Assembly (NCBI GenBank): GCA_963761035.1
Contig: CAVXFH010000002.1
Location: 250,686 to 314,685, forward strand
From: an uncultured Gammaproteobacteria bacterium
Lineage (GTDB): Bacteria > Pseudomonadota > Gammaproteobacteria > DRLM01
Direction: 5' to 3'
Length of the DNA: 64,000 nt
Under the pieces are notes generated by a model. The model was not told the DNA's origin. It worked only from the letters and a program-made list of their open reading frames with translations, and did no database searches. Below, piece by piece: positions 1 through 64,000 of this stretch; position 1 is the stretch's first letter; the number at the start of each line of letters is the position of its first letter. Made by a program: the position numbers and the translations under genes.

Positions 1-245
1 GGCGAATTAATATATAAATGTATGTCTTTATCCGGGTTTTCCGATTCCAGAAACAATAATTGCGCTACTACCAGATTGGCGGTGTAGTCCTCGACGGGAC
101 CTACCATGAACACCACCCGTTCCTTGAGGAGACGAGAATAAATATCATAGGCGCGCTCGCCACGTGCCGACTGCTCCACTACCATCGGCACCAGATTCAA
201 TGCCTTGGTAATTACCTGCTCACTGCCGTCTCTGATAGCCACCAT
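1..245 (-). CDS. clpP: ATP-dependent Clp protease proteolytic subunit ClpP, N-terminal part (gene continues past the left edge)
   Basis: Own reverse-strand translation from the ATG at 245-243: [82 protein letters not shown]. This matches the conserved ClpP N-terminus ([22 protein letters not shown] ... LYINSPGG). It is absent from the ORF track because no stop lies in the window. Classic tig-clpP order. Confidence 0.9.
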
Positions 246-280
246 TAAATTTTACCTTAAATATCATTAACATATAATAT

Positions 281-345
281 TTGAATTGTGCCTTAAAGAA
301 TCGGGCAGTATGCAATCGACCCTTTATCCTATCGGCACAATTCAA
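281..345. repeat. 12-bp perfect inverted repeat TTGAATTGTGCC (281-292) / GGCACAATTCAA (334-345), 41-nt spacer, in the tig-clpP intergenic region
   Basis: Read directly from the sequence. Lies between the tig stop (396) and the clpP start (245). Confidence 0.6.
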
Positions 346-395
346 CCTTGGAATTAACTCATTTAACCACGGATTTAGTCCTTAAACAAACTAGC

Positions 396-1694
396 TTACG
401 CTCCCTCCCGTATGGTATTGGACAACTCAGCAAATGGGGTGGGTTGCTCGCTAATCTCTCCGTGCTGCAGCAGCCACTCTACCGCCTGATCCTCCAGAAC
501 CAAGGCTTCAACGTTCCCAAGACGGTCCCGGCGCGCGTAATACCATTTGACCACCTCTTCGGGATGCTCATAGGTCGCGGCAACCGCTTCCACCGCAGCG
601 CGCACCTTCTCGGGAGCAGCCTTGAACTGATTCTTTCTAACTACCTCCGCAATGATCAGGCCTAAGGCTACCCGGCGTCGGGCCCGTTCCTCCACAACAT
701 TGCTCTCTATATCATTCAATTGCGCTCCCGGGTTCAGCTCTCCGGGATACTCCTTGATCCGCACCATCTCTTCATCAATGAGCGCCTTGGGAAGCTGAAT
801 GGGATTGGTCGCTACCAGCGCGTCCATCACCTGAAGTTTGACTCGCTCCTTGATTGCTTGTTCTGCTTCGCGGCGCATAGTGGCCTTCACTTCTTCGCGA
901 AAGGCCGGAACACCTCCCGAATGGATACCAAAACTCTTGAAAAAGTCTTCATCCAAATCCGGCAGCTTGGCTTCGGCAACCTCGTGAATTATCACGTTGA
1001 AATGGACCCATTTGCCCGCCAAACTTTGTACCTGATAATCGTTGGGAAACTCGATTTCGAAACCGCTATCCTGACCGGCTTTCAGGCCCACCAATTTTTC
1101 TTCGAAGCCCGCAATCAAGGTACCGGCACCCAATACCACCGTATAACCCTTGGCGGCGTTCCCGGGGAACTCCTCGCCATCAAGGTTTCCTGAGAAGTCC
1201 AGTACCATTCTATCGCCCTGTTGTGCGGTACGGGTCACCGGCTCCCAAGTGCGTCGTTGCCCGCGCAATGTCTCCACCATTTTGTCAATATCGGTTTCGG
1301 TTATCTCAGCGGTGGGTTTCACAACTTTCAAATTGAGCGGCAATTGCAACTCAAACTCAGGGTAAACCTCGAAGGTTGCGGTAAATCTCAGACCGGAGCC
1401 CGGCACTTCAGACTGCAATTCAAAGTGCGGCGCACCGGCCGGACGCAGCTTCTGCTGGCTGATCGCCTCATAGAAGCTCGACTGGATAAGCTCATTGCGT
1501 ACTTCCTGACGAATTGACCCGCCCCAACGGCGCTCGACAACCTTAAATGGTACTTTACCGGCCCGAAAGCCATCCACGCGAACCTTCCTGCTCAGCGATT
1601 TGAGTCGGTTTTCGATCTCTTGATCGTAGCGTTCCGCCGGCACCGCAATAGTCAAGCGGCGCTCAAGGCCATTGGTCGTCACCTCTATCTGCAT
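396..1694 (-). CDS. tig: Trigger factor (ribosome-associated peptidyl-prolyl isomerase chaperone)
   Basis: 432-aa ORF beginning MQIEVTTNGLERRLTIAVPAERYDQEIENRLKSLSRKVRVDGFRAGKVPFKVVERRWGG, the typical trigger-factor N-terminus. Correct length and located upstream of clpP. Confidence 0.95.
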   Translation of the reverse strand: MQIEVTTNGLERRLTIAVPAERYDQEIENRLKSLSRKVRVDGFRAGKVPFKVVERRWGGSIRQEVRNELIQSSFYEAISQQKLRPAGAPHFELQSEVPGSGLRFTATFEVYPEFELQLPLNLKVVKPTAEITETDIDKMVETLRGQRRTWEPVTRTAQQGDRMVLDFSGNLDGEEFPGNAAKGYTVVLGAGTLIAGFEEKLVGLKAGQDSGFEIEFPNDYQVQSLAGKWVHFNVIIHEVAEAKLPDLDEDFFKSFGIHSGGVPAFREEVKATMRREAEQAIKERVKLQVMDALVATNPIQLPKALIDEEMVRIKEYPGELNPGAQLNDIESNVVEERARRRVALGLIIAEVVRKNQFKAAPEKVRAAVEAVAATYEHPEEVVKWYYARRDRLGNVEALVLEDQAVEWLLQHGEISEQPTPFAELSNTIREGA

Positions 1695-1786
1695 CTTACT
1701 AACCTCATTAAACCTAAAATTTCAAAAGATTATAGCGAATTTTCCACCCATTCCCAAAATCCGCCAACCAGTTCAAATTTTAAATT

Positions 1787-1872
<86 letters not shown>

Positions 1873-2070
1873 AAGGTTTAAGTTGCTGCATCTGTCGGAT
1901 ATAAGCCTAACAAGGCAAGACGCGCCCATTGCCAACATTATTCTTCTAAAGCTGTGGGAGCTAGTGTTATTGGTGGCATCTTCGGACAACATCGTAGTGA
2001 AAGCCTAACAGTGGCATTATTCCGCCCATATCCGTGTCCGCCCCTTGCCGCGCCGAGGATGGATCGATAT

Positions 2071-2146
2071 TGGTGGGCCGTGTAGGAGTCGAACCTACGA
2101 CCTATGGATTAAGAGTCCACTGCTCTACCAACTGAGCTAACGGCCC
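2071..2146 (-). tRNA. tRNA-Lys (anticodon CTT)
   Basis: Reverse complement GGGCCGT TA GCTC AGTTGGTA GAGC A GTGGA CTCTTAA TCCAT AGGTC GTAGG TTCGACT CCTAC ACGGCCC ACCA. Clean cloverleaf, 76 nt. Confidence 0.85.
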
Positions 2147-2169
2147 AATATTAACCAAATATATTAAAG

Positions 2170-2246
2170 TGGGGTGGACGATGGGGCTCGAACCCACGAC
2201 AACCGGAATCACAATCCGGGGCTCTACCAACTGAGCTACGCCCACC
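2170..2246 (-). tRNA. tRNA-His (anticodon GTG)
   Basis: Reverse complement G GTGGGCG TA GCTC AGTTGGTA GAGC C CCGGA TTGTGAT TCCGG TTGTC GTGGG TTCGAGC CCCAT CGTCCAC C CCA. The extra G-1 opposite C73 is the tRNA-His hallmark. Confidence 0.9.
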
Positions 2247-2312
2247 ATTAACTCGATTTTAAACCGCCCCCTCGGACCGACTTACAACCGAGGCCAAATC
2301 ATAGCATGAGAG

Positions 2313-2389
2313 TGGCGCGCCCGGCAGGACTCGAACCTGCTACCCTCGGCTTAGAAGGCCGATGCTCTATCCAGATGAGCTACGGGCGC
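2313..2389 (-). tRNA. tRNA-Arg (anticodon TCT)
   Basis: Reverse complement GCGCCCG TA GCTC ATCTGGATA GAGC A TCGGC CTTCTAA GCCGA GGGTA GCAGG TTCGAGT CCTGC CGGGCGC GCCA. Confidence 0.9.
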
Positions 2390-2447
2390 AGACGCCCCTT
2401 CAACCACCCGACTGTGCGAAAAGCACATCTGCTACCCACCACAAAAT

Positions 2448-2524
2448 TGGTCGGGGTAGAGGGATTCGAACCCCCGACATCCTGCTCCCAAAGCAGGCGC
2501 GCTACCAGACTGCGCTATACCCCG
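2448..2524 (-). tRNA. tRNA-Pro (anticodon TGG)
   Basis: Reverse complement CGGGGTA TA GCGC AGTCTGGTA GCGC G CCTGC TTTGGGA GCAGG ATGTC GGGGG TTCGAAT CCCTC TACCCCG ACCA. Confidence 0.9.
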
Positions 2525-2631
2525 CATTGACGTATCCGCACGTCCCCCTGTACAGAGCCAAGCCCACACGAAATCGGCGATAATACGCACCGCTCAAGAA
2601 TACGTCAATTTCTTGCGTATGGCGGTATTTT

Positions 2632-3780
2632 TCAGGCATCCACCTTGAGGCTTCGCCATGCCAACAGCAGGGCTACGGCGCTCAACAGCGCCGCCACACC
2701 GAAGGCAGCGGGACCGCCGCCCATATCCCACAAATAACCACTGTACAAAGCCCCTACCGCGCCGCCCGCGCCAAAACTGAGACTGCTGTAAAGGGCCTGA
2801 CCCCTGCCTTGATATCGGCCGTGGAAAAAGCGGTGGATTATTTGAATGGCAGCCCCATGATGGACGCCAAAAGTGGCGGCGTGCAGTATCTGGGCGGCGA
2901 TTAATACCGGCAGACTATCGATAACGTAACCGATCAATATCCAGCGCAGGCTCGCCAATCCCAGACTCCCCAAGAGCAGCCTGCGCAGACCCCAGAGCGG
3001 CACCAATCTGTGCATCACCAAAAATACACCGATCTCCGCGATGACGGCCAAGGCCCACAGCTGGCCGATAACGCCGCGCGAATAACCATGATCCTGCAGG
3101 TACAAGGAATAAAACGTGTAATAAGGACCGTGACTAGCCTGCATCAAAAAGCATACCGCCAGTAAGCTCACCACACGGGGATGACTCAATACCTCGCGCA
3201 GAGGCGTTTGTGCCCGCGGCAAATGGCCGATGATTCGCTCCGGCACCCAAAGACTGCTCAGCCAGATACCGAAAAACAATGCCAGCAACACCGCGGGCAG
3301 CAAGCCGTTACCGAAATAATCCAACATCGGCCCCAGAATCACCACCGTAGCAATGAAGCCGATGGATCCCCACAAACGGATCGCACTGTAGCGATGGGTC
3401 TGCTCGCCGAGGTGATTGAGGGTGGTAACCTCAACCTGCGGTAGTGAGGCATTCCAGAAAAAACTGAAGGTCATCATCACCGCCGCCATCCACCAAAAGT
3501 GGCTGCCGAAAAATACGCCGGCAAAGGTGACTGCAGCGGCCAAGGAACCCAGCTGCACGATACGTATACGCCGCCCGGTGTGATCGGCGATCCAGGCCCA
3601 CACATTGGGCGAAACGATCTTGGTCATCATCATCAGAGCCATCAACTGCCCGATGACAGCGGGCGTGAAACCCAAGCCCGCCAGATACAGCGACCAATAG
3701 GGCAACAGGGCGCCCAAGGAGGCAAAGTAAAACAGATAGAAACCGGAGAGTTGCCAATAAGGGACCGCCATTGTCCGCAT
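2632..3780 (-). CDS. MFS transporter (HcaT/nucleoside-H+ symporter-like, 12 predicted TM segments)
   Basis: 382-aa highly hydrophobic ORF. N-terminus YWQLSGFYLFYFASLGALLPYWSLYLAGLGFTP resembles the MFS_1_like/PPP subfamily. Substrate unknown. Confidence 0.75.
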   Translation of the reverse strand: MRTMAVPYWQLSGFYLFYFASLGALLPYWSLYLAGLGFTPAVIGQLMALMMMTKIVSPNVWAWIADHTGRRIRIVQLGSLAAAVTFAGVFFGSHFWWMAAVMMTFSFFWNASLPQVEVTTLNHLGEQTHRYSAIRLWGSIGFIATVVILGPMLDYFGNGLLPAVLLALFFGIWLSSLWVPERIIGHLPRAQTPLREVLSHPRVVSLLAVCFLMQASHGPYYTFYSLYLQDHGYSRGVIGQLWALAVIAEIGVFLVMHRLVPLWGLRRLLLGSLGLASLRWILIGYVIDSLPVLIAAQILHAATFGVHHGAAIQIIHRFFHGRYQGRGQALYSSLSFGAGGAVGALYSGYLWDMGGGPAAFGVAALLSAVALLLAWRSLKVDA

Positions 3781-3822
3781 AAAGATCGTTCGGTCGGGAG
3801 AGGGGCGCGGACCGCCGCCGGA

Positions 3823-4935
3823 CTACTCGGGTGCGCCAGGTGCTTGAGCGGGGATCACGGGAGTTTCACTATGCGCATCGAAATTCTGCGCGCGGTGACG
3901 CAACATGTGATCCATCAACACCAAGGCTAGCATGGCCTCGGCGATGGGCGTGGCGCGAATCCCTACACAAGGATCGTGACGGCCGGTGGTGATCACCTCC
4001 GCCGCGTCGCCGCGAACGTTTACGGTGCGTCCCGGCAACCGAATGCTGGAAGTTGGCTTCAAGGCGATGCTGCACACGATATCCTGACCGGTAGAGATGC
4101 CGCCCAAGATGCCGCCGGCATGGTTACTCAAAAATCCCGCGGGCGTAATCTCGTCGCGATGTTCGGTCCCCTTTTGCTCCACACAGGCGAAACCGGCGCC
4201 GATCTCCACGCCCTTCACCGCGTTGATGCTCATCATGGCCTTAGCGATCTCGGCATCTAGGCGATCGAATACCGGCTCGCCCCAGCCCGGCGGTGCGCCG
4301 CTGGCCACCACGGTGATGCGCGCGCCGATGGAATTGCCCTCCTTGCGTAAGGCATCCATGTACGCCTCCAACTCCGCCACCTTCGCGGCATCGGGACAAA
4401 AGAAGACATTGTTGTTCACCTCAGCCCAATCGAAGACCACGGGACGGATGGGACCGAGCTGCGCCAGATATCCGCGGATATCCATCCCGAAGTTCTCGCG
4501 CAGATATTTCTTGGCGATGGCCCCCGCCGCCACCCGCATGGCGGTCTCGCGCGCCGACGACCGGCCGCCGCCGCGATAGTCGCGGAGTCCATACTTCTGC
4601 TGATAGGTGTAGTCGGCATGACCGGGGCGAAAACGGTCCATGATCTTGGAATAATCCTTGGAACGCTGGTCTTCGTTCCGGATCAACAGGCCGATGGGGG
4701 TGCCGGTGGTCCTGCCTTCGAACACCCCGGAGAGAATTTGCACCGCATCGGATTCTCGCCGCTGCGTAGTGTGGCGGGATTGACCGGGCTTGCGCCGGTC
4801 CAGGTCATGCTGAAGATCCGCCTCGCTGAGGCACATTCCCGGCGGGCAGCCGTCTACGACGGCGCCCAGCGCCGGGCCATGGCTCTCGCCGAAAGAGGTA
4901 ACCGAAAATAGAGTTCCAAAAGTGTTGCCGGACAT
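3823..4935 (-). CDS. aroC: Chorismate synthase
   Basis: 370 aa, [33 protein letters not shown] ... [17 protein letters not shown] ... [18 protein letters not shown]. Canonical AroC motifs. Confidence 0.95.
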
Positions 4936-5192
4936 GGAGAACTATTGTAACGGGTAATAAGGCGGACGTCTTGTGCCTAATCATATGCCGCACCAGCACA
5001 ACGCCTTTTTTATCGCCGATGTGGAATCGCGGGCAAGCACTATCGACCTACGCACAGAGTGCTCATGCACAACACTAATTGAGCGCGCGCGAATTATCCA
5101 ACTTATAAACGGGGAAAGCGTTCATCGCGCGATCTTATGGTAAACGCTCGCCCTCCCTAGGATATATTTGAGCAGGAAACCCCGGTCCCGTT

Positions 5193-5495
5193 TTACTTTG
5201 ACGAAAAATAAGCGGCGAGGTCGGCAATATCCTGCTCACTGAGACTATTCGCCATCATGTTCATCATCTGCTCCTTGCGTACGCCGCTCTTGAAGGCGCG
5301 CAACTGTTCCGCAAGGTAATTGGCATTCTTGCCGGCCAGGGGGATGCGGCCTTTGCCGTCGATACCGTGACAACTGGCGCAACCTTTGGCCTTTTCGGCG
5401 CCCGCGGCGGCGTCGCCGGCGGCCCGTACCGAGGCGGCGCTCGCCGCGACGATGACGAACAAGGCCGCATTGATAAGTCCCTGATATGCATTCAT
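5193..5495 (-). CDS. Class I c-type cytochrome (small soluble, signal peptide)
   Basis: Start chosen at MNAYQGLINAALFVIVAASAASVRA (ATG 5495, AGGAGA Shine-Dalgarno upstream). Single CASCH haem motif and a distal Met-rich segment MMNMMAN. The upstream 27 codons of the track ORF overlap hemN. Confidence 0.8.
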   Translation of the reverse strand: MNAYQGLINAALFVIVAASAASVRAAGDAAAGAEKAKGCASCHGIDGKGRIPLAGKNANYLAEQLRAFKSGVRKEQMMNMMANSLSEQDIADLAAYFSSK

Positions 5496-5508
5496 GCCTT
5501 TCTCCTGC

Positions 5509-6897
<1,389 letters not shown>

Positions 6898-6958
6898 GCC
6901 TCTCGTCCCCGCAAATCCAGAGTGTTCATTGTAAGTGATTTACCGCGGCCCGGACACA

Positions 6959-7902
6959 TCAAACCCCAGCGGCGAACGCGGCGCGGTAGCGGGTCAAGAC
7001 AGAATTTTCAAGTAGAAAAACTCCTCCGCCGCCCCTGGCAAAATCCAGCCAGACGAAAGGCACCTCGGGAAAACGCTTCACCAAGGCCTGTTCGCTATTG
7101 CCTACTTCTACCACCAATACACCTTCCGGTGACAGATAGTCCGGCGCGGCGTGGAGGATACGTTTCACGATATCGAGGCCGTCCTCCCCCCCGCCAGCCC
7201 CAACAGCGGCTCGCGATGATATTCCTCCGGCAGCGCCGCCAGTTCCTCACGGCCGACATAAGGCGGATTGCTCACGATCAATTCGTAACGCCGCCCCGCC
7301 AACGCGGCGAACAGGTCGGAATGTACGGCGTGCACCCGGTCCGCCATCCCATGGCGATCGATGTTGATACGCGCCACCGCCAAGGCATCCGGGGAGATGT
7401 CCACGGCGTCCACTTCCGCCTCGAGAAAGCCATGGGCGCATGCAATAGCGATACAACCGCTACCGGTGCCAATATCAAGGATACGCGTCACCTCGCCGTG
7501 CAGCCAGGGGGAGAATCCGTTTTCGATCAGTTCGGCGATGGGTGAACGCGGCACCAACACCCGCTGATCCACATAGAATTGCAAACCGGCGAACCAGGCC
7601 TCGTTGGTGAGGTAGGCCGCGGGTAGCCGTTCCGCGATGCGCCGGTTCAATAATTGCGCAACGGCGCGGCGTTCGACGAGCGTAAGCCGAGCGTGCATCA
7701 GTTCCGCGGGCAAGCCCGGCGTCAAGTGCGTAATGTGCAGCACCAAGTGCAGGGCCTCGTCGACGGCATTGTCGGTACCATGGCCGAAAATCACCCCTGC
7801 TTGGTTTAAACGGCTCGCTCCCCAGCGGATGTAATCCTGCAAGGTGCGCAATTGCTCGATGATCTCGTCATCCGCCGCTGACATCGGCCCGCTCCCGTTC
7901 AA
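6959..7902 (-). pseudogene. prmB: 50S ribosomal protein L3 glutamine N5-methyltransferase PrmB, reading frame broken at a C7/G7 homopolymer
   Basis: Two adjacent ORFs (7165-7902 and 6959-7168) together give a full PrmB: ...SNPPYV...[13 protein letters not shown] / (D)[29 protein letters not shown]... Adding one G to the G7 run (plus-strand C7 at 7186-7192) restores [15 protein letters not shown]. This may be a sequencing error rather than a true pseudogene. Confidence 0.7.
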
Positions 7903-8125
7903 AAAGTGAATATGATAATCGAACGAACCCGGTTACGGAATGGATGGACGGATCCCTCATTCGACACAATTATCTCTTCAAAGTAGCCCATCAACCCTAC
8001 TGCTCAGCCCTTTGATGGACTACCTGTAATATCATAGCTCCGTCATGACCCTGCCCGCTTTGCCATTAACGCCTACCCGCTCCGTTGCCGCACTTCTGCG
8101 CTGCTTTTCCCCTCGGTGGCGTACC

Positions 8126-9868
8126 ATGGCAAAAAATACCGCGCGACTTATCGTCATGGCCGCCCTGTTCCTCAACGCCATCGCCGCTGACGCGGGACTC
8201 GCGGTGAATGTCGAGATCGCGGGCGTCTCGGACGCGCTGCTACACAATGTCCGAGCCTACCTCAGTATCGAACAGCAAAAAAACGACCCCGATCTTAATG
8301 AAAATCAATTGCAGCGCCTGCATCACCGTGCCGGGGACGAGATCGCCAAGGCCTTGCAACCTTTCGGCTATTATCAACCGCGAATCACCAGCAACCTGCG
8401 CATTGTCGACGGTAAGTGGCTCGCCAGTTACAACATCGACCCGGGCCCCCCGGTTCATATCACCGCCGTGGACATCCGCGTGGAAGGCGACGGCGCCAAT
8501 GACGCCGAGTTCCAGTCTCTGGTAGCGCAATTTCCGCTGCATCGCGGCGACATACTGAATCAACCCCTTTACGAAAAGGGCAAGCAAGACTTCCAACGTT
8601 TCGCTACCGAACACGGTTATTTCGATTTTAAGTGGGTAAAGAGTGAAATAGCCGTGGACTTGCAGGTAAACACGGCCAAAATCACGCTGCTCATCGACAG
8701 CGGGCCCCGCTATCGTTTCGGCGAAGTGCGCATCCATCAAGACGTATTACGCCCCGAGTTGCTGAAGCGATTTATCCCCTTTAAGGCCGGCGATACCTAT
8801 AACACGGCCAAACTTCTCGAACTGCAAAGCGCCCTGACCGATAGCGATTATTTCAGCAATGTGGAGATCAACCCGCGCAGGGATCTTAGCAAAGACCGAG
8901 AGGTACCCATCGACGTCACCTTGTCGCCGCGCCCTCAACACCGTTACACCCTCGGGGCGGGTTATGGCACAGATACCGGGGCACGCGGAAAATTAGGATG
9001 GGACAATCGCCGCATCAACGACCGCGGTCACCGTTTCGGTCTTGAATACAGCGTTTCGCAGATTCATGAAGGGCTCGCTGCCCGTTACATAATACCAATC
9101 CGCAATCCCCGAACCGATCAATTCGCCATCACCACCAGTTACAGTAATGACTATCCCAAGACCAGTAGCAGCGAAACCTTTCTCTTGGGCGGAAGCCGCA
9201 GCGTCGATCGCGGAAACAATTGGCTGGAGACCCTCTATCTCAATTACCAGACCGAATCATTTTCGGTGGGCGGCGAAAGCGGAAACTCGGTGATGCTGAT
9301 GCCGGGAATCACCTGGTCCAAGGTCAGTGCCGACAACCGCATCTATCCCCTGCGCGGACTGCGTCTGCTGCTCGACGTACACGGGGCTCATCCGGATCTA
9401 CTCTCAAACGTGCAATTCGTACAAGTGCGCGCTCAGGCGAAATTCATCCATAAATTCTTTGCCAAGGAGCGTATTATCCTGCGCGGCGATGTCGGCGCGA
9501 CCCGTTTCGGCGCGATCCGCTCCTTGCCCACCTCGGTACGGTTCTTCGCCGGTGGTGATCAAAGCGTACGCGGCTACGCTTACAACAGCCTCGGCCCGGT
9601 CAACGCCTCGGGACAAGTGTTGGGAGGCTCCCAATTGCTGGTGGGCAGCGCCGAATTGGAACACCGTTTCACTGACAAATGGAGTGTAGCTTTGTTCTAT
9701 GATGCCGGAAACGCGATGAACGATTGGCAGGAATCTCTCAAAAAGGGCGTGGGTTTCGGCATACATTGGCGTTCACCCGTCGGCCCGATCCGTTTCGATC
9801 TCGGCTTCGCGATCTCTGAACCCGGCGTCCCCAAACGCCTGCATATCACCGTGGGGCCAGACTTATGA
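8126..9868 (+). CDS. tamA: Translocation and assembly module outer-membrane subunit TamA (Omp85 family)
   Basis: Start taken at MAKNTARLIVMAALFLNAIAADA (signal peptide). POTRA-like N-terminal part and a C-terminal bacterial surface antigen barrel. The stop overlaps the tamB start (ATGA at 9865-9868). Confidence 0.85.
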   Translation: MAKNTARLIVMAALFLNAIAADAGLAVNVEIAGVSDALLHNVRAYLSIEQQKNDPDLNENQLQRLHHRAGDEIAKALQPFGYYQPRITSNLRIVDGKWLASYNIDPGPPVHITAVDIRVEGDGANDAEFQSLVAQFPLHRGDILNQPLYEKGKQDFQRFATEHGYFDFKWVKSEIAVDLQVNTAKITLLIDSGPRYRFGEVRIHQDVLRPELLKRFIPFKAGDTYNTAKLLELQSALTDSDYFSNVEINPRRDLSKDREVPIDVTLSPRPQHRYTLGAGYGTDTGARGKLGWDNRRINDRGHRFGLEYSVSQIHEGLAARYIIPIRNPRTDQFAITTSYSNDYPKTSSSETFLLGGSRSVDRGNNWLETLYLNYQTESFSVGGESGNSVMLMPGITWSKVSADNRIYPLRGLRLLLDVHGAHPDLLSNVQFVQVRAQAKFIHKFFAKERIILRGDVGATRFGAIRSLPTSVRFFAGGDQSVRGYAYNSLGPVNASGQVLGGSQLLVGSAELEHRFTDKWSVALFYDAGNAMNDWQESLKKGVGFGIHWRSPVGPIRFDLGFAISEPGVPKRLHITVGPDL

Positions 9869-12800
9869 ATGTGATTGGCCGCTTCTTTGCCGTGCTCCTT
9901 ACTCTACTGGCCGCGTTGTTGGTGTTCGCTGTTTATTTGCTTCATTCCCCGCATGGTTTGGAATGGGGTTATCGCTTTGCGACGATCTTGGTTCCCGGCG
10001 AGCTGACTATCGATCACCTCGAAGGACAATTGCGCGGTCCGCTTAGGTTACGCGGCGTGCATTATCGCAACGACAACCTCGACCTGCGGCTGACGCAACT
10101 CGACCTGCGATGGCAACCCGGCGCCCTGGTGGAAGGCAGATTGCAAATCGATACCGTGGTTGTCACCGGGCTGCATATCGTCACTGAACCCTCTACAGCC
10201 AAAACAAACTCGTTGCCCGATATTCATTTGCCTATCGAGGTGAAGATTGAACAAGCCGCGGTCCACGACTTGAGCGTCGCTGCACGCGGTAAAGGCGCTC
10301 CCTTTACTCTAACCGACGCGACCTTAAGCCAGGCCGAATTCAAACGACACCGGCTTCAACTGCAACGCCTCGCCGTATCCGGGCCGCATTACCAGTTGAC
10401 TGCGAAGGGTAATGTCACGCCGAGGCGCGCCTACCCCTTGGACCTCGATATACAGTGGTCGGCGGACGGCGGCAAATATGGCATCTTAGCCGGGCAGGCT
10501 CATTTAAGCGGTGATCTGCAACAACTTAAGATACATCACCAATTGTCTTCGCCCGTTCGTGCCGAACTCAACGGTACGGTCGCCGATGTCTTGACCGATC
10601 TGAGATGGCAAGCCGAACTGCGCGTGCCGGAGATCAAACTGCAGACGCTGCGCGCCCAATGGCCGGCCTTGACATTGGGTGGAACGGTACACGGCAACGG
10701 CACGATGCAACGCCTCCAAGTGGAAGGCGAATTGCATAGCCACTATCGCGCACTGGACGCCGATCACCGCTTCGCCCTGGCCTATGAAAAGGATACCCTG
10801 CAGTTAAGCCGATTTGATACCACTTTGGCGAAAACCAGTGCACGGATAGCTCTGCGTGGCACCATCGCCGACCTCGCGAAGCTACCGCGGGTTGACATTG
10901 ATGGCACTTGGCAAAATTTAAGTTGGCCGTTGCAAGAACCGTTTGCGATTCGCAGTACCAAGGGGCACTTCAGCCTTGCGGGTACGTTCGATCACTATCA
11001 CATACAGGCAGATGGCGACCTGGCCGGGCACCAGATACCTGCTAGCACCTGGTCGCTGAACGCCGACGGTACGCCGCAAAATCTGACCGTCACCAAGATT
11101 GAAGGAAAGTTCCTCGATGGCACGATGATGGGTAACGGCAAACTCGTTCTTCAGCCGCAGCTGGCTTGGGAGGCCACTATTCATGGTAATGATCTCGATC
11201 CCGGCGTGCAATGGCCCGCTTGGCCGGGCCGGCTCGCCTTCTCCGCGCATAGTAGCGGTAACATCAAAGATGGTATCACTCACGCACAAATTGGGATTTC
11301 CAATGTGCGAGGCGACCTGAAGAATTTCCCCATCGACGGTGACGGCGCTATACATATAGACGGCGATCGCTTTGTCCTTTCCGAAATACGCATCGATTCC
11401 GGAGGTAACCGCTTTACCGCCTCCGGCAGCTTACAGGACACCTGGCTTGGACAATGGCAAATCACCGCCACCGATCTTGCCCAATTATTACCCGGTAGCG
11501 CCGGCCGCCTGCAAGGCAGCGGCGGCATCAGCGGGCCGCGCGACAGTCCTATTTTAACCGCATCGTTGATCGGACAAAAACTCAATTTCGCCGACAAGCA
11601 CCTCGGCGAAATCGATTTAGTCATGGCCATGGACACGCGAGGCCGCTTGCCTTCCATAATTCAAATCGAGGCTTATGATGCCGCCTTCGGCAATATGCGC
11701 ATGGAAAGAATTCGTTTATATGGCGACGGCAACGCACAACACCACCGGCTGCGGCTATTCGCATCCGCGGCGCCTGGTAAAGCGGCGATTACGATCAACG
11801 GCAGTTATCAGAAACAGCAATGGGCCGGCTCCATCGATAAAATCGATATCGAGTCGCCTGTTGCTGGCCGCTGGCAATTGGCCGAACCGGCTAAGGCCAT
11901 TCTCGATCAATTCACCGCGCATCTCGATACACTATGCCTGCAACAAGCAAAAGCGCGTTTCTGCACTGAAATGCAATGGGCGACACAGAGCGGCTGGAAT
12001 ACGCAAGCGTCGTTACGCGGCTTGCCGCTCAATTTTATTAAAGACTGGATGCCGAGCGGCACTGCACTGGCGGGAAGTCTCGATGCGGACATCCAGGCCG
12101 ACAATGCCGCCGGTCTCATTAAAGGCAAAGTGGATGCCCGCCTCAACGCAGGCGTGGCACATCCAGCCATACCCGGTAATGGAGAAACCAGCTCGTCAAT
12201 TATTTATCATCGAGCGCATCTCACCATGATCTTGGATGATCAAAACCTCGCTACCCAGTTGCAAGCAGGGCTTGCGGACGGTGGTTCCATCCAGGGTAAT
12301 CTCACCATCAAGCGCAATGCACTGCCTGCGCCGCTGGGCATGGGACAAAGCGATCTCGATAAGTCACTCGCCGGCCAGCTTCACGGCGATATCAAAGAAC
12401 TGAGCCTGCTGCCGGCACTCATCCCCGGTATGGAACATACACAAGGCCATCTCTCCGCTTTGCTTACTACCGCGGGCTCCTTAGATAAGCCACAAATAAT
12501 CGGCGAATTACGCTTGGAGAACGGCAGCGCCACCATCCCCGACTTGGGCATCAACCTGGAGGAGATCACCTTGGTGGCTCACGGTGATGAACAGGACCAT
12601 CTCCGCCTTGATCTCCAACTGCGCTCCAAAGGCGGCACCCTGCGTCTGGGAGGGGACCTGCGCTTCGATAAGGCTAGCGGTCTCAACATTCAAGCCCAAC
12701 TTACAGGTGATAAGGCCGAGATTGTCAATATGCCGGAATACCATATTCTGGCCTCGCCCAATATCCATCTCAGCGTGCAAGGGCACCGCATCGATCTCGA

Positions 12801-13647
12801 CGGCGAACTTTTTATTCCAGAGGCCAATCTCCGTCCTCGAGATGTGAGCAACGCGGTGTCGGCATCCGACGATGTCGTAATCCTCGGCGCGGAGGGGCCG
12901 CCTTCCCCCGAGACCCCCTGGCTGATCTACAGCCAGTTACGGGTACGCCTCGGAGATTTCGTCAAATTCAGCGGTTTCGGCCTACAGGGCCTGCTGCGGG
13001 GAGATATCACTTTGGTCGATGCGCCACAACGGCCCACCGTCGCCCGCGGTGAATTGAGTATTATCAACGGCAGGTATCATGCTTACGGCCAAAAACTCGA
13101 AATCGATCGCGGGCGCCTGCTCTTCATCGGCGGTCCGGTGGACAATCCCGGTCTCGATATCCGCGCCGTTAGGAAAATTCAAGATACCGCCACCACTACC
13201 GGTATCACCGCTGGCATTCTGGTGCGCGGCACGATCAAGTCGCCGCAAGTACAATTATTTTCCGATCCGACCATGGCGGATACCGACGCTCTCTCCTATC
13301 TGTTGACCGGACGACCCATTAACCAGGCTACATCCAGCCAAGGTCAGCAACTCTACGGCGCCGCCTTGTCGTTAGGTCTGGCGAGCGGCGGGCTGCTCGC
13401 CAATCAAATCGGCCAACATTTCGGCATCGATGAATTGACCGTCGAGTCGGGCGGCAATTTCGGCGGCGGCGCCCTGGTCATCCGCCATTATCTCTCCCCC
13501 AAACTATATATCAGTTATGGCGTGGGCCTAGTGGACCGCGCCAATATCTTCCTCATGCGGTATCAAATCAGCCGTCACTGGTTCTTGGAGGCGGGAAGCG
13601 GCGTGCAAAGTAGCGCGGATATCGTGTATACATTGGAGAGAAAGTAA
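9865..13647 (+). CDS. tamB: Translocation and assembly module inner-membrane subunit TamB
   Basis: 1260 aa with an N-terminal membrane anchor (FFAVLLTLLAALLVFAVYLL) and a long beta-rich body. The C-terminal region (LSYLLTGRP ... LSPKLYISYGVGL ... RYQISRHWFLEA) is typical of TamB/DUF490. Translationally coupled to tamA. Confidence 0.85.
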   Translation: MNVIGRFFAVLLTLLAALLVFAVYLLHSPHGLEWGYRFATILVPGELTIDHLEGQLRGPLRLRGVHYRNDNLDLRLTQLDLRWQPGALVEGRLQIDTVVVTGLHIVTEPSTAKTNSLPDIHLPIEVKIEQAAVHDLSVAARGKGAPFTLTDATLSQAEFKRHRLQLQRLAVSGPHYQLTAKGNVTPRRAYPLDLDIQWSADGGKYGILAGQAHLSGDLQQLKIHHQLSSPVRAELNGTVADVLTDLRWQAELRVPEIKLQTLRAQWPALTLGGTVHGNGTMQRLQVEGELHSHYRALDADHRFALAYEKDTLQLSRFDTTLAKTSARIALRGTIADLAKLPRVDIDGTWQNLSWPLQEPFAIRSTKGHFSLAGTFDHYHIQADGDLAGHQIPASTWSLNADGTPQNLTVTKIEGKFLDGTMMGNGKLVLQPQLAWEATIHGNDLDPGVQWPAWPGRLAFSAHSSGNIKDGITHAQIGISNVRGDLKNFPIDGDGAIHIDGDRFVLSEIRIDSGGNRFTASGSLQDTWLGQWQITATDLAQLLPGSAGRLQGSGGISGPRDSPILTASLIGQKLNFADKHLGEIDLVMAMDTRGRLPSIIQIEAYDAAFGNMRMERIRLYGDGNAQHHRLRLFASAAPGKAAITINGSYQKQQWAGSIDKIDIESPVAGRWQLAEPAKAILDQFTAHLDTLCLQQAKARFCTEMQWATQSGWNTQASLRGLPLNFIKDWMPSGTALAGSLDADIQADNAAGLIKGKVDARLNAGVAHPAIPGNGETSSSIIYHRAHLTMILDDQNLATQLQAGLADGGSIQGNLTIKRNALPAPLGMGQSDLDKSLAGQLHGDIKELSLLPALIPGMEHTQGHLSALLTTAGSLDKPQIIGELRLENGSATIPDLGINLEEITLVAHGDEQDHLRLDLQLRSKGGTLRLGGDLRFDKASGLNIQAQLTGDKAEIVNMPEYHILASPNIHLSVQGHRIDLDGELFIPEANLRPRDVSNAVSASDDVVILGAEGPPSPETPWLIYSQLRVRLGDFVKFSGFGLQGLLRGDITLVDAPQRPTVARGELSIINGRYHAYGQKLEIDRGRLLFIGGPVDNPGLDIRAVRKIQDTATTTGITAGILVRGTIKSPQVQLFSDPTMADTDALSYLLTGRPINQATSSQGQQLYGAALSLGLASGGLLANQIGQHFGIDELTVESGGNFGGGALVIRHYLSPKLYISYGVGLVDRANIFLMRYQISRHWFLEAGSGVQSSADIVYTLERK

Positions 13648-13733
13648 AAATCTTTATTTCCAGGCGCCGGCCAACTGGAACGCATGCGCTGAAAATGGGT
13701 ATTATGGGCAGCCAGATAACAAGGGGAGCACCG

Positions 13734-15026
13734 ATGCAAAATGCACACGTTTCATCCCAATCCATCGACACATGGTCCTTCGCCTGCCATCTCACGGCGG
13801 GAGAGCAAGGACGACTGGTATTGGTTCAGCATAGCCGAGGCAACACCCGTGTTATTCCCGTGGAAAGCGCCCCGGCCAGCGGCTTGGACGAACCGCGCCG
13901 GCCGGTATTGATCGGCATGCAGAACGATCAGACCGTGCTGGTGATGGACCCCGTGAATAAGCAGGTGCAGCGTCTTACCCGCTTGCCGATTGATACCCGC
14001 CCCGACTATGCCTATCTCGATAGCGACGGCGGCACATATTGGTTGGTGAGCGACGGCGACAAGGACAGCGGCGCCGACGCGCTGACTTGCGGCGGCTCCG
14101 GTTCGCCGGTGACCGCAATCAAAACTAGTCCCGTACACGGCGCGGAGATCATCAAGACGCTGTGCGTCGGCCGCGGCCATCATGTCACGGTTTTCACCGC
14201 ACCGACCGCACAGGCACCGCAGGTACCGCGCCGCGCTTTTTCCAGCAATCTCAACGACGGCACTATCTCGGTGATCGGCAACGACCCCAAGGATACGGCC
14301 ACGTATTTGAAAATTCTTTCTACAATCAATCTCTGCGATGCGCGTCATGAGGATGGTAAGCGGGAAACCGTCCCCAACAACGCCTTTCCCCACGGTATGG
14401 CCTATTCGCCGCTCACCGGCAAGGTCTACAACATGAACAACGGTTACGGCACGGTAGTCGTGATTGATCCGGTTAAGAACACCATCGAAGCCAGCGTCGC
14501 CATGAAGACCAGCAGCAACCTGCTACTCGATCCCGCCGGCCGTTTCCTGGTCGGCAAGGGCGTAGACCGCAAGAGCAATCCCGAGCATGTGATCGGCCGG
14601 TTATCAGTGATGGACGGGGTGAGCAACACTCTGGTCAAAGTCATCGATCTGCCGGACGTGTATCCCAGCGTCTACCGCTTCAGCGCAGACGGGAAAAAAC
14701 TGTACGTGACCACCGCCGCCACCGGCAAAGGCAGACAAAAAGAGAATCTGAAAATGAATACCTTGCTGGTATTCGACAGCTCGGCCTTACCCGAGTTGCG
14801 CCTAATCAATGAAGTGCAAGTGGGGCTCGCCGATTGCAGCCGCCGCCCCATCGCCTTCATCGCCGGAGGCGGAACCGGATGGACCTTCGTGCCCAATCCC
14901 ACCGATGGTACGCTGTCGATCCTGGACGGCGCTACGGATACCGTGAAAGAGACCATAAACTTGGGCGCCGCCAACCTGACTGAGGTCAACTTCTCCTTCT
15001 GGAAGGGTCTTAGTTACGGCGCGTAG
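13734..15026 (+). CDS. YVTN-type beta-propeller repeat protein, no signal peptide (paralog 1)
   Basis: Start at ATG 13734 after AAGGGGAG. Repeated DGT(I/L)SV(I/L)D / YGTVVVIDP motifs typical of YVTN propeller blades. Clearly homologous over its full length to the protein at 28869-30098. Function unknown. Confidence 0.7.
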   Translation: MQNAHVSSQSIDTWSFACHLTAGEQGRLVLVQHSRGNTRVIPVESAPASGLDEPRRPVLIGMQNDQTVLVMDPVNKQVQRLTRLPIDTRPDYAYLDSDGGTYWLVSDGDKDSGADALTCGGSGSPVTAIKTSPVHGAEIIKTLCVGRGHHVTVFTAPTAQAPQVPRRAFSSNLNDGTISVIGNDPKDTATYLKILSTINLCDARHEDGKRETVPNNAFPHGMAYSPLTGKVYNMNNGYGTVVVIDPVKNTIEASVAMKTSSNLLLDPAGRFLVGKGVDRKSNPEHVIGRLSVMDGVSNTLVKVIDLPDVYPSVYRFSADGKKLYVTTAATGKGRQKENLKMNTLLVFDSSALPELRLINEVQVGLADCSRRPIAFIAGGGTGWTFVPNPTDGTLSILDGATDTVKETINLGAANLTEVNFSFWKGLSYGA

Positions 15027-15049
15027 GATTTCCATGCGGACAAGCTTGT

Positions 15050-15616
15050 CTACTCCACGTAGTGGTGCTTTCCCATTATCTTCACCGTACTCGCCTGCGG
15101 ACCGCGATCGCCTTGCTCCTCGGCAAACGACACCTCCGTGCCGATCTCCAGTTTTTCGAAGGCCCCGTTGAGAATGCTGTTACGGTTAAAATAGATCTCG
15201 CGATTATCCGGCGTCTCGATACTGCCGTACCCTTCCTCGATAAATAATCGCGATATATGTCCATGCGGAGGCATGGCATGGGTCTTGACCTCCCGCCGCC
15301 GTTGCCGCGCATAATTTTCCAGTTGGCGGCGGGCGGCGTCGAAGGCGTCGCGTATCGCAACATAGACATCGGTATGAGAGTGATGCTCGTGCGCTTCGCG
15401 ACTCACCACGAGTTCATTACCGGGAACAGTGAGATCGACACGCACATGATAGAGATTGCCAACTTGATGATGCCGATGCCGGGCCTCTACCATCACTCGA
15501 CAGCTCATAATCTGAGCGCTTATCTGATCCAACTTCCCGGCCCTGTCTTCGATATTTGTCTTCATAGCCTCGGAACCTTCCATATTTCGGAAGGTGATCT
15601 GTAGCGGCAGTTTCAT
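15050..15616 (-). CDS. HPF/RaiA (ribosome hibernation, S30AE) domain fused to a C-terminal cold-shock-like domain
   Basis: N-terminus MKLPLQITFRNMEGSEAMKTNIEDRAGKLDQ ... YHVRVDLTVPG is HPF/YfiA-like. C-terminus GHISRLFIEEGYGSIETPDNREIYFNRNSILNGAFEKLEIGTEVSFAEEQGDRGPQASTV aligns with the CspA-family protein in this same window ([15 protein letters not shown]...DVFVHFRAI...[20 protein letters not shown]). Confidence 0.7.
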   Translation of the reverse strand: MKLPLQITFRNMEGSEAMKTNIEDRAGKLDQISAQIMSCRVMVEARHRHHQVGNLYHVRVDLTVPGNELVVSREAHEHHSHTDVYVAIRDAFDAARRQLENYARQRRREVKTHAMPPHGHISRLFIEEGYGSIETPDNREIYFNRNSILNGAFEKLEIGTEVSFAEEQGDRGPQASTVKIMGKHHYVE

Positions 15617-15843
15617 AAACACCCCCATTTCCCGGAACATTGTTAATCATAAACTATTTACCGTTTTTCCGGTTTTCTACCAAAACCCCCGGCCGAATCC
15701 CGATTAACTCCCAATCCGGATATTATCCTTAATCGCACCGGTCAATCATGAATTGTATGCCCGGCGACAAGACGTTACTCTATACTTGGAACGGAGGCGC
15801 GACAGCCCGACAAAATTGTCTTGTGATCCTAGGGAGACCACCA

Positions 15844-16050
15844 ATGACCGATAAAGTTTACAAACTGCTTGAGATAGTGGGTACCTCCACCAAGAGCTAC
15901 GACGATGCGGTTCAAAATGCCATCGGCCGCGCCGCGCAAACCATACGCAATATGGATTGGTTCGAAGTGACAGAGAATCGCGGCAATATCAAAGATGGCA
16001 AGATTGCGTCTTACCAGGTGACGCTGAAAATCGGGTTTAAGCTGGAATAG
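15844..16050 (+). CDS. Dodecin family flavin-binding protein
   Basis: MTDKVYKLLEIVGTSTKSYDDAVQNAIGRAAQTIRNMDWFEVTENRGNIKDGKIASYQVTLKIGFKLE. 68 aa, textbook dodecin pattern. ATG 15844 preceded by GGGAGA; the longer track ORF start is unlikely. Confidence 0.8.
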   Translation: MTDKVYKLLEIVGTSTKSYDDAVQNAIGRAAQTIRNMDWFEVTENRGNIKDGKIASYQVTLKIGFKLE

Positions 16051-16068
16051 CGCCTCCGCATACCCAAG

Positions 16069-16377
16069 TCATCCGAAGTGGCAAAGATAATCCACTAATT
16101 CCGTCACTTCGATTTCAAAATGGGAGTTTCCGGGGATATGAAAAGTTTCGCCCGCCGCGTACTCACGCCATTCGGACTCATCCCCGATCCGCACCCTGCA
16201 ACGTCCTTGGGTCACATCGATGATCTCCTGAGCTTCGGTGCTGAACCGATAGACGCCGGGCAGCATAATCCCCAGGGTCTTCATCTCGCCGTCCGAAGTA
16301 ATGACGGAACGGCTGGTTACCTGGCCGCCGTGATAGACATTGGCCCGCTTCTTCACTACCGCATTTCTGAATTCCAT
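16069..16377 (-). CDS. ppnP: Pyrimidine/purine nucleoside phosphorylase PpnP (UPF0345/DUF1255 cupin)
   Basis: 102 aa, ANVYHGGQVTSRSV...GEMKTLGIMLPGVYRFSTEAQEIIDVTQG...FHIPGNSHFEIEV matches the YaiE/PpnP family. Confidence 0.8.
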   Translation of the reverse strand: MEFRNAVVKKRANVYHGGQVTSRSVITSDGEMKTLGIMLPGVYRFSTEAQEIIDVTQGRCRVRIGDESEWREYAAGETFHIPGNSHFEIEVTELVDYLCHFG

Positions 16378-16716
16378 TACCCGGCCCCTTCATCAATACG
16401 TTGAACCCGGCCATTGACGCTTGAATGATCCTGAGGGAGAATTTTGCGACCGCCCCAGTAACGCAGCATACCTAGTATTGGCCGCGACGACCACTCGGCC
16501 CATCCGCTTAGCAAACTGGGTTTTTTGGAATATACCGCCGCGAGATAACGCTACAATCGAGGCCGGTTTTCCGCTTGGGAAAAGCCTAAAAAATGATTAC
16601 ACTTAGCCCAAAGAAGTCGAAACATATACCTATTTAATATAGGTGTATTTAGGTAGAGAACGCCAAGGGCCTTCTAGGCTAAGCAAGTTAGATACTCAAC
16701 GGGAGCATCGAACATC

Positions 16717-16854
16717 ATGAGTCATTATCATCAGAGAGAAGTTAAGGATTTATACCGCCCCAAAGATATCATCTTCGTGGTAATTGGCCTCATCTGCACT
16801 ATCACCGCCGCCTTAATGCTATCCCGAGCCTTCACCGGCTGGGCGGGCATTTAA
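16717..16854 (+). CDS. Small single-pass membrane protein, 45 aa (below ORF-track cutoff)
   Basis: ATG 16717 preceded by GGGAG at 16701-16705. MSHYHQREVKDLYRPKDIIFVVIGLICTITAALMLSRAFTGWAGI* has a polar N-terminus and one hydrophobic helix. No homology claim possible. Confidence 0.4.
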   Translation: MSHYHQREVKDLYRPKDIIFVVIGLICTITAALMLSRAFTGWAGI

Positions 16855-16953
16855 TTCCCAGTAGAACCCCGGCGGATTTATCACGCCTCCGCCGGGGAAG
16901 TACTTCTCTTCATTCAGGGTGCATTCAGCCGCGGTACATCTCACTGCTGCCGC

Positions 16954-17391
16954 CTACAAATAGCCGCGTACCCAGCTCAATAACGGCGTTAACTGCATAG
17001 CTCCGGCCTGGCGGGCAATCTCTTGACCCTTCTTCACAATTACCAGGGTCGGGATACTACGAATGGCAAAATCCGCCGCAATGGCTTGTTCCAACTCCGT
17101 ATTGACCTTGGCAAGGCGGACAGCGGGCTCCAACTGTTGCGCCGCCTGTGCAAATACCGGCGCCATCATACGGCAGGGACCGCACCAAGGCGCCCAGAAA
17201 TCCACGACCAACGGGATATCATCAGTGTGCCGCACATGCCGCTGAAAGTTACTGCTCGTTAACTCCAGCGGCTGCCCGGTGAACAAGGCCTGTTTACAGC
17301 GCCCGCATTTCGCGGCTTGCTGTATCTTGGCCGCGGGCAGCCGGTTTATTACATCACAGTGGGGACAAACGATCTGAGTGCTGTCAGCCAT
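16954..17391 (-). CDS. trxC: Thioredoxin 2 (N-terminal zinc-finger thioredoxin)
   Basis: MADSTQIVCPHCDVINRLPAAKIQQAAKCGRCKQALF (CxxC...CxxC zinc finger) followed by VVDFWAPWCGPCRMMAP (WCGPC active site). Start at ATG 17391 after AGGGA. Confidence 0.9.
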   Translation of the reverse strand: MADSTQIVCPHCDVINRLPAAKIQQAAKCGRCKQALFTGQPLELTSSNFQRHVRHTDDIPLVVDFWAPWCGPCRMMAPVFAQAAQQLEPAVRLAKVNTELEQAIAADFAIRSIPTLVIVKKGQEIARQAGAMQLTPLLSWVRGYL

Positions 17392-17629
17392 AGTTTCCCT
17401 GCCTATTGAGCAATTATTACTAGAGATTGGGATCGGCACTCAAATTACAAGGCCGGCGCGGAGACGGCGAGCGCCAGCAATGGCGGATAAGGCTACCGGC
17501 AGCGCGTCGAAAATCAACAGAGGCAGCGCTATGATTACACCTATCGCGGCGGGAAAGGCCTTCATATCGATGTGCATTATTTCAAGATACGCCTAAACCC
17601 TATTCAGGCCTTCGGTCAGGAGCATGCCG

Positions 17630-17959
17630 TCAGCCGCGGGCAACCCAACCGCCGGAGAAATTCTTGAGGTCCTCATCCTTGAGGCGACCACCGGCCGTCA
17701 TATTTTCCAATAACTCGCGGGTGATCTCTTGGGAACTATTTTCGCTATCGCGGTAATCCCACAATCCGTGGATACACAGCTCAAACAAAGTAACCATAAT
17801 ATCATCGAGGCGAATGGCATAGTGTTGCGCGAGGCGCTGAAAATCACGAAGGTAAAGGGGCCTGCCCAGTTTTAGATACTCTTCCTTGAGCAAGGACTCC
17901 AAGGCCACATCCCATTTAGGAATCTGAATCGGCTCTCCTGATGGCGTTTCATTTACCAT
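17630..17959 (-). CDS. Hypothetical protein, 109 aa
   Basis: Clean ORF in an otherwise non-coding gap, with host-like composition. No motif recognised. Confidence 0.5.
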   Translation of the reverse strand: MVNETPSGEPIQIPKWDVALESLLKEEYLKLGRPLYLRDFQRLAQHYAIRLDDIMVTLFELCIHGLWDYRDSENSSQEITRELLENMTAGGRLKDEDLKNFSGGWVARG

Positions 17960-18050
17960 TGCAACTTACCTCCGAGCATAATAGTTCATGGCTATGAGCC
18001 TTTAAGTATATTCCGCAGCAGTGCCGTCACCGCAGTATAGCCGGTAAAGC

Positions 18051-19058
18051 TCAGCGTTTTTCGACCTGATAACCCTTGGATTTGAGCAATGCTACGATGC
18101 CATTTTCGCCGACAAAGTGCGCCGCCCCGAGTATTACAAAATAAGTACCGCCATGATCGAGTAATTTGTCCAACTTTTCGGTCATCGCGGTATTGCGATC
18201 CGCGATCAGTACTTGGTACATATGCTCGCTGAACTGATCGCCGCTGCGTAATTCTTCGTTCATCAGGCTATCTATCTTGCGCGCATCTCCCTTGCGCCAT
18301 GCCCGCACTGTTTCGTCCAGGAATGTCCGCCCTTTTTCAATATCGTCAAATGTTTCTTTCAACATCGCTTCCTGCTCGGCATTGGAAAAGCCGTCGAGAA
18401 AATCCAATTGCTGTTGAAGCGTTTCAAGCCCGATAATGGGCTTCTTGTCGTGAGCGAGCTTCATAAAGTGATTGTCTATTCCCAGTTCTTCACTGAAGCC
18501 GAATGAGCGCAAGGCCAGGCTGGTCAACGTCATGGACGCAAACCATGGCTTCTGCTTTTCCAGCGTCTGAGCCGAAGCGCCGAATCTTTTCATTACGCGT
18601 TCGAGGTCTTGCCATGTCTTCGGCGTAATCGCCTTGGAAAGGGTCATCCCGTCGGCAAACATGGCCTTGGCTGCCACGATCCGGGCCATCTGCGCCGGAT
18701 CGAGCGCCGTTAGATCGGTTTCAACCACCAGCTCCTGCGAGTTCTGATAGGCTTGGGTCATTTCCGCCGGCAAGGGATACATGGCCGGCGTGCCGAAGTG
18801 AATTGATCCCACCAAATAGGCGATTCCGCGGCGACCTACCACCTTCCACAGCAAATGATGTCCCGCTATTGCAGCCGTGCCGCTTTGAGCCTCGGCGCCA
18901 TGTGCGACCGCTTCCGGACCGCAGGCGCGATCCTGGATCGTTGGATTCCCGGCGACATCCGTACATTTATAGACCGCCGCATCCGCCGTGACGGCGGCCA
19001 GCAGCATCATGACTAACGATGCCCACAACTTCAGGCCTACATGCTTCATCATGATCAT
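18051..19058 (-). CDS. TraB/GumN family protein (secreted)
   Basis: HLLWKVVGRRGIAYLVGSIHFGTPAMYPLP is the family signature. Start moved to MIMMKHVGLKLWASLVMMLLAAVTADA (signal peptide), because the 5-prime extension of the track ORF overlaps rimO. Confidence 0.75.
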   Translation of the reverse strand: MIMMKHVGLKLWASLVMMLLAAVTADAAVYKCTDVAGNPTIQDRACGPEAVAHGAEAQSGTAAIAGHHLLWKVVGRRGIAYLVGSIHFGTPAMYPLPAEMTQAYQNSQELVVETDLTALDPAQMARIVAAKAMFADGMTLSKAITPKTWQDLERVMKRFGASAQTLEKQKPWFASMTLTSLALRSFGFSEELGIDNHFMKLAHDKKPIIGLETLQQQLDFLDGFSNAEQEAMLKETFDDIEKGRTFLDETVRAWRKGDARKIDSLMNEELRSGDQFSEHMYQVLIADRNTAMTEKLDKLLDHGGTYFVILGAAHFVGENGIVALLKSKGYQVEKR

Positions 19059-19258
19059 TTTCCCAAGGCGTAACTTTCTCTGAAACCGGCCCCGTTTCAT
19101 GGGTGCACTCACTTTTATGCCTTCGCTGCGGCTGGGAGACAAACGCATTCGATCGACGCTCATCGCCGCCTCAGCAAAGACTATCCCGTACTTGCCGAAT
19201 ACGCGCAATCCCTTTAGCATTGGCGCCCTAATCGTGATCCGCACACCCTGATAAATGC

Positions 19259-20599
19259 ATGGCACGCAAACCCGCCCTTAGCGATTCCAAGAAAGTCGGC
19301 TTCGTCAGCCTGGGATGTCCCAAGGCCCTGGTCGATTCCGAACGGATCATCACGCAATTGCGCGCCGAGGGTTATATTATCAGTCCCACTTACCAGGATG
19401 CCGACTTAGTCGTCGTCAATACCTGCGGCTTCATCAATGCCGCCGTGGCTGAATCCCTGGACGCCATTGGCGAGGCCTTGGCGGAAAACGGCAAGGTGAT
19501 CGTCACCGGCTGCTTGGGCGCCAAGGGCAATATCGTCAAGGACACTCACCCCAAAGTATTAGCGGTAACCGGGCCGCATGCTTTACAAGATGTCATGTCG
19601 GCAGTGCATAAGTATCTGCCGCCGGCCCACGATCCTTATACCAGCTTGATTCCGCCCCAGGGCGTCAAGCTCACTCCCAAGCACTACGCTTATCTGAAAA
19701 TTTCAGAAGGTTGCAACCACCGCTGCAGCTTTTGCATCATCCCGTCATTGCGCGGCGACTTGGTGAGCCGCCCGATCGGCGACGTGCTGCAAGAAGCGGA
19801 GAATCTGGTAAAGGCCGGCGTGAAGGAGCTGCTGGTCATTTCGCAGGATACCAGCGCCTACGGAATCGATATCCGCTATCACATAGGCTTTTGGCGCGGC
19901 CAGCCGGTCAAAACCCGGTTCGTCGACTTGGCGCGGGCCTTGGGGGAATTAGGCGTGTGGATTCGATTACATTATATCTATCCCTATCCTCACGTGGACG
20001 AGGTAATTCCACTCATGGCGGCGGGTAAGATACTGCCGTACTTGGACATCCCCTTCCAGCACGCCAGTCCGCGCATCTTGAAGGCCATGCGCCGCCCCGC
20101 CGCCGCGGAAAATACCTTGCAACGTATCCGGCAATGGCGCGATCAATGTCCGAATATCAGGCTGCGCAGTACCTTTATCGTAGGATTCCCCGGAGAAACC
20201 GAGCAGGACTTCCAACAGCTTTTGGATTTTTTAGACGAGGCGCAACTGGATCGGGTCGGCTGCTTCAGCTATTCGCCGGTAGAGGGCGCCGCCGCCAATC
20301 TGTTGGCCTATCCCGTAGCGGAGGAAATAAAACAAGAACGCTTGGCACGTTTCATGGCCGCGCAAAGCGCCATCAGCGCGGCCAAGCTGCGCAACCGCAT
20401 CGGCCAACGCCTGACGGTGTTGGTGGATGAAGCCGCCGACGAAGGTATCGTTGCCCGCAGCGCGGGTGACGCCCCGGAAATCGATGGAGCGGTTCTCATT
20501 AGTAAGGCTAACCACGTTAACGCCGGCGCTTTCATTGAAGTTGAGATCACGGATGCCGATGAACACGATCTCTACGGGCGTATGATACAACGCTCCTGA
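19259..20599 (+). CDS. rimO: Ribosomal protein S12 methylthiotransferase RimO (radical SAM MTTase)
   Basis: 446 aa, [16 protein letters not shown] (UPF0004 domain), [14 protein letters not shown] radical-SAM motif, C-terminal TRAM region. Confidence 0.95.
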
Positions 20600-20650
20600 T
20601 CCGCATAGGGAGGGCGCCTCCGCCGCTCCCAACGACCTTAACCTCAAGAC

Positions 20651-20842
20651 TTAGCAATAGTTCATCGCATACTCATGCTCGTCCGACATCCGGCAAGGCT
20701 GCCGTTGCTCACTATAACGCCGGAACTCGCTGATCAATGCGGTCAGCTTCGCCTGAGTATGATCCGCGGGATTGTGGACAAACTGGGCGATATGGCGGTA
20801 AAGCTCGTGTCTCCACCAGTCGATAGATGACTCCTTATTCAT
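20651..20842 (-). CDS. Hypothetical protein, 63 aa
   Basis: Isolated ORF between rimO and the pseudouridine synthase gene. No recognisable motif. Confidence 0.35.
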   Translation of the reverse strand: MNKESSIDWWRHELYRHIAQFVHNPADHTQAKLTALISEFRRYSEQRQPCRMSDEHEYAMNYC

Positions 20843-20913
20843 GACGTTCTCCCCATTTTGGGTTTCACCCTCAGCGTGGGCGAGTCCTATTTAATACCAT
20901 TTTCATGACATTT

Positions 20914-21759
20914 TTATAACCGGCAACCAAAACTTTCATGAACTGCATAGCGCAACGTTTCGCCGCCGAATGGACAACGAAAACGCAAGCCCACCGCGGC
21001 CAGCCGCAAGCCTTCGTTATTTTTATTGCCCGCGCCATACTTTGGATCGCCAATCGCCGGATGCCCGCATAACGCCAAATGACGGCGGATTTGATGAAAA
21101 CGTCCGGTTTCAATCATCACATCCAGCGTCGTCACATCGGAAGCCGCGTGGTAATCCGCTACCGTATAACGGGTCAAAGCACGCTTGCCGTCCAGCGGCA
21201 GATCGATCACCCCCCGTGTCTCTCCCATTGCGCCGCGCACCTGCACCCGGTAATGCTTGCTTATCCCGTTATCGCGAAATAACGCCGACAAGCGCGCAGC
21301 GGCTTGCCGATCATGCGCCACCAGCATCAAGCCTTCGGCTTCGCGGTCGAGGCGATGTACCAGGAATACCTGGCGTTGCGGACGAAAATGGATCTCGACT
21401 TGGCGCAGCAAGGCACAATGATCGCCGTAGTCCGTGCCCTGGGCCATCATCCCCGCCGGCTTGAACCACACGCTGTACCGTCGGCGGTCGTCCACGCAGC
21501 GGGCTTCCATCGGTCTGATGGCCAATAAGGCTGGGTCAAAATACAACTCCAAGGTATCGCCGACCCGAGGAATGGCAGTCGCTCTGCGCAGACGCCGCCG
21601 TTTTCCGCCCTTATTGCTGATCCATACCGCGCCCTTAATCATGGCATCCTTGATCCTGCCCTTGGAAAGGCCGGTGGAATCGGCAAGGTAGTGGCAGATA
21701 GTATGCGGCGTTATGGCCTCTAGCGTTCGTTTGAAAAAAATAGGCCTCGTATCGATCAT
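20914..21759 (-). CDS. RluA-family RNA pseudouridine synthase
   Basis: VHRLDREAEGLMLVAHD (catalytic Asp motif), ETGRFHQIRRHLA, S4-like N-terminal segment. Exact RNA target not assignable. Confidence 0.8.
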   Translation of the reverse strand: MIDTRPIFFKRTLEAITPHTICHYLADSTGLSKGRIKDAMIKGAVWISNKGGKRRRLRRATAIPRVGDTLELYFDPALLAIRPMEARCVDDRRRYSVWFKPAGMMAQGTDYGDHCALLRQVEIHFRPQRQVFLVHRLDREAEGLMLVAHDRQAAARLSALFRDNGISKHYRVQVRGAMGETRGVIDLPLDGKRALTRYTVADYHAASDVTTLDVMIETGRFHQIRRHLALCGHPAIGDPKYGAGNKNNEGLRLAAVGLRFRCPFGGETLRYAVHESFGCRL

Positions 21760-21872
21760 ATCGCGACTTTAATCAGACATCATGCCGATATCGGTCAATG
21801 CCAGGGTTGAAACAGATAGCAGCCGCCTTCATATGCGGAACTAACCCAGTCACATTCTGCTTAAGGATCATC

Positions 21873-22736
21873 ATGAATCAATCGGCTTTGGCGTTTGAGG
21901 TTGGCGGCGACGATTTTGCCACGAAGGTCCTGGAAAAATCCTGCCAGATACCGGTACTGGTGGACTTCTGGGCGGCATGGTGCGCGCCGTGTCGGGTGTT
22001 GATGCCGTTGTTACAAGGCTTGGCGGAGGAATACCAGGGAAGATTCGTGCTGGCTAAGGTAAATAGCGACCTGCAAGCCTCATTGGCCAATCAGTGGGGG
22101 GTGCGCAGTTTGCCTACCGTGAAGCTGTTTAAAAACGGGCGGGTCGTCGATGAATTCACGGGGGCCCAACCGGAAGCGGTAATTCGTTCCATGCTGGAAC
22201 AACATCTGCCGCGCGCATCGGACCCGCCGCGCGCGGCCGCGCACGCCGCCTTGGAGAGCGGCGACACGGCATTGGCGCAATCTTTACTGCAAAAAGCGCT
22301 AACAAGCGATCCAGAATACCCCCCGCTCAAACTGGACCTCGCCACCCTCCTGATGCGCAAGGGCGACCCGGACGGTGCGGAAAAGATCCTCAAGGAACTA
22401 CCCCTTCGACATCAGGAAGAAAAGGCGGCAAAAATTCTACGGGCTCAAATTATCTTTGCGCGCTCTGCGCAATCCGCGCCGTCGCCTGTGGAGCTGAAAC
22501 AACGCCTCGCTGCAGACCCGAATGACTTGTCATCACGCTATCAACTCGGCGCCATTGCCGCCGCCAAAGGCGACTACGCCGACGCTTTGGGGAATTTCTT
22601 TGAAATCATGCAACGCGACCGGCATTACAACGACGACATCGGCAAATACAGCCTGATCAAGGTATTTGAAATATTGGGCGACGATAACGAGCTGATCCAC
22701 GAGTATCGTCGCAAGATGGCCAGCTTACTCTACTAA
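21873..22736 (+). CDS. Thioredoxin-domain plus TPR co-chaperone (YbbN/CnoX-like)
   Basis: Start at ATG 21873 after AAGGA. N-terminal thioredoxin fold with [17 protein letters not shown]-terminal TPR-like region ending [34 protein letters not shown], as in YbbN. Confidence 0.85.
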
Positions 22737-23234
22737 TAAGCGGCGATAGATTTCACGGATCTCCGCTTTGTGGCACACCAAATAAATCTTCTTCACCGCA
22801 TCATTATTAGCAAGGAAGTTTGCGATCTCGCGGACCGCTATTCTTGCCGCCTCTTCCAGCGGATAAGCGTACACCCCGCAGCTAATGGCGGGGAAGGCAA
22901 CGGTTTCGATACCGTTTTCAGTGACCAACCGTAACGATTCCCGATAACAAGAAGCCAACTGCATGGCCTCGCCCTGGTTTCCGCCCCGCCATACCGGCCC
23001 CACGGTATGTATCACGTAGCGTGCAGGTAGCCGGTAAGCCTTGGTGATCTTGGCCAGACCGGCGCTACAACCGCCAAGCAGTCTGCATTCCTCCCTGAGT
23101 CGCGGTCCCGCGGCGCGATGGATGGCCCCGTCCACGCCGCCGCCGCCCAACAAGGCGGGGTTGGCGGCATTGACTACGGCATCGACCTGCAGTCGGGTAA
23201 TATCTCCCTGAATAACTTCTATTCGCTCGTCCAT
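22725..23234 (-). CDS. Macro-domain protein (O-acetyl-ADP-ribose deacetylase, YmdB-like)
   Basis: [40 protein letters not shown] is the canonical macro-domain N-terminus. 169 aa. The 3-prime end overlaps the convergent thioredoxin-TPR gene by 12 nt. Confidence 0.85.
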
Positions 23235-23604
23235 TGCCTGCGCTCATTTGTAACCCGCCGGGCCTGCAAACTCCGGGGATTAATAACGCCGTCAACCATA
23301 TGCATCGATATGCTTCACCAACAGGAGCTTCAATTTCTCGATGTTGATTAGACGCTCATTTTAACGAAATTTAGGGTTGTCAGGATGATCCTTGACGACT
23401 ATTTAGAACAAATGGATGCTCATGCCGAGCATAGCGAATAGCGGTTCAGTATGAATTTTTGATGAGCAATCCGCTCTATATATAACGCCGAATCTATCTT
23501 CCCTCTATCATTTCATTACTTATGCTATGATTCGCCGCCGTTCATATCCTGTCATGAATATGAACTTCATTTCTCAATAACCTTATTTTATCCAAGGAGC
23601 ATGT

Positions 23605-23922
23605 ATGAAACGCACTGTTGTAGCTATTGCTGCTGCAGCAATTCTCTTAACTACATTAAGCGGCTGCGGAACTAAAGAACGCGATGCGCTGCGCGCCAAG
23701 GTCGCCACACTCGAACAACAACTGACCACGGCAAACAACGATCTTGCCGCCAAGGAAACGGAGCTCACATCCGCGCGCGATTCCCTTCAATCCGCGCAAA
23801 ATGCCCAATCTCAAGCTCAGGCGCAAATTAACAGCCTCACCGCCGAGCTAACCCGCGCCAAGGCGGCACTTAAAAAGGCAAAGTCGCCTACTACGGGCAC
23901 CAAAAAGAAAAAGAAGAAATAA
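23605..23922 (+). CDS. Coiled-coil lipoprotein with C-terminal KKKKKK tail
   Basis: MKRTVVAIAAAAILLTTLSGC lipobox (LSGC), then an Ala/Gln/Leu-rich heptad-like sequence, ending TGTKKKKKK. AAGGAG precedes the ATG. Confidence 0.7.
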   Translation: MKRTVVAIAAAAILLTTLSGCGTKERDALRAKVATLEQQLTTANNDLAAKETELTSARDSLQSAQNAQSQAQAQINSLTAELTRAKAALKKAKSPTTGTKKKKKK

Positions 23923-24033
23923 TTTGCTTGTTCGACGGGGATTACGTCGATCGGCCCCGGCAGCGCATCTTAGCCAGGCTCCTCGCGAGCCTGGCCCTCT
24001 TTAATGTTTATTGGAAATTTATAAATCGAAGCA

Positions 24034-24324
24034 TCATTGATAATCGATATCCACAGCCACCAATTGTTTTTCGCGATTTTCATAGCTCACCATCACTTGA
24101 CCCTGTGCGTGTGCGGCATTGCTGAGTATTTCGCGGTTGGCGGAAAAAACAATAGGAGCATTGGTTTCCGCATCGTGGATGGTAAAGGTGCCTGCTACTT
24201 GATCGACTTTGGTAACGACGCCCACGTGCTTGTTTTCACCGGCCATTTTACATGCCCATCCGCTGCTGCTCACCATCAACAACAGCACGGCAGCTAAAGC
24301 CGGGATCATCACTTTACTTTGCAT
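24034..24324 (-). CDS. Small secreted protein, 96 aa
   Basis: Signal peptide MIPALAAVLLLMVSSSGWA, then a beta-rich body (GVVTKVDQVAGTFTIHD...). No confident family. Confidence 0.55.
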   Translation of the reverse strand: MQSKVMIPALAAVLLLMVSSSGWACKMAGENKHVGVVTKVDQVAGTFTIHDAETNAPIVFSANREILSNAAHAQGQVMVSYENREKQLVAVDIDYQ

Positions 24325-24643
24325 CGCAGCATTCTCCTCTATGAAAAAATCAACTCTTTGACCATTATTCTAACCGAATGTCGCCAATAAATTTACTGGA
24401 TTACCGTATATAAGTTTGTTGAAGAAGCCCGACCATTGCGCTGGCAACTCCCGGCGGCGCCAGGACAGAAGGATGTTATAACTACTCTAGATTATAAATA
24501 TATAATAACATTAAATACTTAAAAAATCCGGCACCAAACCTCGCTACATTAAAAATACATGTTATGGGGTTTAATCGGGATTGTTCCAAACGACAACCTC
24601 TCGGTAAGAAATACCGGCCGTCTGGCCGCCTGTAATTCCTGAA

Positions 24644-25327
24644 TTACCCTGTAACTTCCTCCTGGTGGTTATTGTCGGCGTCAACCTGAGTATTGTTTGG
24701 GCAACATACGCCCGTGCCACCCAAGCCGCAATATCCATCCGGATTTCTTGCTAGGTACTGCTGGTGATAATCTTCGGCATAATAAAATTCCGGCGCCTCT
24801 ATTATTTCCGTACGGATAGCACCGAAACCCGCCTCGGCCAGCAGCCGCTGATAGGTTTGCTTTGAGGCTAGCGCTTGATTTTTCTGCTCGTCGGAGTAAG
24901 TATAGATCCCGGAACGATATTGGGTACCGACATCGTTACCTTGGCGCATCCCTTGCGTCGGGTCATGCGACTCCCAAAAAATCCTTAGCAACTGTGCATA
25001 AGAGATAATTGCGGGATCGTAAACCACCCGCACCACCTCATTGTGCCCGGTCATGCCGCTGCACACCTCCTGGTAAGTAGGATTGAGCGTGAACCCCCCG
25101 GAGAAGCCCGCCGCCGTGGAATAGATGCCGTTCAATTTCCAGAAGCAGCGTTCCGCCCCCCAAAAACAGCCCATCCCGAACATCGCCATATGCATCCGCG
25201 GCGGATAAGGTGGTTGCAACGCATTTCCATTTACAAAATGCCGGTCTGACACAGGCATATTCTCTCTCCGTCCCGGCAAGGCCTCGTCCGGCCTAGGCAT
25301 CCGGGTATTCTTGCCGCGCACAAACAT
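24644..25327 (-). CDS. msrA: Peptide-methionine (S)-S-oxide reductase
   Basis: [16 protein letters not shown] active-site motif, [22 protein letters not shown]. Start could instead be the internal Met ([11 protein letters not shown]). Confidence 0.9.
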
Positions 25328-25395
25328 AAAATGTCCTCACAGATTCCACCACCGCAGCACCATCATAAACAGATCCCAAGTCCCCACGGGCATCT

Positions 25396-25665
25396 TCACA
25401 GCCGTTTGCGAATACGTTCATAACCCCGCTTCACCTCCTCGGCCATCAGCTTCGCCGCCTCATACACGTCTCGCGACACATCTTTCGTCTCGCTGCCAAC
25501 GGCATTGGCCTTGGCGCGCAGATGTTCCCAGCGCTGCTCCAGTTCCTGCCATTCTTCCCGCACCTCGGCCTTGGCCAAATGAATCTGTACTTTGATGGTA
25601 TCGCGCTGTTGCTTCAGTCCTTCCAAAATTGCGTTAAGATCATAAATTGGTTTAGCCATGGTCAT
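25396..25665 (-). CDS. Hypothetical coiled-coil protein, about 89 aa
   Basis: Start at ATG 25665 after AAGGGGGG. Charged helical sequence (KVQIHLAKAEVREEWQELEQRWEHLRAKA). No family recognised. Confidence 0.5.
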   Translation of the reverse strand: MTMAKPIYDLNAILEGLKQQRDTIKVQIHLAKAEVREEWQELEQRWEHLRAKANAVGSETKDVSRDVYEAAKLMAEEVKRGYERIRKRL

Positions 25666-25826
25666 CCCCCCTTGCCAAGTCGTTGGGTCAATCGTGGGTT
25701 CTCGCGAAGCGCCTCTCAATAAAACCCCCTGCAACTTAAATTGCTTCCGCAGCGCTGGGCTGTGCTATCTTTGCCGGCCACGTACCGCGAAATCATGATA
25801 CGCCGATTTTTCGATCGAGGACGCCC

Positions 25827-26666
25827 ATGCCATCCAAGAAACATAAATCTCGTCCGGCCAAACAGACCGCCGACGGCGAACGCAAAGAACTCAAGTATTA
25901 TGGGGCCGCCGCCTGTCTCGCCCTATGGCGTCAGCGCCCCAATGACCTCATTCGTATCTATATCGAGGAACGATGTATCCCCGAGTTTTCAGCCATGCTG
26001 CAATGGGCTGCCGCAAAGCACCGTGCCTACCACATCGTCAGCGCGGAGGACCTGGAACGACTCACCCAATCCATTCATCATCAAGGCGTCTGCATACTGG
26101 CCAAGGAACATATCGCCCTTGCTTTTCACGAGTGGCTGTCCCTTGTCCGCGACGAGATCAAGCCACAATTGCTTGTCTATTTGGACGGTGTGGAAAACCC
26201 CCATAACCTTGGAGCCATAATACGCACTTGCGCCCATTTCGGCGTCCGTTATGTCCTGGGTATGGAAGACCGCCTACCCAAGCTTTCACCTGCCGCATGC
26301 CGGGTAGCGGAAGGCGGCGCGGAAGAAGTCATGCTCGTCTACCTGCAACGCCCGATAAGGCAATTAAGGGAACTGCAAAACGGCGGTTTCGAACTCATCG
26401 CCACGGCGGCTCACGAGGGCACCATCCTCTTTGAGCATCGCTTCCGTCCACGTTGTATCCTAATGCTCGGGCATGAAGGAGAAGGCATCAACCCCGCTTT
26501 ATTTCAAGCCGCCGACAAACTCCTGCGCATTCCCGGCAGCGGGCGGATCGAAAGCCTGAACGTCTCCGTCGCCTTTGGCGTCATCGCCGGCGAATATTAC
26601 CGCCAAGCGTCCCGCTCAAGCCACTCCAAAACGACTTCCCTATATCGCCGAAATAATCGCCATTGA
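25827..26666 (+). CDS. TrmH/SpoU-family RNA 2-prime-O-methyltransferase
   Basis: Lys/Arg-rich N-terminus, LDGVENPHNLGAIIRTCAHFGV, LMLGHEGEGI and IPGSGRIESLNVSVAFGV are the three SpoU motifs. Confidence 0.8.
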   Translation: MPSKKHKSRPAKQTADGERKELKYYGAAACLALWRQRPNDLIRIYIEERCIPEFSAMLQWAAAKHRAYHIVSAEDLERLTQSIHHQGVCILAKEHIALAFHEWLSLVRDEIKPQLLVYLDGVENPHNLGAIIRTCAHFGVRYVLGMEDRLPKLSPAACRVAEGGAEEVMLVYLQRPIRQLRELQNGGFELIATAAHEGTILFEHRFRPRCILMLGHEGEGINPALFQAADKLLRIPGSGRIESLNVSVAFGVIAGEYYRQASRSSHSKTTSLYRRNNRH

Positions 26667-26684
26667 ACTTCGGGCAAATCGCTC

Positions 26685-28301
26685 TCATTCGTTAACTTTT
26701 GACACCGCATCGGCTTGCGTCATCAACAACCCACCCGGACCGGCAGCGGCGTTGTCCTCGATCGGATTCAATCGTTCCCAAATATTGTCCGCGAACCCGG
26801 CGCCCACTTCATCATAATAGTAATATGCCATATCCGCCCCGGCATCGATGATTTGCTTCACCTCCTCTGGATACAAGGCGGTGGCGCAGATAAGTCCCTT
26901 GTACCCCGCTTTCCGCAATTGCTTTACCGCTATCGTGTTTGCCTCCCTGTCCGGTATGGCCAATAACACGGCCCGCACGCCGCTAAGATCAATGTTTTGC
27001 CACAAACCAGGATCTTCCGCGTCGGCATACAGAACCCGACGCCCGTGGAGCATATGCCCCTCGACCTTCCCCGGGTCGGAATCCAATCCCACCACCCTTT
27101 GTTCGCGCTGCGTAAAGTAGTGGTAAGCGCCGGTTCCCACCCGCCCCATCCCCATGATCAAGATATTGGAATGACCCACGTGTAAGGGCTTGTCATCGGG
27201 GTGGCGCTGAGACGATTCAAAGACCTGCAAACGCTTCTCCAACATTTGGAAAAGGTCATGAGCATAGCGATTGAGGGGTGCTGCCAAAATAAAGGATACA
27301 GCCACCACCACCGCCAGCATCACCAACCAATCAGTGCTCATCCAACCGTTTTGTACCGCGAGACTGGCGATAATGAGCCCAAATTCACTGTAGGTAGCCA
27401 GACTCAATCCCGCGAGAAACGCAGTGCGGGCACGCAAGCGGAACAATACCAACACCAAGAAAAACAATAGCGTCTTAATGGGCAAGAGCAACGTTAATAT
27501 TAAAGCCCAGCGCAAGGCGTCGAATGAGGGCAGGCCGAACATGCCGATCTGTAAAAAGAATCCCACCAGAAAGATTTCCTTCAGACCCCACATGGCAGTG
27601 GATAATTCGGAAGAACGACGATGACTGGCCAGCATAGCGCCCATCAGCAAGGCGCCCAGCTCCGGACTCAACCCCATATAATCGAAACCCGCCCCTCCCA
27701 CCACCAGAGCCAAGAGCAAGCCGTATAAAACCAGTAACTCACCGTGACCGCACAACTCTAAAATTCGCTGAAAGAAATATTTCAGCAAAGGCATGGCGAG
27801 CACGGCAACGGCCCACGGCGAGGGCGTATGTCCCCCCGCCGTCGCCAAAATCGCCACAGCGACAATATCCTGTACCACCAATATCCCGATGGCCACTCGG
27901 CCGTGAAAAGCACGTAATTCCTTTTTCTCCTCCAGTACCTTGGCGGCCACCACGGTGCTGGAAAACGACAGAGCCAGCGTAATCAACACCGCCAGTTTCA
28001 ATTCCACGCCCAAGGCCCAATGAAGTACCGGCCCGATCAGCAATCCAATCAAAACCATGTGGAGAACGGCACCGCCCCATACCTCGGGCCGCACTAGACT
28101 TTTTAGTCTCAGCTTCAAGCCAACGCTAAACAATAAGAGCAAAACGCCGGCGTGCGCCAACTTCGCCAGCAGGTCACCACCCTGTAAGCCGTACCCGCTT
28201 AATACAAAGCCCGCCACCAAATAGCCGATGAGCGGCGGCAAACCCAAAGACCGCACCAAAAAACCCAGCACAAAGGCAAATGATATCCAGACCGCTTCCA
28301 T
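26685..28301 (-). CDS. Monovalent cation:proton antiporter-2 (Kef/YbaL type) with C-terminal TrkA-N (RCK) domain
   Basis: 538 aa. About 370 aa of multi-TM Na_H exchanger-like sequence followed by NILIMGMGRVGTGAYHYF (Rossmann GxGxxG). Confidence 0.85.
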   Translation of the reverse strand: MEAVWISFAFVLGFLVRSLGLPPLIGYLVAGFVLSGYGLQGGDLLAKLAHAGVLLLLFSVGLKLRLKSLVRPEVWGGAVLHMVLIGLLIGPVLHWALGVELKLAVLITLALSFSSTVVAAKVLEEKKELRAFHGRVAIGILVVQDIVAVAILATAGGHTPSPWAVAVLAMPLLKYFFQRILELCGHGELLVLYGLLLALVVGGAGFDYMGLSPELGALLMGAMLASHRRSSELSTAMWGLKEIFLVGFFLQIGMFGLPSFDALRWALILTLLLPIKTLLFFLVLVLFRLRARTAFLAGLSLATYSEFGLIIASLAVQNGWMSTDWLVMLAVVVAVSFILAAPLNRYAHDLFQMLEKRLQVFESSQRHPDDKPLHVGHSNILIMGMGRVGTGAYHYFTQREQRVVGLDSDPGKVEGHMLHGRRVLYADAEDPGLWQNIDLSGVRAVLLAIPDREANTIAVKQLRKAGYKGLICATALYPEEVKQIIDAGADMAYYYYDEVGAGFADNIWERLNPIEDNAAAGPGGLLMTQADAVSKVNE

Positions 28302-28426
28302 GTCTACGCCGCTTGTTATTAATATTCGATGTTAGCAAAACCCAGTCATAATTAGATTATTTATAGCCGCCCCTGTCTTTATGCCCTCAAACATGGTAAA
28401 AACCCGCATTTGTACGGGAGACCTCG

Positions 28427-28801
28427 ATGCAACGCGCAACAATTCTATTGGCAGCAACTGCAATGTACCTTGGATCGTTTTTGGCCATGGCCGCTCAACC
28501 GGAACAGAAAACAATTGAAGCCTTATTCATGGAAAAAGCCAAGTTAAGCGGCCATCAAGTGCAGTTGCACGGCACGGTAGTGAAAGTCAACAATGCGATT
28601 ATGAACAGGAATTTTTTACACGTGCGGGACGGTACCGGCCAGAAGGGCAGCGATGACCTCACCATTACCAGCCAGGATACCGCTGAAGTGGGTGATGAAG
28701 TGGTCGTTACCGGCACCATCGCCGTCGACAAGGACTTCGGCGCAGGCTACACCTACCCGATCTTGCTTGAACAGGCGACGGTTACCAAACTAAAACACTA
28801 G
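28427..28801 (+). CDS. Secreted OB-fold-like protein, 124 aa
   Basis: Signal peptide MQRATILLAATAMYLGSFLAMAA. VQLHGTVVKVNNAIMNRNFLHVRDGTG...VVVTGTI resembles small periplasmic OB-fold proteins. Weak assignment. Confidence 0.5.
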   Translation: MQRATILLAATAMYLGSFLAMAAQPEQKTIEALFMEKAKLSGHQVQLHGTVVKVNNAIMNRNFLHVRDGTGQKGSDDLTITSQDTAEVGDEVVVTGTIAVDKDFGAGYTYPILLEQATVTKLKH

Positions 28802-28831
28802 AAGCGACTAAAACCCATTACGTTTAAATAC

Positions 28832-28857
28832 AACGGGCCGCAGCGCCGCCGCCCGTT
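28832..28857. terminator. Hairpin between convergent genes (AACGGGC ... GCCCGTT)
   Basis: 7-bp stem 28832-28838 / 28851-28857 with a GC-rich loop, followed by GTTGCTTGTTGTT. Sits between the stops at 28801 and 28869. Confidence 0.4.
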
Positions 28858-28868
28858 GTTGCTTGTTG

Positions 28869-30098
28869 TTAGTTCAGCATCCAGATGCGGGAATGCGGTT
28901 GTCCCCCCGCAACGGCAATGGATTCCACCACCTTATCCTGATCCGCGTCTAGGACCACCAAAGCACCGGCATCCGAATGCGACGAAAAGACCCATCGGGT
29001 ACGGCCATTCTCGCCGTAAAAGGCCAAGGCGCCCGATGATCCCGCTTTCACTTCTTTTAGCAGCTTGAGCTTGGGCAAGGCCGTCATATCAAATATCAGC
29101 AAGACATCGGTCTTGAGATTCTTCTGCTGTTCGGGACTGCCGGAACTGGCGGTAGTGAGATACAACTTGGTACCCTCCGGATTGAAGTAATACTTGCTGA
29201 AATAAACATCGGGTAAATCGAGCTTGCCGACGACGGCCTTGGTAGTGACATCCAGCACGCTGAGCTTGCCGATCGCGTGATTGGGGTCCGACTTGCGATC
29301 CGCGCCTCGCCCGATAAGATAGCGCCCGTCCGGGGAAGCAAAGAGATTGCTATAGCCCTTGAAAGCCACCCGATCCTCGATGGTATTGCTGAGCGGGTCG
29401 ATGATCGCGACGGTGCCGTAGCCATTATTAAGGTTATAAACTTTACCGGTCACGGGCGAATAGGCCAGACCATGAGGGAAGGCGTTATTGGGGATGGTCA
29501 TGCCACCGCCTTCTTCCCGTTCCGGCTCGCAGAGATTGATGGTAGCCACCACTTGCAGATAGCTGGCGGTTTCCATTGAGTCATTCCCGATCACCGAAAT
29601 CGTTCCGTCCTTGAGATTACTGATATAAACCCGCTGCGGAACTCGCGGCGCGGACGGCGATGGGAAGGTAAAGGTCGCCTGATGATGGCCCCGGCCGACG
29701 CAGAGGGTTCCAAGCCACTTCACCTGGGGACTGCCGGTATTTTCCACAACGGTCACCGAAGACCCCTCCTCACCACAATTGAGGGCATCGTTACCGGTCT
29801 CTTTATCGCCATCATTCATAAACCAATCACGATTGGAGCGCGGATCGCTATAAATATGGGCGGGGAAGGCATCCTTAAGCAAGGCATTATTTATATTTAT
29901 TTTTTTACTCTTAGGATCAAGAAGGATAACTCTATGATCCCCCGTCAACCCGATCAGCACCGGCTTGAGTGCATCATCCAGCCCGGTCTCGGGCTCCATG
30001 GCAAGCGTCTTAACCGTAGTCTTGCCGTCTTTACATTGAACGACAGCGAGGGATCCGGTCTTACGGTTGCTCGAGTAATATGCCAAAGTATAATTCAT
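28869..30098 (-). CDS. YVTN-type beta-propeller repeat protein, no signal peptide (paralog 2)
   Basis: Start at ATG 30098 (MNYTLAYYSS, GGGGAA upstream). Shares long identical blocks with 13734-15026: LCVGRGHH, DGTISVIGND, PNNAFPHG.AYSP.TGKVYN.NNGYGTV, DLPDVY. Confidence 0.7.
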   Translation of the reverse strand: MNYTLAYYSSNRKTGSLAVVQCKDGKTTVKTLAMEPETGLDDALKPVLIGLTGDHRVILLDPKSKKININNALLKDAFPAHIYSDPRSNRDWFMNDGDKETGNDALNCGEEGSSVTVVENTGSPQVKWLGTLCVGRGHHQATFTFPSPSAPRVPQRVYISNLKDGTISVIGNDSMETASYLQVVATINLCEPEREEGGGMTIPNNAFPHGLAYSPVTGKVYNLNNGYGTVAIIDPLSNTIEDRVAFKGYSNLFASPDGRYLIGRGADRKSDPNHAIGKLSVLDVTTKAVVGKLDLPDVYFSKYYFNPEGTKLYLTTASSGSPEQQKNLKTDVLLIFDMTALPKLKLLKEVKAGSSGALAFYGENGRTRWVFSSHSDAGALVVLDADQDKVVESIAVAGGQPHSRIWMLN

Positions 30099-30329
30099 GA
30101 TATTCCCCATTGATCCAGTCATTTCCAGCGCCCCCAAACCCGTCTAAATGATATTGGCGGCGACCGGCATTATAGCGGACATTCCAGGCCTTTGAGTTGT
30201 AATCCATCTTTCTTGGCTAGGATTTTATATCGGTCCAAACACGGCTGGCGATTACGCATTATCCCATGTAATCCCTCAACGCCAGTGAATCAGCCCCGGA
30301 TAAGGGGATTTGTCAGCGGTTTTTTTATA

Positions 30330-30481
30330 GTGTTTCTTAAAAAAATCTAGTATGATCGGCCTCGCTGCAGTGTAAAGTGTAGGTAGTTTAAGCTGTTACC
30401 CTCACGAGTTACTTCGCGGAAACTTCCGTTTCACCACATGCAGCCTACATCTTGTTAAATTATTAGTTTGAGGTAAAAGTA
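30330..30481 (+). promoter_or_regulatory. Putative promoter (TATGAT at 30351-30356 after an A/T-rich tract) and roughly 120-nt leader of the cold-shock gene
   Basis: -10-like hexamer and upstream TTTTTTATAG...AAAAAAA tract read by eye; the -35 is poor. Long leaders are typical of cspA-type genes. Confidence 0.3.
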
Positions 30482-30685
30482 ATGGCTACAGGCACAGTAA
30501 AGTGGTTCAATGAATCCAAGGGTTTCGGCTTCATCGCGCAAGATAATGGCGGAGACGATGTTTTTGTGCATTTCCGTGCTATTTCCGGCGACGGTTTCAA
30601 GACTCTGGCCGAAGGTCAGAAGGTAACATTCGAAGTGGAAAAGGGTCCGAAGGGGCTGCAAGCGGCCAACGTGGTAGTTCAGTAA
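30482..30685 (+). CDS. Cold-shock protein, CspA family
   Basis: [34 protein letters not shown]... 67 aa with RNP1 (KGFGFI) and RNP2 (VFVHF) motifs. GAGG Shine-Dalgarno. Confidence 0.95.
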
Positions 30686-30706
30686 ACCACTTCATCGCAT
30701 GATCAA

Positions 30707-30745
30707 GACAAGAACCCTGTCCAGGCAGGGTTCTTGTCTTACGTT
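30707..30745 (+). terminator. Rho-independent terminator of the cold-shock gene
   Basis: Perfect 13-bp stem GACAAGAACCCTG (30707-30719) / CAGGGTTCTTGTC (30726-30738), 6-nt loop, followed by TTACGTTTT. Confidence 0.8.
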
Positions 30746-30963
30746 TTGCCGCAGCGATTTCAGCTAGCGGCATAATCTGTTTGACCCGCCTCGCGGGTGG
30801 GTTCCCTGTTATACGTATCCCCGAAAATACATAAAGTTTACCTTTCTCCGCCTATTGATTCGGATTCATTATTGGATTTTGATGACGCTGCGAATATTCC
30901 CCAGGCTGATCATGGCCACTCGAGCGAGTGAGAAAATTCCTTGAGACAAGGCGCATAAGAATC

Positions 30964-31470
30964 ATGGCGCGAGATCAAGCCTCCCACTCCCCGCCTGCAC
31001 CCTATATCACCCCAGAGGGTTTTCATTTCCTGCAACAGGAGCTGGACGCGCTGTGGCAGAAGCGTGCCGCAGTCGTCCAGGCGCTGGCCGCGGCGGCGGC
31101 GGAGGGTGACCGCTCGGAAAACGCCGAATATATATACCGCAAAAAAGAGTTGCGCGAGATTGATCGACGAATTCGCTATCTGCGGTATCGCCTACCCGTT
31201 CTCAAGGTAGTGCGCGAGCTTCCAAAAGATCAAGAGCGCATTTTTTTCGGCGCATGGGTCTGCCTGGAAAATCAGGACGGAAACAGCGAAGAGTACCGAA
31301 TCGTCGGCCCGGATGAATTCGACATCAAGCGAGGCAGCATCAGCGTGGACTGTCCGCTGGCTCGCGCGTTACTGAAAAAGGCAAAAGGCGAAAAGGCAAT
31401 GGTGGTCACCCCCGAGGGCGATTCCATTTATTATAATGTCTTGGGAATTAGCTATCGCCGACCCGGCTGA
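30964..31470 (+). CDS. greB: Transcription elongation factor GreB
   Basis: YITPEGFHFLQQELDALWQKRAAVVQALAAAAAEGDRSENAEYIYRKKELREIDRRIRYL is the Gre coiled-coil N-terminal domain. Basic patch and length are consistent with GreB. Start at ATG 30964. Confidence 0.85.
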   Translation: MARDQASHSPPAPYITPEGFHFLQQELDALWQKRAAVVQALAAAAAEGDRSENAEYIYRKKELREIDRRIRYLRYRLPVLKVVRELPKDQERIFFGAWVCLENQDGNSEEYRIVGPDEFDIKRGSISVDCPLARALLKKAKGEKAMVVTPEGDSIYYNVLGISYRRPG

Positions 31471-31485
31471 AGGGTAGTTTCATGG

Positions 31486-31863
31486 TTACTCATCAACTGC
31501 GTCTACCCCGAAGATCAGCTTACACTTATTCTTTTTTTCTCCCCAGGTAATCACATTGCGACCAATGATGATCGGCCAGCGGTGGACGCCGGCCAACCGC
31601 GGATGCCAAAAGATCGGGAATAGCCAACCAAACTCATCTTTGCGAAATAAGGCCGGGACCTTTCCTTCTAGCAAGGACTTTACCATCGCCCGCTGCGGAT
31701 CTTCCGCCTCAACCACCACGCTGCGCTCAACCGGCGGGTAGTCATAAAACGCGGTTACACGATAAGCCTTTGTCGCCCCCAGCCCCAAGTTCAGGGCTAT
31801 GTTCCGGCTCAACGAACCTCCCCCTCTGAAGGGCACCACCGTATCTGAAAAAGTCCCGTTCAT
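31486..31863 (-). CDS. Hypothetical protein, 125 aa
   Basis: The start ATG overlaps the stop of the upstream zinc-ribbon ORF (ATGA, 31860-31863). No motif recognised. Confidence 0.5.
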   Translation of the reverse strand: MNGTFSDTVVPFRGGGSLSRNIALNLGLGATKAYRVTAFYDYPPVERSVVVEAEDPQRAMVKSLLEGKVPALFRKDEFGWLFPIFWHPRLAGVHRWPIIIGRNVITWGEKKNKCKLIFGVDAVDE

Positions 31864-32264
31864 ATATCAGCCTTTCTCCCAAACAAGCGTTCGAGCCGCT
31901 GCCTGGCCTCATCCACCTTCGAATACGAATCTGTTTTGTCGCTATCCGCCACGGTCCCGTTGGAGTTCCCGCTAAATAAATCTTCCAGCTTTGCACGCGC
32001 ATTCCGGGAGACCTCCTCATCTCCCAGGCGATAAGCACCCGCTTTTATCTTAAAATAACCGCAAAAATTAGCGCGCTGCTTATCCTGTACTTCCTCGGCC
32101 AGAGGCTCGCGGCAGGTCCCGGCGACTCGGGTATCGTAAAACTCGCAGAGGTAACAGACATGCAAATCGGCGCGGCACGAAACGCATTCCGCCAAGCGCA
32201 TCAAGGTTCCGGGCTGATCGGCGAGCGTTGCCCCGCACTTCCAACATACATAGCTATCCGCCAT
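31860..32264 (-). CDS. Cys-rich zinc-ribbon protein, about 134 aa
   Basis: MADSYVCWKCGATL...CVSCRADLHVCYLCEFYD...GTCRE...ANFCGYF: several CxxC pairs. Start taken at ATG 32264. Confidence 0.55.
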   Translation of the reverse strand: MADSYVCWKCGATLADQPGTLMRLAECVSCRADLHVCYLCEFYDTRVAGTCREPLAEEVQDKQRANFCGYFKIKAGAYRLGDEEVSRNARAKLEDLFSGNSNGTVADSDKTDSYSKVDEARQRLERLFGRKADI

Positions 32265-32483
32265 GGCGTACCCCGTATTATCCCGTTCCTTTCCGCCACC
32301 ATCACCTTCGCATAATTTATAACAAAAAACCACGCCTTTCGCCTTGCGGTCCACAGGGTTGAATTTCTCAAAGAGCGATGGGGATACTGAAGCATTGATA
32401 AGCCTAGGCCGGTTCTTGTATTATGAATAAGTTGATTCTTTCACTCGTAATCCACGTTTGAAAAAAATACGGATTCGCAATAC

Positions 32484-32972
32484 ATGACCCGTTTGGCAGT
32501 CATAGTGAGCGCCGTACTAACCCTTGCCGGTTGCAGCCATGTCGGCAAAACCGTGAAATGGTCCGACGCCGACACTGCCCCTTCCGGAATGAGTTTTTCC
32601 AATGGCATGCCGCCTTCCAGCAAAGGTCCTTCTCCGGCATGGTACGCGAAACGTTTTGGCCCTGTGCGCGGCGTCGGCGAGGCCATAGTACAAAATCGCG
32701 ATTCCCTATGGGATCGCGATCATGGAACCTTTGTCTATTACATAGGCGGCGTGTTGTCCGCGCAATATCATCCCTGGGAACACTATTTACAAATCCGCAC
32801 GGACACAAATGAGGGAAATCGCATCTCCTGCCACTGGACGGGGGACGGAACCCTCACCGTCACTGCGGATAAGAGATCGACTTCCGACAACGCGGAAGCC
32901 ACTTGCAAACAACTCCTGAATACCCTCGAGAAACACGTCGCCCCTTCGGGGCCGCTATCGAGCGGCTCGTGA
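32484..32972 (+). CDS. Lipoprotein, 162 aa, unknown function
   Basis: MTRLAVIVSAVLTLAGC lipobox (LAGC). Confidence 0.65.
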   Translation: MTRLAVIVSAVLTLAGCSHVGKTVKWSDADTAPSGMSFSNGMPPSSKGPSPAWYAKRFGPVRGVGEAIVQNRDSLWDRDHGTFVYYIGGVLSAQYHPWEHYLQIRTDTNEGNRISCHWTGDGTLTVTADKRSTSDNAEATCKQLLNTLEKHVAPSGPLSSGS

Positions 32973-33001
32973 ATCGGGTTTTGATCTAATCTCTGCCAAA
33001 C

Positions 33002-33033
33002 AAAACGCCCGTTCCAGATAGAACGGGCGTTTT
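33002..33033. terminator. Bidirectional Rho-independent terminator
   Basis: AAAACGCCCGTTC (33002-33014) / GAACGGGCGTTTT (33021-33033), 6-nt loop, A-tract and T-tract on either side. Between the convergent lipoprotein and rhlE genes. Confidence 0.8.
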
Positions 33034-33103
33034 GTGGCGCGACCCTTAAAAGGGCTGATTTTGCTATAGATGCAGCGCTTCTACACCACCAGCCGAACCG
33101 GCC

Positions 33104-34453
33104 TTAGCCGACGACGGCGGACCGAGAACGCTGGCGTCGCTGCCCTCCAGCGGGAATGGATCCCATGTCACGCTTGGGACGCCCGCCGCCACTCCGTTCT
33201 TTCTTGGCAAATTTGGGCACCACTGGTTGATCGGCTCCGAAACGCGGCTTAGCGTTGCTATAGCCCTTCGAGTTTCGTCTCGGACCGTTATCGTTACGCC
33301 CACCACGGCGGGCGGGAAATACCGGTTCCAACCCAGGGATAATTTCCCTGTCTAATTTCCGTCCGGTGAGACGTTCGATACCGGCCAGTTTGGAACGATC
33401 CTCGGGGCCAACCAAGGTAATGGCGGTACCCGTAGCGCCGGCGCGGCCGGTACGGCCGATGCGATGGATATAATCTTCCGCCACCATAGGCAGATCAAAA
33501 TTAATGACATGAGTGATGCCTCTGATATCGAGACCGCGGGCCGCCACATCCGTCGCCACCAACAACCGAACTTTGCCCTCACGCATCCGATCCACGGTGC
33601 GCTTGCGGTCTCTTTGGCCCATATCGCCATGGAGCGCGGCACTGGCATGGCCTTGCTCGGCTAGTACCTGGGCCAATCTGTCCGCGCCGCGCTTGGTCGC
33701 GGTAAAGATCACGGCTTGGGCCAACTCCACGTTGGAAATGTGATGATCCAGCAGGCGATGCTTGTGCTCGATATTGTCGGCCTGATGAACGCGCTGATTA
33801 ATCGACGCATGGCGCTCGTGATTGGCCGCCAGCTGTACGCGCTCGGGGTTCTTCATTAGTTGCTTGGCTATGGCCAGAATCCTGCCTTCCAGGGTGGCGG
33901 AAAACAACAGCGTTTGGCGGTTGGCGGGCGTTGCCGCGGCGATGATCTTGATGGCGTCGATAAAGCCCATATCGAGCATACGATCGGCCTCATCCAATAC
34001 CAGCATTTCAAGCCGGGAAAAATCCACGCGGCCCCGCTCCATATGATCCATCAGACGGCCGGGGGTCGCCACCAAGAGATCCAAGGGTTGATTCAATAAA
34101 CGATTCTGCGGCGGATAGGGCATGCCGCCCACTACGCTGCCGTTGGCGATCTTGCAGAAACGGCTTAATTGGCGAATGTTGTCGTTGATTTGAATGGCCA
34201 GCTCGCGGGTAGGCGTCAACACTAATACCCGTGCCCCCCTGCCATGGATCGGAGCAGGTCTGAGCAAGCGCTCCAGGGCCGGCAACACGAAGGCGGCGGT
34301 CTTGCCCGTGCCGGTCTGGGCCGAGGCCATCACGTCACGTCCGGCCAATACCAAAGGGATCGCCAGGCGCTGGATGTCGGTCGGTGAGGTAAAGCCGCTG
34401 GCCTCAACGGCCTGTAACAATTTAGAGTTCAATTTCAGTTCTTTGAATGACAC
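33104..34453 (-). CDS. rhlE: ATP-dependent DEAD-box RNA helicase RhlE
   Basis: AQTGTGKTAAF (motif I), DEAD box (LVLDEADRMLDMGF), SAT, HRIGRTGRAG, Arg/Gly-rich basic C-terminal tail. GTG 34453 (MSFKELKLN) preceded by GGAGA is preferred over the TTG at 34459. Confidence 0.9.
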   Translation of the reverse strand: MSFKELKLNSKLLQAVEASGFTSPTDIQRLAIPLVLAGRDVMASAQTGTGKTAAFVLPALERLLRPAPIHGRGARVLVLTPTRELAIQINDNIRQLSRFCKIANGSVVGGMPYPPQNRLLNQPLDLLVATPGRLMDHMERGRVDFSRLEMLVLDEADRMLDMGFIDAIKIIAAATPANRQTLLFSATLEGRILAIAKQLMKNPERVQLAANHERHASINQRVHQADNIEHKHRLLDHHISNVELAQAVIFTATKRGADRLAQVLAEQGHASAALHGDMGQRDRKRTVDRMREGKVRLLVATDVAARGLDIRGITHVINFDLPMVAEDYIHRIGRTGRAGATGTAITLVGPEDRSKLAGIERLTGRKLDREIIPGLEPVFPARRGGRNDNGPRRNSKGYSNAKPRFGADQPVVPKFAKKERSGGGRPKRDMGSIPAGGQRRQRSRSAVVG

Positions 34454-34763
34454 AAACAATCTCCATCCGCCGCTAATGGCAGGCTTTTATATGGTAAGAA
34501 AACGAACGTCAGCGAAATTACGCGGGGGTAATCACATCGCTTGGTTCACACGGTGGCGGCCCGAACGGATTTCCATCAAGTCGCCTTACGTCGCCAACCA
34601 GTTAACCAATGATGTGCAACCACGGAGGGAAGGTTAGAAACGTCTTATGGCCCTCCTTAAGGAGGACATGCCACTATACGCAAAGGGTGGGAGGAAAGCC
34701 AGCACTTTTAACCCCGGCGCGCTGAATAAAATCCCCAAGAGGTTTGGCCGTCCCGCACAGCGC

Positions 34764-35192
34764 CTAGCCCCCGGGCACTGACTTTTTATACTCGGCGAGA
34801 GCGCCGCGAATACGCGATAGCGGCACTACTCCGCCATGGTTAATACCTTCACAACGCGCGGCTTCACGATGCCACGCCGTGCGGGATCGCACAGTCTCCG
34901 GCCAAAAGGGATAGGTACGACATTGCAAAGGACGTACTGAATAGATTCGGCAGGCATTGTCCACATTCAAAAAAACACAGCGCCCCCCGCCATCATTGTT
35001 AAGCACCCGATCGCCCTCCAAGGTTCGGCGTAAATAGCGGCGTTTAAACCATGGCGCGGTCAGTCCCAAAGCGCGGCGTATCGTTTCCGCCTCCGGTTCC
35101 TCCAGATAAACATGATAGTCCGCATCGCCGCTGCAGCAGCGCCCACACCCCGTACAATGAAACCGCAGAGGATTATTTTCATAAAATGTCAT
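34764..35192 (-). CDS. YkgJ-family (UPF0153) cysteine-cluster protein
   Basis: FHCTGCGRCCSG ... GGGRCVFL ... CRIYSVRPLQCRTYPFWP is the family pattern. Start ambiguous (ATG 35192 versus TTG 35237). Confidence 0.7.
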   Translation of the reverse strand: MTFYENNPLRFHCTGCGRCCSGDADYHVYLEEPEAETIRRALGLTAPWFKRRYLRRTLEGDRVLNNDGGGRCVFLNVDNACRIYSVRPLQCRTYPFWPETVRSRTAWHREAARCEGINHGGVVPLSRIRGALAEYKKSVPGG

Positions 35193-35293
35193 TGACGAAG
35201 TGCCCGTAGTGGAAAAGAGAATATTGTATTGGTGCAATTCCTCCGGTTAACGGATTCCCGGCCTCGAATGCGCAAAATCCGCGGTAAGTTTTA

Positions 35294-36076
35294 TTAATTC
35301 CCAGCAACGGCAGCCTGGAACCCGTCAAAAAAATGCATAATGGCTTCGACCTCGCCTTGCGCGTGCGACGGCAACACTTCCCAAGCGGGCTTTCCCGCCG
35401 CGCGCAAATGGTGTTCTATCAATATCGCTCTCAAGAATTGCAGGCTGTGCATTGCGTGGGTATTCATATCGCTGATGAGATAATTGAATTTATCGACGAA
35501 GACGGGATCCCGCATGGTCCCATCAAGCAAGCCGCTTTTAGTCGCCGTTAGCATTTGAGAGAGAAAACCCTTCTGGCCTTCATGAAGATCCGGGTCGTGA
35601 AAAAACTTAAAGGCGTGCTCCAGATCGTGAACCATGAACGCAAAGGCATTGGGCTTATTCAACACCGGCTGCAGCACGCGCGGGTATTCCGACAGAATCG
35701 TCACCGCCCTGGTGCCTCGCGCCTGCATCTGCAACATTTCTTCCGGACCGGGGATGTGTCCGCATAAGTACAGCGGCCAGCAGCCTCGCAGCCATGCCAG
35801 AAGCGCGGCGCCAACATTGGGGATTACCCCCAGAAAATTATAGCGCTCAAAATAGTAGACGAGACGCTCCCGAAGTTCAGCGCCGGTTATTCCTTCCAAG
35901 CCGTTTAACCAAAGTAAATGATTCGGACGAGGATCCCGTTTGAATTTACGCGACGCAAAGCGCCGGCCATGAAGCGCGGCTTGCCAATGCAAAAAATACA
36001 ATGCGGCATACACGGCATCGCTAATATTGCCCGCATCCCTGCGTCGAACTAATTTGGCCAACTGAACTTGCAGCAT
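35294..36076 (-). CDS. Hypothetical protein, 260 aa (His/Asp-rich motif FMVHDLEHAFKFFHDPDLHEG)
   Basis: Clean ORF 28 nt downstream of nadA on the same strand. No family recognised. Confidence 0.55.
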   Translation of the reverse strand: MLQVQLAKLVRRRDAGNISDAVYAALYFLHWQAALHGRRFASRKFKRDPRPNHLLWLNGLEGITGAELRERLVYYFERYNFLGVIPNVGAALLAWLRGCWPLYLCGHIPGPEEMLQMQARGTRAVTILSEYPRVLQPVLNKPNAFAFMVHDLEHAFKFFHDPDLHEGQKGFLSQMLTATKSGLLDGTMRDPVFVDKFNYLISDMNTHAMHSLQFLRAILIEHHLRAAGKPAWEVLPSHAQGEVEAIMHFFDGFQAAVAGN

Positions 36077-36104
36077 GGTTTATGCGCGGCGCACCTGTCA
36101 CCGC

Positions 36105-37208
36105 TTATGGCGACACTTCGAACATGCGATGGAGGGACAAGCGAGCCTCCGCCGCAAGTGCCTCCGGCACTCGGATGTGGTTGACCACCCGGCCATCCAC
36201 CAGATTCTCCAAGATCCACAACAAGTGCTGGGGATCGATGCGGAACATGGTGGAGCACATGCAGATCGTAGGCGACATGAAGTGCACGTCCTTGCCTTCG
36301 TGTTTGTGCAGCTCATGCAGTCGACTGACGAGATTGAGCTCGGTGCCCACCAGCCAGCGCGTACCGGGGGCGGATGCGGCGACGGTGCGGATGATGTATT
36401 CGGTGGACCCTACATAATCCGAACTTTGACATACTTCGAAGGAACATTCGGGATGTGAGATAACCTTGCCTTCAGGGAATTTACCCCGGAAGGCTTCGAC
36501 ATGTTCCGGACGGAACATCTGGTGTACGGAACAAAAGCCCTTCCACAATATCATCCTGGCCCGGCGAATCTGCGCCGCCGTCAAGCCGCCCATCGGTTGC
36601 ATGAAATCCCAGGTAACCATCTCTTCAAGCGGCATGCCCATTCGATAAGCGGTATTGCGCCCCAGATGCTGGTCCGGGAAGAACAGCACCTTTTCCCTCT
36701 GCTTGAACGACCACTCCAAGACTTGGCGCGCATTGGACGACGTGCACACGCTACCGCCATGGCGGCCGCAAAACGCCTTCAAATCGGCGGCGGAATTGAT
36801 ATAAGTCACGGGCGTGACGGTTTGATCGGCATCACCCAGCACTTCATGCAACTCGCGCCAAGCCCGCTCTACCTTGGATAGATTGGCCATATCGGCCATG
36901 GAGCAACCGGCGGCGAGATCGGGCAGGATGGCGATTTGTTCCGGACGCGACAGGATATCCGCCACTTCGGCCATGAAGTGCACACCGCAAAATACGATGT
37001 AGGCGGCCTGCGATTGCGCCGCCAGTCGTGACAACTTAAGAGAATCGCCCGAATAGTGGGCGTGACGAAATACCTCTTCGCGCTGATAGTGATGCCCCAG
37101 TATCACCAAGCGCTCGCCGAGTTTCGCCTTGGCGGCAACGATGCGCGATCCTATCTCAGCTTCATCGAGCCGGGAGAATTGCTGAATTGCCAACGCGTTC
37201 GCCGCCAT
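36105..37208 (-). CDS. nadA: Quinolinate synthase
   Basis: 367 aa, LVILGHHYQREEV...GDSLKLS...FCGVHFMAE..., CSMADM, CSVHQMF, CMCSTMFRI. NadA cluster cysteines and overall pattern. Confidence 0.9.
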   Translation of the reverse strand: MAANALAIQQFSRLDEAEIGSRIVAAKAKLGERLVILGHHYQREEVFRHAHYSGDSLKLSRLAAQSQAAYIVFCGVHFMAEVADILSRPEQIAILPDLAAGCSMADMANLSKVERAWRELHEVLGDADQTVTPVTYINSAADLKAFCGRHGGSVCTSSNARQVLEWSFKQREKVLFFPDQHLGRNTAYRMGMPLEEMVTWDFMQPMGGLTAAQIRRARMILWKGFCSVHQMFRPEHVEAFRGKFPEGKVISHPECSFEVCQSSDYVGSTEYIIRTVAASAPGTRWLVGTELNLVSRLHELHKHEGKDVHFMSPTICMCSTMFRIDPQHLLWILENLVDGRVVNHIRVPEALAAEARLSLHRMFEVSP

Positions 37209-37249
37209 AGCTCAATACAATATCATAGCGCCCATGACATGCCCAATGT

Positions 37250-39031
37250 TCAGATTTTTTCCGTCTGTTTACGCAAGCGGATACCCAATTCGCGCAGATG
37301 CATCTCCCCTACCGGCGCGGGCGCCGAGGTCAGCAGGCAGGTGGCGGACTGGGTCTTGGGGAAGGCCATTACGTCGCGGATGGAGGAGGCGCCGCTCATC
37401 AACATTACCAATCGATCCAGGCCGAATGCCACTCCCCCATGGGGAGGGCAACCGAACGACAGCGCCTCCAGCAAGAAGCCGAATTTGTCTCTGGCCTCTT
37501 CTTCACCAATACCCAGCAGCTTGAACACCGCCTGCTGCATCTCAGGACGGTGAATACGGATCGAACCGCCGCCGACTTCGGTGCCGTTCAACACCATATC
37601 ATAGGCGCGGGAGATACAACCGCCGGGATCCGCCGCCACTTCTTCGGGACTGTCCACCTGCGGAGCGGTGAAAGGATGATGCAAGGCCGCCCAGCGATTC
37701 TCCTTGCCGTCCCACTCGAACATGGGGAAGTCAACCACCCAAACCGGCCGCCAACCGTGTTCCACCAGGCCGCGATCATGGCCGATTTTGACTCGCAGCG
37801 CGCCCATGGACTCGTTGACGACCTTGGCCTTGTCCGCGCCGAAGAAAATCAAGTCACCGCTCTGGGCCTCGGTACGCTGCAAAATCGCCGCGATGACCTC
37901 ATCGGGCAGAAACTTGACGATGGGCGATTGCAATCCTTCGCGGCCTGAACCGGTGTCGTTGACCTTTATATACGCCAAACCTTTCGCGCCATAGCGTGCG
38001 ATGTAAGTCGTGTAATCATCGATCTCCTTACGGCTCAACTCGCCCCCGGCGGGAAGGCGCATCGCCACCACTCGGCCGTGTGGGTCCACGGCCGGCGCGG
38101 AAAACACCTTGAAATCCACATCTCCCATGACATCCTTTAACTCCACCAACTCCAGCGGGATGCGTAGATCCGGACGATCGACGCCAAAGCGGAGCAACGA
38201 TTCGGCGTAAGTCATACGCGGAAAAGGCGCGTGCAAGGGCACTTCCAACACCTGCGCGAATAACTCACGGATCATGTCTTCCATCAAGCTCATGAGCTGG
38301 TCTTCATTGATGAAGGACATTTCGATATCGAGCTGCGTAAATTCGGGCTGGCGATCGGCACGCAGATCTTCGTCACGGAAACAACGCACGATCTGGTAAT
38401 AGCGGTCCATCCCCGACATCATCAGTATTTGCTTGAATAACTGCGGCGACTGCGGCAGGGCGAAAAATTCGCCGGGATGCGTGCGGCTCGGTACCAGGTA
38501 ATCCCGCGCGCCCTCGGGCGTCGATTTAGTAAGCATCGGGGTTTCGATATCGAGAAAACCGCGGTCGTCGAGAAAACGCCGTAGCGTCCGGGTTACCTTG
38601 GCGCGCATCATGAGACGCTGCTGCATCTGCGGGCGGCGCAAGTCCAAATACCGATAGCGCAACCTGATCTCTTCGCCAAGTTCCAGCTCGTCGTCGACCT
38701 GGAAAGGTAATGCCTCGGCGCGGTTCAAGATTTCCAAGTTCTCACCGACGATCTCCACCTGGCCGGTGGGCAGATTGGGATTTTCGGTGCCGGCGGGGCG
38801 GAATCGAACCGTGCCGCATACCCGTAATACGAATTCACTGCGTACCCGTTCGGCGAACATGAAAATTTCTGGATTGGCAGGATCGCACACCACCTGCACG
38901 ACGCCCTCACGGTCACGTAAATCCACGAAGATCACGCCGCCATGGTCACGGCGGCGATGCACCCAGCCGCACACCTCCACCTGCTGTCCCACCAGAGATT
39001 CGTTTACATGGCCGCAATAGTGGCTACGCAT
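37250..39031 (-). CDS. aspS: Aspartate--tRNA ligase
   Basis: 593 aa, [61 protein letters not shown] (motif 2), [16 protein letters not shown] (motif 3). Confidence 0.97.
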
Positions 39032-39085
39032 TTACTTCACTTCCTTTAAGATAATGGTTTAATCCGCGCAGGAAAGGGCGCAATG

Positions 39086-39739
39086 TTACTTTTTAGGATG
39101 CGTTTCCGCAACGCCGCTTGCCGAAGGCGGAACGGCGCCACTCCAAGCCGGCACCACCACCCCCATGGAAATAATCATCTTGAGGCCCTGGTCCACGCTC
39201 ATATCCAGTTCCACCACATCGCGGCGGGGCACCATCAAAAAAAATCCTGAGGTGGGATTGGGCGTGGTAGGCACGTAAATATTGATGACCTCTTCACCGG
39301 TCTTGCTTTGCGCCTCGCCTACCGCCGTTCCCGTCTGGAAGGCCAGTGTCCATAAGCCTTTACGGGGATATTCGATTAACAAGACCTTGCGGAACGACTG
39401 GCCGCCGGTGCTGAGTAGCGTCTCCGAAAGCTGTTTAACGCTGGCATAAATCGACCGCACCAACGGGATCCGATGCAATATCGCCTCCCAAGCCGCCAAC
39501 AACTGCTGCCCGAAGAAATTGGCCATGATCGCGCCGGTACCCAGCACCACGGCCAGCGAAAGCACCACCCCCAAACCGGGTATATGGAAACCAAAGAGGT
39601 GATCGGGACGAATGGCTTCCGGCAGGATCAACAGGGTCTGATCCATGGTATCCATCAGCAGCTTCACTACCAGCAGTGTCACCCCCAAGGGCAACCACAC
39701 TAACAAGCCGGTAATCAAATAACGCCGCATCCGTGTCAT
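39086..39739 (-). CDS. DUF502-family membrane protein
   Basis: MRRYLITGLLVWLPLGVTLLVVKLL... and ...IPLVRSIYASVKQ... match my recollection of DUF502. Confidence 0.7.
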   Translation of the reverse strand: MTRMRRYLITGLLVWLPLGVTLLVVKLLMDTMDQTLLILPEAIRPDHLFGFHIPGLGVVLSLAVVLGTGAIMANFFGQQLLAAWEAILHRIPLVRSIYASVKQLSETLLSTGGQSFRKVLLIEYPRKGLWTLAFQTGTAVGEAQSKTGEEVINIYVPTTPNPTSGFFLMVPRRDVVELDMSVDQGLKMIISMGVVVPAWSGAVPPSASGVAETHPKK

Positions 39740-39979
39740 GACGAATTCACCTCAGCCGATGATGCCGGTAGGGCACGCGGCAGAGTCGCCCATGCGCTGT
39801 GGCAGATCACGATCAGCCTCGGCTCTATTCCTCCCGCACACCACGTCAACTCCCGTAAGGATGATTCATGGCAGCCCTGACCCTCGGTCGAAGGTGCATC
39901 ACTCATTTTTGCCAGACCTCCCTGCAACGGCCGCAGACAGCATATACATACTCATTGATCGGCATAAAAAACACTTAGC

Positions 39980-40019
39980 GATTCAAATTGATTCAGACAC
40001 TTATTCAGAAAGATTCAGA
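39980..40019. repeat. Four phased direct repeats (G/T)ATTCA(G/A)A with starts at 39980, 39990, 40002, 40012
   Basis: gattcaaa ... gattcaga ... tattcaga ... gattcaga, read directly. Spacing 10/12/10 bp (about one helical turn) in an A/T-rich 500-nt non-coding gap. Confidence 0.6.
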
Positions 40020-40234
40020 ACCTTGCCAAATCACGTATATCCGCTTTGAGGCTGGAACAAATATCAACTTTTATACCATAATTATATAAGCAGCCTTGGA
40101 AAACGTGATTCTTTGAAATTCTTCTTGCTAAATCAACACATATCCTCTAGTGTTTTCCTTAGGCGCTTCATCTGATCGCCAAAAAGAGGTTAGTTGTAAC
40201 TAAACCCCCGCAAACCCATAAAGGAGGAGAATTC

Positions 40235-40336
40235 GTGACTACGAAAAAAACCGCCACCCAGGACGATACGATCATTGTTGTCGCAGCATTCGTCATCATC
40301 ACCCTGATTTATATCTTTGGACGGTATTATCTTTAA
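40235..40336 (+). CDS. Small hydrophobic peptide, 33 aa (below ORF-track cutoff)
   Basis: GTG 40235 preceded at optimal spacing by a very strong AAAGGAGGAG. VTTKKTATQDDTIIVVAAFVIITLIYIFGRYYL* has a polar N-terminus and one TM helix. A hairpin follows at 40412-40440. Confidence 0.45.
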   Translation: MTTKKTATQDDTIIVVAAFVIITLIYIFGRYYL

Positions 40337-40411
40337 AAGCTAAATCGTAAAGAACTTAAGATCCCATAATTGCGGTATTTCGGCAACGATTAGCAGGATT
40401 AACCAAACTTA

Positions 40412-40440
40412 GGGAAGGCAAGCGAATCGCTAACCTTCCC
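40412..40440 (+). terminator. Stem-loop downstream of the small peptide ORF (GGGAAGG ... CCTTCCC)
   Basis: 7-bp outer stem 40412-40418 / 40434-40440 plus inner GCG/CGC pairing, followed by CCGTTTGTATT (weak U-tract). Confidence 0.4.
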
Positions 40441-40540
40441 CCCGTTTGTATTCCGGCCCCAAGTCGCTGCTCACCCCCAGACATTAGGAGTTCGCGTAAC
40501 AATCCTCAGGCCGCCGCATCCGCGGCCTTTGACTGCTATT

Positions 40541-40846
40541 TCATGTCTCGACCGGTTTTGCCGGTTTATCGGTTTTCGATCCACCGCCAGTTTTATCCGA
40601 GTCCGCGGACTTTCCCTCCGGTGCCGCACCACCCTGGGCAACGTCTCCAGAAGCTTTCTTGCCCTTATCCTTAAAATCCGTGACATACCAGCCGCTGCCT
40701 TTCAATTGAAAACCTGCCGCCGAGATAAGTTTCTTCAAGGCAGATTGACCGCATACCGGACAGTCTGACAGTGGGTCCTCAGTCATTTTTTGCATCGCCT
40801 CCAGACGATGGCCACAAGCCTCACACTGATATTCGTAAATCGGCAT
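40541..40846 (-). CDS. FmdB-family zinc-ribbon putative regulatory protein
   Basis: [54 protein letters not shown] is the canonical FmdB/CxxC_CxxC_SSSS motif. ATG 40846. Confidence 0.85.
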
Positions 40847-41026
40847 ACTATAACCTTTCAAATTCCCCTATCGACGATACACTCCGCGCGGGAAAAAATC
40901 CCCTTTATTAAATAGTATCCGCCGACGATGAGTTCAAGTCTCCGGACCAAGTCGGCACGGCAAACCCTCACTCATGCAGCCGCAGTCCGTGTAAACTGGT
41001 CGCGTACCCAGAAATGCCTCTGTCTC

Positions 41027-42850
41027 ATGAAACCTGCGACTATCAATACAACCACAACGGATAATCGCCGCGATTTGAAGGTTATTCGTACCCTGCTCCC
41101 CTATCTCTGGGAATATCGAACACGGGTCCTGTGGGCCTTGGGTTGTCTGATCCTGGCCAAGGTCGCCAATGTCTCCATCCCCTTGGCGCTTAAGGGCATC
41201 GTCGACAGGCTGGACGCCGCCCACAATCCGGTGCTGGTCTTGCCGGTTGCCTTTCTGGTCGCCTACGGCGCGTTGCGCCTGGCCAGTTCCCTGTTCGGCG
41301 AATTACGCGACGCTATCTTCGCCAAGGTGACGCAGCGCGCCATTCGCCGTGTCGCCCTACAGGTGTTCCGTCACTTGCACGCCCTGACACTCAGATTTCA
41401 CTTGGAACGACAAACCGGCGGGGTATCCCGCGACATCGAGCGCGGCAGTCGCGGCATCAGTTTTCTGTTGACCTTCATGCTGTTCAACATCATCCCCACC
41501 CTGGTGGAAATCGGTCTGGTAGCCGTGATCCTGTTGATGAAATATCAGGCGGCCTTCGCTCTCATCACCTTCGGCACGGTGGCGGTATATATCGTATTCA
41601 CCCTGGCCGTTACCGAGTGGCGCATGAAATACCGCCGCACTATGAACGAAATGGACTCCAAGGCCAATACCCGCGCCATCGACAGTCTGCTCAATTACGA
41701 AACCGTGAAATATTTCGGCAATGAAGACTTCGAGGCTAAACGCTACGATGAAAACCTGTCGGCGTGGGAGAAGGCCGCGGTAAAAAGTCAGACCTCGCTG
41801 TCCTTTCTCAACTTCGGGCAAGGGGCCATCGTCGCCCTGGGTATCACCTGGCTATTGTTCCTCGCCGCCGGCGGCGTTGTGAATCATACCCTCACGATGG
41901 GCGATCTGGTGCTGATAAACGCCTATCTGCTGCAGTTGTTTATTCCCATGAACTTCCTCGGTTTCGTCTATCGTGAAATCAAACACTCCCTGGCCGACAT
42001 GGAAAAGATGTTCAAGCTGCTGGACGAAAACCCCGCTATTCGCGATAAATCCGATGCAAAAGCGCTCGAGGTCGGCGACGGTGCCATTCGCTTCGAACAA
42101 GTCGATTTCGGCTATACGCAGCAACGGCAAATCCTGTTCAACGTGGATTTCGCGGTCCCCGCCGGACAGAAGGTGGCGGTAGTGGGCACCAGCGGCAGCG
42201 GCAAATCGACTCTGGTAAGACTGTTGTTTCGTTTTTATGATGTCGACGGCGGACGCATCTTTATCAATAATCAGGACATCCGCGACATAACCCAGCAAAG
42301 CCTGCGCGCCGCCATCGGTATCGTGCCGCAAGATACTGTGCTGTTCAACGACACCATTTATTACAATATCGCTTATGCCAACCCGGCGGCTTCACGCGAG
42401 GAGGTTGTCAGTGCCTCACGAATGGCTCATATACATACATTCATCGAATCGCTGCCGGATGGTTACGACACAATGGTGGGCGAACGCGGCCTGAAACTCT
42501 CCGGAGGCGAAAAGCAACGCATAGCCATCGCCAGGGTGATACTCAAAAATCCGCGCATTTTGATCTTCGATGAAGCCACATCAGCCTTGGATTCCAATTC
42601 CGAGCAGGCAATCCTCCGGGAATTGCGCGCCATCGCCGCCGATCACACCACGCTGGTCATCGCCCATCGCCTGTCCACCATCGTTGATGCCGACCAAATC
42701 CTGGTGCTGGAGAAAGGGCACATCGTCGAACGCGGCAGCCATCAGAACCTGCTCGCGCTGGGAGGTGTCTATGCCCAACTTTGGAAGCTGCAGCAGGAAG
42801 AACGAAAAAAGGTCGCCCACCAGCATCGGCTTGCCTTTGAAAGCGAATAA
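41027..42850 (+). CDS. ABC transporter, fused permease/ATPase, Atm1/HMT1-like exporter
   Basis: Six-TM exporter domain (LLPYLWEYR...), Walker A GTSGSGKST, signature LSGGEKQR, Walker B ILIFDEATSALD. An alternative upstream ATG at 40928 would add 33 aa. Confidence 0.85.
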   Translation: MKPATINTTTTDNRRDLKVIRTLLPYLWEYRTRVLWALGCLILAKVANVSIPLALKGIVDRLDAAHNPVLVLPVAFLVAYGALRLASSLFGELRDAIFAKVTQRAIRRVALQVFRHLHALTLRFHLERQTGGVSRDIERGSRGISFLLTFMLFNIIPTLVEIGLVAVILLMKYQAAFALITFGTVAVYIVFTLAVTEWRMKYRRTMNEMDSKANTRAIDSLLNYETVKYFGNEDFEAKRYDENLSAWEKAAVKSQTSLSFLNFGQGAIVALGITWLLFLAAGGVVNHTLTMGDLVLINAYLLQLFIPMNFLGFVYREIKHSLADMEKMFKLLDENPAIRDKSDAKALEVGDGAIRFEQVDFGYTQQRQILFNVDFAVPAGQKVAVVGTSGSGKSTLVRLLFRFYDVDGGRIFINNQDIRDITQQSLRAAIGIVPQDTVLFNDTIYYNIAYANPAASREEVVSASRMAHIHTFIESLPDGYDTMVGERGLKLSGGEKQRIAIARVILKNPRILIFDEATSALDSNSEQAILRELRAIAADHTTLVIAHRLSTIVDADQILVLEKGHIVERGSHQNLLALGGVYAQLWKLQQEERKKVAHQHRLAFESE

Positions 42851-42999
42851 CGGCGGCCTAAGGAACACGAGGCTGAGAAAATTATCGCGGCAAAATTGCG
42901 GCTTAACCGAATTCATGCGTGGGTTTCCTTTGATTTTCCTTCTGACTATTTGCCGCCGCTCAATATAATCCCGGCCCAAAGCTATGCTAACGTAACGGT

Positions 43000-44559
43000 A
43001 TGAATATCACCGCGCCCAGCCCTCCCGACGATCCGCTGACGTTGCGGCGCGTCGCCATCGATACCTACCGCGAAAACGTCGCCTATCTGCATCGCGATTG
43101 CGCCATCTATCGCGCCGAAGGTTTTCAGGCCTTGTCCAAAGTGGAAGTTCGCGGCAACGGCACGCGCATCTTTGCCCTGCTCAATGTTGTAGACGACACC
43201 GCCATCGTCAACGAGCAGCAGTTGGGTCTCTCTGAACAAGCCTTTACCCAGATCGGCCTCGCGGAAGGAAAACCCATCCAAATCGCCCACGCCGAGCCGC
43301 CACGCTCCATGGATGCGGTCCGGCGCAAGATCGGCGGCGAGCGCCTCTCCCTGGAGGATTTTCAAAGCATCGCCTTTGAAATCACCGACAATCGCTACTC
43401 GAAGATGGAAATAGCCGCCTTCCTGGTGGCGGCGGGACAGGCGGGACTCGACCGTGACGAGGTGCTGTATCTTACTCGCGCCATGCTGGAGTCCGGCGAA
43501 CGCTTGGATTGGCAGGAACCCCTGGTGGCTGACAAACACTGCATCGGCGGTATCCCCGGCAATCGCACCTCCATGCTGGTGGTCCCCATCGTCGCCGCGC
43601 ACGGCATGTTGATCCCCAAGACCTCCAGCCGCGCCATCACCTCCCCCGCCGGTACCGCCGACACCATGGAAGTCTTGGCCAAGGTGAATCTTTCCCCTGA
43701 CGCCTTGCGCGATATTGTCCATCGCCAGCGCGGCTGCCTGGCCTGGGGCGGCACCGCCCGCCTGGCGCCGGTGGACGATGTGCTCATCTCGGTGGAACGC
43801 CCCCTCGGCATCGACGCACCCGGCCAATTGGTCGCCTCGATCCTCGCCAAGAAGCTTGCCGCCGGCTCCACGCATTTGCTCATCGACATCCCGGTCGGCC
43901 CCACCGCCAAGGTGCGCCACATGCGCGAGGCCCTGCAGTTGCGCAAATTATTCGAATTTGTCGGCGACCGCATGGGCCTGCACCTGGAGGTGGTCATCAC
44001 CGACGGCCGCCAGCCGCTGGGCCGCGGCATCGGGCCGGTGCTGGAAGCGCGGGATGTAATGCAAGTCCTGGAAAACCATGCCGCTGCGCCGCCGGACCTG
44101 CGTCAAAAGGCCCTGCGCCTCGCCGGCCGCGTATTGGAATTCGACCCCGACGTGCGCGGCGGCAATGGTTACACTATCGCCCGCGATATCCTCGACTCCG
44201 GCCGCGCCCTGGCCAAGATGAATGCCATCATCGACGCCCAGGGGAGGCGCCCGGATCAGCCCAAGCCCGGCCCGCTCCGCTACGAGGTCGCGGCGGACCG
44301 CGACGGCGTGGTTACCGCCATCGACAATTTCCTGCTGGCGCGGGCGGCGCGCATCGCCGGCGCGCCTATGGATAAGGGCGCCGGCGTGGATTTGTTGAAA
44401 AAATTAGGCGAACCTGTACAAAAGGGCGAGCCGCTGTATCGTGTTCACGCCGAATTTCCCGCCGATTTCAAATTCGCCCGCGCCCTCACCGACGAACACG
44501 GCAGCGGCTACCTCATCGGCGATACGACCGAGATACCAAAATTGTACGTCGAGTTTTGA
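43000..44559 (+). CDS. Thymidine phosphorylase family protein, long (archaeal AMP-phosphorylase-like) type
   Basis: 519 aa. About 80-aa N-terminal extension, then the glycosyl-transferase family 3 core ([43 protein letters not shown]) and a C-terminal PYNP domain. Confidence 0.85.
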
Positions 44560-45447
44560 ATGATGAATTCCACCGATACCTTGGTTCTTGGTTTCCCCGA
44601 ATACGCCGCTGCCGCTCGCCGCCTTGCCGGCGCCTTGAATTTCCCTTATGACGAAATGCAGCTCCACCGTTTTCCGGACGGCGAAAGCAGGGTGCGTATT
44701 CCAGCGCGGATGCCCGAGCGGCTTATTCTCTGCCGCAGCCTCGATCATCCCAACGACAAACTCATTGAGTTATTGCTGGCGGCGGAAACGGCGCGCGCAG
44801 CCGGAGCGAAACATATCACGCTGGTGGCGCCCTATCTTTGTTACATGCGCCAAGACGCCGCCTTCCATCCCGGCGAAGCGGTGAGCCAGCGCATCATCGG
44901 CCGTTGGCTGGCAGGTCAGTTCGACACCGTAATCACCGTCGACCCCCACCTGCACCGCGTGCAGCAACTCAGTGAAATCCTGCCCGCCAAACACGCCGTC
45001 ACCCTCAGCGCCGGCCCTTTAATAGCGGCCTATTTATGCAAGCATCTGGGGCAGTCCTTGCTGATCGGTCCTGACAGCGAATCGCGGCAATGGGTGGCGC
45101 AGATCGCGGCCCTGGCCGGGATGGAATATCTGATAGCGGAAAAACAACGCCTCGCGGACCGGGAAGTGCGCATCCATCTTCCTGCGCACCCTCTCAAAGG
45201 CCGAATCGCCGTCATCGTGGATGACGTGGCAAGTACCGCCCACACCCTGGCCGCTGCCGCTCGATTGTTGCGCGACGCCGGCGCGGCGGCGATTCATTGT
45301 TGCGTTACCCACGGCCTGTTTCTTGGCGATGCGGCAATGTTATTGCGCGATTCCGGCGTCGATCGGGTTTTGAGCACCGACAGCGTGCCACATCCCTCCA
45401 ATGTCATCGAACTTGCCGGCATCCTGGCCGCGGCGCTTAGAGGCTAG
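44560..45447 (+). CDS. Ribose-phosphate pyrophosphokinase (PRPP synthetase) family protein, divergent
   Basis: HRFPDGESRVRI, ITLVAPYLCYMRQD, TVDPHLH, VIVDDVASTAHTL (PRPP-binding loop). The start ATG abuts the stop of the upstream gene (TGAATG). Confidence 0.85.
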   Translation: MMNSTDTLVLGFPEYAAAARRLAGALNFPYDEMQLHRFPDGESRVRIPARMPERLILCRSLDHPNDKLIELLLAAETARAAGAKHITLVAPYLCYMRQDAAFHPGEAVSQRIIGRWLAGQFDTVITVDPHLHRVQQLSEILPAKHAVTLSAGPLIAAYLCKHLGQSLLIGPDSESRQWVAQIAALAGMEYLIAEKQRLADREVRIHLPAHPLKGRIAVIVDDVASTAHTLAAAARLLRDAGAAAIHCCVTHGLFLGDAAMLLRDSGVDRVLSTDSVPHPSNVIELAGILAAALRG

Positions 45448-45452
45448 GGACC

Positions 45453-46115
45453 ATGCCGTTTAACCCGCGGCAATTGATCGGCTTCGCCCTGCTCCTGGGG
45501 TTACTCCTGGCCTTCGTGCAGGCCGGCATCCTCACAATCGCCTTCGCGAAGTTGGGATTGTCGTCGCACTCGGCCTTTGTCTTGCTGTTCGCCTCCCTGT
45601 TCGGCAGCGCCGTCAATCTGCCCATCGCCAAGATCGATGCCGAACGCCCGCCGCTGGAATCCATACCGGAACAATTGCGCGGGGTCATGGAACAAGTCTT
45701 CCGCAAATTCCAGGGCAAGACCATCATTGCGGTCAATGCGGGAGGCTGTCTGATCCCGATGATGTTTTCCTATTATTTAATCCAATTCAACCGGCTCGAT
45801 CTCTTCAAGGTAATCGCGGCCACCCTCATCGTCGCCGCCGTCAGCCGCTGGGCGAGCCGCCCCGTGCCAGGGTTGGGAATCGGAATGCCGATCTTTATCG
45901 CCCCCATTACCGCCGCCCTCACCGCGGTCGGCATCGATCCCGACCAAAGCGCGCCGCTCGCCTATATTTGCGGCACGCTGGGCGTATTGATCGGCGCCGA
46001 TTTGCTGCGTTTCAAGGATATCCGCAAAATGGGGGTGCCCATCGCCTCCATCGGCGGCGCCGGTACGTTTGACGGAATATTCATTACGGGGATCGTCGCC
46101 GTGTTGTTAGCCTAG
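45453..46115 (+). CDS. DUF1614-family integral membrane protein
   Basis: 220 aa, multi-TM, AVNAGGCLIPMMFSYYL motif as I recall for DUF1614. Starts 5 nt after the PRPP-synthetase-like stop. Confidence 0.65.
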   Translation: MPFNPRQLIGFALLLGLLLAFVQAGILTIAFAKLGLSSHSAFVLLFASLFGSAVNLPIAKIDAERPPLESIPEQLRGVMEQVFRKFQGKTIIAVNAGGCLIPMMFSYYLIQFNRLDLFKVIAATLIVAAVSRWASRPVPGLGIGMPIFIAPITAALTAVGIDPDQSAPLAYICGTLGVLIGADLLRFKDIRKMGVPIASIGGAGTFDGIFITGIVAVLLA

Positions 46116-46147
46116 ATAATGTGCAAGCCGCACTATGCATACATTGA

Positions 46148-47323
46148 ATGGGGCATGCCATGACTGACCATGACTACGCGCTGGGCGAATTAAACAAGAA
46201 CATCACCCTGTCGCAAAAACTGTCGTTCATACACAGCCTCATCGGCAAGCAGATCGCCGCCATTGCCCGTATATCGGTCGCGGTCTACGATCCCAAGTCC
46301 GATATATTGAAGACCTTTCTCCATAGCAGCGGCGGCGACAATCCCCTTTCCAATTACCAGGCGCCCCTCGGCGCCGTGATCTCCTTGCAGGATATCGCCC
46401 GTACCGGCAAACCGCGGGTCATCAACGATCTCGACGCACAATACCAAGGCACCGGCGAACACAGCCATAAGATGGCCAAGCAAGGCTATGGATCGAGCTA
46501 TACCCTCCCCATGTATCTCAACGATACCTTCTTCGGCTTCGTGTTCTTCAACTCTTATGAGAAAAATGCCTTCCAAAGCCCCCTGCTCCCGACCCTGGAC
46601 TTATACGGCCATTTGATATCGCTCACCGTCATCAACGAGTTGGCCGTCATCCATACTATGCTGGCGGCGGTCAGGACCGCCCGCGACATGACCGCATACC
46701 GCGACGTGGAAACCGGCGCCCACCTCGACCGCATGGCGAGTTACGCGCGCCTCATCGCCAAGACACTCGCCGTCAAGTACGATTTTAGCGACGAGTACAT
46801 CGAGCATCTCTTCCTCTTCGCGCCGCTCCACGACATCGGCAAAATCAGTGTGCCGGACAGTATCCTGCACAAGCAAGGCCCGCTCGACGCGACGGAGATC
46901 GCGATTATGAAACGGCATGCTCTAAAAGGACGGGAGATCGTCGATGCCATGCTCAGCGAATTCGGCCTCAATGCTCTGCCCTATATGGAGGTATTACGCA
47001 ACATCATCGAATTCCATCACGAAAAACTGGACGCCAGCGGATATCCGCACGGTCTCAGCGACGACCGTATCCCCATCGAGGCGCGCATCATCGCGGTCGC
47101 CGATATGTTCGATGCCCTCACCAGCCGCCGTCCCTATAAGCAGGCCTGGAGCAATGAGGAAGCCTTTTCTCTGCTGCGCACTCTCTCGGGCACTAAACTG
47201 GACGCGGACTGCATCGATGCGCTGATCGCCCAAACCGACGAAGTGAATCAGATCCAGGCCCGCTTCCGCGGCGATGAAACGGTACCCATCCCGCCCGGAA
47301 TAATGGATATTCCCGATTTTTAG
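46148..47323 (+). CDS. HD-GYP domain cyclic-di-GMP phosphodiesterase-like protein with N-terminal GAF-like sensor region
   Basis: FAPLHDIGKISVPDSIL (HD) and EFHHEKLDASGYPHGL (GYP) motifs. Confidence 0.85.
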   Translation: MGHAMTDHDYALGELNKNITLSQKLSFIHSLIGKQIAAIARISVAVYDPKSDILKTFLHSSGGDNPLSNYQAPLGAVISLQDIARTGKPRVINDLDAQYQGTGEHSHKMAKQGYGSSYTLPMYLNDTFFGFVFFNSYEKNAFQSPLLPTLDLYGHLISLTVINELAVIHTMLAAVRTARDMTAYRDVETGAHLDRMASYARLIAKTLAVKYDFSDEYIEHLFLFAPLHDIGKISVPDSILHKQGPLDATEIAIMKRHALKGREIVDAMLSEFGLNALPYMEVLRNIIEFHHEKLDASGYPHGLSDDRIPIEARIIAVADMFDALTSRRPYKQAWSNEEAFSLLRTLSGTKLDADCIDALIAQTDEVNQIQARFRGDETVPIPPGIMDIPDF

Positions 47324-47334
47324 GTTCTATATTT

Positions 47335-48180
47335 ATGACCGGAAAGTCGATCCTGATAACCGGCTGCTCCAGCGGCATCGGCCTGTGCGCGGCGGAGGGA
47401 CTCAAGCGGCGAGGTTACCGGGTATTCGCCACGGCGCGCAAGCTCCAGGACGTCGCCGCACTGCGAACGAAAGGCTTGGAAGCACTGCGCCTGGATTTGG
47501 CCGACTCCCTGTCCATTCATGAAACCGTAGAGGAGGTACTGCGACGCAGCGGCGGCGAAGTGGCTGCCTTGATCAACAACGGCGGCTACGGCCAAGCCGG
47601 GGCGGTGGAGGACTTGAGCCGCGCCGTTTTGCGCGCGCAATTCGAGACCAATTTGTTCGGTGGCGTCGAACTCACCAATCGCGTCCTCCCGGCGATGCGC
47701 GCCCAAGGCCACGGCCGCATTATCCAGATCAGTTCTATCCTGGGCTTGGCGGCCTTGCCTTACCGCGGCGCCTACAATGCGAGCAAGTTCGCTCTCGAGG
47801 GAATAAGCGATACTTTGCGTCTGGAATTGGCGGGCAGCGGCATCCATGTCAGCCTCATCGAACCCGGCCCCATCAAGAGCCGGTTTCGCGCCAATTCCCT
47901 GGAGATGTTCAAGCGCCATATCGACGCTACTCACAGCGCGCATCGCGACAAATACCAAGGGGTACTGCGTCGCCTTGAAAAGGCCGGACCGGTAACGGCC
48001 TTCGCACTGCCTCCCGAGGCGGTGTTGCAACGCATTATCCATGCCCTGGAGAATCCGCGCCCCAGGATTCGTTATTACGTCACCCTGCCGACGTACGTGT
48101 TCGCCGCCCTGCGCCGCTTCCTTCCCTATTCCCTGCTCGATCGGGCGATGTTGGCGATCAGCCGGAATGAAAATAAATAA
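47335..48180 (+). CDS. Short-chain dehydrogenase/reductase (SDR) family oxidoreductase
   Basis: SILITGCSSGIGLCAA (TGxxxGxG), NNGGYG, catalytic YNASK. Confidence 0.85.
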   Translation: MTGKSILITGCSSGIGLCAAEGLKRRGYRVFATARKLQDVAALRTKGLEALRLDLADSLSIHETVEEVLRRSGGEVAALINNGGYGQAGAVEDLSRAVLRAQFETNLFGGVELTNRVLPAMRAQGHGRIIQISSILGLAALPYRGAYNASKFALEGISDTLRLELAGSGIHVSLIEPGPIKSRFRANSLEMFKRHIDATHSAHRDKYQGVLRRLEKAGPVTAFALPPEAVLQRIIHALENPRPRIRYYVTLPTYVFAALRRFLPYSLLDRAMLAISRNENK

Positions 48181-48339
48181 CGGCGCATTGAAACAGGGCA
48201 AGTCCCTCGTACGGGAATTTTTATTAATCCAGCGGCATTCCGGCACTTTCTTCTTTACTCTTTCTTCTTTCCTCTGTTTAATTTAAATTCGTTACTTACT
48301 CAAGTTATTTATGTGCTTTCGTTCAAGAACGGATTACTA

Positions 48340-51123
48340 ATGGCCGCCAACAGTTTCAAATCGCTCGCCACCCTGCGCCACAAAGGCAAACACTACCGCT
48401 ATCACTCCCTCCCGGCCCTGTTCAAGGGCGGACACAAAACGGTGGCCAGGCTGCCCTTCTCCATCAAGATCCTCCTGGAAAACCTGTTGCGCAATGAAGA
48501 CGGCGTCGCGGTCAAGAAGAGCGATATCGAGGCGGTAATCCGCTGGAAAGCCAAGGCCGAACCGGACAAGGAAATCTTCTTCATGCCGGCGCGGGTGGTG
48601 CTGCAGGATTTCACCGGCGTGCCGGCGGTGGCCGATCTGGCGGCGATGCGCGCCGCACTCAAGCGGCTGGGCGGCAATCCCAAGCGCATCAATCCCTACA
48701 CCCCCGCCGACCTGGTCATCGACCACTCGGTCCAGGTCGACCATTACGGCAGCGCCGGCGCCTTGCACGCTAATTCCGAGCTGGAGATGCAGCGCAACCG
48801 CGAGCGTTATCAATTCTTGAAGTGGGGACAGGGCGCCTTCGACAATTTCCGCGTAGTCCCACCGGACAGCGGCATCGTTCACCAAGTCAATCTCGAATTC
48901 CTGGCGCCGCTGACCATGTCCGTCAAAAAAGGCGGCGAAAATTGGCTGTATCCCGACACGGTGATCGGCACGGATTCCCACACCACCATGATCAACGGGC
49001 TGGGCGTATTGGGCTGGGGCGTGGGCGGCATCGAGGCGGAGGCGGCGTTGCTGGGCCAGCCCAGTTCCATGCTGATCCCCCAGGTAGTCGGCTTCAAGCT
49101 GAGCGGCAAACCGGCGGCGGGCATCACGGCCACCGACATTGTCCTCACCGTCACCCAAGTGCTGCGCAAGCACGGCGTGGTCGGAAAGTTCGTGGAGTTC
49201 TACGGCCCCGGCCTCGCCCATCTCGCCCTGGCCGACCGCGCCACCATCGCCAATATGGCGCCGGAATACGGCGCGACCTGCGGCATCTTTCCGGTGGACG
49301 AAAAGACCACCGCCTATCTGCGCCTCACCGGCCGCGATAAACAGGCGGAATTGGCTGAAGCCTATTATAAGGCCCAGGACCTGTGGTACGAACCCAAACT
49401 AGCCGAACCGACTTACAGCCAGGTGATCAAGTTCGATCTCGGCCAAGTCGAACCCAGCCTGGCCGGACCGTCGCGGCCTCAGGATCGCGCCTCGCTCACG
49501 GGTGTGCGCGCCTCTTTCCGTCAGATGCTGGTCAATCAACTGGAACGACAAGGAAAGACCCTCGACAAGGACCAGCGCGACCGCTGGCTGGCCGACGGCG
49601 GCAGTCTGATGGTGGCGCCGGAGTTGACCGGGCGGCGGGTAGAACAAGGCAACGTCTTCGACGTGTGCATGCCGGTACGCCAACCCGATGGCGTCTCTTA
49701 CCACCTCTGCCACGGCTCGGTGGTGATCGCCGCCATCACCTCCTGCACCAACACCTCCAATCCGGCAGTGCTGATGGCCGCCGGCCTGCTGGCGCGCAAT
49801 GCGGTGTGCCGCGGTTTGCAAGTCAAACCCTGGGTCAAAACCAGCCTCGCCCCCGGCTCGCGGGTAGTGACCGAATACCTCGGTGCCGCCGGTTTGTTGC
49901 CCTATCTCGAGGCGCTGCGCTTCCATGTGGTGGGCTACGGCTGCACCACCTGTATCGGCAATAGCGGACCGCTGCCGCCGCACATCGCCACGGCGGTAAA
50001 GGACGGCGACCTTGCCGTGGCCGCGGTGTTGTCGGGAAATCGCAATTTCGAAGGCCGGGTCAATGCGCAGGTGCGCGCCAATTATCTTGCCTCGCCGCCA
50101 TTGGTGGTGGCCTATGCCCTGGCCGGCAATCTCAACCTCGACCTCACTCGCGACCCTTTGGGCCACGATCCCAGCGGGACGCCGGTGTACCTCAAGGATA
50201 TCTGGCCCGGCCAAGCGGAAATCGAGGCGATCGTCAGTCAATACGTCACCCGCGCCCAATTCCAAAACAACTACAAAAAAGTCTTCGACGGCGACAAGGC
50301 CTGGAACACTCTCAGGTCGCCCAAGGGCGAGCTGTTTAAATGGGAGAAAAATTCTACTTATATAAAAAAGCCGCCGTTCTTCACCGGCATCACGCGCCAA
50401 GCGCCGCCGCTCGACGACATTAGCGGCGCGCGGGTGCTGGCCAGGCTCGGCGATTCTGTGACCACCGACCACATCTCGCCCGCCGGTTCCATCGGCCGCA
50501 CCACGCCGGCAGGACAATATCTCATCGCGCAGGGCGTCGATCCCAAGGACTTCAACTCCTACGGCGCGCGGCGCGGCAATCACGAGGTAATGATCCGCGG
50601 CACCTTTGCCAACATCCGCTTGCGCAATCTGCTTGCGCCCGGTACCGAGGGCGGCGTCACCCGCCATCTACCCGACGGCGAACAGATGTCGATATACGAC
50701 GCGGCGATGAAATACCAGGCGAGCAACACGCCACTAATCGTGATCGCCGGCAAAGAATACGGCACCGGCTCGTCGCGCGATTGGGCGGCCAAGGGCACGC
50801 TGTTGCTCGGCATCCGCGCGGTAATTGTTGAGAGTTTTGAACGTATCCATCGCTCCAACCTGGTGGGCATGGGGGTGTTGCCGCTGCAATTCATGTCGGG
50901 CGAGACCGCGGAGAGCCTGGGGTTGAACGGTGAAGAAACCTACGATATCGCCGGTCTCAGTGCGATCAAGCCGGGCCAGCGCCTGCAGGTTAAGGCCACC
51001 ACGCCTTCGGGCGAGGCAAAGATGTTTACGGCGCAATCGCGCATCGACACCGCAAATGAAGTGGAATACTTCCGCCACGGCGGCATCCTGCCGTACGTGC
51101 TGCGGCAGGCGCTGGAGAAATGA
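48340..51123 (+). CDS. acnA: Aconitate hydratase A
   Basis: MAANSFKSLATLRHKGKHYRYHSLPAL...RLPFSIKILLENLLRNEDG parallels the AcnA N-terminus. Fe-S ligands in ITSCTNTSNP and GCTTCIGNSG. About 927 aa from ATG 48340. Confidence 0.95.
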   Translation: MAANSFKSLATLRHKGKHYRYHSLPALFKGGHKTVARLPFSIKILLENLLRNEDGVAVKKSDIEAVIRWKAKAEPDKEIFFMPARVVLQDFTGVPAVADLAAMRAALKRLGGNPKRINPYTPADLVIDHSVQVDHYGSAGALHANSELEMQRNRERYQFLKWGQGAFDNFRVVPPDSGIVHQVNLEFLAPLTMSVKKGGENWLYPDTVIGTDSHTTMINGLGVLGWGVGGIEAEAALLGQPSSMLIPQVVGFKLSGKPAAGITATDIVLTVTQVLRKHGVVGKFVEFYGPGLAHLALADRATIANMAPEYGATCGIFPVDEKTTAYLRLTGRDKQAELAEAYYKAQDLWYEPKLAEPTYSQVIKFDLGQVEPSLAGPSRPQDRASLTGVRASFRQMLVNQLERQGKTLDKDQRDRWLADGGSLMVAPELTGRRVEQGNVFDVCMPVRQPDGVSYHLCHGSVVIAAITSCTNTSNPAVLMAAGLLARNAVCRGLQVKPWVKTSLAPGSRVVTEYLGAAGLLPYLEALRFHVVGYGCTTCIGNSGPLPPHIATAVKDGDLAVAAVLSGNRNFEGRVNAQVRANYLASPPLVVAYALAGNLNLDLTRDPLGHDPSGTPVYLKDIWPGQAEIEAIVSQYVTRAQFQNNYKKVFDGDKAWNTLRSPKGELFKWEKNSTYIKKPPFFTGITRQAPPLDDISGARVLARLGDSVTTDHISPAGSIGRTTPAGQYLIAQGVDPKDFNSYGARRGNHEVMIRGTFANIRLRNLLAPGTEGGVTRHLPDGEQMSIYDAAMKYQASNTPLIVIAGKEYGTGSSRDWAAKGTLLLGIRAVIVESFERIHRSNLVGMGVLPLQFMSGETAESLGLNGEETYDIAGLSAIKPGQRLQVKATTPSGEAKMFTAQSRIDTANEVEYFRHGGILPYVLRQALEK

Positions 51124-51155
51124 AGGCTGTTGTTTCCCGGCAGTTTTGATTACGG

Positions 51156-51186
51156 GAATGCGGCCGGCATTGAGCCGGCCGTATTC
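51156..51186 (+). terminator. GC-rich hairpin after acnA (CGGCCGGC attga GCCGGCCG, flanked by GAAT/ATTC)
   Basis: 8-bp perfect stem 51161-51168 / 51174-51181. No clear U-tract. Confidence 0.5.
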
Positions 51187-51436
51187 ACAACGAAGTTCAA
51201 TCTATCACTTTCCGGATAGGTGAGGGTCCCGGCACTAGCGGGCACACCCGCGTCAAATCGATTCCTTTCGTTATCTCACTTCACTTGGCAAACGGGCGGC
51301 GTCCATGACTGAAGGACATTAGAAAGAGTCACATGCCGCGCCATCGGCGCCAGCACATCTCTCTCGTCTATACAGTAAAAACGTATTGTTTCAATAATTA
51401 ACTGTTGCAAACCGCTTTATAGTTGATTATTGTCTA

Positions 51437-53416
51437 TTGAAAAGCGGTTCTTCAGGGAAAAATGTAGTGCAATACCAAGACCCCCTCGAGATAAAGAACA
51501 ACGACGAAACAGCCCATCGCTCCGCTACCGCGGCGGATCTCATCCTGCATTACCTCGAACAAATCGGCGTGGAATACGTCTTCGGGATCCCCGGGGGCGG
51601 TATCGAACCCTTCTATAATGCACTGGCGCGCAGTCAACGCCGCGGCGGACCCCGTGCAATAGTAGCACGCCACGAATCCGGCGCCGCCTTCATGGCGGAC
51701 GGCTATGCGCGCGAATCCGGTAAATTGGGCGTTTGCTGCGCCACTACCGGTCCCGGCGCTACCAACATGATCACCGGCGTGGCCTCGGCGTACATGGATC
51801 ACACTCCCCTGCTGGCGATCACCGCCCAGACATCGCTGAAGACATTTGGTAGAGGGGCCGCTCAAGAGTCAAGCTGTACCGGCATTAATACTGTGGCCAT
51901 GTATCAGCATTGCACCCGTTACAACACGCTGGTATCCCATGTCGAACAACTAGAAAGAAAGCTGATCAGTGCCATTACGACTGCCACGCACCCGCCTTAT
52001 GGCCCTGCACACCTCAGCATCCCCATCGACGTCTTACGGGCGCCGCTTACATTTGATCCATCCTTTAATCTAGGTGCATTGCTAATCCCCTCTCATGCAG
52101 TGGATGGTGAGGCAGTATCTCAGCTTTACCGCACGCTAATGAGCGCTCGTTTCCCTATTTTTATCGTGGGCGCCAATGCTGGTAAAGCAGTCGATTTAAT
52201 TTTGGAATTGGCCATCCTAATCGACGCTCAAGTAGTTACAACTCCAGACGGAAAAGGCTTGGTCAGCTCTTACCATCCCCAGTATCGTGGTATATACGGA
52301 CTTGCGGGCCATACCACTGCGCATGCTCTTGTTAAAAGCAAGTCTGTAGATGCAGTTTTAGCAATAGGATTGAATCTCGATGAACAAGCGACCAATGGTT
52401 GGGAACCCAGCACATTAATCAGCGATAAAACTACATTTATTGACGCTACGCCTCTCTATTTTTCACGATCGCCCGTTGGCCGCCACTACTTCATTGGCAA
52501 CATCAAGGATCTTTTTGAGCGATTGTTATTGCGCTTTCATAATATCCGCAGACAAGATCGTAGCGTAGCTCCTTGGGAACAAACGAAAGGGGCTCAACTA
52601 AGGGATTTCCCTGTCATTCCTTTCGAACGCCGCTTCAATAATCGTCGGCGGGACCGCTCTACTGCCACATTCGAAGGGGTGTCATATCTCCATGCAAAAG
52701 AGCGCCGTTTGGAGATCGATCGCCGCACCACCCAAGTTCCCCCTCCCGTTGTTCGCAGATTTAAACTAAAGGATGAAGACAAATACCATTCAGAAAGCGT
52801 GCCGATCAAACCGCAACGTTTAATGTACGACCTATCCCGTTTATTTCCGCCTACCACGCGATTTTTGGCGGACATCGGCAACAGTTTTTTATGGGTGATC
52901 CATTATTTGCACCCTAATAATCGACGCATTATAGGAAATCGCCTTTCTACTACAGGTACTATCCATTTGGGAATGGGCTTTGCTTCCATGAGCTGGGCCA
53001 TTGGCGCTGCGGCAGGCACAGCCCTGGCCGCACGAGGCATGCCGGTCGTGTGCATAACCGGTGACGGTTCTATGTTAATGAGCGGTCAGGAACTTACAAC
53101 TGCCGTGCAGGAGAAGCTCACAGTGATCTTCGTCGTCCTAAATGATGCTGCCTATGGTACTGTCAAACATGGTCAACAGATGGCGGGTGCGGAATTAATT
53201 GGCTTTGACCTACCTCGCGTCGATTTCGTGGCATACGCGAAATCCATGGGGGCATCGGCTTATTTGATACAGTCTCCTCAAGACATGATCGACTTGAATA
53301 TTTCCGCAATGTGCAAGCGCGCCGGCCCGACGGTGCTTGACGTTCATATCGACCCCGACGAAATCCCCCCTCTAGAGGAGCGAATAAATATGTTGAAATC
53401 GGACATGTCTGCATAA
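51437..53416 (+). CDS. Thiamine-pyrophosphate-dependent enzyme, acetolactate-synthase/benzoylformate-decarboxylase superfamily, with a large internal insertion
   Basis: N-terminal Pyr domain (AADLILHYLEQIGVEYVFGIPGGGIEPFYNAL...ARHESGAAFMADGYAR...CCATTGPGATNMITGVASAYMDHTPLLAIT). C-terminal TPP-binding motif (ITGDGSMLMSGQELTTAV...VVLNDAAYG). Start uncertain (TTG 51437 or GTG 51467). Confidence 0.8.
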   Translation: MKSGSSGKNVVQYQDPLEIKNNDETAHRSATAADLILHYLEQIGVEYVFGIPGGGIEPFYNALARSQRRGGPRAIVARHESGAAFMADGYARESGKLGVCCATTGPGATNMITGVASAYMDHTPLLAITAQTSLKTFGRGAAQESSCTGINTVAMYQHCTRYNTLVSHVEQLERKLISAITTATHPPYGPAHLSIPIDVLRAPLTFDPSFNLGALLIPSHAVDGEAVSQLYRTLMSARFPIFIVGANAGKAVDLILELAILIDAQVVTTPDGKGLVSSYHPQYRGIYGLAGHTTAHALVKSKSVDAVLAIGLNLDEQATNGWEPSTLISDKTTFIDATPLYFSRSPVGRHYFIGNIKDLFERLLLRFHNIRRQDRSVAPWEQTKGAQLRDFPVIPFERRFNNRRRDRSTATFEGVSYLHAKERRLEIDRRTTQVPPPVVRRFKLKDEDKYHSESVPIKPQRLMYDLSRLFPPTTRFLADIGNSFLWVIHYLHPNNRRIIGNRLSTTGTIHLGMGFASMSWAIGAAAGTALAARGMPVVCITGDGSMLMSGQELTTAVQEKLTVIFVVLNDAAYGTVKHGQQMAGAELIGFDLPRVDFVAYAKSMGASAYLIQSPQDMIDLNISAMCKRAGPTVLDVHIDPDEIPPLEERINMLKSDMSA

Positions 53417-53447
53417 CCTATAATATCAAACCAACACCAATTGGTCG

Positions 53448-53473
53448 ATGTATGATGAAATAGGCTCATACAT
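53448..53473 (+). promoter_or_regulatory. Perfect 8-bp stem hairpin ATGTATGA (53448-53455) / TCATACAT (53466-53473) followed by TTT, between the TPP-enzyme and receptor genes
   Basis: Read directly. Could be a partial terminator or attenuator. Confidence 0.4.
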
Positions 53474-53565
53474 TTAGGGTGCAAATTGTCAAACATTTAG
53501 GCCTTTAATTAAAAAACTAACGGACGATAACCTCGTATCATAGGGAAATAAAAGGATCGAGGTAC

Positions 53566-55728
53566 ATGCAAACGAATAAATATGTATCTACTATAGGGTT
53601 ATTTTCTATCATAAGTACATTAACATCTGTCTCAGTTGCTGGAACTAATTCCGAAGAACAGGACTTTGCACTCACTTTTGGTGATGCTCAGATGATCAGC
53701 ATCGCAACCGGCACACAGCAGCCAATATCACGGGCGCCAGCGGTAGCCGATGTAGTCACCTCCGACGACATTAAGGCGATGGGCGCGACCAATCTAGATC
53801 AGGTTCTGGAAACAATTCCAGGTATACACGTATCAGTTTCCTCTTATCGATTTAATCCGATTTATTCAATAAGAGGTATCGGCTCGGATATCGATCCTCA
53901 AGTTCTTGTCCTTGTTAATGGTATTCCCTTAACGCAATTATTTCAGGGCGATCGGGGAATTCGCTCGTCGTTACCTGTTGCCAATATCGCTCGAGTTGAA
54001 GTCATTCGTGGCCCTGGTTCGGCCGTGTACGGTGCTGACGCCTTTGCAGGGGTCATCAATGTCATCACCAAAAAGGCGGATGATATCAATGGAACTGAGG
54101 CCGGTTTGAGAGCTGGTTCCTTCGACAGCCAGGACGGCTGGATACTTCATGGCACGTCTTGGAACGATTATGACATTGCATTTAGCCTGGAATGGTCTCA
54201 CCAAGGAAATGACAATAACCGAATTATTGATGCTGACCAACAAACGACATTTGATCAACTCATTAATATTCCAAATTCCTTGCCGCCAGCTAGCTTGGCC
54301 CCTGGCCCCGTCAATACAAGGCAGCGCCGTATCGACACAACGCTGGACATCCAGCACAATAATTGGAAATTTCACTTATGGAATTGGCGACAAAATGGTG
54401 TGGGAGTTGGGCCGGGGTTGGCTCTGGCGTTAGACCCGACAGGGTCGGCCACTACTAATAACTATCTATCAGATATTACGTATCATAATCCTCATATATC
54501 AGAAAACTGGGATCTCACCTCCCAAATTAGTTATATGGATATCGACATCCACAGTGCGCAAACTCTTTTCCCGTCCGGAACGGTACTGCCTATCGGTAGT
54601 GATGGTAACATCAATTTTTTGTCACCTGCTGGTTTAGTGCTCTTCCCAGACGGGATGATCGGTGATCCGGGCGGACATGAAGACCATTATCGTTTCTCTG
54701 TGGATGCTTTTTATAACGGTTATACGAATCATCGCCTGCGCGTTGGCAGTGGAGTTTATTACGCGAAGCTACGTGTAAACGAGACTAAAAATTATGGCCC
54801 TGGTGTAATTGACGGCACTGTTCCCGTGATTGATGGGACCCTCACGGACGTGACTGGTACATCTAATATTTACATCGAACCAAAAAATCGAACTAATTAT
54901 TTTGCCTTTTTGCAGGATGAATGGACATTCGCTCGTGATTGGAGTACTACTCTTGGTCTTCGTTATGACCACTACTCAGATTTTGGCAATACACTTAATC
55001 CAAGGGCTGCCCTGGTTTGGCAAACGAAATATAATCTGACGACCAAATTACTCTATGGACGCGCATTCCGTGCTCCTTCGTTTGCGGAACTTTATGCCAT
55101 CAATAATCCGATCCGACTCGGTAACGCAAATCTGCGCCCTGAAACCATTGATACCTTGGAGATGGCCTTTGATTATCAACCAACTTTTGATATTAATACC
55201 AAATTGAATTTCTTTACCTACAAAATTCGTAATCAAATATCTCTCGTTTCTCTCACGGGAGGATCTACCTTTACCTCTGATAATACCGGGCAACAAGATG
55301 GAGACGGCCTGGAATGGGAAACCACTTGGAAATTATCCCGTGCATTGGATTTACAAGGCAATTACTCCTATCAGAATTCGTCTAGCAAGCAAAATAATAA
55401 TACCTCCGCCAAAGCGCCTAAGAATCATATATACGCGTCGCTAGACTGGAAATTTTTGGACAATTGGCGTTTGAATACTCAAGCCAACTGGATAAGCCAG
55501 CGTGATCGAGCGCCCATCGATACACGTCCCCCGCTTCAAGGCTATACAACTGTTGACATGACATTGCGTAAGTTTATCAATAATTGGGAAGCCACTATCT
55601 CTGTTCAGAATATTTTTAATCAACATCCCTTTGAGCCGAGTCCTTATGCTCCACCCGCCGCCCCTGTTCCCAACGACTTTCCGCTATCGGGCAGGAGCGG
55701 CTATGCAGAACTCCGATACCACATGTAA
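53566..55728 (+). CDS. TonB-dependent outer-membrane receptor
   Basis: Signal peptide, plug region (DVVTSDDIKAMGATNLDQVLETIPGIHVS ... VEVIRGPGSAVYGADAFAGVINVITK), long beta-barrel with Tyr/Asn-rich strands. 720 aa. Confidence 0.85.
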   Translation: MQTNKYVSTIGLFSIISTLTSVSVAGTNSEEQDFALTFGDAQMISIATGTQQPISRAPAVADVVTSDDIKAMGATNLDQVLETIPGIHVSVSSYRFNPIYSIRGIGSDIDPQVLVLVNGIPLTQLFQGDRGIRSSLPVANIARVEVIRGPGSAVYGADAFAGVINVITKKADDINGTEAGLRAGSFDSQDGWILHGTSWNDYDIAFSLEWSHQGNDNNRIIDADQQTTFDQLINIPNSLPPASLAPGPVNTRQRRIDTTLDIQHNNWKFHLWNWRQNGVGVGPGLALALDPTGSATTNNYLSDITYHNPHISENWDLTSQISYMDIDIHSAQTLFPSGTVLPIGSDGNINFLSPAGLVLFPDGMIGDPGGHEDHYRFSVDAFYNGYTNHRLRVGSGVYYAKLRVNETKNYGPGVIDGTVPVIDGTLTDVTGTSNIYIEPKNRTNYFAFLQDEWTFARDWSTTLGLRYDHYSDFGNTLNPRAALVWQTKYNLTTKLLYGRAFRAPSFAELYAINNPIRLGNANLRPETIDTLEMAFDYQPTFDINTKLNFFTYKIRNQISLVSLTGGSTFTSDNTGQQDGDGLEWETTWKLSRALDLQGNYSYQNSSSKQNNNTSAKAPKNHIYASLDWKFLDNWRLNTQANWISQRDRAPIDTRPPLQGYTTVDMTLRKFINNWEATISVQNIFNQHPFEPSPYAPPAAPVPNDFPLSGRSGYAELRYHM

Positions 55729-55748
55729 TGACTCTCTCGTAATTCTCG

Positions 55749-56567
55749 ATGCCCAAGAAAGACAATATCAACGACCCTATCCTTCGCAATGAAAAGTTTG
55801 CTGAAAAGATACCTACGCGCATTTGGTGTGAAGAGCCGAGCCCAGATAATCCCTACATAGCTCAGCGCAGTCTCTGCCATGGCTATGATTTCTTTGAATT
55901 GATGCAATCCTGCACCTTTATTGAGGTCTTCTACCTGCTATTTCGAGGAGAGCTTCCTACTAAAGATCAGGCGCGTTTACTCGAAACATTGATGATAGCT
56001 CTTATCAATCCTGGGCCTAGACATCCTGCAACGCGTGCCGCTATGTCCAGTGCCGTCAGTAAAGCCCATATCAGCCATATTCTCCCGATATCCCTCTCGT
56101 GCCTTAGCGGAGATCATTTGGGTGCAAGTGAAGTAGAAAGTGCCATGCGCTTTATCAAACGATCGGTAACAACCGAACCTGCAATGCTGTTACCTTCACT
56201 TATCGAGCAGAATCCCAAGCCATCCGAAGGAGACTGGCATATCGCCCCAGGTTTTGGCAGTCGCTTCGGCGGTATCGACGTGCTTCCGCAAAAAATAGCC
56301 AATATACTTTGTGCAATGGCTGGTGCTGACGCAGCGCTTGAGTGGGGTATGAAATTCGTCAATGAAATCGCTATCCATCATTCAGGTTGGCTCAACACAA
56401 GCATAGCTGCCGCGGTATTTCTTGACCTAGGCTTTCACCCGCGAAACGGGCCCGGTCTATTTCAGATTCTCTCGTCGCCGGGCCTATTAGCTCATGGATT
56501 GGAATTTGCCAATAAACATATTACAGCCATGCCCTTCGTAGATAATGAGCATTATGTTATCGAGTAA
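55749..56567 (+). CDS. Citrate-synthase / citryl-CoA-lyase-fold protein, short form (subunit A)
   Basis: HGYDFFELMQSCTFIEVFYLLFRGELPTKDQARLLETLM resembles the citrate synthase pattern RGY.I.EL....F.EV.YLLL.GELPT..Q. LSGDHLGASEVESAMRFI resembles the catalytic-His segment L.GPLHGGANE.V..ML. Assignment is from remembered motifs only. Confidence 0.55.
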   Translation: MPKKDNINDPILRNEKFAEKIPTRIWCEEPSPDNPYIAQRSLCHGYDFFELMQSCTFIEVFYLLFRGELPTKDQARLLETLMIALINPGPRHPATRAAMSSAVSKAHISHILPISLSCLSGDHLGASEVESAMRFIKRSVTTEPAMLLPSLIEQNPKPSEGDWHIAPGFGSRFGGIDVLPQKIANILCAMAGADAALEWGMKFVNEIAIHHSGWLNTSIAAAVFLDLGFHPRNGPGLFQILSSPGLLAHGLEFANKHITAMPFVDNEHYVIE

Positions 56568-57384
56568 TGATGATATGAAGGATACAGAATTCTGGGATAA
56601 AAGACGCAACATCATCCGCTCCCGCAAAGGAGGCGCTATTCTTGGCGGCGGACGCGTGTTTAGCCATGGCTACTCAATACTAGAAGACTTGCTCGGTAAA
56701 GCGAGCTATTTTCAAGTTCTAGTGTTAAACGTCACCGGACGCCTCCCGGAAGATCAGCTATCCAAATGGATAGAATCCACTTTTATCTGCTTAAGCTGGC
56801 CTGACCCCCGCATTTGGTGTAATCAAATAGGGGCTCTTGGAGGTTCCCTACGCAGTTCCCCAGTAGCCGCAATCACTGCAGGCGCTCTTGCATCCGATTC
56901 AATGCTATATGGACCAGGGACTGCAATAGGTGCGACTAAATTTATTACTACCGCGCTTCAAAAAAGAAAGAATGGCGCCTCCGTTGAGGCAATAATTCAC
57001 CCTTATCGCAGGAACCCAGAAAGCATACCAATCATTCCAGGCTATGCTAGGCCACTAGCCTATGGCGACGAAAGAGTTTCCGCAATGGAAAAGATTACAA
57101 AAAACCTTGGATTTGATATCGGTGAACATTCTGCACTCGCTTTTGATATTCAATCTTATTTGTTTGATCATTTCGGAGAAAGCTTAAATCTGGCTGGATA
57201 CATAGTTGCTTTTCTATCTGATCGAGGGATTTTACCCGAAGAAATATACCGTATTTATTCATTATGCACTGTTAACGGAATTCATGCATGCTACGCAGAG
57301 GCTTATGACAACCCACCTGAATCATTCCTTCCACTAAAATGTGAAGATATCGAATATAAAGGCAAATCATATCGTCCGCTATAG
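56545..57384 (+). CDS. Citrate-synthase / citryl-CoA-lyase-fold protein, short form (subunit B, catalytic His apparently absent)
   Basis: SHGYSILEDLLGKASYFQVLVLNVTGRLPEDQLSKWIE parallels subunit A and the citrate synthase pattern. The equivalent of GPLHGGA reads YGPGTAIGA. Overlaps the upstream gene by 23 nt (start uncertain). Confidence 0.5.
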   Translation: MSIMLSSNDDMKDTEFWDKRRNIIRSRKGGAILGGGRVFSHGYSILEDLLGKASYFQVLVLNVTGRLPEDQLSKWIESTFICLSWPDPRIWCNQIGALGGSLRSSPVAAITAGALASDSMLYGPGTAIGATKFITTALQKRKNGASVEAIIHPYRRNPESIPIIPGYARPLAYGDERVSAMEKITKNLGFDIGEHSALAFDIQSYLFDHFGESLNLAGYIVAFLSDRGILPEEIYRIYSLCTVNGIHACYAEAYDNPPESFLPLKCEDIEYKGKSYRPL

Positions 57385-57424
57385 AAATGCCCTTTAAATC
57401 GACTTTAAATTCTGTTTCCTTAGG

Positions 57425-57539
57425 TGCGGCCACAACCACTTGTGCCTTGAAGGCCGGTGAGTGATTCCTCCGTTTACGCTTTGCCATACACTTGCTCCTT
57501 TTACTGGCCCTCTCGGGCCATCTATAGGGCAAGACTACA
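57425..57539 (-). mobile_element. Truncated IS3-family-like left end: terminal TG... repeat, Shine-Dalgarno and the first ~21 codons of orfA
   Basis: Reverse strand: TGTAGTCTTGCCCTATAGATGGCCCGAGAGGGCCAGTAAAAGGAGCAAGTGT ATG GCA AAG CGT AAA CGG AGG AAT CAC TCA CCG GCC TTC AAG GCA CAA GTG GTT... = MAKRKRRNHSPAFKAQVVVAA. This is the typical start of IS3-family OrfA HTH proteins (..R..SPEFKA.V...). Similarity ends about 57425. Confidence 0.55.
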
Positions 57540-57769
57540 ACTTATTCCTTTGTCCGAATTTCGGGGGTAAGCTCTTATCAAAACCCCCGAAAAAACCCTT
57601 CACTTTATATTAAGATACCCCTTATGCTGCTTCTGCGATCCGTAGTTGACATTCCCACGGTGAGGTTGGAAGCTAATACAAATTAGGCTCCGGTTAATAA
57701 AACAAACATTCATGCATAGGGTGTAAGAGGAGACCCTACAATGCAAATTTTAAATCTACATTTTTTTCC

Positions 57770-60700
57770 ATGAACGATGCTAGTGGCGATGGCATGAGGC
57801 AGTCATTTTCGGCTCAGCTCGCCAAGCTAAGTCTGCCACGCTTAGCGCGCGGGGTTGCCCGACCGCGGCTATTCACAGTGTTGGATAAGGCGCGGAAACG
57901 TCAGCGACGTGGATTGCCTCACCAGCCGAGGCGCCGGCAAAACTACCTTGGTGGCGACTTGGCTCCTGGAGCGCGGATCACCCTATTTGTGGTATCAACT
58001 GGACAAGGACGATGCCGATCCCGCGACATTTTTCTATTATCTTGGCATCGCCGCCAAACACGCCTCACAGGATCCGTCTCTTTTTCTCCCGCTGTTGACT
58101 CCAGAATATCTACCAGACATACCTGGTTTCGTCCGGCGCTACTTCCGTAAACTTTTTGCCTTGCTACCTTCCGGCATGGTATTGGTCCTGGACAACTATC
58201 AGGAGGTGGATGACGCTGCTATCTTTTCCGATATCTTACGCAGCGCTATCGGTGAAATACCCGAAGGAAGCCATCTCCTAGTGATCAGCCGCACTGATCC
58301 GCCCCCCACATTGGCGCGCCACCGGGCAACGAGCACCCTGATCCTCCTCGACTGGGGCATCCTGCGCCTGACCCTGGATGAGACCCAGTCCATCGTTACC
58401 CATGACTTGCCCCTCAACGACGAGAGTATCAGAACATTGCACGAACGAGCCGATGGCTGGCCCGCCGCCGTGACCCTGATGCTAGAACACATCAAGAGGA
58501 ATGGCGCGGAGAATTGGGACATTGGATCCGGCCCATTGGAGACGGTGTTTCACTTCTTTGCCAACGAGTTCTTCAATGCCCTGCCAGAGACCACACAGGA
58601 CTTCCTGCTAACGACGGCGCTGCTTTCGCACATTACCCCAACTCTAGCCGAACAGCTGAGCGGTAACCCCGATGCCGGATCGATATTGACTGACCTTCAC
58701 CGCCGCCATTTCTTTACCCATCTCCGTGTCCTGGAAGAGACTAGTTATCAATACCATACGTTGTTCCGCGAGTTCCTGCTGGTCAGGGCGGCGGAGACAT
58801 ACACACGAGACCAATACCTTGCACTGACAAGCCGGGCAGGACGCTTGCTTAACGAACACCACCGCAGCGAAGAGGCGGTAATCCTGTACCTCCGTGCCCA
58901 GGATTGGGAGACGGCCATCCCCTTGTTGCTCAGCCAGGCTCCCCTCCTCCTAGCCCAAGGCCGCGCCCAGATTTTAGCGGGATGGTTGCAGCAGATACCG
59001 GAAGCATTAATAGTGGCTACGCCGTGGCTCCTATATTGGAAGGGCATGAGCCAACAATTTATTGACCCATTTGCTGCGCGACGGAACCTTGGAGCTGGCT
59101 AATGCCGGATTTGTAAGCTCGAATGATGTCATTGGTCAGATGCTGGTCGCCTCCGCAATAATCGACATTGCTTATATCCTTAGGCAGGGTTTTACCTCCG
59201 CTTTACCATGGATAGAGACGCTACAGAACTGTTACAACACGCATTCTGAAATTCAGTCTTCGACAATAGAGTCGCGCATTCTAACAAGCCTTGTTGCGCT
59301 CTTAACTTTTACAGCTCCACAAGAACCACGGCTGTCCGATTACGCCAATCGTCTATCATTTCTTTTATATAGTGATATAGATGTTAATCAGAAAGTGTTC
59401 ACGGCTGGCCACCTGCTTTATTACACGTCATTGTTGCTGGCGATAGAGAAACCAGCGAGAGAATCATGGCGCATATTATGCCGCTTATTAGCTCTCCGGC
59501 ACTAAGCGTTGTCAATCAGATCTTTTGGCGGCATATGTGTGTGCTACCTTTTATTCTAGCTGGACAGGTTGACGCTGCGTACGAAGTTACTCGTCCCGTT
59601 TTAAATTTAGTAAGAGAAAACAACCTACGCTTTTTAGAGTTTATTGCCAATGTTTATGAGATGTTCGTCACTTATCACATTAACAATAGGATTTAGCCCA
59701 ATCGATAATTATGCACTTGCCGGCGATTTTGATAAACTTCCCACCAGCCTATGGATACGGCCTGGCTTCAGTTGACTGAATGTTGCTATGCCTAGATGAA
59801 TAATGATTGGGCTATGGTTTTAAGCCATGCGATAGCGGCTCGTAACGACTTTTCAAATTTTTCTTCGCCAACATTTGAAATGGAAATTACTTGCCTTATT
59901 GCTAACGCACGTTGTGAAAGCGCTAAGCCCGAAGAAGCCTTAGATCTACTCTGACTACTTAAACAACATAATTACAGCAAATCCCCAAGGTTATGCTTTC
60001 AAATTTTACTAATTGAAGCCTATGCCTATCTCGTTCAAGGAGATAGGGAGAATTGTCATTTTTCCTCACGTAAAGCATTAAGTATTGGTTGAATTCATCG
60101 TTACTTTGGGAATCTTTTTTGGTTCTCACGATTGATTACACGCCTCTGTGCCGAGGCGCTGCAGACTGGGATTGAGGTAGAATATGTTCGGCAATTGATC
60201 CGCAAGCGCAAGATCCTGCCCGAAGAATCCACCATCGAGCACTGGCCATGGCCGGTGAGGATTTATACCCTGGGACAATTCAAGGTAATGCTCAACGACC
60301 AGGAGATTCCGGAACTAAAGGCCCAGCGCAAACCGTTCGCTCTGCTCCAGTCACTGATCGTCTTGGGTGGCGCGGAAGTGAAGATCGATAGGATCACCGA
60401 AATAGTATGGCCGGACGCCGAAGGAGACGCGGCCGTCTCGGCCTTTACCACTACCGTCTCGCGGCTGCGCAAGCTGATCGGCGAGCATGCGATAATTGTA
60501 AAAGGCGGGCGGATAAGCCTCAATGAACGCAACTGTTGGGTGGATGTTCGAGCGCTGGAACGCCAACTGGACCTAACGGATAACCCTCAAGGCAACAGCG
60601 CCCGGGACTGCGCCGAGAAACTTCTTTCCCTCTACCGCGGTGCATTTTTGAGTGATGAGGATGGGGAATGGATCCAACGGCGGCGCCGCCGGCTTCGGGA

Positions 60701-60857
60701 GAAATTTTCGCGCCGTTTCACGCAATGTGTAAACGCCTTGCTGACAGCAAAAATGAATGAAACAGCTGCACGCCTTCTGGAAAGGGCCATGGATACGGAT
60801 GCCGACATCGGGCATTTACTCAAGCAGTCCTCCCCCGTCTTAACTCCCGCATTATGA
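57770..60857 (+). pseudogene. Degraded large STAND ATPase / TPR / winged-helix + BTAD (SARP-type) transcriptional regulator
   Basis: Pieces in different frames. N-terminus LAKLSLPRLARGVARPRLFTVLD (57770 frame). P-loop GAGKTTLVATWLLE and MalT-like NTPase body (57855-59102). TPR-like pieces (59062-59505, 59466-59696, and 59697-60131 with in-frame stops at 59694, 59706, 59793, 59952 and 60090). C-terminus WPWPVRIYTLGQFKV...VSRLRKLIG...LYRGAFLSDEDGEW (60132-60857) is typical of OmpR-like wHTH + BTAD. Confidence 0.75.
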
Positions 60858-60921
60858 ATTAGTCGCAGCACGCCGGTATGGGTTTCTATTTCCGTTGAAT
60901 TGCCTGTCGTACGCTTCTATT

Positions 60922-62508
60922 TTATTGGGCTCCGGCCGTATTCACCTCCTTAATAGGCAGCGGAAAATGAACTGTGAATGTCGAGCCATTATCAGTTGCG
61001 CTTTGCACCCGGATATCACCTCCCATCAGCCGGCAAAGCCGTTGGGTGATACTTAACCCCAGCCCGGTACCGCCATATTCCCGCGTAGTGCTCATATCCG
61101 CTTGGCGAAATTCTTCGAAAATATGCGCCTGCTGCTGCTCTGTCATGCCGATACCGGTATCGGAGACTACGATGGTCAAATCCTGATCCGTCTTCATTAT
61201 ACGTAGGCTAATTTGGCCGCCCGAGGTGAATTTAGCAGCGTTGCCCAATAGATTCACTATGATTTGCCGAAGCTTTGCATTATCTATCATTAGCGAGCCG
61301 TTATCGCCCTGAATGTCGACGGTGAGATTATTATCATTTTTCCCTGCTAATATTTGGATAGTTCCCGCAATTTCGTTTATCAGTTCGTTAAGATCTGTTG
61401 GTTCAATCAATACATCCATATGGCCGGCTTCAATCTTTGCCAGATCCAGAATGCTATTGATCATGGTCAAGAGATTATTGGCCGCCTTCTGTACGCGTCG
61501 CAAATCGACCACGATGTCCTCATTGCCCTCAGCCTCCAATTCCTCTATAGCAATTTCCGTATAGCCGATGATGGCGTTAAGAGGGGTGCGCAGTTCATGG
61601 CTCATATTGGCCAGAAATTCGGATTTATGCCGGCTTGCCATCACGGCCTGGTCGCGCGCCTCCACCAATTCCCGGGTTCGCAAGAAAACCTCGCTCTCCA
61701 GATTCTCGTTTTGATCACGGAGACGCTTGTCTCGCTCATCCAAGGTCGCCATCATACTGTTGAATACGCGGGCGATAGCCTTGACCTCCGATGGTCCCGT
61801 CACGGGAGCGCGTACATCACTGGCGCCCTCACCCGCCTGCTGCATTATTCCTGATAAATTATGCAGCGGTGACGTGATTCGGCTCACCAATACTCTCAAT
61901 ATAAATATCAGTACAATAGCGAACATCGTTGCAACAGCGACATTATTCAGAAAGATTTGGATTTGCGCTTCATGCAAGGCACGCTTAGTTAAAGAAACCT
62001 GAACATACCCAAGCCATTCCTGAGCCGAGTCCATCGGTTTCCGCGGGAACTCGATATCAATGTCACCCTGCTTTGGTGAGAACACAGGCGCTACAAAGTC
62101 AAGTGACTCACTCGTTTCGTTGGCAAAATACGCCGCATTATGCTTGACCGCATCCTGCCGCAACAAATGCGGCAGCCAATTCACACGTTTGCCCATCTCC
62201 AACAGGTTTGTATCCTCGGCATCCTGGATGGCGACATATTCCACGTTAGGAAACGCCAAAATGGCGCGCGCTGAATCTGTCGCGTTTTCCTTCGATGCGT
62301 ACACCAGCGCCAAGACACTTTGTGCGGCAAAATTATCCGCTATCTTCTTTCCTTGTTCAATCAGCTGCTCTTTCAGTCGTTTACTCTGCAACCATGCGGT
62401 CGTAATGGAAGAGCCAAGCGCCAAGCATACGACGCCCAAGGCCACCGTCCACAAAAGTTGGCGGCGAAAGCTGCTAGCCTTCGGAACGATGTGCGTTGTC
62501 TGATCCAT
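60922..62508 (-). CDS. Sensor histidine kinase (two TM segments, HAMP, HisKA, HATPase_c; no receiver domain)
   Basis: H-box [17 protein letters not shown]-box [10 protein letters not shown]-boxes DTGIGM and [13 protein letters not shown]. Periplasmic loop between [23 protein letters not shown] and [19 protein letters not shown]. Confidence 0.9.
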
Positions 62509-62520
62509 GGTTATTTTGCA

Positions 62521-63486
62521 TCAATGCTCCGGAAACACCAGGGCAAATTTTCTTAGCAAGTCGTTGGAAATGGACAAACCAATATGTTCCGCCGTGCGCA
62601 TGTTGATCGCTGCTTGCAGAGCCTGCAGAAGTACAATGTTATTCGCGATATTTCGACTATCAGTATTCAGATAGCTCTCTGCCAATATCGCGATATCTTT
62701 CCCCATTTTCCTATTATCCGGAAAAAGGGCGAAAAGCGCACCGCGTCTGACATAAGTGGGATTGCTGGAAAATACCAATATGTCTTGATCCCACGCCCCC
62801 CTCAATAATAACGGGAGAATAACTTTATCATCCACCGCAACCGGATCCGGTAGCAACCATATGGCATCTTCGCCCGATCGGCTTTTATTAATAATGTCGC
62901 GATAGATAAGGGCTGAATTCTTAATATCGTCAGACTCGTGGGTAACAAGGTGAAAATTTCTTTTTGCCGCCGATATACGGGCGGCTTGTACAAGCCATGC
63001 GCTGCTCTGCGGGCTATACACAACGTGCACCATTTTGACTGTCGGCGCAATTTGCTCAAGGTAGGAAAAGAAAACGTCGGGATCCGCGGCAAGACTGATT
63101 CCTGCAATACCACGATCTTTCTTATCCGGAGTCAGCAGTAATGCTCCGGCTACAATTGGTATTTTTCCCTTCCATTGCTGCGCGGCGGCCAACCCCGTTC
63201 TTCCAAGTGCGATGATGACCGCTATATCTTCCCGATCTATGGTCGCTTTCAGTTGATTAAGATCGACATCTTCCCCCACGGTGAATAATTCTACCGGCTC
63301 CTTGATTTGCTCCTGAATACCCTCGACAATGGAGGTCACCACATTGCGATATGGCTCTTGAAGATCCGGATAAAATACCGCGATAGCCGGCGACTGTTCT
63401 GCTTGCGTGATGGGAGAAAATACCAAAGTCAGAACGAAGACCAGGGCGGCAATGTCGGGTACTGGAAAATGGCGGGGCGTTGTCAC
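62521..63486 (-). CDS. Periplasmic solute-binding-protein-like protein (ABC_sub_bind type), co-oriented 12 nt upstream of the kinase
   Basis: Signal/anchor sequence IAALVFVLTLVFSPITQA, then IAVFYPDLQEPYRNVV...VIIALGRTGLAAA..., as in orphan ABC substrate-binding proteins often paired with sensor kinases. Confidence 0.6.
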   Translation of the reverse strand: MTTPRHFPVPDIAALVFVLTLVFSPITQAEQSPAIAVFYPDLQEPYRNVVTSIVEGIQEQIKEPVELFTVGEDVDLNQLKATIDREDIAVIIALGRTGLAAAQQWKGKIPIVAGALLLTPDKKDRGIAGISLAADPDVFFSYLEQIAPTVKMVHVVYSPQSSAWLVQAARISAAKRNFHLVTHESDDIKNSALIYRDIINKSRSGEDAIWLLPDPVAVDDKVILPLLLRGAWDQDILVFSSNPTYVRRGALFALFPDNRKMGKDIAILAESYLNTDSRNIANNIVLLQALQAAINMRTAEHIGLSISNDLLRKFALVFPEH

Positions 63487-63698
63487 AAATAATCGTTCTT
63501 ATGATTCTTCCATGAAGTACATTTCATCTCGGGCAAGCTTAAATGACCTGGGAAATCGATATCGATTTAATGCCGAACGTCAAAGCCGATTTGATCCCAA
63601 TTTATCGCGATCGGCTAATTGTTCATAACCGTTATCAAACTTTGCTCTTCCGTGCATGACAGTGGCATAGTCCTCTGTCTTCAGGATACATCAGGTCA

Positions 63699-63887
63699 TT
63701 AATGCACAACCTTAGCGATGGGCCGCATTACCTCATCCGGATTACCCAAATCCGATTTGTTGTTGTGAACGCCCAACAACAAGCTATCGTGCCGCAAAAC
63801 ATGCTTGCCAAACGTAGGGTCCCGCGTGACATCGAATAGCTGTAGCTGTAGATCTTCCTCACCCTCATATTTGCGCCGATTGCTCAT
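63699..63887 (-). CDS. Hypothetical protein, 62 aa
   Basis: Only an ORF; no recognisable motif. A GGGAGG motif lies upstream of the ATG on the reverse strand. Confidence 0.3.
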   Translation of the reverse strand: MSNRRKYEGEEDLQLQLFDVTRDPTFGKHVLRHDSLLLGVHNNKSDLGNPDEVMRPIAKVVH

Positions 63888-64000
63888 AATCAGTACCTCC
63901 CGCTAGTGAGAAGAAATGAACCCATTTCGCTCCAGGAGTCGAGGGCAATTATTCCACCACATCGCTCTATCAACGTATCGGCTCAGAATTGAATTGCTTT

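Follow-up and report, generated by a model that had tools for sequence, protein, structure and literature searches.

A conserved module linking a ThDP enzyme, two citryl-CoA-lyase-fold proteins and a TonB-dependent receptor to a putative periplasmic sensor

The window analysed here, 64,000 nt of DNA from an uncultured Gammaproteobacteria bacterium, contains a four-gene cassette that is genuine, conserved and apparently undescribed, as the original prediction had claimed; no published description of it was found in the literature searched. The cassette encodes a ThDP enzyme of the acetolactate-synthase superfamily, a TonB-dependent outer-membrane receptor (TBDR) and two distant paralogs with a citryl-CoA-lyase (CCL) fold, CS1 and CS2. 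The functional unit is larger than this quartet: it usually includes a substrate-binding protein (SBP) and a sensor, elsewhere also RR-PAS-GGDEF-EAL proteins. The whole module possibly comprises six to seven genes, in which case the cassette would represent its cytoplasmic-enzyme and outer-membrane half. We tentatively propose that the complex of ThDP enzyme and CS proteins synthesises a small molecule, which returns to the periplasm via the TBDR and is detected there in order to set c-di-GMP.

Results

The four cassette ORFs are real and all lie on the + strand: the ThDP enzyme at 51437–53416 (659 aa as an ORF), the TBDR at 53566–55728 (720 aa), CS1 at 55749–56567 (272 aa) and CS2 at 56545–57384 (279 aa as an ORF). 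Re-deriving the coordinates returned the spacings of 149, 20 and −23 nt that had been predicted for four packed genes. Two of the starts probably lie further downstream. For the ThDP gene, the GTG at 51467 (649 aa) lines up with the start of a 76%-identical relative in locus L001 and is preceded by AGGGA 8 nt upstream; for CS2, the ATG at 56575 yields 269 aa, as in the database copy, and a 7-nt CS1–CS2 gap then replaces the 23-nt overlap. Direct reading of the 149-nt intergenic region 5′ of the receptor gene (53417–53565, + strand) revealed a direct repeat, ACATTTAGG, at 53470–53478 and 53493–53501. No Rfam family was found in this region and no riboswitch was found for the module.

Pfam, NCBIfam and AlphaFold2/Foldseek agree with the domain calls made originally (TPP enzyme, TonB-dependent receptor, two citrate-synthase/citryl-CoA-lyase-like proteins). 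The ThDP enzyme contains all three Pfam TPP domains (TPP_enzyme_N/M/C), and every NCBIfam equivalog scores far under its cut-off (at best 277 bits versus 509). The cofactor-activating Glu and the GDG...N(D/N) motif are kept in 61–62 of the 62 family members; by this motif conservation the enzyme is predicted to be catalytically intact. Its nearest solved structures are BbmA (8x3x, 292 bits, with 217 bits over 317 residues for the N-terminal half) and CsmA (8x3z); acetolactate synthases come next. A long linker joins the middle and C-terminal domains; its length varies from 38 to 95 aa in the family, and in this lineage it is rich in Arg. Domains, Glu and motif are shared with acetolactate-synthase-superfamily carboligases such as AlsS/IlvB, the ScyA-related acyloin synthases, BbmA and CsmA. 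However, the ThDP enzyme falls under every equivalog cut-off, has CCL-fold proteins as partners, in one case as a fusion, and lacks a small regulatory subunit: the cluster encodes none of the acetolactate-synthase type.

The TBDR carries a signal peptide, a plug and a barrel (Pfam Plug and TonB_dep_Rec_b-barrel), and Pfam detected no N-terminal signalling (STN) domain. In NCBIfam it falls short of the threshold for each named receptor family; its weak best matches include siderophore and haem receptor subfamilies (148 versus a cut-off of 223.5 for the siderophore subfamily), and its PDB sequence matches are confined to the plug region.

Sequence matches of the CS pair are weak. CS1 reaches 31 bits in Pfam Citrate_synt / citryl-CoA-lyase (cut-off 27), and CS2 has NCBIfam citryl-CoA-lyase matches only (48.6 bits versus 245), the CS family lying far under the NCBIfam CCL cut-offs. 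The AlphaFold2 models of CS1 (pLDDT 86) and CS2 (pLDDT 77) both have the Hydrogenobacter thermophilus citryl-CoA lyase Ccl (6hxp) as best Foldseek match, with TM scores of 0.73/0.77 for CS1 and 0.63 for CS2, for which the ACLY CCL modules are also among the top matches (TM 0.63–0.71). The nearest known proteins are accordingly citryl-CoA lyase and the ATP-citrate lyase CCL module, with citrate synthase more distant; the fold is shared, as is the size of ∼270 aa without the small domain. In contrast to these, CS1 and CS2 form an obligate pair of paralogs (17% identity, hhalign probability 95.8) and have a ThDP enzyme and a TonB-dependent receptor as partners rather than citryl-CoA synthetase.

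The active site differs as well. Although the CS1 family retains the equivalents of His274 (71/87) and Arg329 (73/87), it has lost those of His320 (mostly Ser) and of the general base Asp375 in all 87 members. In CS2 the whole triad is gone: the His320 equivalent is Arg in 75/75, the other two positions hold neither His nor Asp, and an Asp375 equivalent is present in none of the 75. The equivalents of His238 and Arg401 are likewise replaced. A genuine CCL at comparable sequence distance retains every one of these catalytic residues. Because the catalytic Asp and the second His are missing throughout, CS1 and CS2 were ruled out as canonical citrate synthase or citryl-CoA lyase. The cassette had been described as encoding enzymes that make or break C–C bonds next to carboxylates; since the canonical catalytic motifs are absent from CS1/CS2, this holds for the ThDP enzyme alone. 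Many other positions are invariant despite the loss of catalytic residues, and the pair could be purely regulatory.

Conservation was assessed in 41 species-level loci flanked by 8 kb or more on either side (full-flank set) and in a wider set of 80 genome loci. The four genes could have turned out never to be neighbours elsewhere; they clearly recur as neighbours across genomes. CS1 has CS2 as a neighbour in 39 of the full-flank genomes and an orthologous TBDR also in 39; the ThDP enzyme is present beside it in 35, and 34 have all three. In the wider set TBDR orthologs (450–950 bits) adjoin CS1–CS2 at 73 loci. The hosts belong to the Beta- and Gammaproteobacteria, Desulfobacterota and Nitrospirota, among them Gallionellaceae, Chromatiales, Cellvibrio, Desulfobulbaceae/Electrothrix and Desulfuromonadaceae. 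At least six distinct orders of the four genes occur, with CS1-then-CS2 invariant and the stop and start codons of the two overlapping or abutting. Two proteins are CS1–CS2 fusions (P0298, P0380), and on one metagenome contig the ThDP enzyme carries a CS1 domain at its C-terminus (P0416), with CS2 following. These fusions suggest that the three cytoplasmic proteins probably act together. The halves of the module can nevertheless separate, as the ThDP gene is missing from 6/41 full-flank loci, CS1–CS2–receptor sets without any ThDP gene exist, and one ThDP–CS1/CS2 locus has no receptor within 8 kb. Accessory genes are of the tailoring type: an SDR in up to 24 loci, and an O-methyltransferase and a condensation domain in Electrothrix.

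A sensor histidine kinase (HK, 60922–62508) and a periplasmic SBP (62521–63486), both on the − strand, lie 3.5 kb downstream of the cassette and belong to the unit, which had been taken to consist of four genes. The HK has the order TM, periplasmic sCache_4, TM, HAMP, HisKA, HATPase_c without a receiver domain; at many loci, including L001 (824 bits) and L013, an ortholog directly adjoins the cassette. In Gallionellaceae its input part (aa 13–272) is joined to PAS-GGDEF-EAL, meaning that the input is conserved and the output swapped. By domain content and neighbourhood we assign the HK as the predicted perception component of the module. The SBP shows a signal peptide in its translation and a match to PF04392 (ABC_sub_bind); it is adjacent to the sensor in 42/80 loci. 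It has no ABC permease or ATPase partner, no transporter genes being conserved with the set, and is presumed to be a co-sensor of the kinase. In Cellvibrio a YfiR-like periplasmic domain on the kinase takes the place of the SBP and sCache arrangement. RR-PAS-GGDEF-EAL proteins with intact GGDEF, RxxD and EAL motifs are found in 36/80 loci; none lies within the window.

The two halves are separated here by a decayed regulator (57770–60857, + strand), originally recognised as of the SARP/BTAD type. It consists of a MalT-like STAND NTPase (NCBIfam MalT, 147 bits), which six-frame reading shows to be broken over at least three frames from 57770 to ∼60100, and a small wHTH-BTAD ORF at 60132–60857 (Pfam BTAD). 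Relative to near-identical metagenome contigs, in which one gene caller predicts 787 aa, the MalT-like gene has a net +1 frameshift, and compared with L006/L007 the region shows a frameshift and a mosaic patch. The MalT-like gene occurs in 1/80 loci. L001 and L013 do not have the insertion: in both, CS2 is immediately followed by HK and SBP. We read the regulator as a lineage-specific insertion that splits the module, not as a conserved member. The cassette has a GC content of 47.3% versus 55.7% for positions 1–51000 of the window, confirming the low GC reported before; this deficit of −8 points, against a median of ∼0 in 75 other loci, is lineage-specific. It fits the suggested horizontal acquisition: the module probably entered this genome by horizontal transfer, and the now-decayed regulator gene has split it. 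An IS remnant, mentioned in the original prediction, was not found near the cassette.

Discussion

If the compound came from outside the cell, the receptor would import a scarce environmental molecule, whose presence SBP and sensor would report in order to adjust c-di-GMP; once inside through a general inner-membrane carrier, it would be converted or detoxified in the cytoplasm by the ThDP/CS1/CS2 complex. We regard this as unlikely. In its favour, receptor and sensor are the most constant CS1–CS2 partners, lone CS1 homologs stand at the end of beta-oxidation operons at four loci (FadE, thiolase, FadB, acyl-CoA synthetase), and canonical CCL-family proteins have a CoA transferase and a ThDP protein as neighbours in catabolic clusters. 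However, the 80 loci share no inner-membrane transporter within 10 kb, which weakens the idea that a scarce organic acid is imported and cleaved, one of the two functions first suggested; the partnerless SBP, the tailoring-type accessory genes and the missing lyase residues of CS1/CS2 also argue against it. Quite unlikely is a pseudoenzyme role, in which CS1/CS2 would sense a cytoplasmic metabolite (CoA, acyl-CoA or a carboxylate) and regulate the ThDP enzyme in the manner of acetolactate synthase small subunits, receptor and sensor being a separate co-regulated input. The loss of catalytic residues amid many invariant positions, the CS1 domain fused to the ThDP C-terminus and the lack of a small subunit in the cluster would be consistent with such a role, but it leaves unexplained why the receptor accompanies CS1–CS2 more often (39/41) than the ThDP enzyme does, and CS1–CS2–receptor sets without a ThDP gene speak against it.

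A classical carboxylate siderophore or metallophore, with the CS-fold and ThDP proteins building a citrate-type chelator and the receptor retrieving the metal complex for nutrition, appears very unlikely. Biosynthetic genes beside a cognate TonB-dependent receptor are the usual siderophore layout, and the weak receptor matches include siderophore and haem subfamilies, albeit under the siderophore cut-off. The module resembles siderophore loci and Fec/Fpv-type signalling in this layout and in tying ligand perception to regulation. However, it lacks a NIS or NRPS synthetase, and neither an IucA/IucC-type synthetase, an inner-membrane ABC or MFS importer, a reductase nor an exporter is in the conserved set; its receptor has no signalling domain, and there is no ECF sigma/anti-sigma pair. 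Since NIS synthetase, inner-membrane importer and enrichment of Fur-box-like sites upstream are all absent, the metallophore idea is weakened in its form as a classical iron siderophore. The missing Asp and second His in all CS1 and CS2, and constant partners that are a sensor and c-di-GMP enzymes instead of transport genes, point the same way, and many module hosts are Fe(II) oxidisers of iron-rich gradients. Finally, chance juxtaposition of unrelated genes in a foreign-DNA island, to which low GC and a decayed regulator inside the region might point, is refuted by the neighbourhood data: the same orthologs sit side by side in dozens of species from several phyla even though their order has been rearranged repeatedly, and some of them occur as fusions.

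Synthesis and re-uptake of a small molecule, as originally suggested, remains the best reading; biosynthesis is favoured over catabolism because the accessory genes are tailoring-type and no inner-membrane importer is conserved. No characterised precedent was found for a self-made signal that is taken up into the periplasm by a TonB-dependent receptor and transported no further. TorT–TorS, which senses TMAO, and LuxP–LuxQ, which senses AI-2, also combine an exported SBP lacking ABC transporter genes with a neighbouring kinase that has a periplasmic domain, and the HK core has partial NCBIfam matches to TorS and LuxQ. The module differs from both in its PF04392 binding protein, sCache_4 sensor and dedicated TonB-dependent receptor, and in an output of c-di-GMP turnover in place of or besides transcription.

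In the synthesis and re-uptake model, the ThDP enzyme would form a complex with a CS1/CS2 heteromer and work as a carboligase or decarboxylase; the heteromer may bind a substrate (possibly a CoA thioester or carboxylate) or regulate the enzyme; SDR, O-methyltransferase and condensation-domain protein would be added in some lineages. The joint product, a small polar compound, would be released from the cell and, possibly metal-loaded, pulled back over the outer membrane by the dedicated TBDR. In the periplasm the SBP would capture it and present it to the sCache_4 sensor, as in TorT–TorS or LuxP–LuxQ. In the many sediment and groundwater bacteria in which the module is present, the sensor would then set c-di-GMP through the RR-PAS-GGDEF-EAL protein.

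Gene layout and genomic setting

The cassette consists of four + strand ORFs, which encode a ThDP enzyme (51437–53416), a TonB-dependent receptor (53566–55728) and two paralogs resembling citrate synthase and citryl-CoA lyase (CCL), here named CS1 (55749–56567) and CS2 (56545–57384). These positions and the gaps of 149, 20 and −23 nt, the last being an overlap between the CS1 and CS2 ORFs, agree with the original prediction. The true start of the ThDP gene is probably GTG at 51467 and that of CS2 probably ATG at 56575. With 47.3% GC the cassette lies below the first 51 kb of the window (55.7%), and horizontal acquisition, which had been proposed before, is probable. An IS remnant had also been reported next to the cassette; in the region from 57.4 to 64 kb no transposase-like ORF, no terminal inverted repeat and no match to plasmid or IS DNA was found. 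The window is part of a 3.02-Mb contig. The host is a gammaproteobacterium whose AspRS is ∼75% identical to those of Ectothiorhodospira, Thioalkalivibrio and Thiohalobacter; identities of 85–92% are reached only with metagenome proteins.

A direct repeat, ACATTTAGG, is found at 53470–53478 and 53493–53501, 23 nt apart, within the 149-nt gap 5′ of the receptor gene and may represent an operator. It is not conserved in the closest relative (locus L001), since the gap there measures only 24 nt. A scan for promoters and terminators gave signals that did not exceed the shuffled expectation. At the Rfam gathering threshold the window yielded five tRNAs only, clustered on the − strand (1790–2524), and no RNA family or riboswitch was detected near the cassette.

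Upstream genes were considered as further members. An SDR gene (47335–48180) was rejected, its product being 31% identical to the SDR associated with the module elsewhere and its DNA belonging to the high-GC backbone. An AcnA-type aconitase gene (48313–51123) directly adjoins the module here and in Electrothrix (L002, L003, L009 and L024) and in no other lineage; it lies outside the low-GC tract, is adjacent in 2 of 80 species loci and was likewise rejected. Because the aconitase gene sits in high-GC backbone DNA in the window, its adjacency is probably coincidental. The same backbone carries, 4 kb upstream of the cassette, a gene for a GAF and HD_5 (HD-GYP-type) protein (46148–47323), which may be a c-di-GMP phosphodiesterase.

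The genes stay together across phyla

Database searches returned 1260 matches for CS1 and 984 for CS2, named either ‘citrate synthase’ or ‘hypothetical’ only. We collected 80 species-representative loci with a CS1 profile and searched them with the window proteins; neighbours were counted in the 41 loci that have at least 8 kb on each side of CS1, with 250 bits against the window receptor as the lower limit for counting a receptor. By this measure a receptor and CS2 each accompany CS1 in 39 of the 41 loci and the ThDP enzyme does so in 35, with all three partners present in 34. At least six arrangements of the four genes were seen, differing in order and orientation; CS1 followed by CS2 is invariant. 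Among the hosts are Gallionellaceae (Sideroxydans, Sideroxyarcus, Gallionella), Chromatiales, Thiohalomonadales and Cellvibrio as well as Desulfobulbaceae (with the cable bacterium Electrothrix), Desulfuromonadaceae and Nitrospirota; a CS2 ortholog is also present in at least one named strain, Thiovibrio sp. JS02, on a contig of 3.68 Mb. That the genes are kept together across phyla despite repeated rearrangement is strong evidence for a functional linkage, and we regard a chance juxtaposition as practically negligible.

When all ORFs in the 80 loci were clustered, no other widely conserved family emerged; the conserved set lacks importers of the inner membrane, exporters, synthetases of the NIS or NRPS type and sigma/anti-sigma pairs. 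The accessory genes that do occur are of the tailoring type; up to 24 loci have an SDR, and Electrothrix has an O-methyltransferase together with a condensation-domain protein. Among 72,556 plasmids no close CS1 homolog was found, only canonical CCLs with 26–30% identity.

CS1 and CS2 lack the catalytic residues of their fold

CS1 and CS2 (both ∼275 aa) show weak citrate-synthase/CCL matches in Pfam and NCBIfam. CS1 reaches 31 bits against PF00285 (cut-off 27), in a match that spans 80 residues only, and 74 bits against an NCBIfam cut-off of 212; CS2 has no Pfam match, and its NCBIfam score is 48.6 (cut-off 245). Taken together, these scores do not place the pair within the curated families (PF00285 and the CCL families of NCBIfam PRK06224). 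They are distant paralogs of each other (17% identity, hhalign probability 95.8). AlphaFold2 models (pLDDT 86 for CS1 and 77 for CS2) had the same top match in Foldseek, the H. thermophilus CCL 6hxp (TM 0.73 and 0.63, respectively), followed by CCL modules of ACLY; according to these models both proteins have the CCL fold, that is, the large domain of citrate synthase.

Active-site positions were read from an alignment of family members (87 for CS1 and 75 for CS2) to 6hxp and are numbered as in pig citrate synthase. The general base Asp375, corresponding to Asp1026 of human ACLY, is missing in 87 of 87 CS1 and in 75 of 75 CS2 sequences. At the His320 position CS1 proteins carry Ser, Thr or Asn in nearly all cases and never His, and CS2 proteins carry Arg throughout; the His274 position is occupied by His in 71 of 87 CS1 sequences and never in CS2. 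As a control, the genuine CCL of an Azoarcus plasmid, 29% identical to CS1, retains IHGG, GFGHR and NID. With the catalytic residues gone, CS1 and CS2 do not qualify as citrate synthase or CCL enzymes, and the catalytic role originally predicted for the pair does not hold. Each of the two families nevertheless contains dozens of invariant polar residues, which argues that the proteins do something specific. Conserved positions include R91, H92, H123, D162, R172, H249 and E252 in CS1 and D77, R79, R159, D165–R167 and H185 in CS2.

In four loci (L018, L025, L026 and L029) a lone CS1 homolog (∼56% identical) directly follows genes for FadE, a thiolase, FadB and an acyl-CoA synthetase; these loci, e.g. 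L026 at 1801–10831, contain no CS2, receptor or ThDP gene. The beta-oxidation setting hints that CS1-type proteins handle CoA thioesters. On the Azoarcus sp. KH32C plasmid (NC_020548.1; L090, 4709–8568), the gene for the canonical CCL homolog, whose catalytic residues are all in place, is flanked by genes for a CoA transferase and for another ThDP-binding protein, which shares 24% identity with the window enzyme; shikimate and dehydroquinate genes adjoin. CCL-fold and ThDP proteins are therefore also paired in an unrelated, probably catabolic cluster.

The ThDP enzyme and its fusions with the CS proteins

The ThDP enzyme comprises the three Pfam domains PF02776, PF00205 and PF02775 and belongs to the acetolactate-synthase superfamily. 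The cofactor-activating Glu is kept in 61 of 62 family members, and the GDG...N(D/N) motif is found with GDG and N in 62/62 each and D or N at the last position in 46 and 16 sequences, so that the enzyme is probably active as judged from its motifs. It shares domains and motifs with the AHAS large subunit, but remains below every curated NCBIfam equivalog cut-off (best 277 bits versus 509) and has no ACT-type small regulatory subunit among its conserved neighbours. Among solved structures, BbmA (8x3x) and CsmA (8x3z) are closest and acetolactate synthases come next. Arg-rich repeats, FERRFNNRRRDR and KERRLEIDRR, occur in the linker (aa 362–455, window 52520–52801) that connects the middle with the C-terminal domain. 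They resemble in sequence the motif RRxxxR with which PilZ domains bind c-di-GMP; comparable repeats are limited to the closest relatives L001 and L013, other family members having an unrelated linker of 38–65 aa. A tie between this linker and a c-di-GMP output of the module is speculative.

When 1.84 billion representatives were searched exhaustively with a profile, 153 clusters passed E ≤ 1e-30 and 952 passed E ≤ 1e-3; the protein family is small. Two of the proteins, P0298 and P0380, are CS1–CS2 fusions, and P0298 belongs to a full module with ThDP enzyme, CS1–CS2 fusion, receptor, SDR and kinase. In a third fusion, P0416 (L088, 8001–11542; 885 aa), the ThDP enzyme is joined to CS1 and CS2 is next in line. 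It carries less weight since it is known from one contig. No TonB-dependent receptor lies within 8 kb of it; it is surrounded by PnuC-like, SET-domain and glycolytic genes. As Rosetta-stone evidence, the fusions tie the three cytoplasmic proteins together, and CS1 and CS2 probably form a heteromer.

Receptor and sensor half

The receptor displays an N-terminal signal sequence in its translation, a Plug domain (89 bits) and a 22-strand-type barrel domain (TonB_dep_Rec_b-barrel, 136 bits) in Pfam, the features of a TonB-dependent receptor; it reaches the cut-off of no named NCBIfam receptor family. Its C-terminus (55717–55728) reads ...ELRYHM without the usual terminal aromatic residue; a terminal Phe is found in only 30 of the 83 family members. 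In contrast to Fec- and Fpv-type transducers, no N-terminal signalling extension was detected with Pfam, and ECF sigma/anti-sigma genes are absent from the cassette and from its conserved neighbours.

The four linked genes had been taken as the complete unit. Their linkage stands, but the quartet is incomplete, as a binding protein and a sensor had been missed. Both are encoded on the − strand: a sensor kinase (60922–62508), 3.5 kb downstream of CS2, with TM, sCache_4, TM, HAMP, HisKA and HATPase segments and no receiver domain, and a solute-binding protein of family PF04392 (62521–63486), which carries a signal peptide but lacks a partner permease or ATPase of the ABC type. The adjacency of this exported protein to a kinase with a periplasmic domain is conserved and corresponds, as a gene arrangement, to binding-protein-dependent sensor kinases of the TorT/TorS or LuxP/LuxQ kind. 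In L001, whose CS1 is 76% identical, CS2 is immediately followed by the genes for the kinase and the binding protein, and the ThDP gene is preceded by one for an RR-PAS-GGDEF-EAL protein. In Gallionellaceae the input part (aa 13–272 of the window kinase) is joined straight to PAS-GGDEF-EAL, one locus encodes a 1535-aa hybrid kinase with fused GGDEF-EAL, and Cellvibrio combines a kinase with a YfiR-like periplasmic domain and an RR-PAS-GGDEF-EAL protein. The GGDEF, RxxD and EAL motifs of the module-associated proteins are intact. The same input is thus retained while the output domain is exchanged, with c-di-GMP as the common end point. In the window itself no RR-GGDEF-EAL gene was detected among the scanned subset of ORFs of at least 200 aa.

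Between CS2 and the kinase lies the decayed regulator that had been recognized before: a gene for a MalT-like STAND NTPase that is interrupted across several frames, together with a small wHTH-BTAD ORF. A MalT-like regulator accompanies the module in 1 of 80 loci and is not a conserved member. Compared with two near-identical metagenome contigs (L006 and L007), one of which has a predicted regulator product of 787 aa, the gene carries a net +1 frameshift at 57814–57930. This patch of ∼115 nt contains ∼25 substitutions and indels of −1 and +2 in otherwise identical sequence and looks like the result of gene conversion or recombination, not of random decay.

Proposed function and alternatives

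Each component of the module falls within a known superfamily, and its logic resembles that of siderophore or autoinducer loci with a cognate receptor and sensor. The combination of an acetolactate-synthase-like ThDP enzyme with catalytically rewired CCL-fold paralogs appears undescribed, as does the coupling of a TonB-dependent receptor to a binding-protein/sCache_4 sensor with c-di-GMP output. The gene set is absent from the literature searched in full text, from curated family models and from source annotations, in line with the view of the original prediction that the system is an undescribed one. The synthesis and re-uptake that it suggested is plausible, and its overall interpretation is partly supported. 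We propose that the ThDP/CS complex, in some lineages together with tailoring enzymes, would make a small polar compound; once released, this compound would be retrieved through the receptor into the periplasm, where, by analogy with TorT–TorS and LuxP–LuxQ, it would be sensed and not carried further, and sensing would set c-di-GMP. We put this mechanism forward tentatively, as a real possibility somewhat short of an even chance. More doubtful is the wider reading as a categorically new extracellular small-molecule circuit, in which the product of a ThDP carboligase and a rewired CCL-fold heteromer would be perceived by TonB-dependent uptake, not diffusion, and would feed through the binding-protein/sCache_4 sensor into a c-di-GMP decision (attachment, motility or filament behaviour) in redox-gradient chemolithotrophs such as iron and sulfur oxidisers and cable bacteria.

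The compound could instead be exogenous, being sensed by the cell and processed in its cytoplasm. The lone CS1 genes, which close beta-oxidation operons, fit such a role, but the importer it needs is missing, and we consider it unlikely while taking it seriously. CS1 and CS2 might also be purely regulatory pseudoenzymes of the ThDP enzyme; they have lost the catalytic residues and kept specific polar ones, and we rate this as quite improbable. A classical carboxylate siderophore locus, a type that likewise pairs biosynthesis with a receptor, is very unlikely: neither an IucA/IucC synthetase nor an inner-membrane importer nor signs of Fur regulation were found in the 80 loci, although the Fur consensus scan (88 weak matches in 1.49 Mb, none concentrated upstream of module genes) is a weak test across such diverse taxa. 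Even a metallophore product would mean new chemistry, because the known siderophore synthetase families are all absent.

If synthesis, re-uptake and periplasmic sensing are correctly assigned, the module would be a widespread undescribed device for communication or environment sensing in organisms that run iron and sulfur cycling in sediment and groundwater, namely Gallionellaceae, sulfur-oxidising Gammaproteobacteria, cable bacteria and Desulfuromonadales. It would provide a first function for a branch of the citrate-synthase/CCL superfamily that is without the Claisen catalytic residues yet highly conserved, and a new type of partner for acetolactate-synthase-like ThDP enzymes. The TonB-dependent receptor would then serve a periplasmic, c-di-GMP-controlling sensor instead of nutrition.
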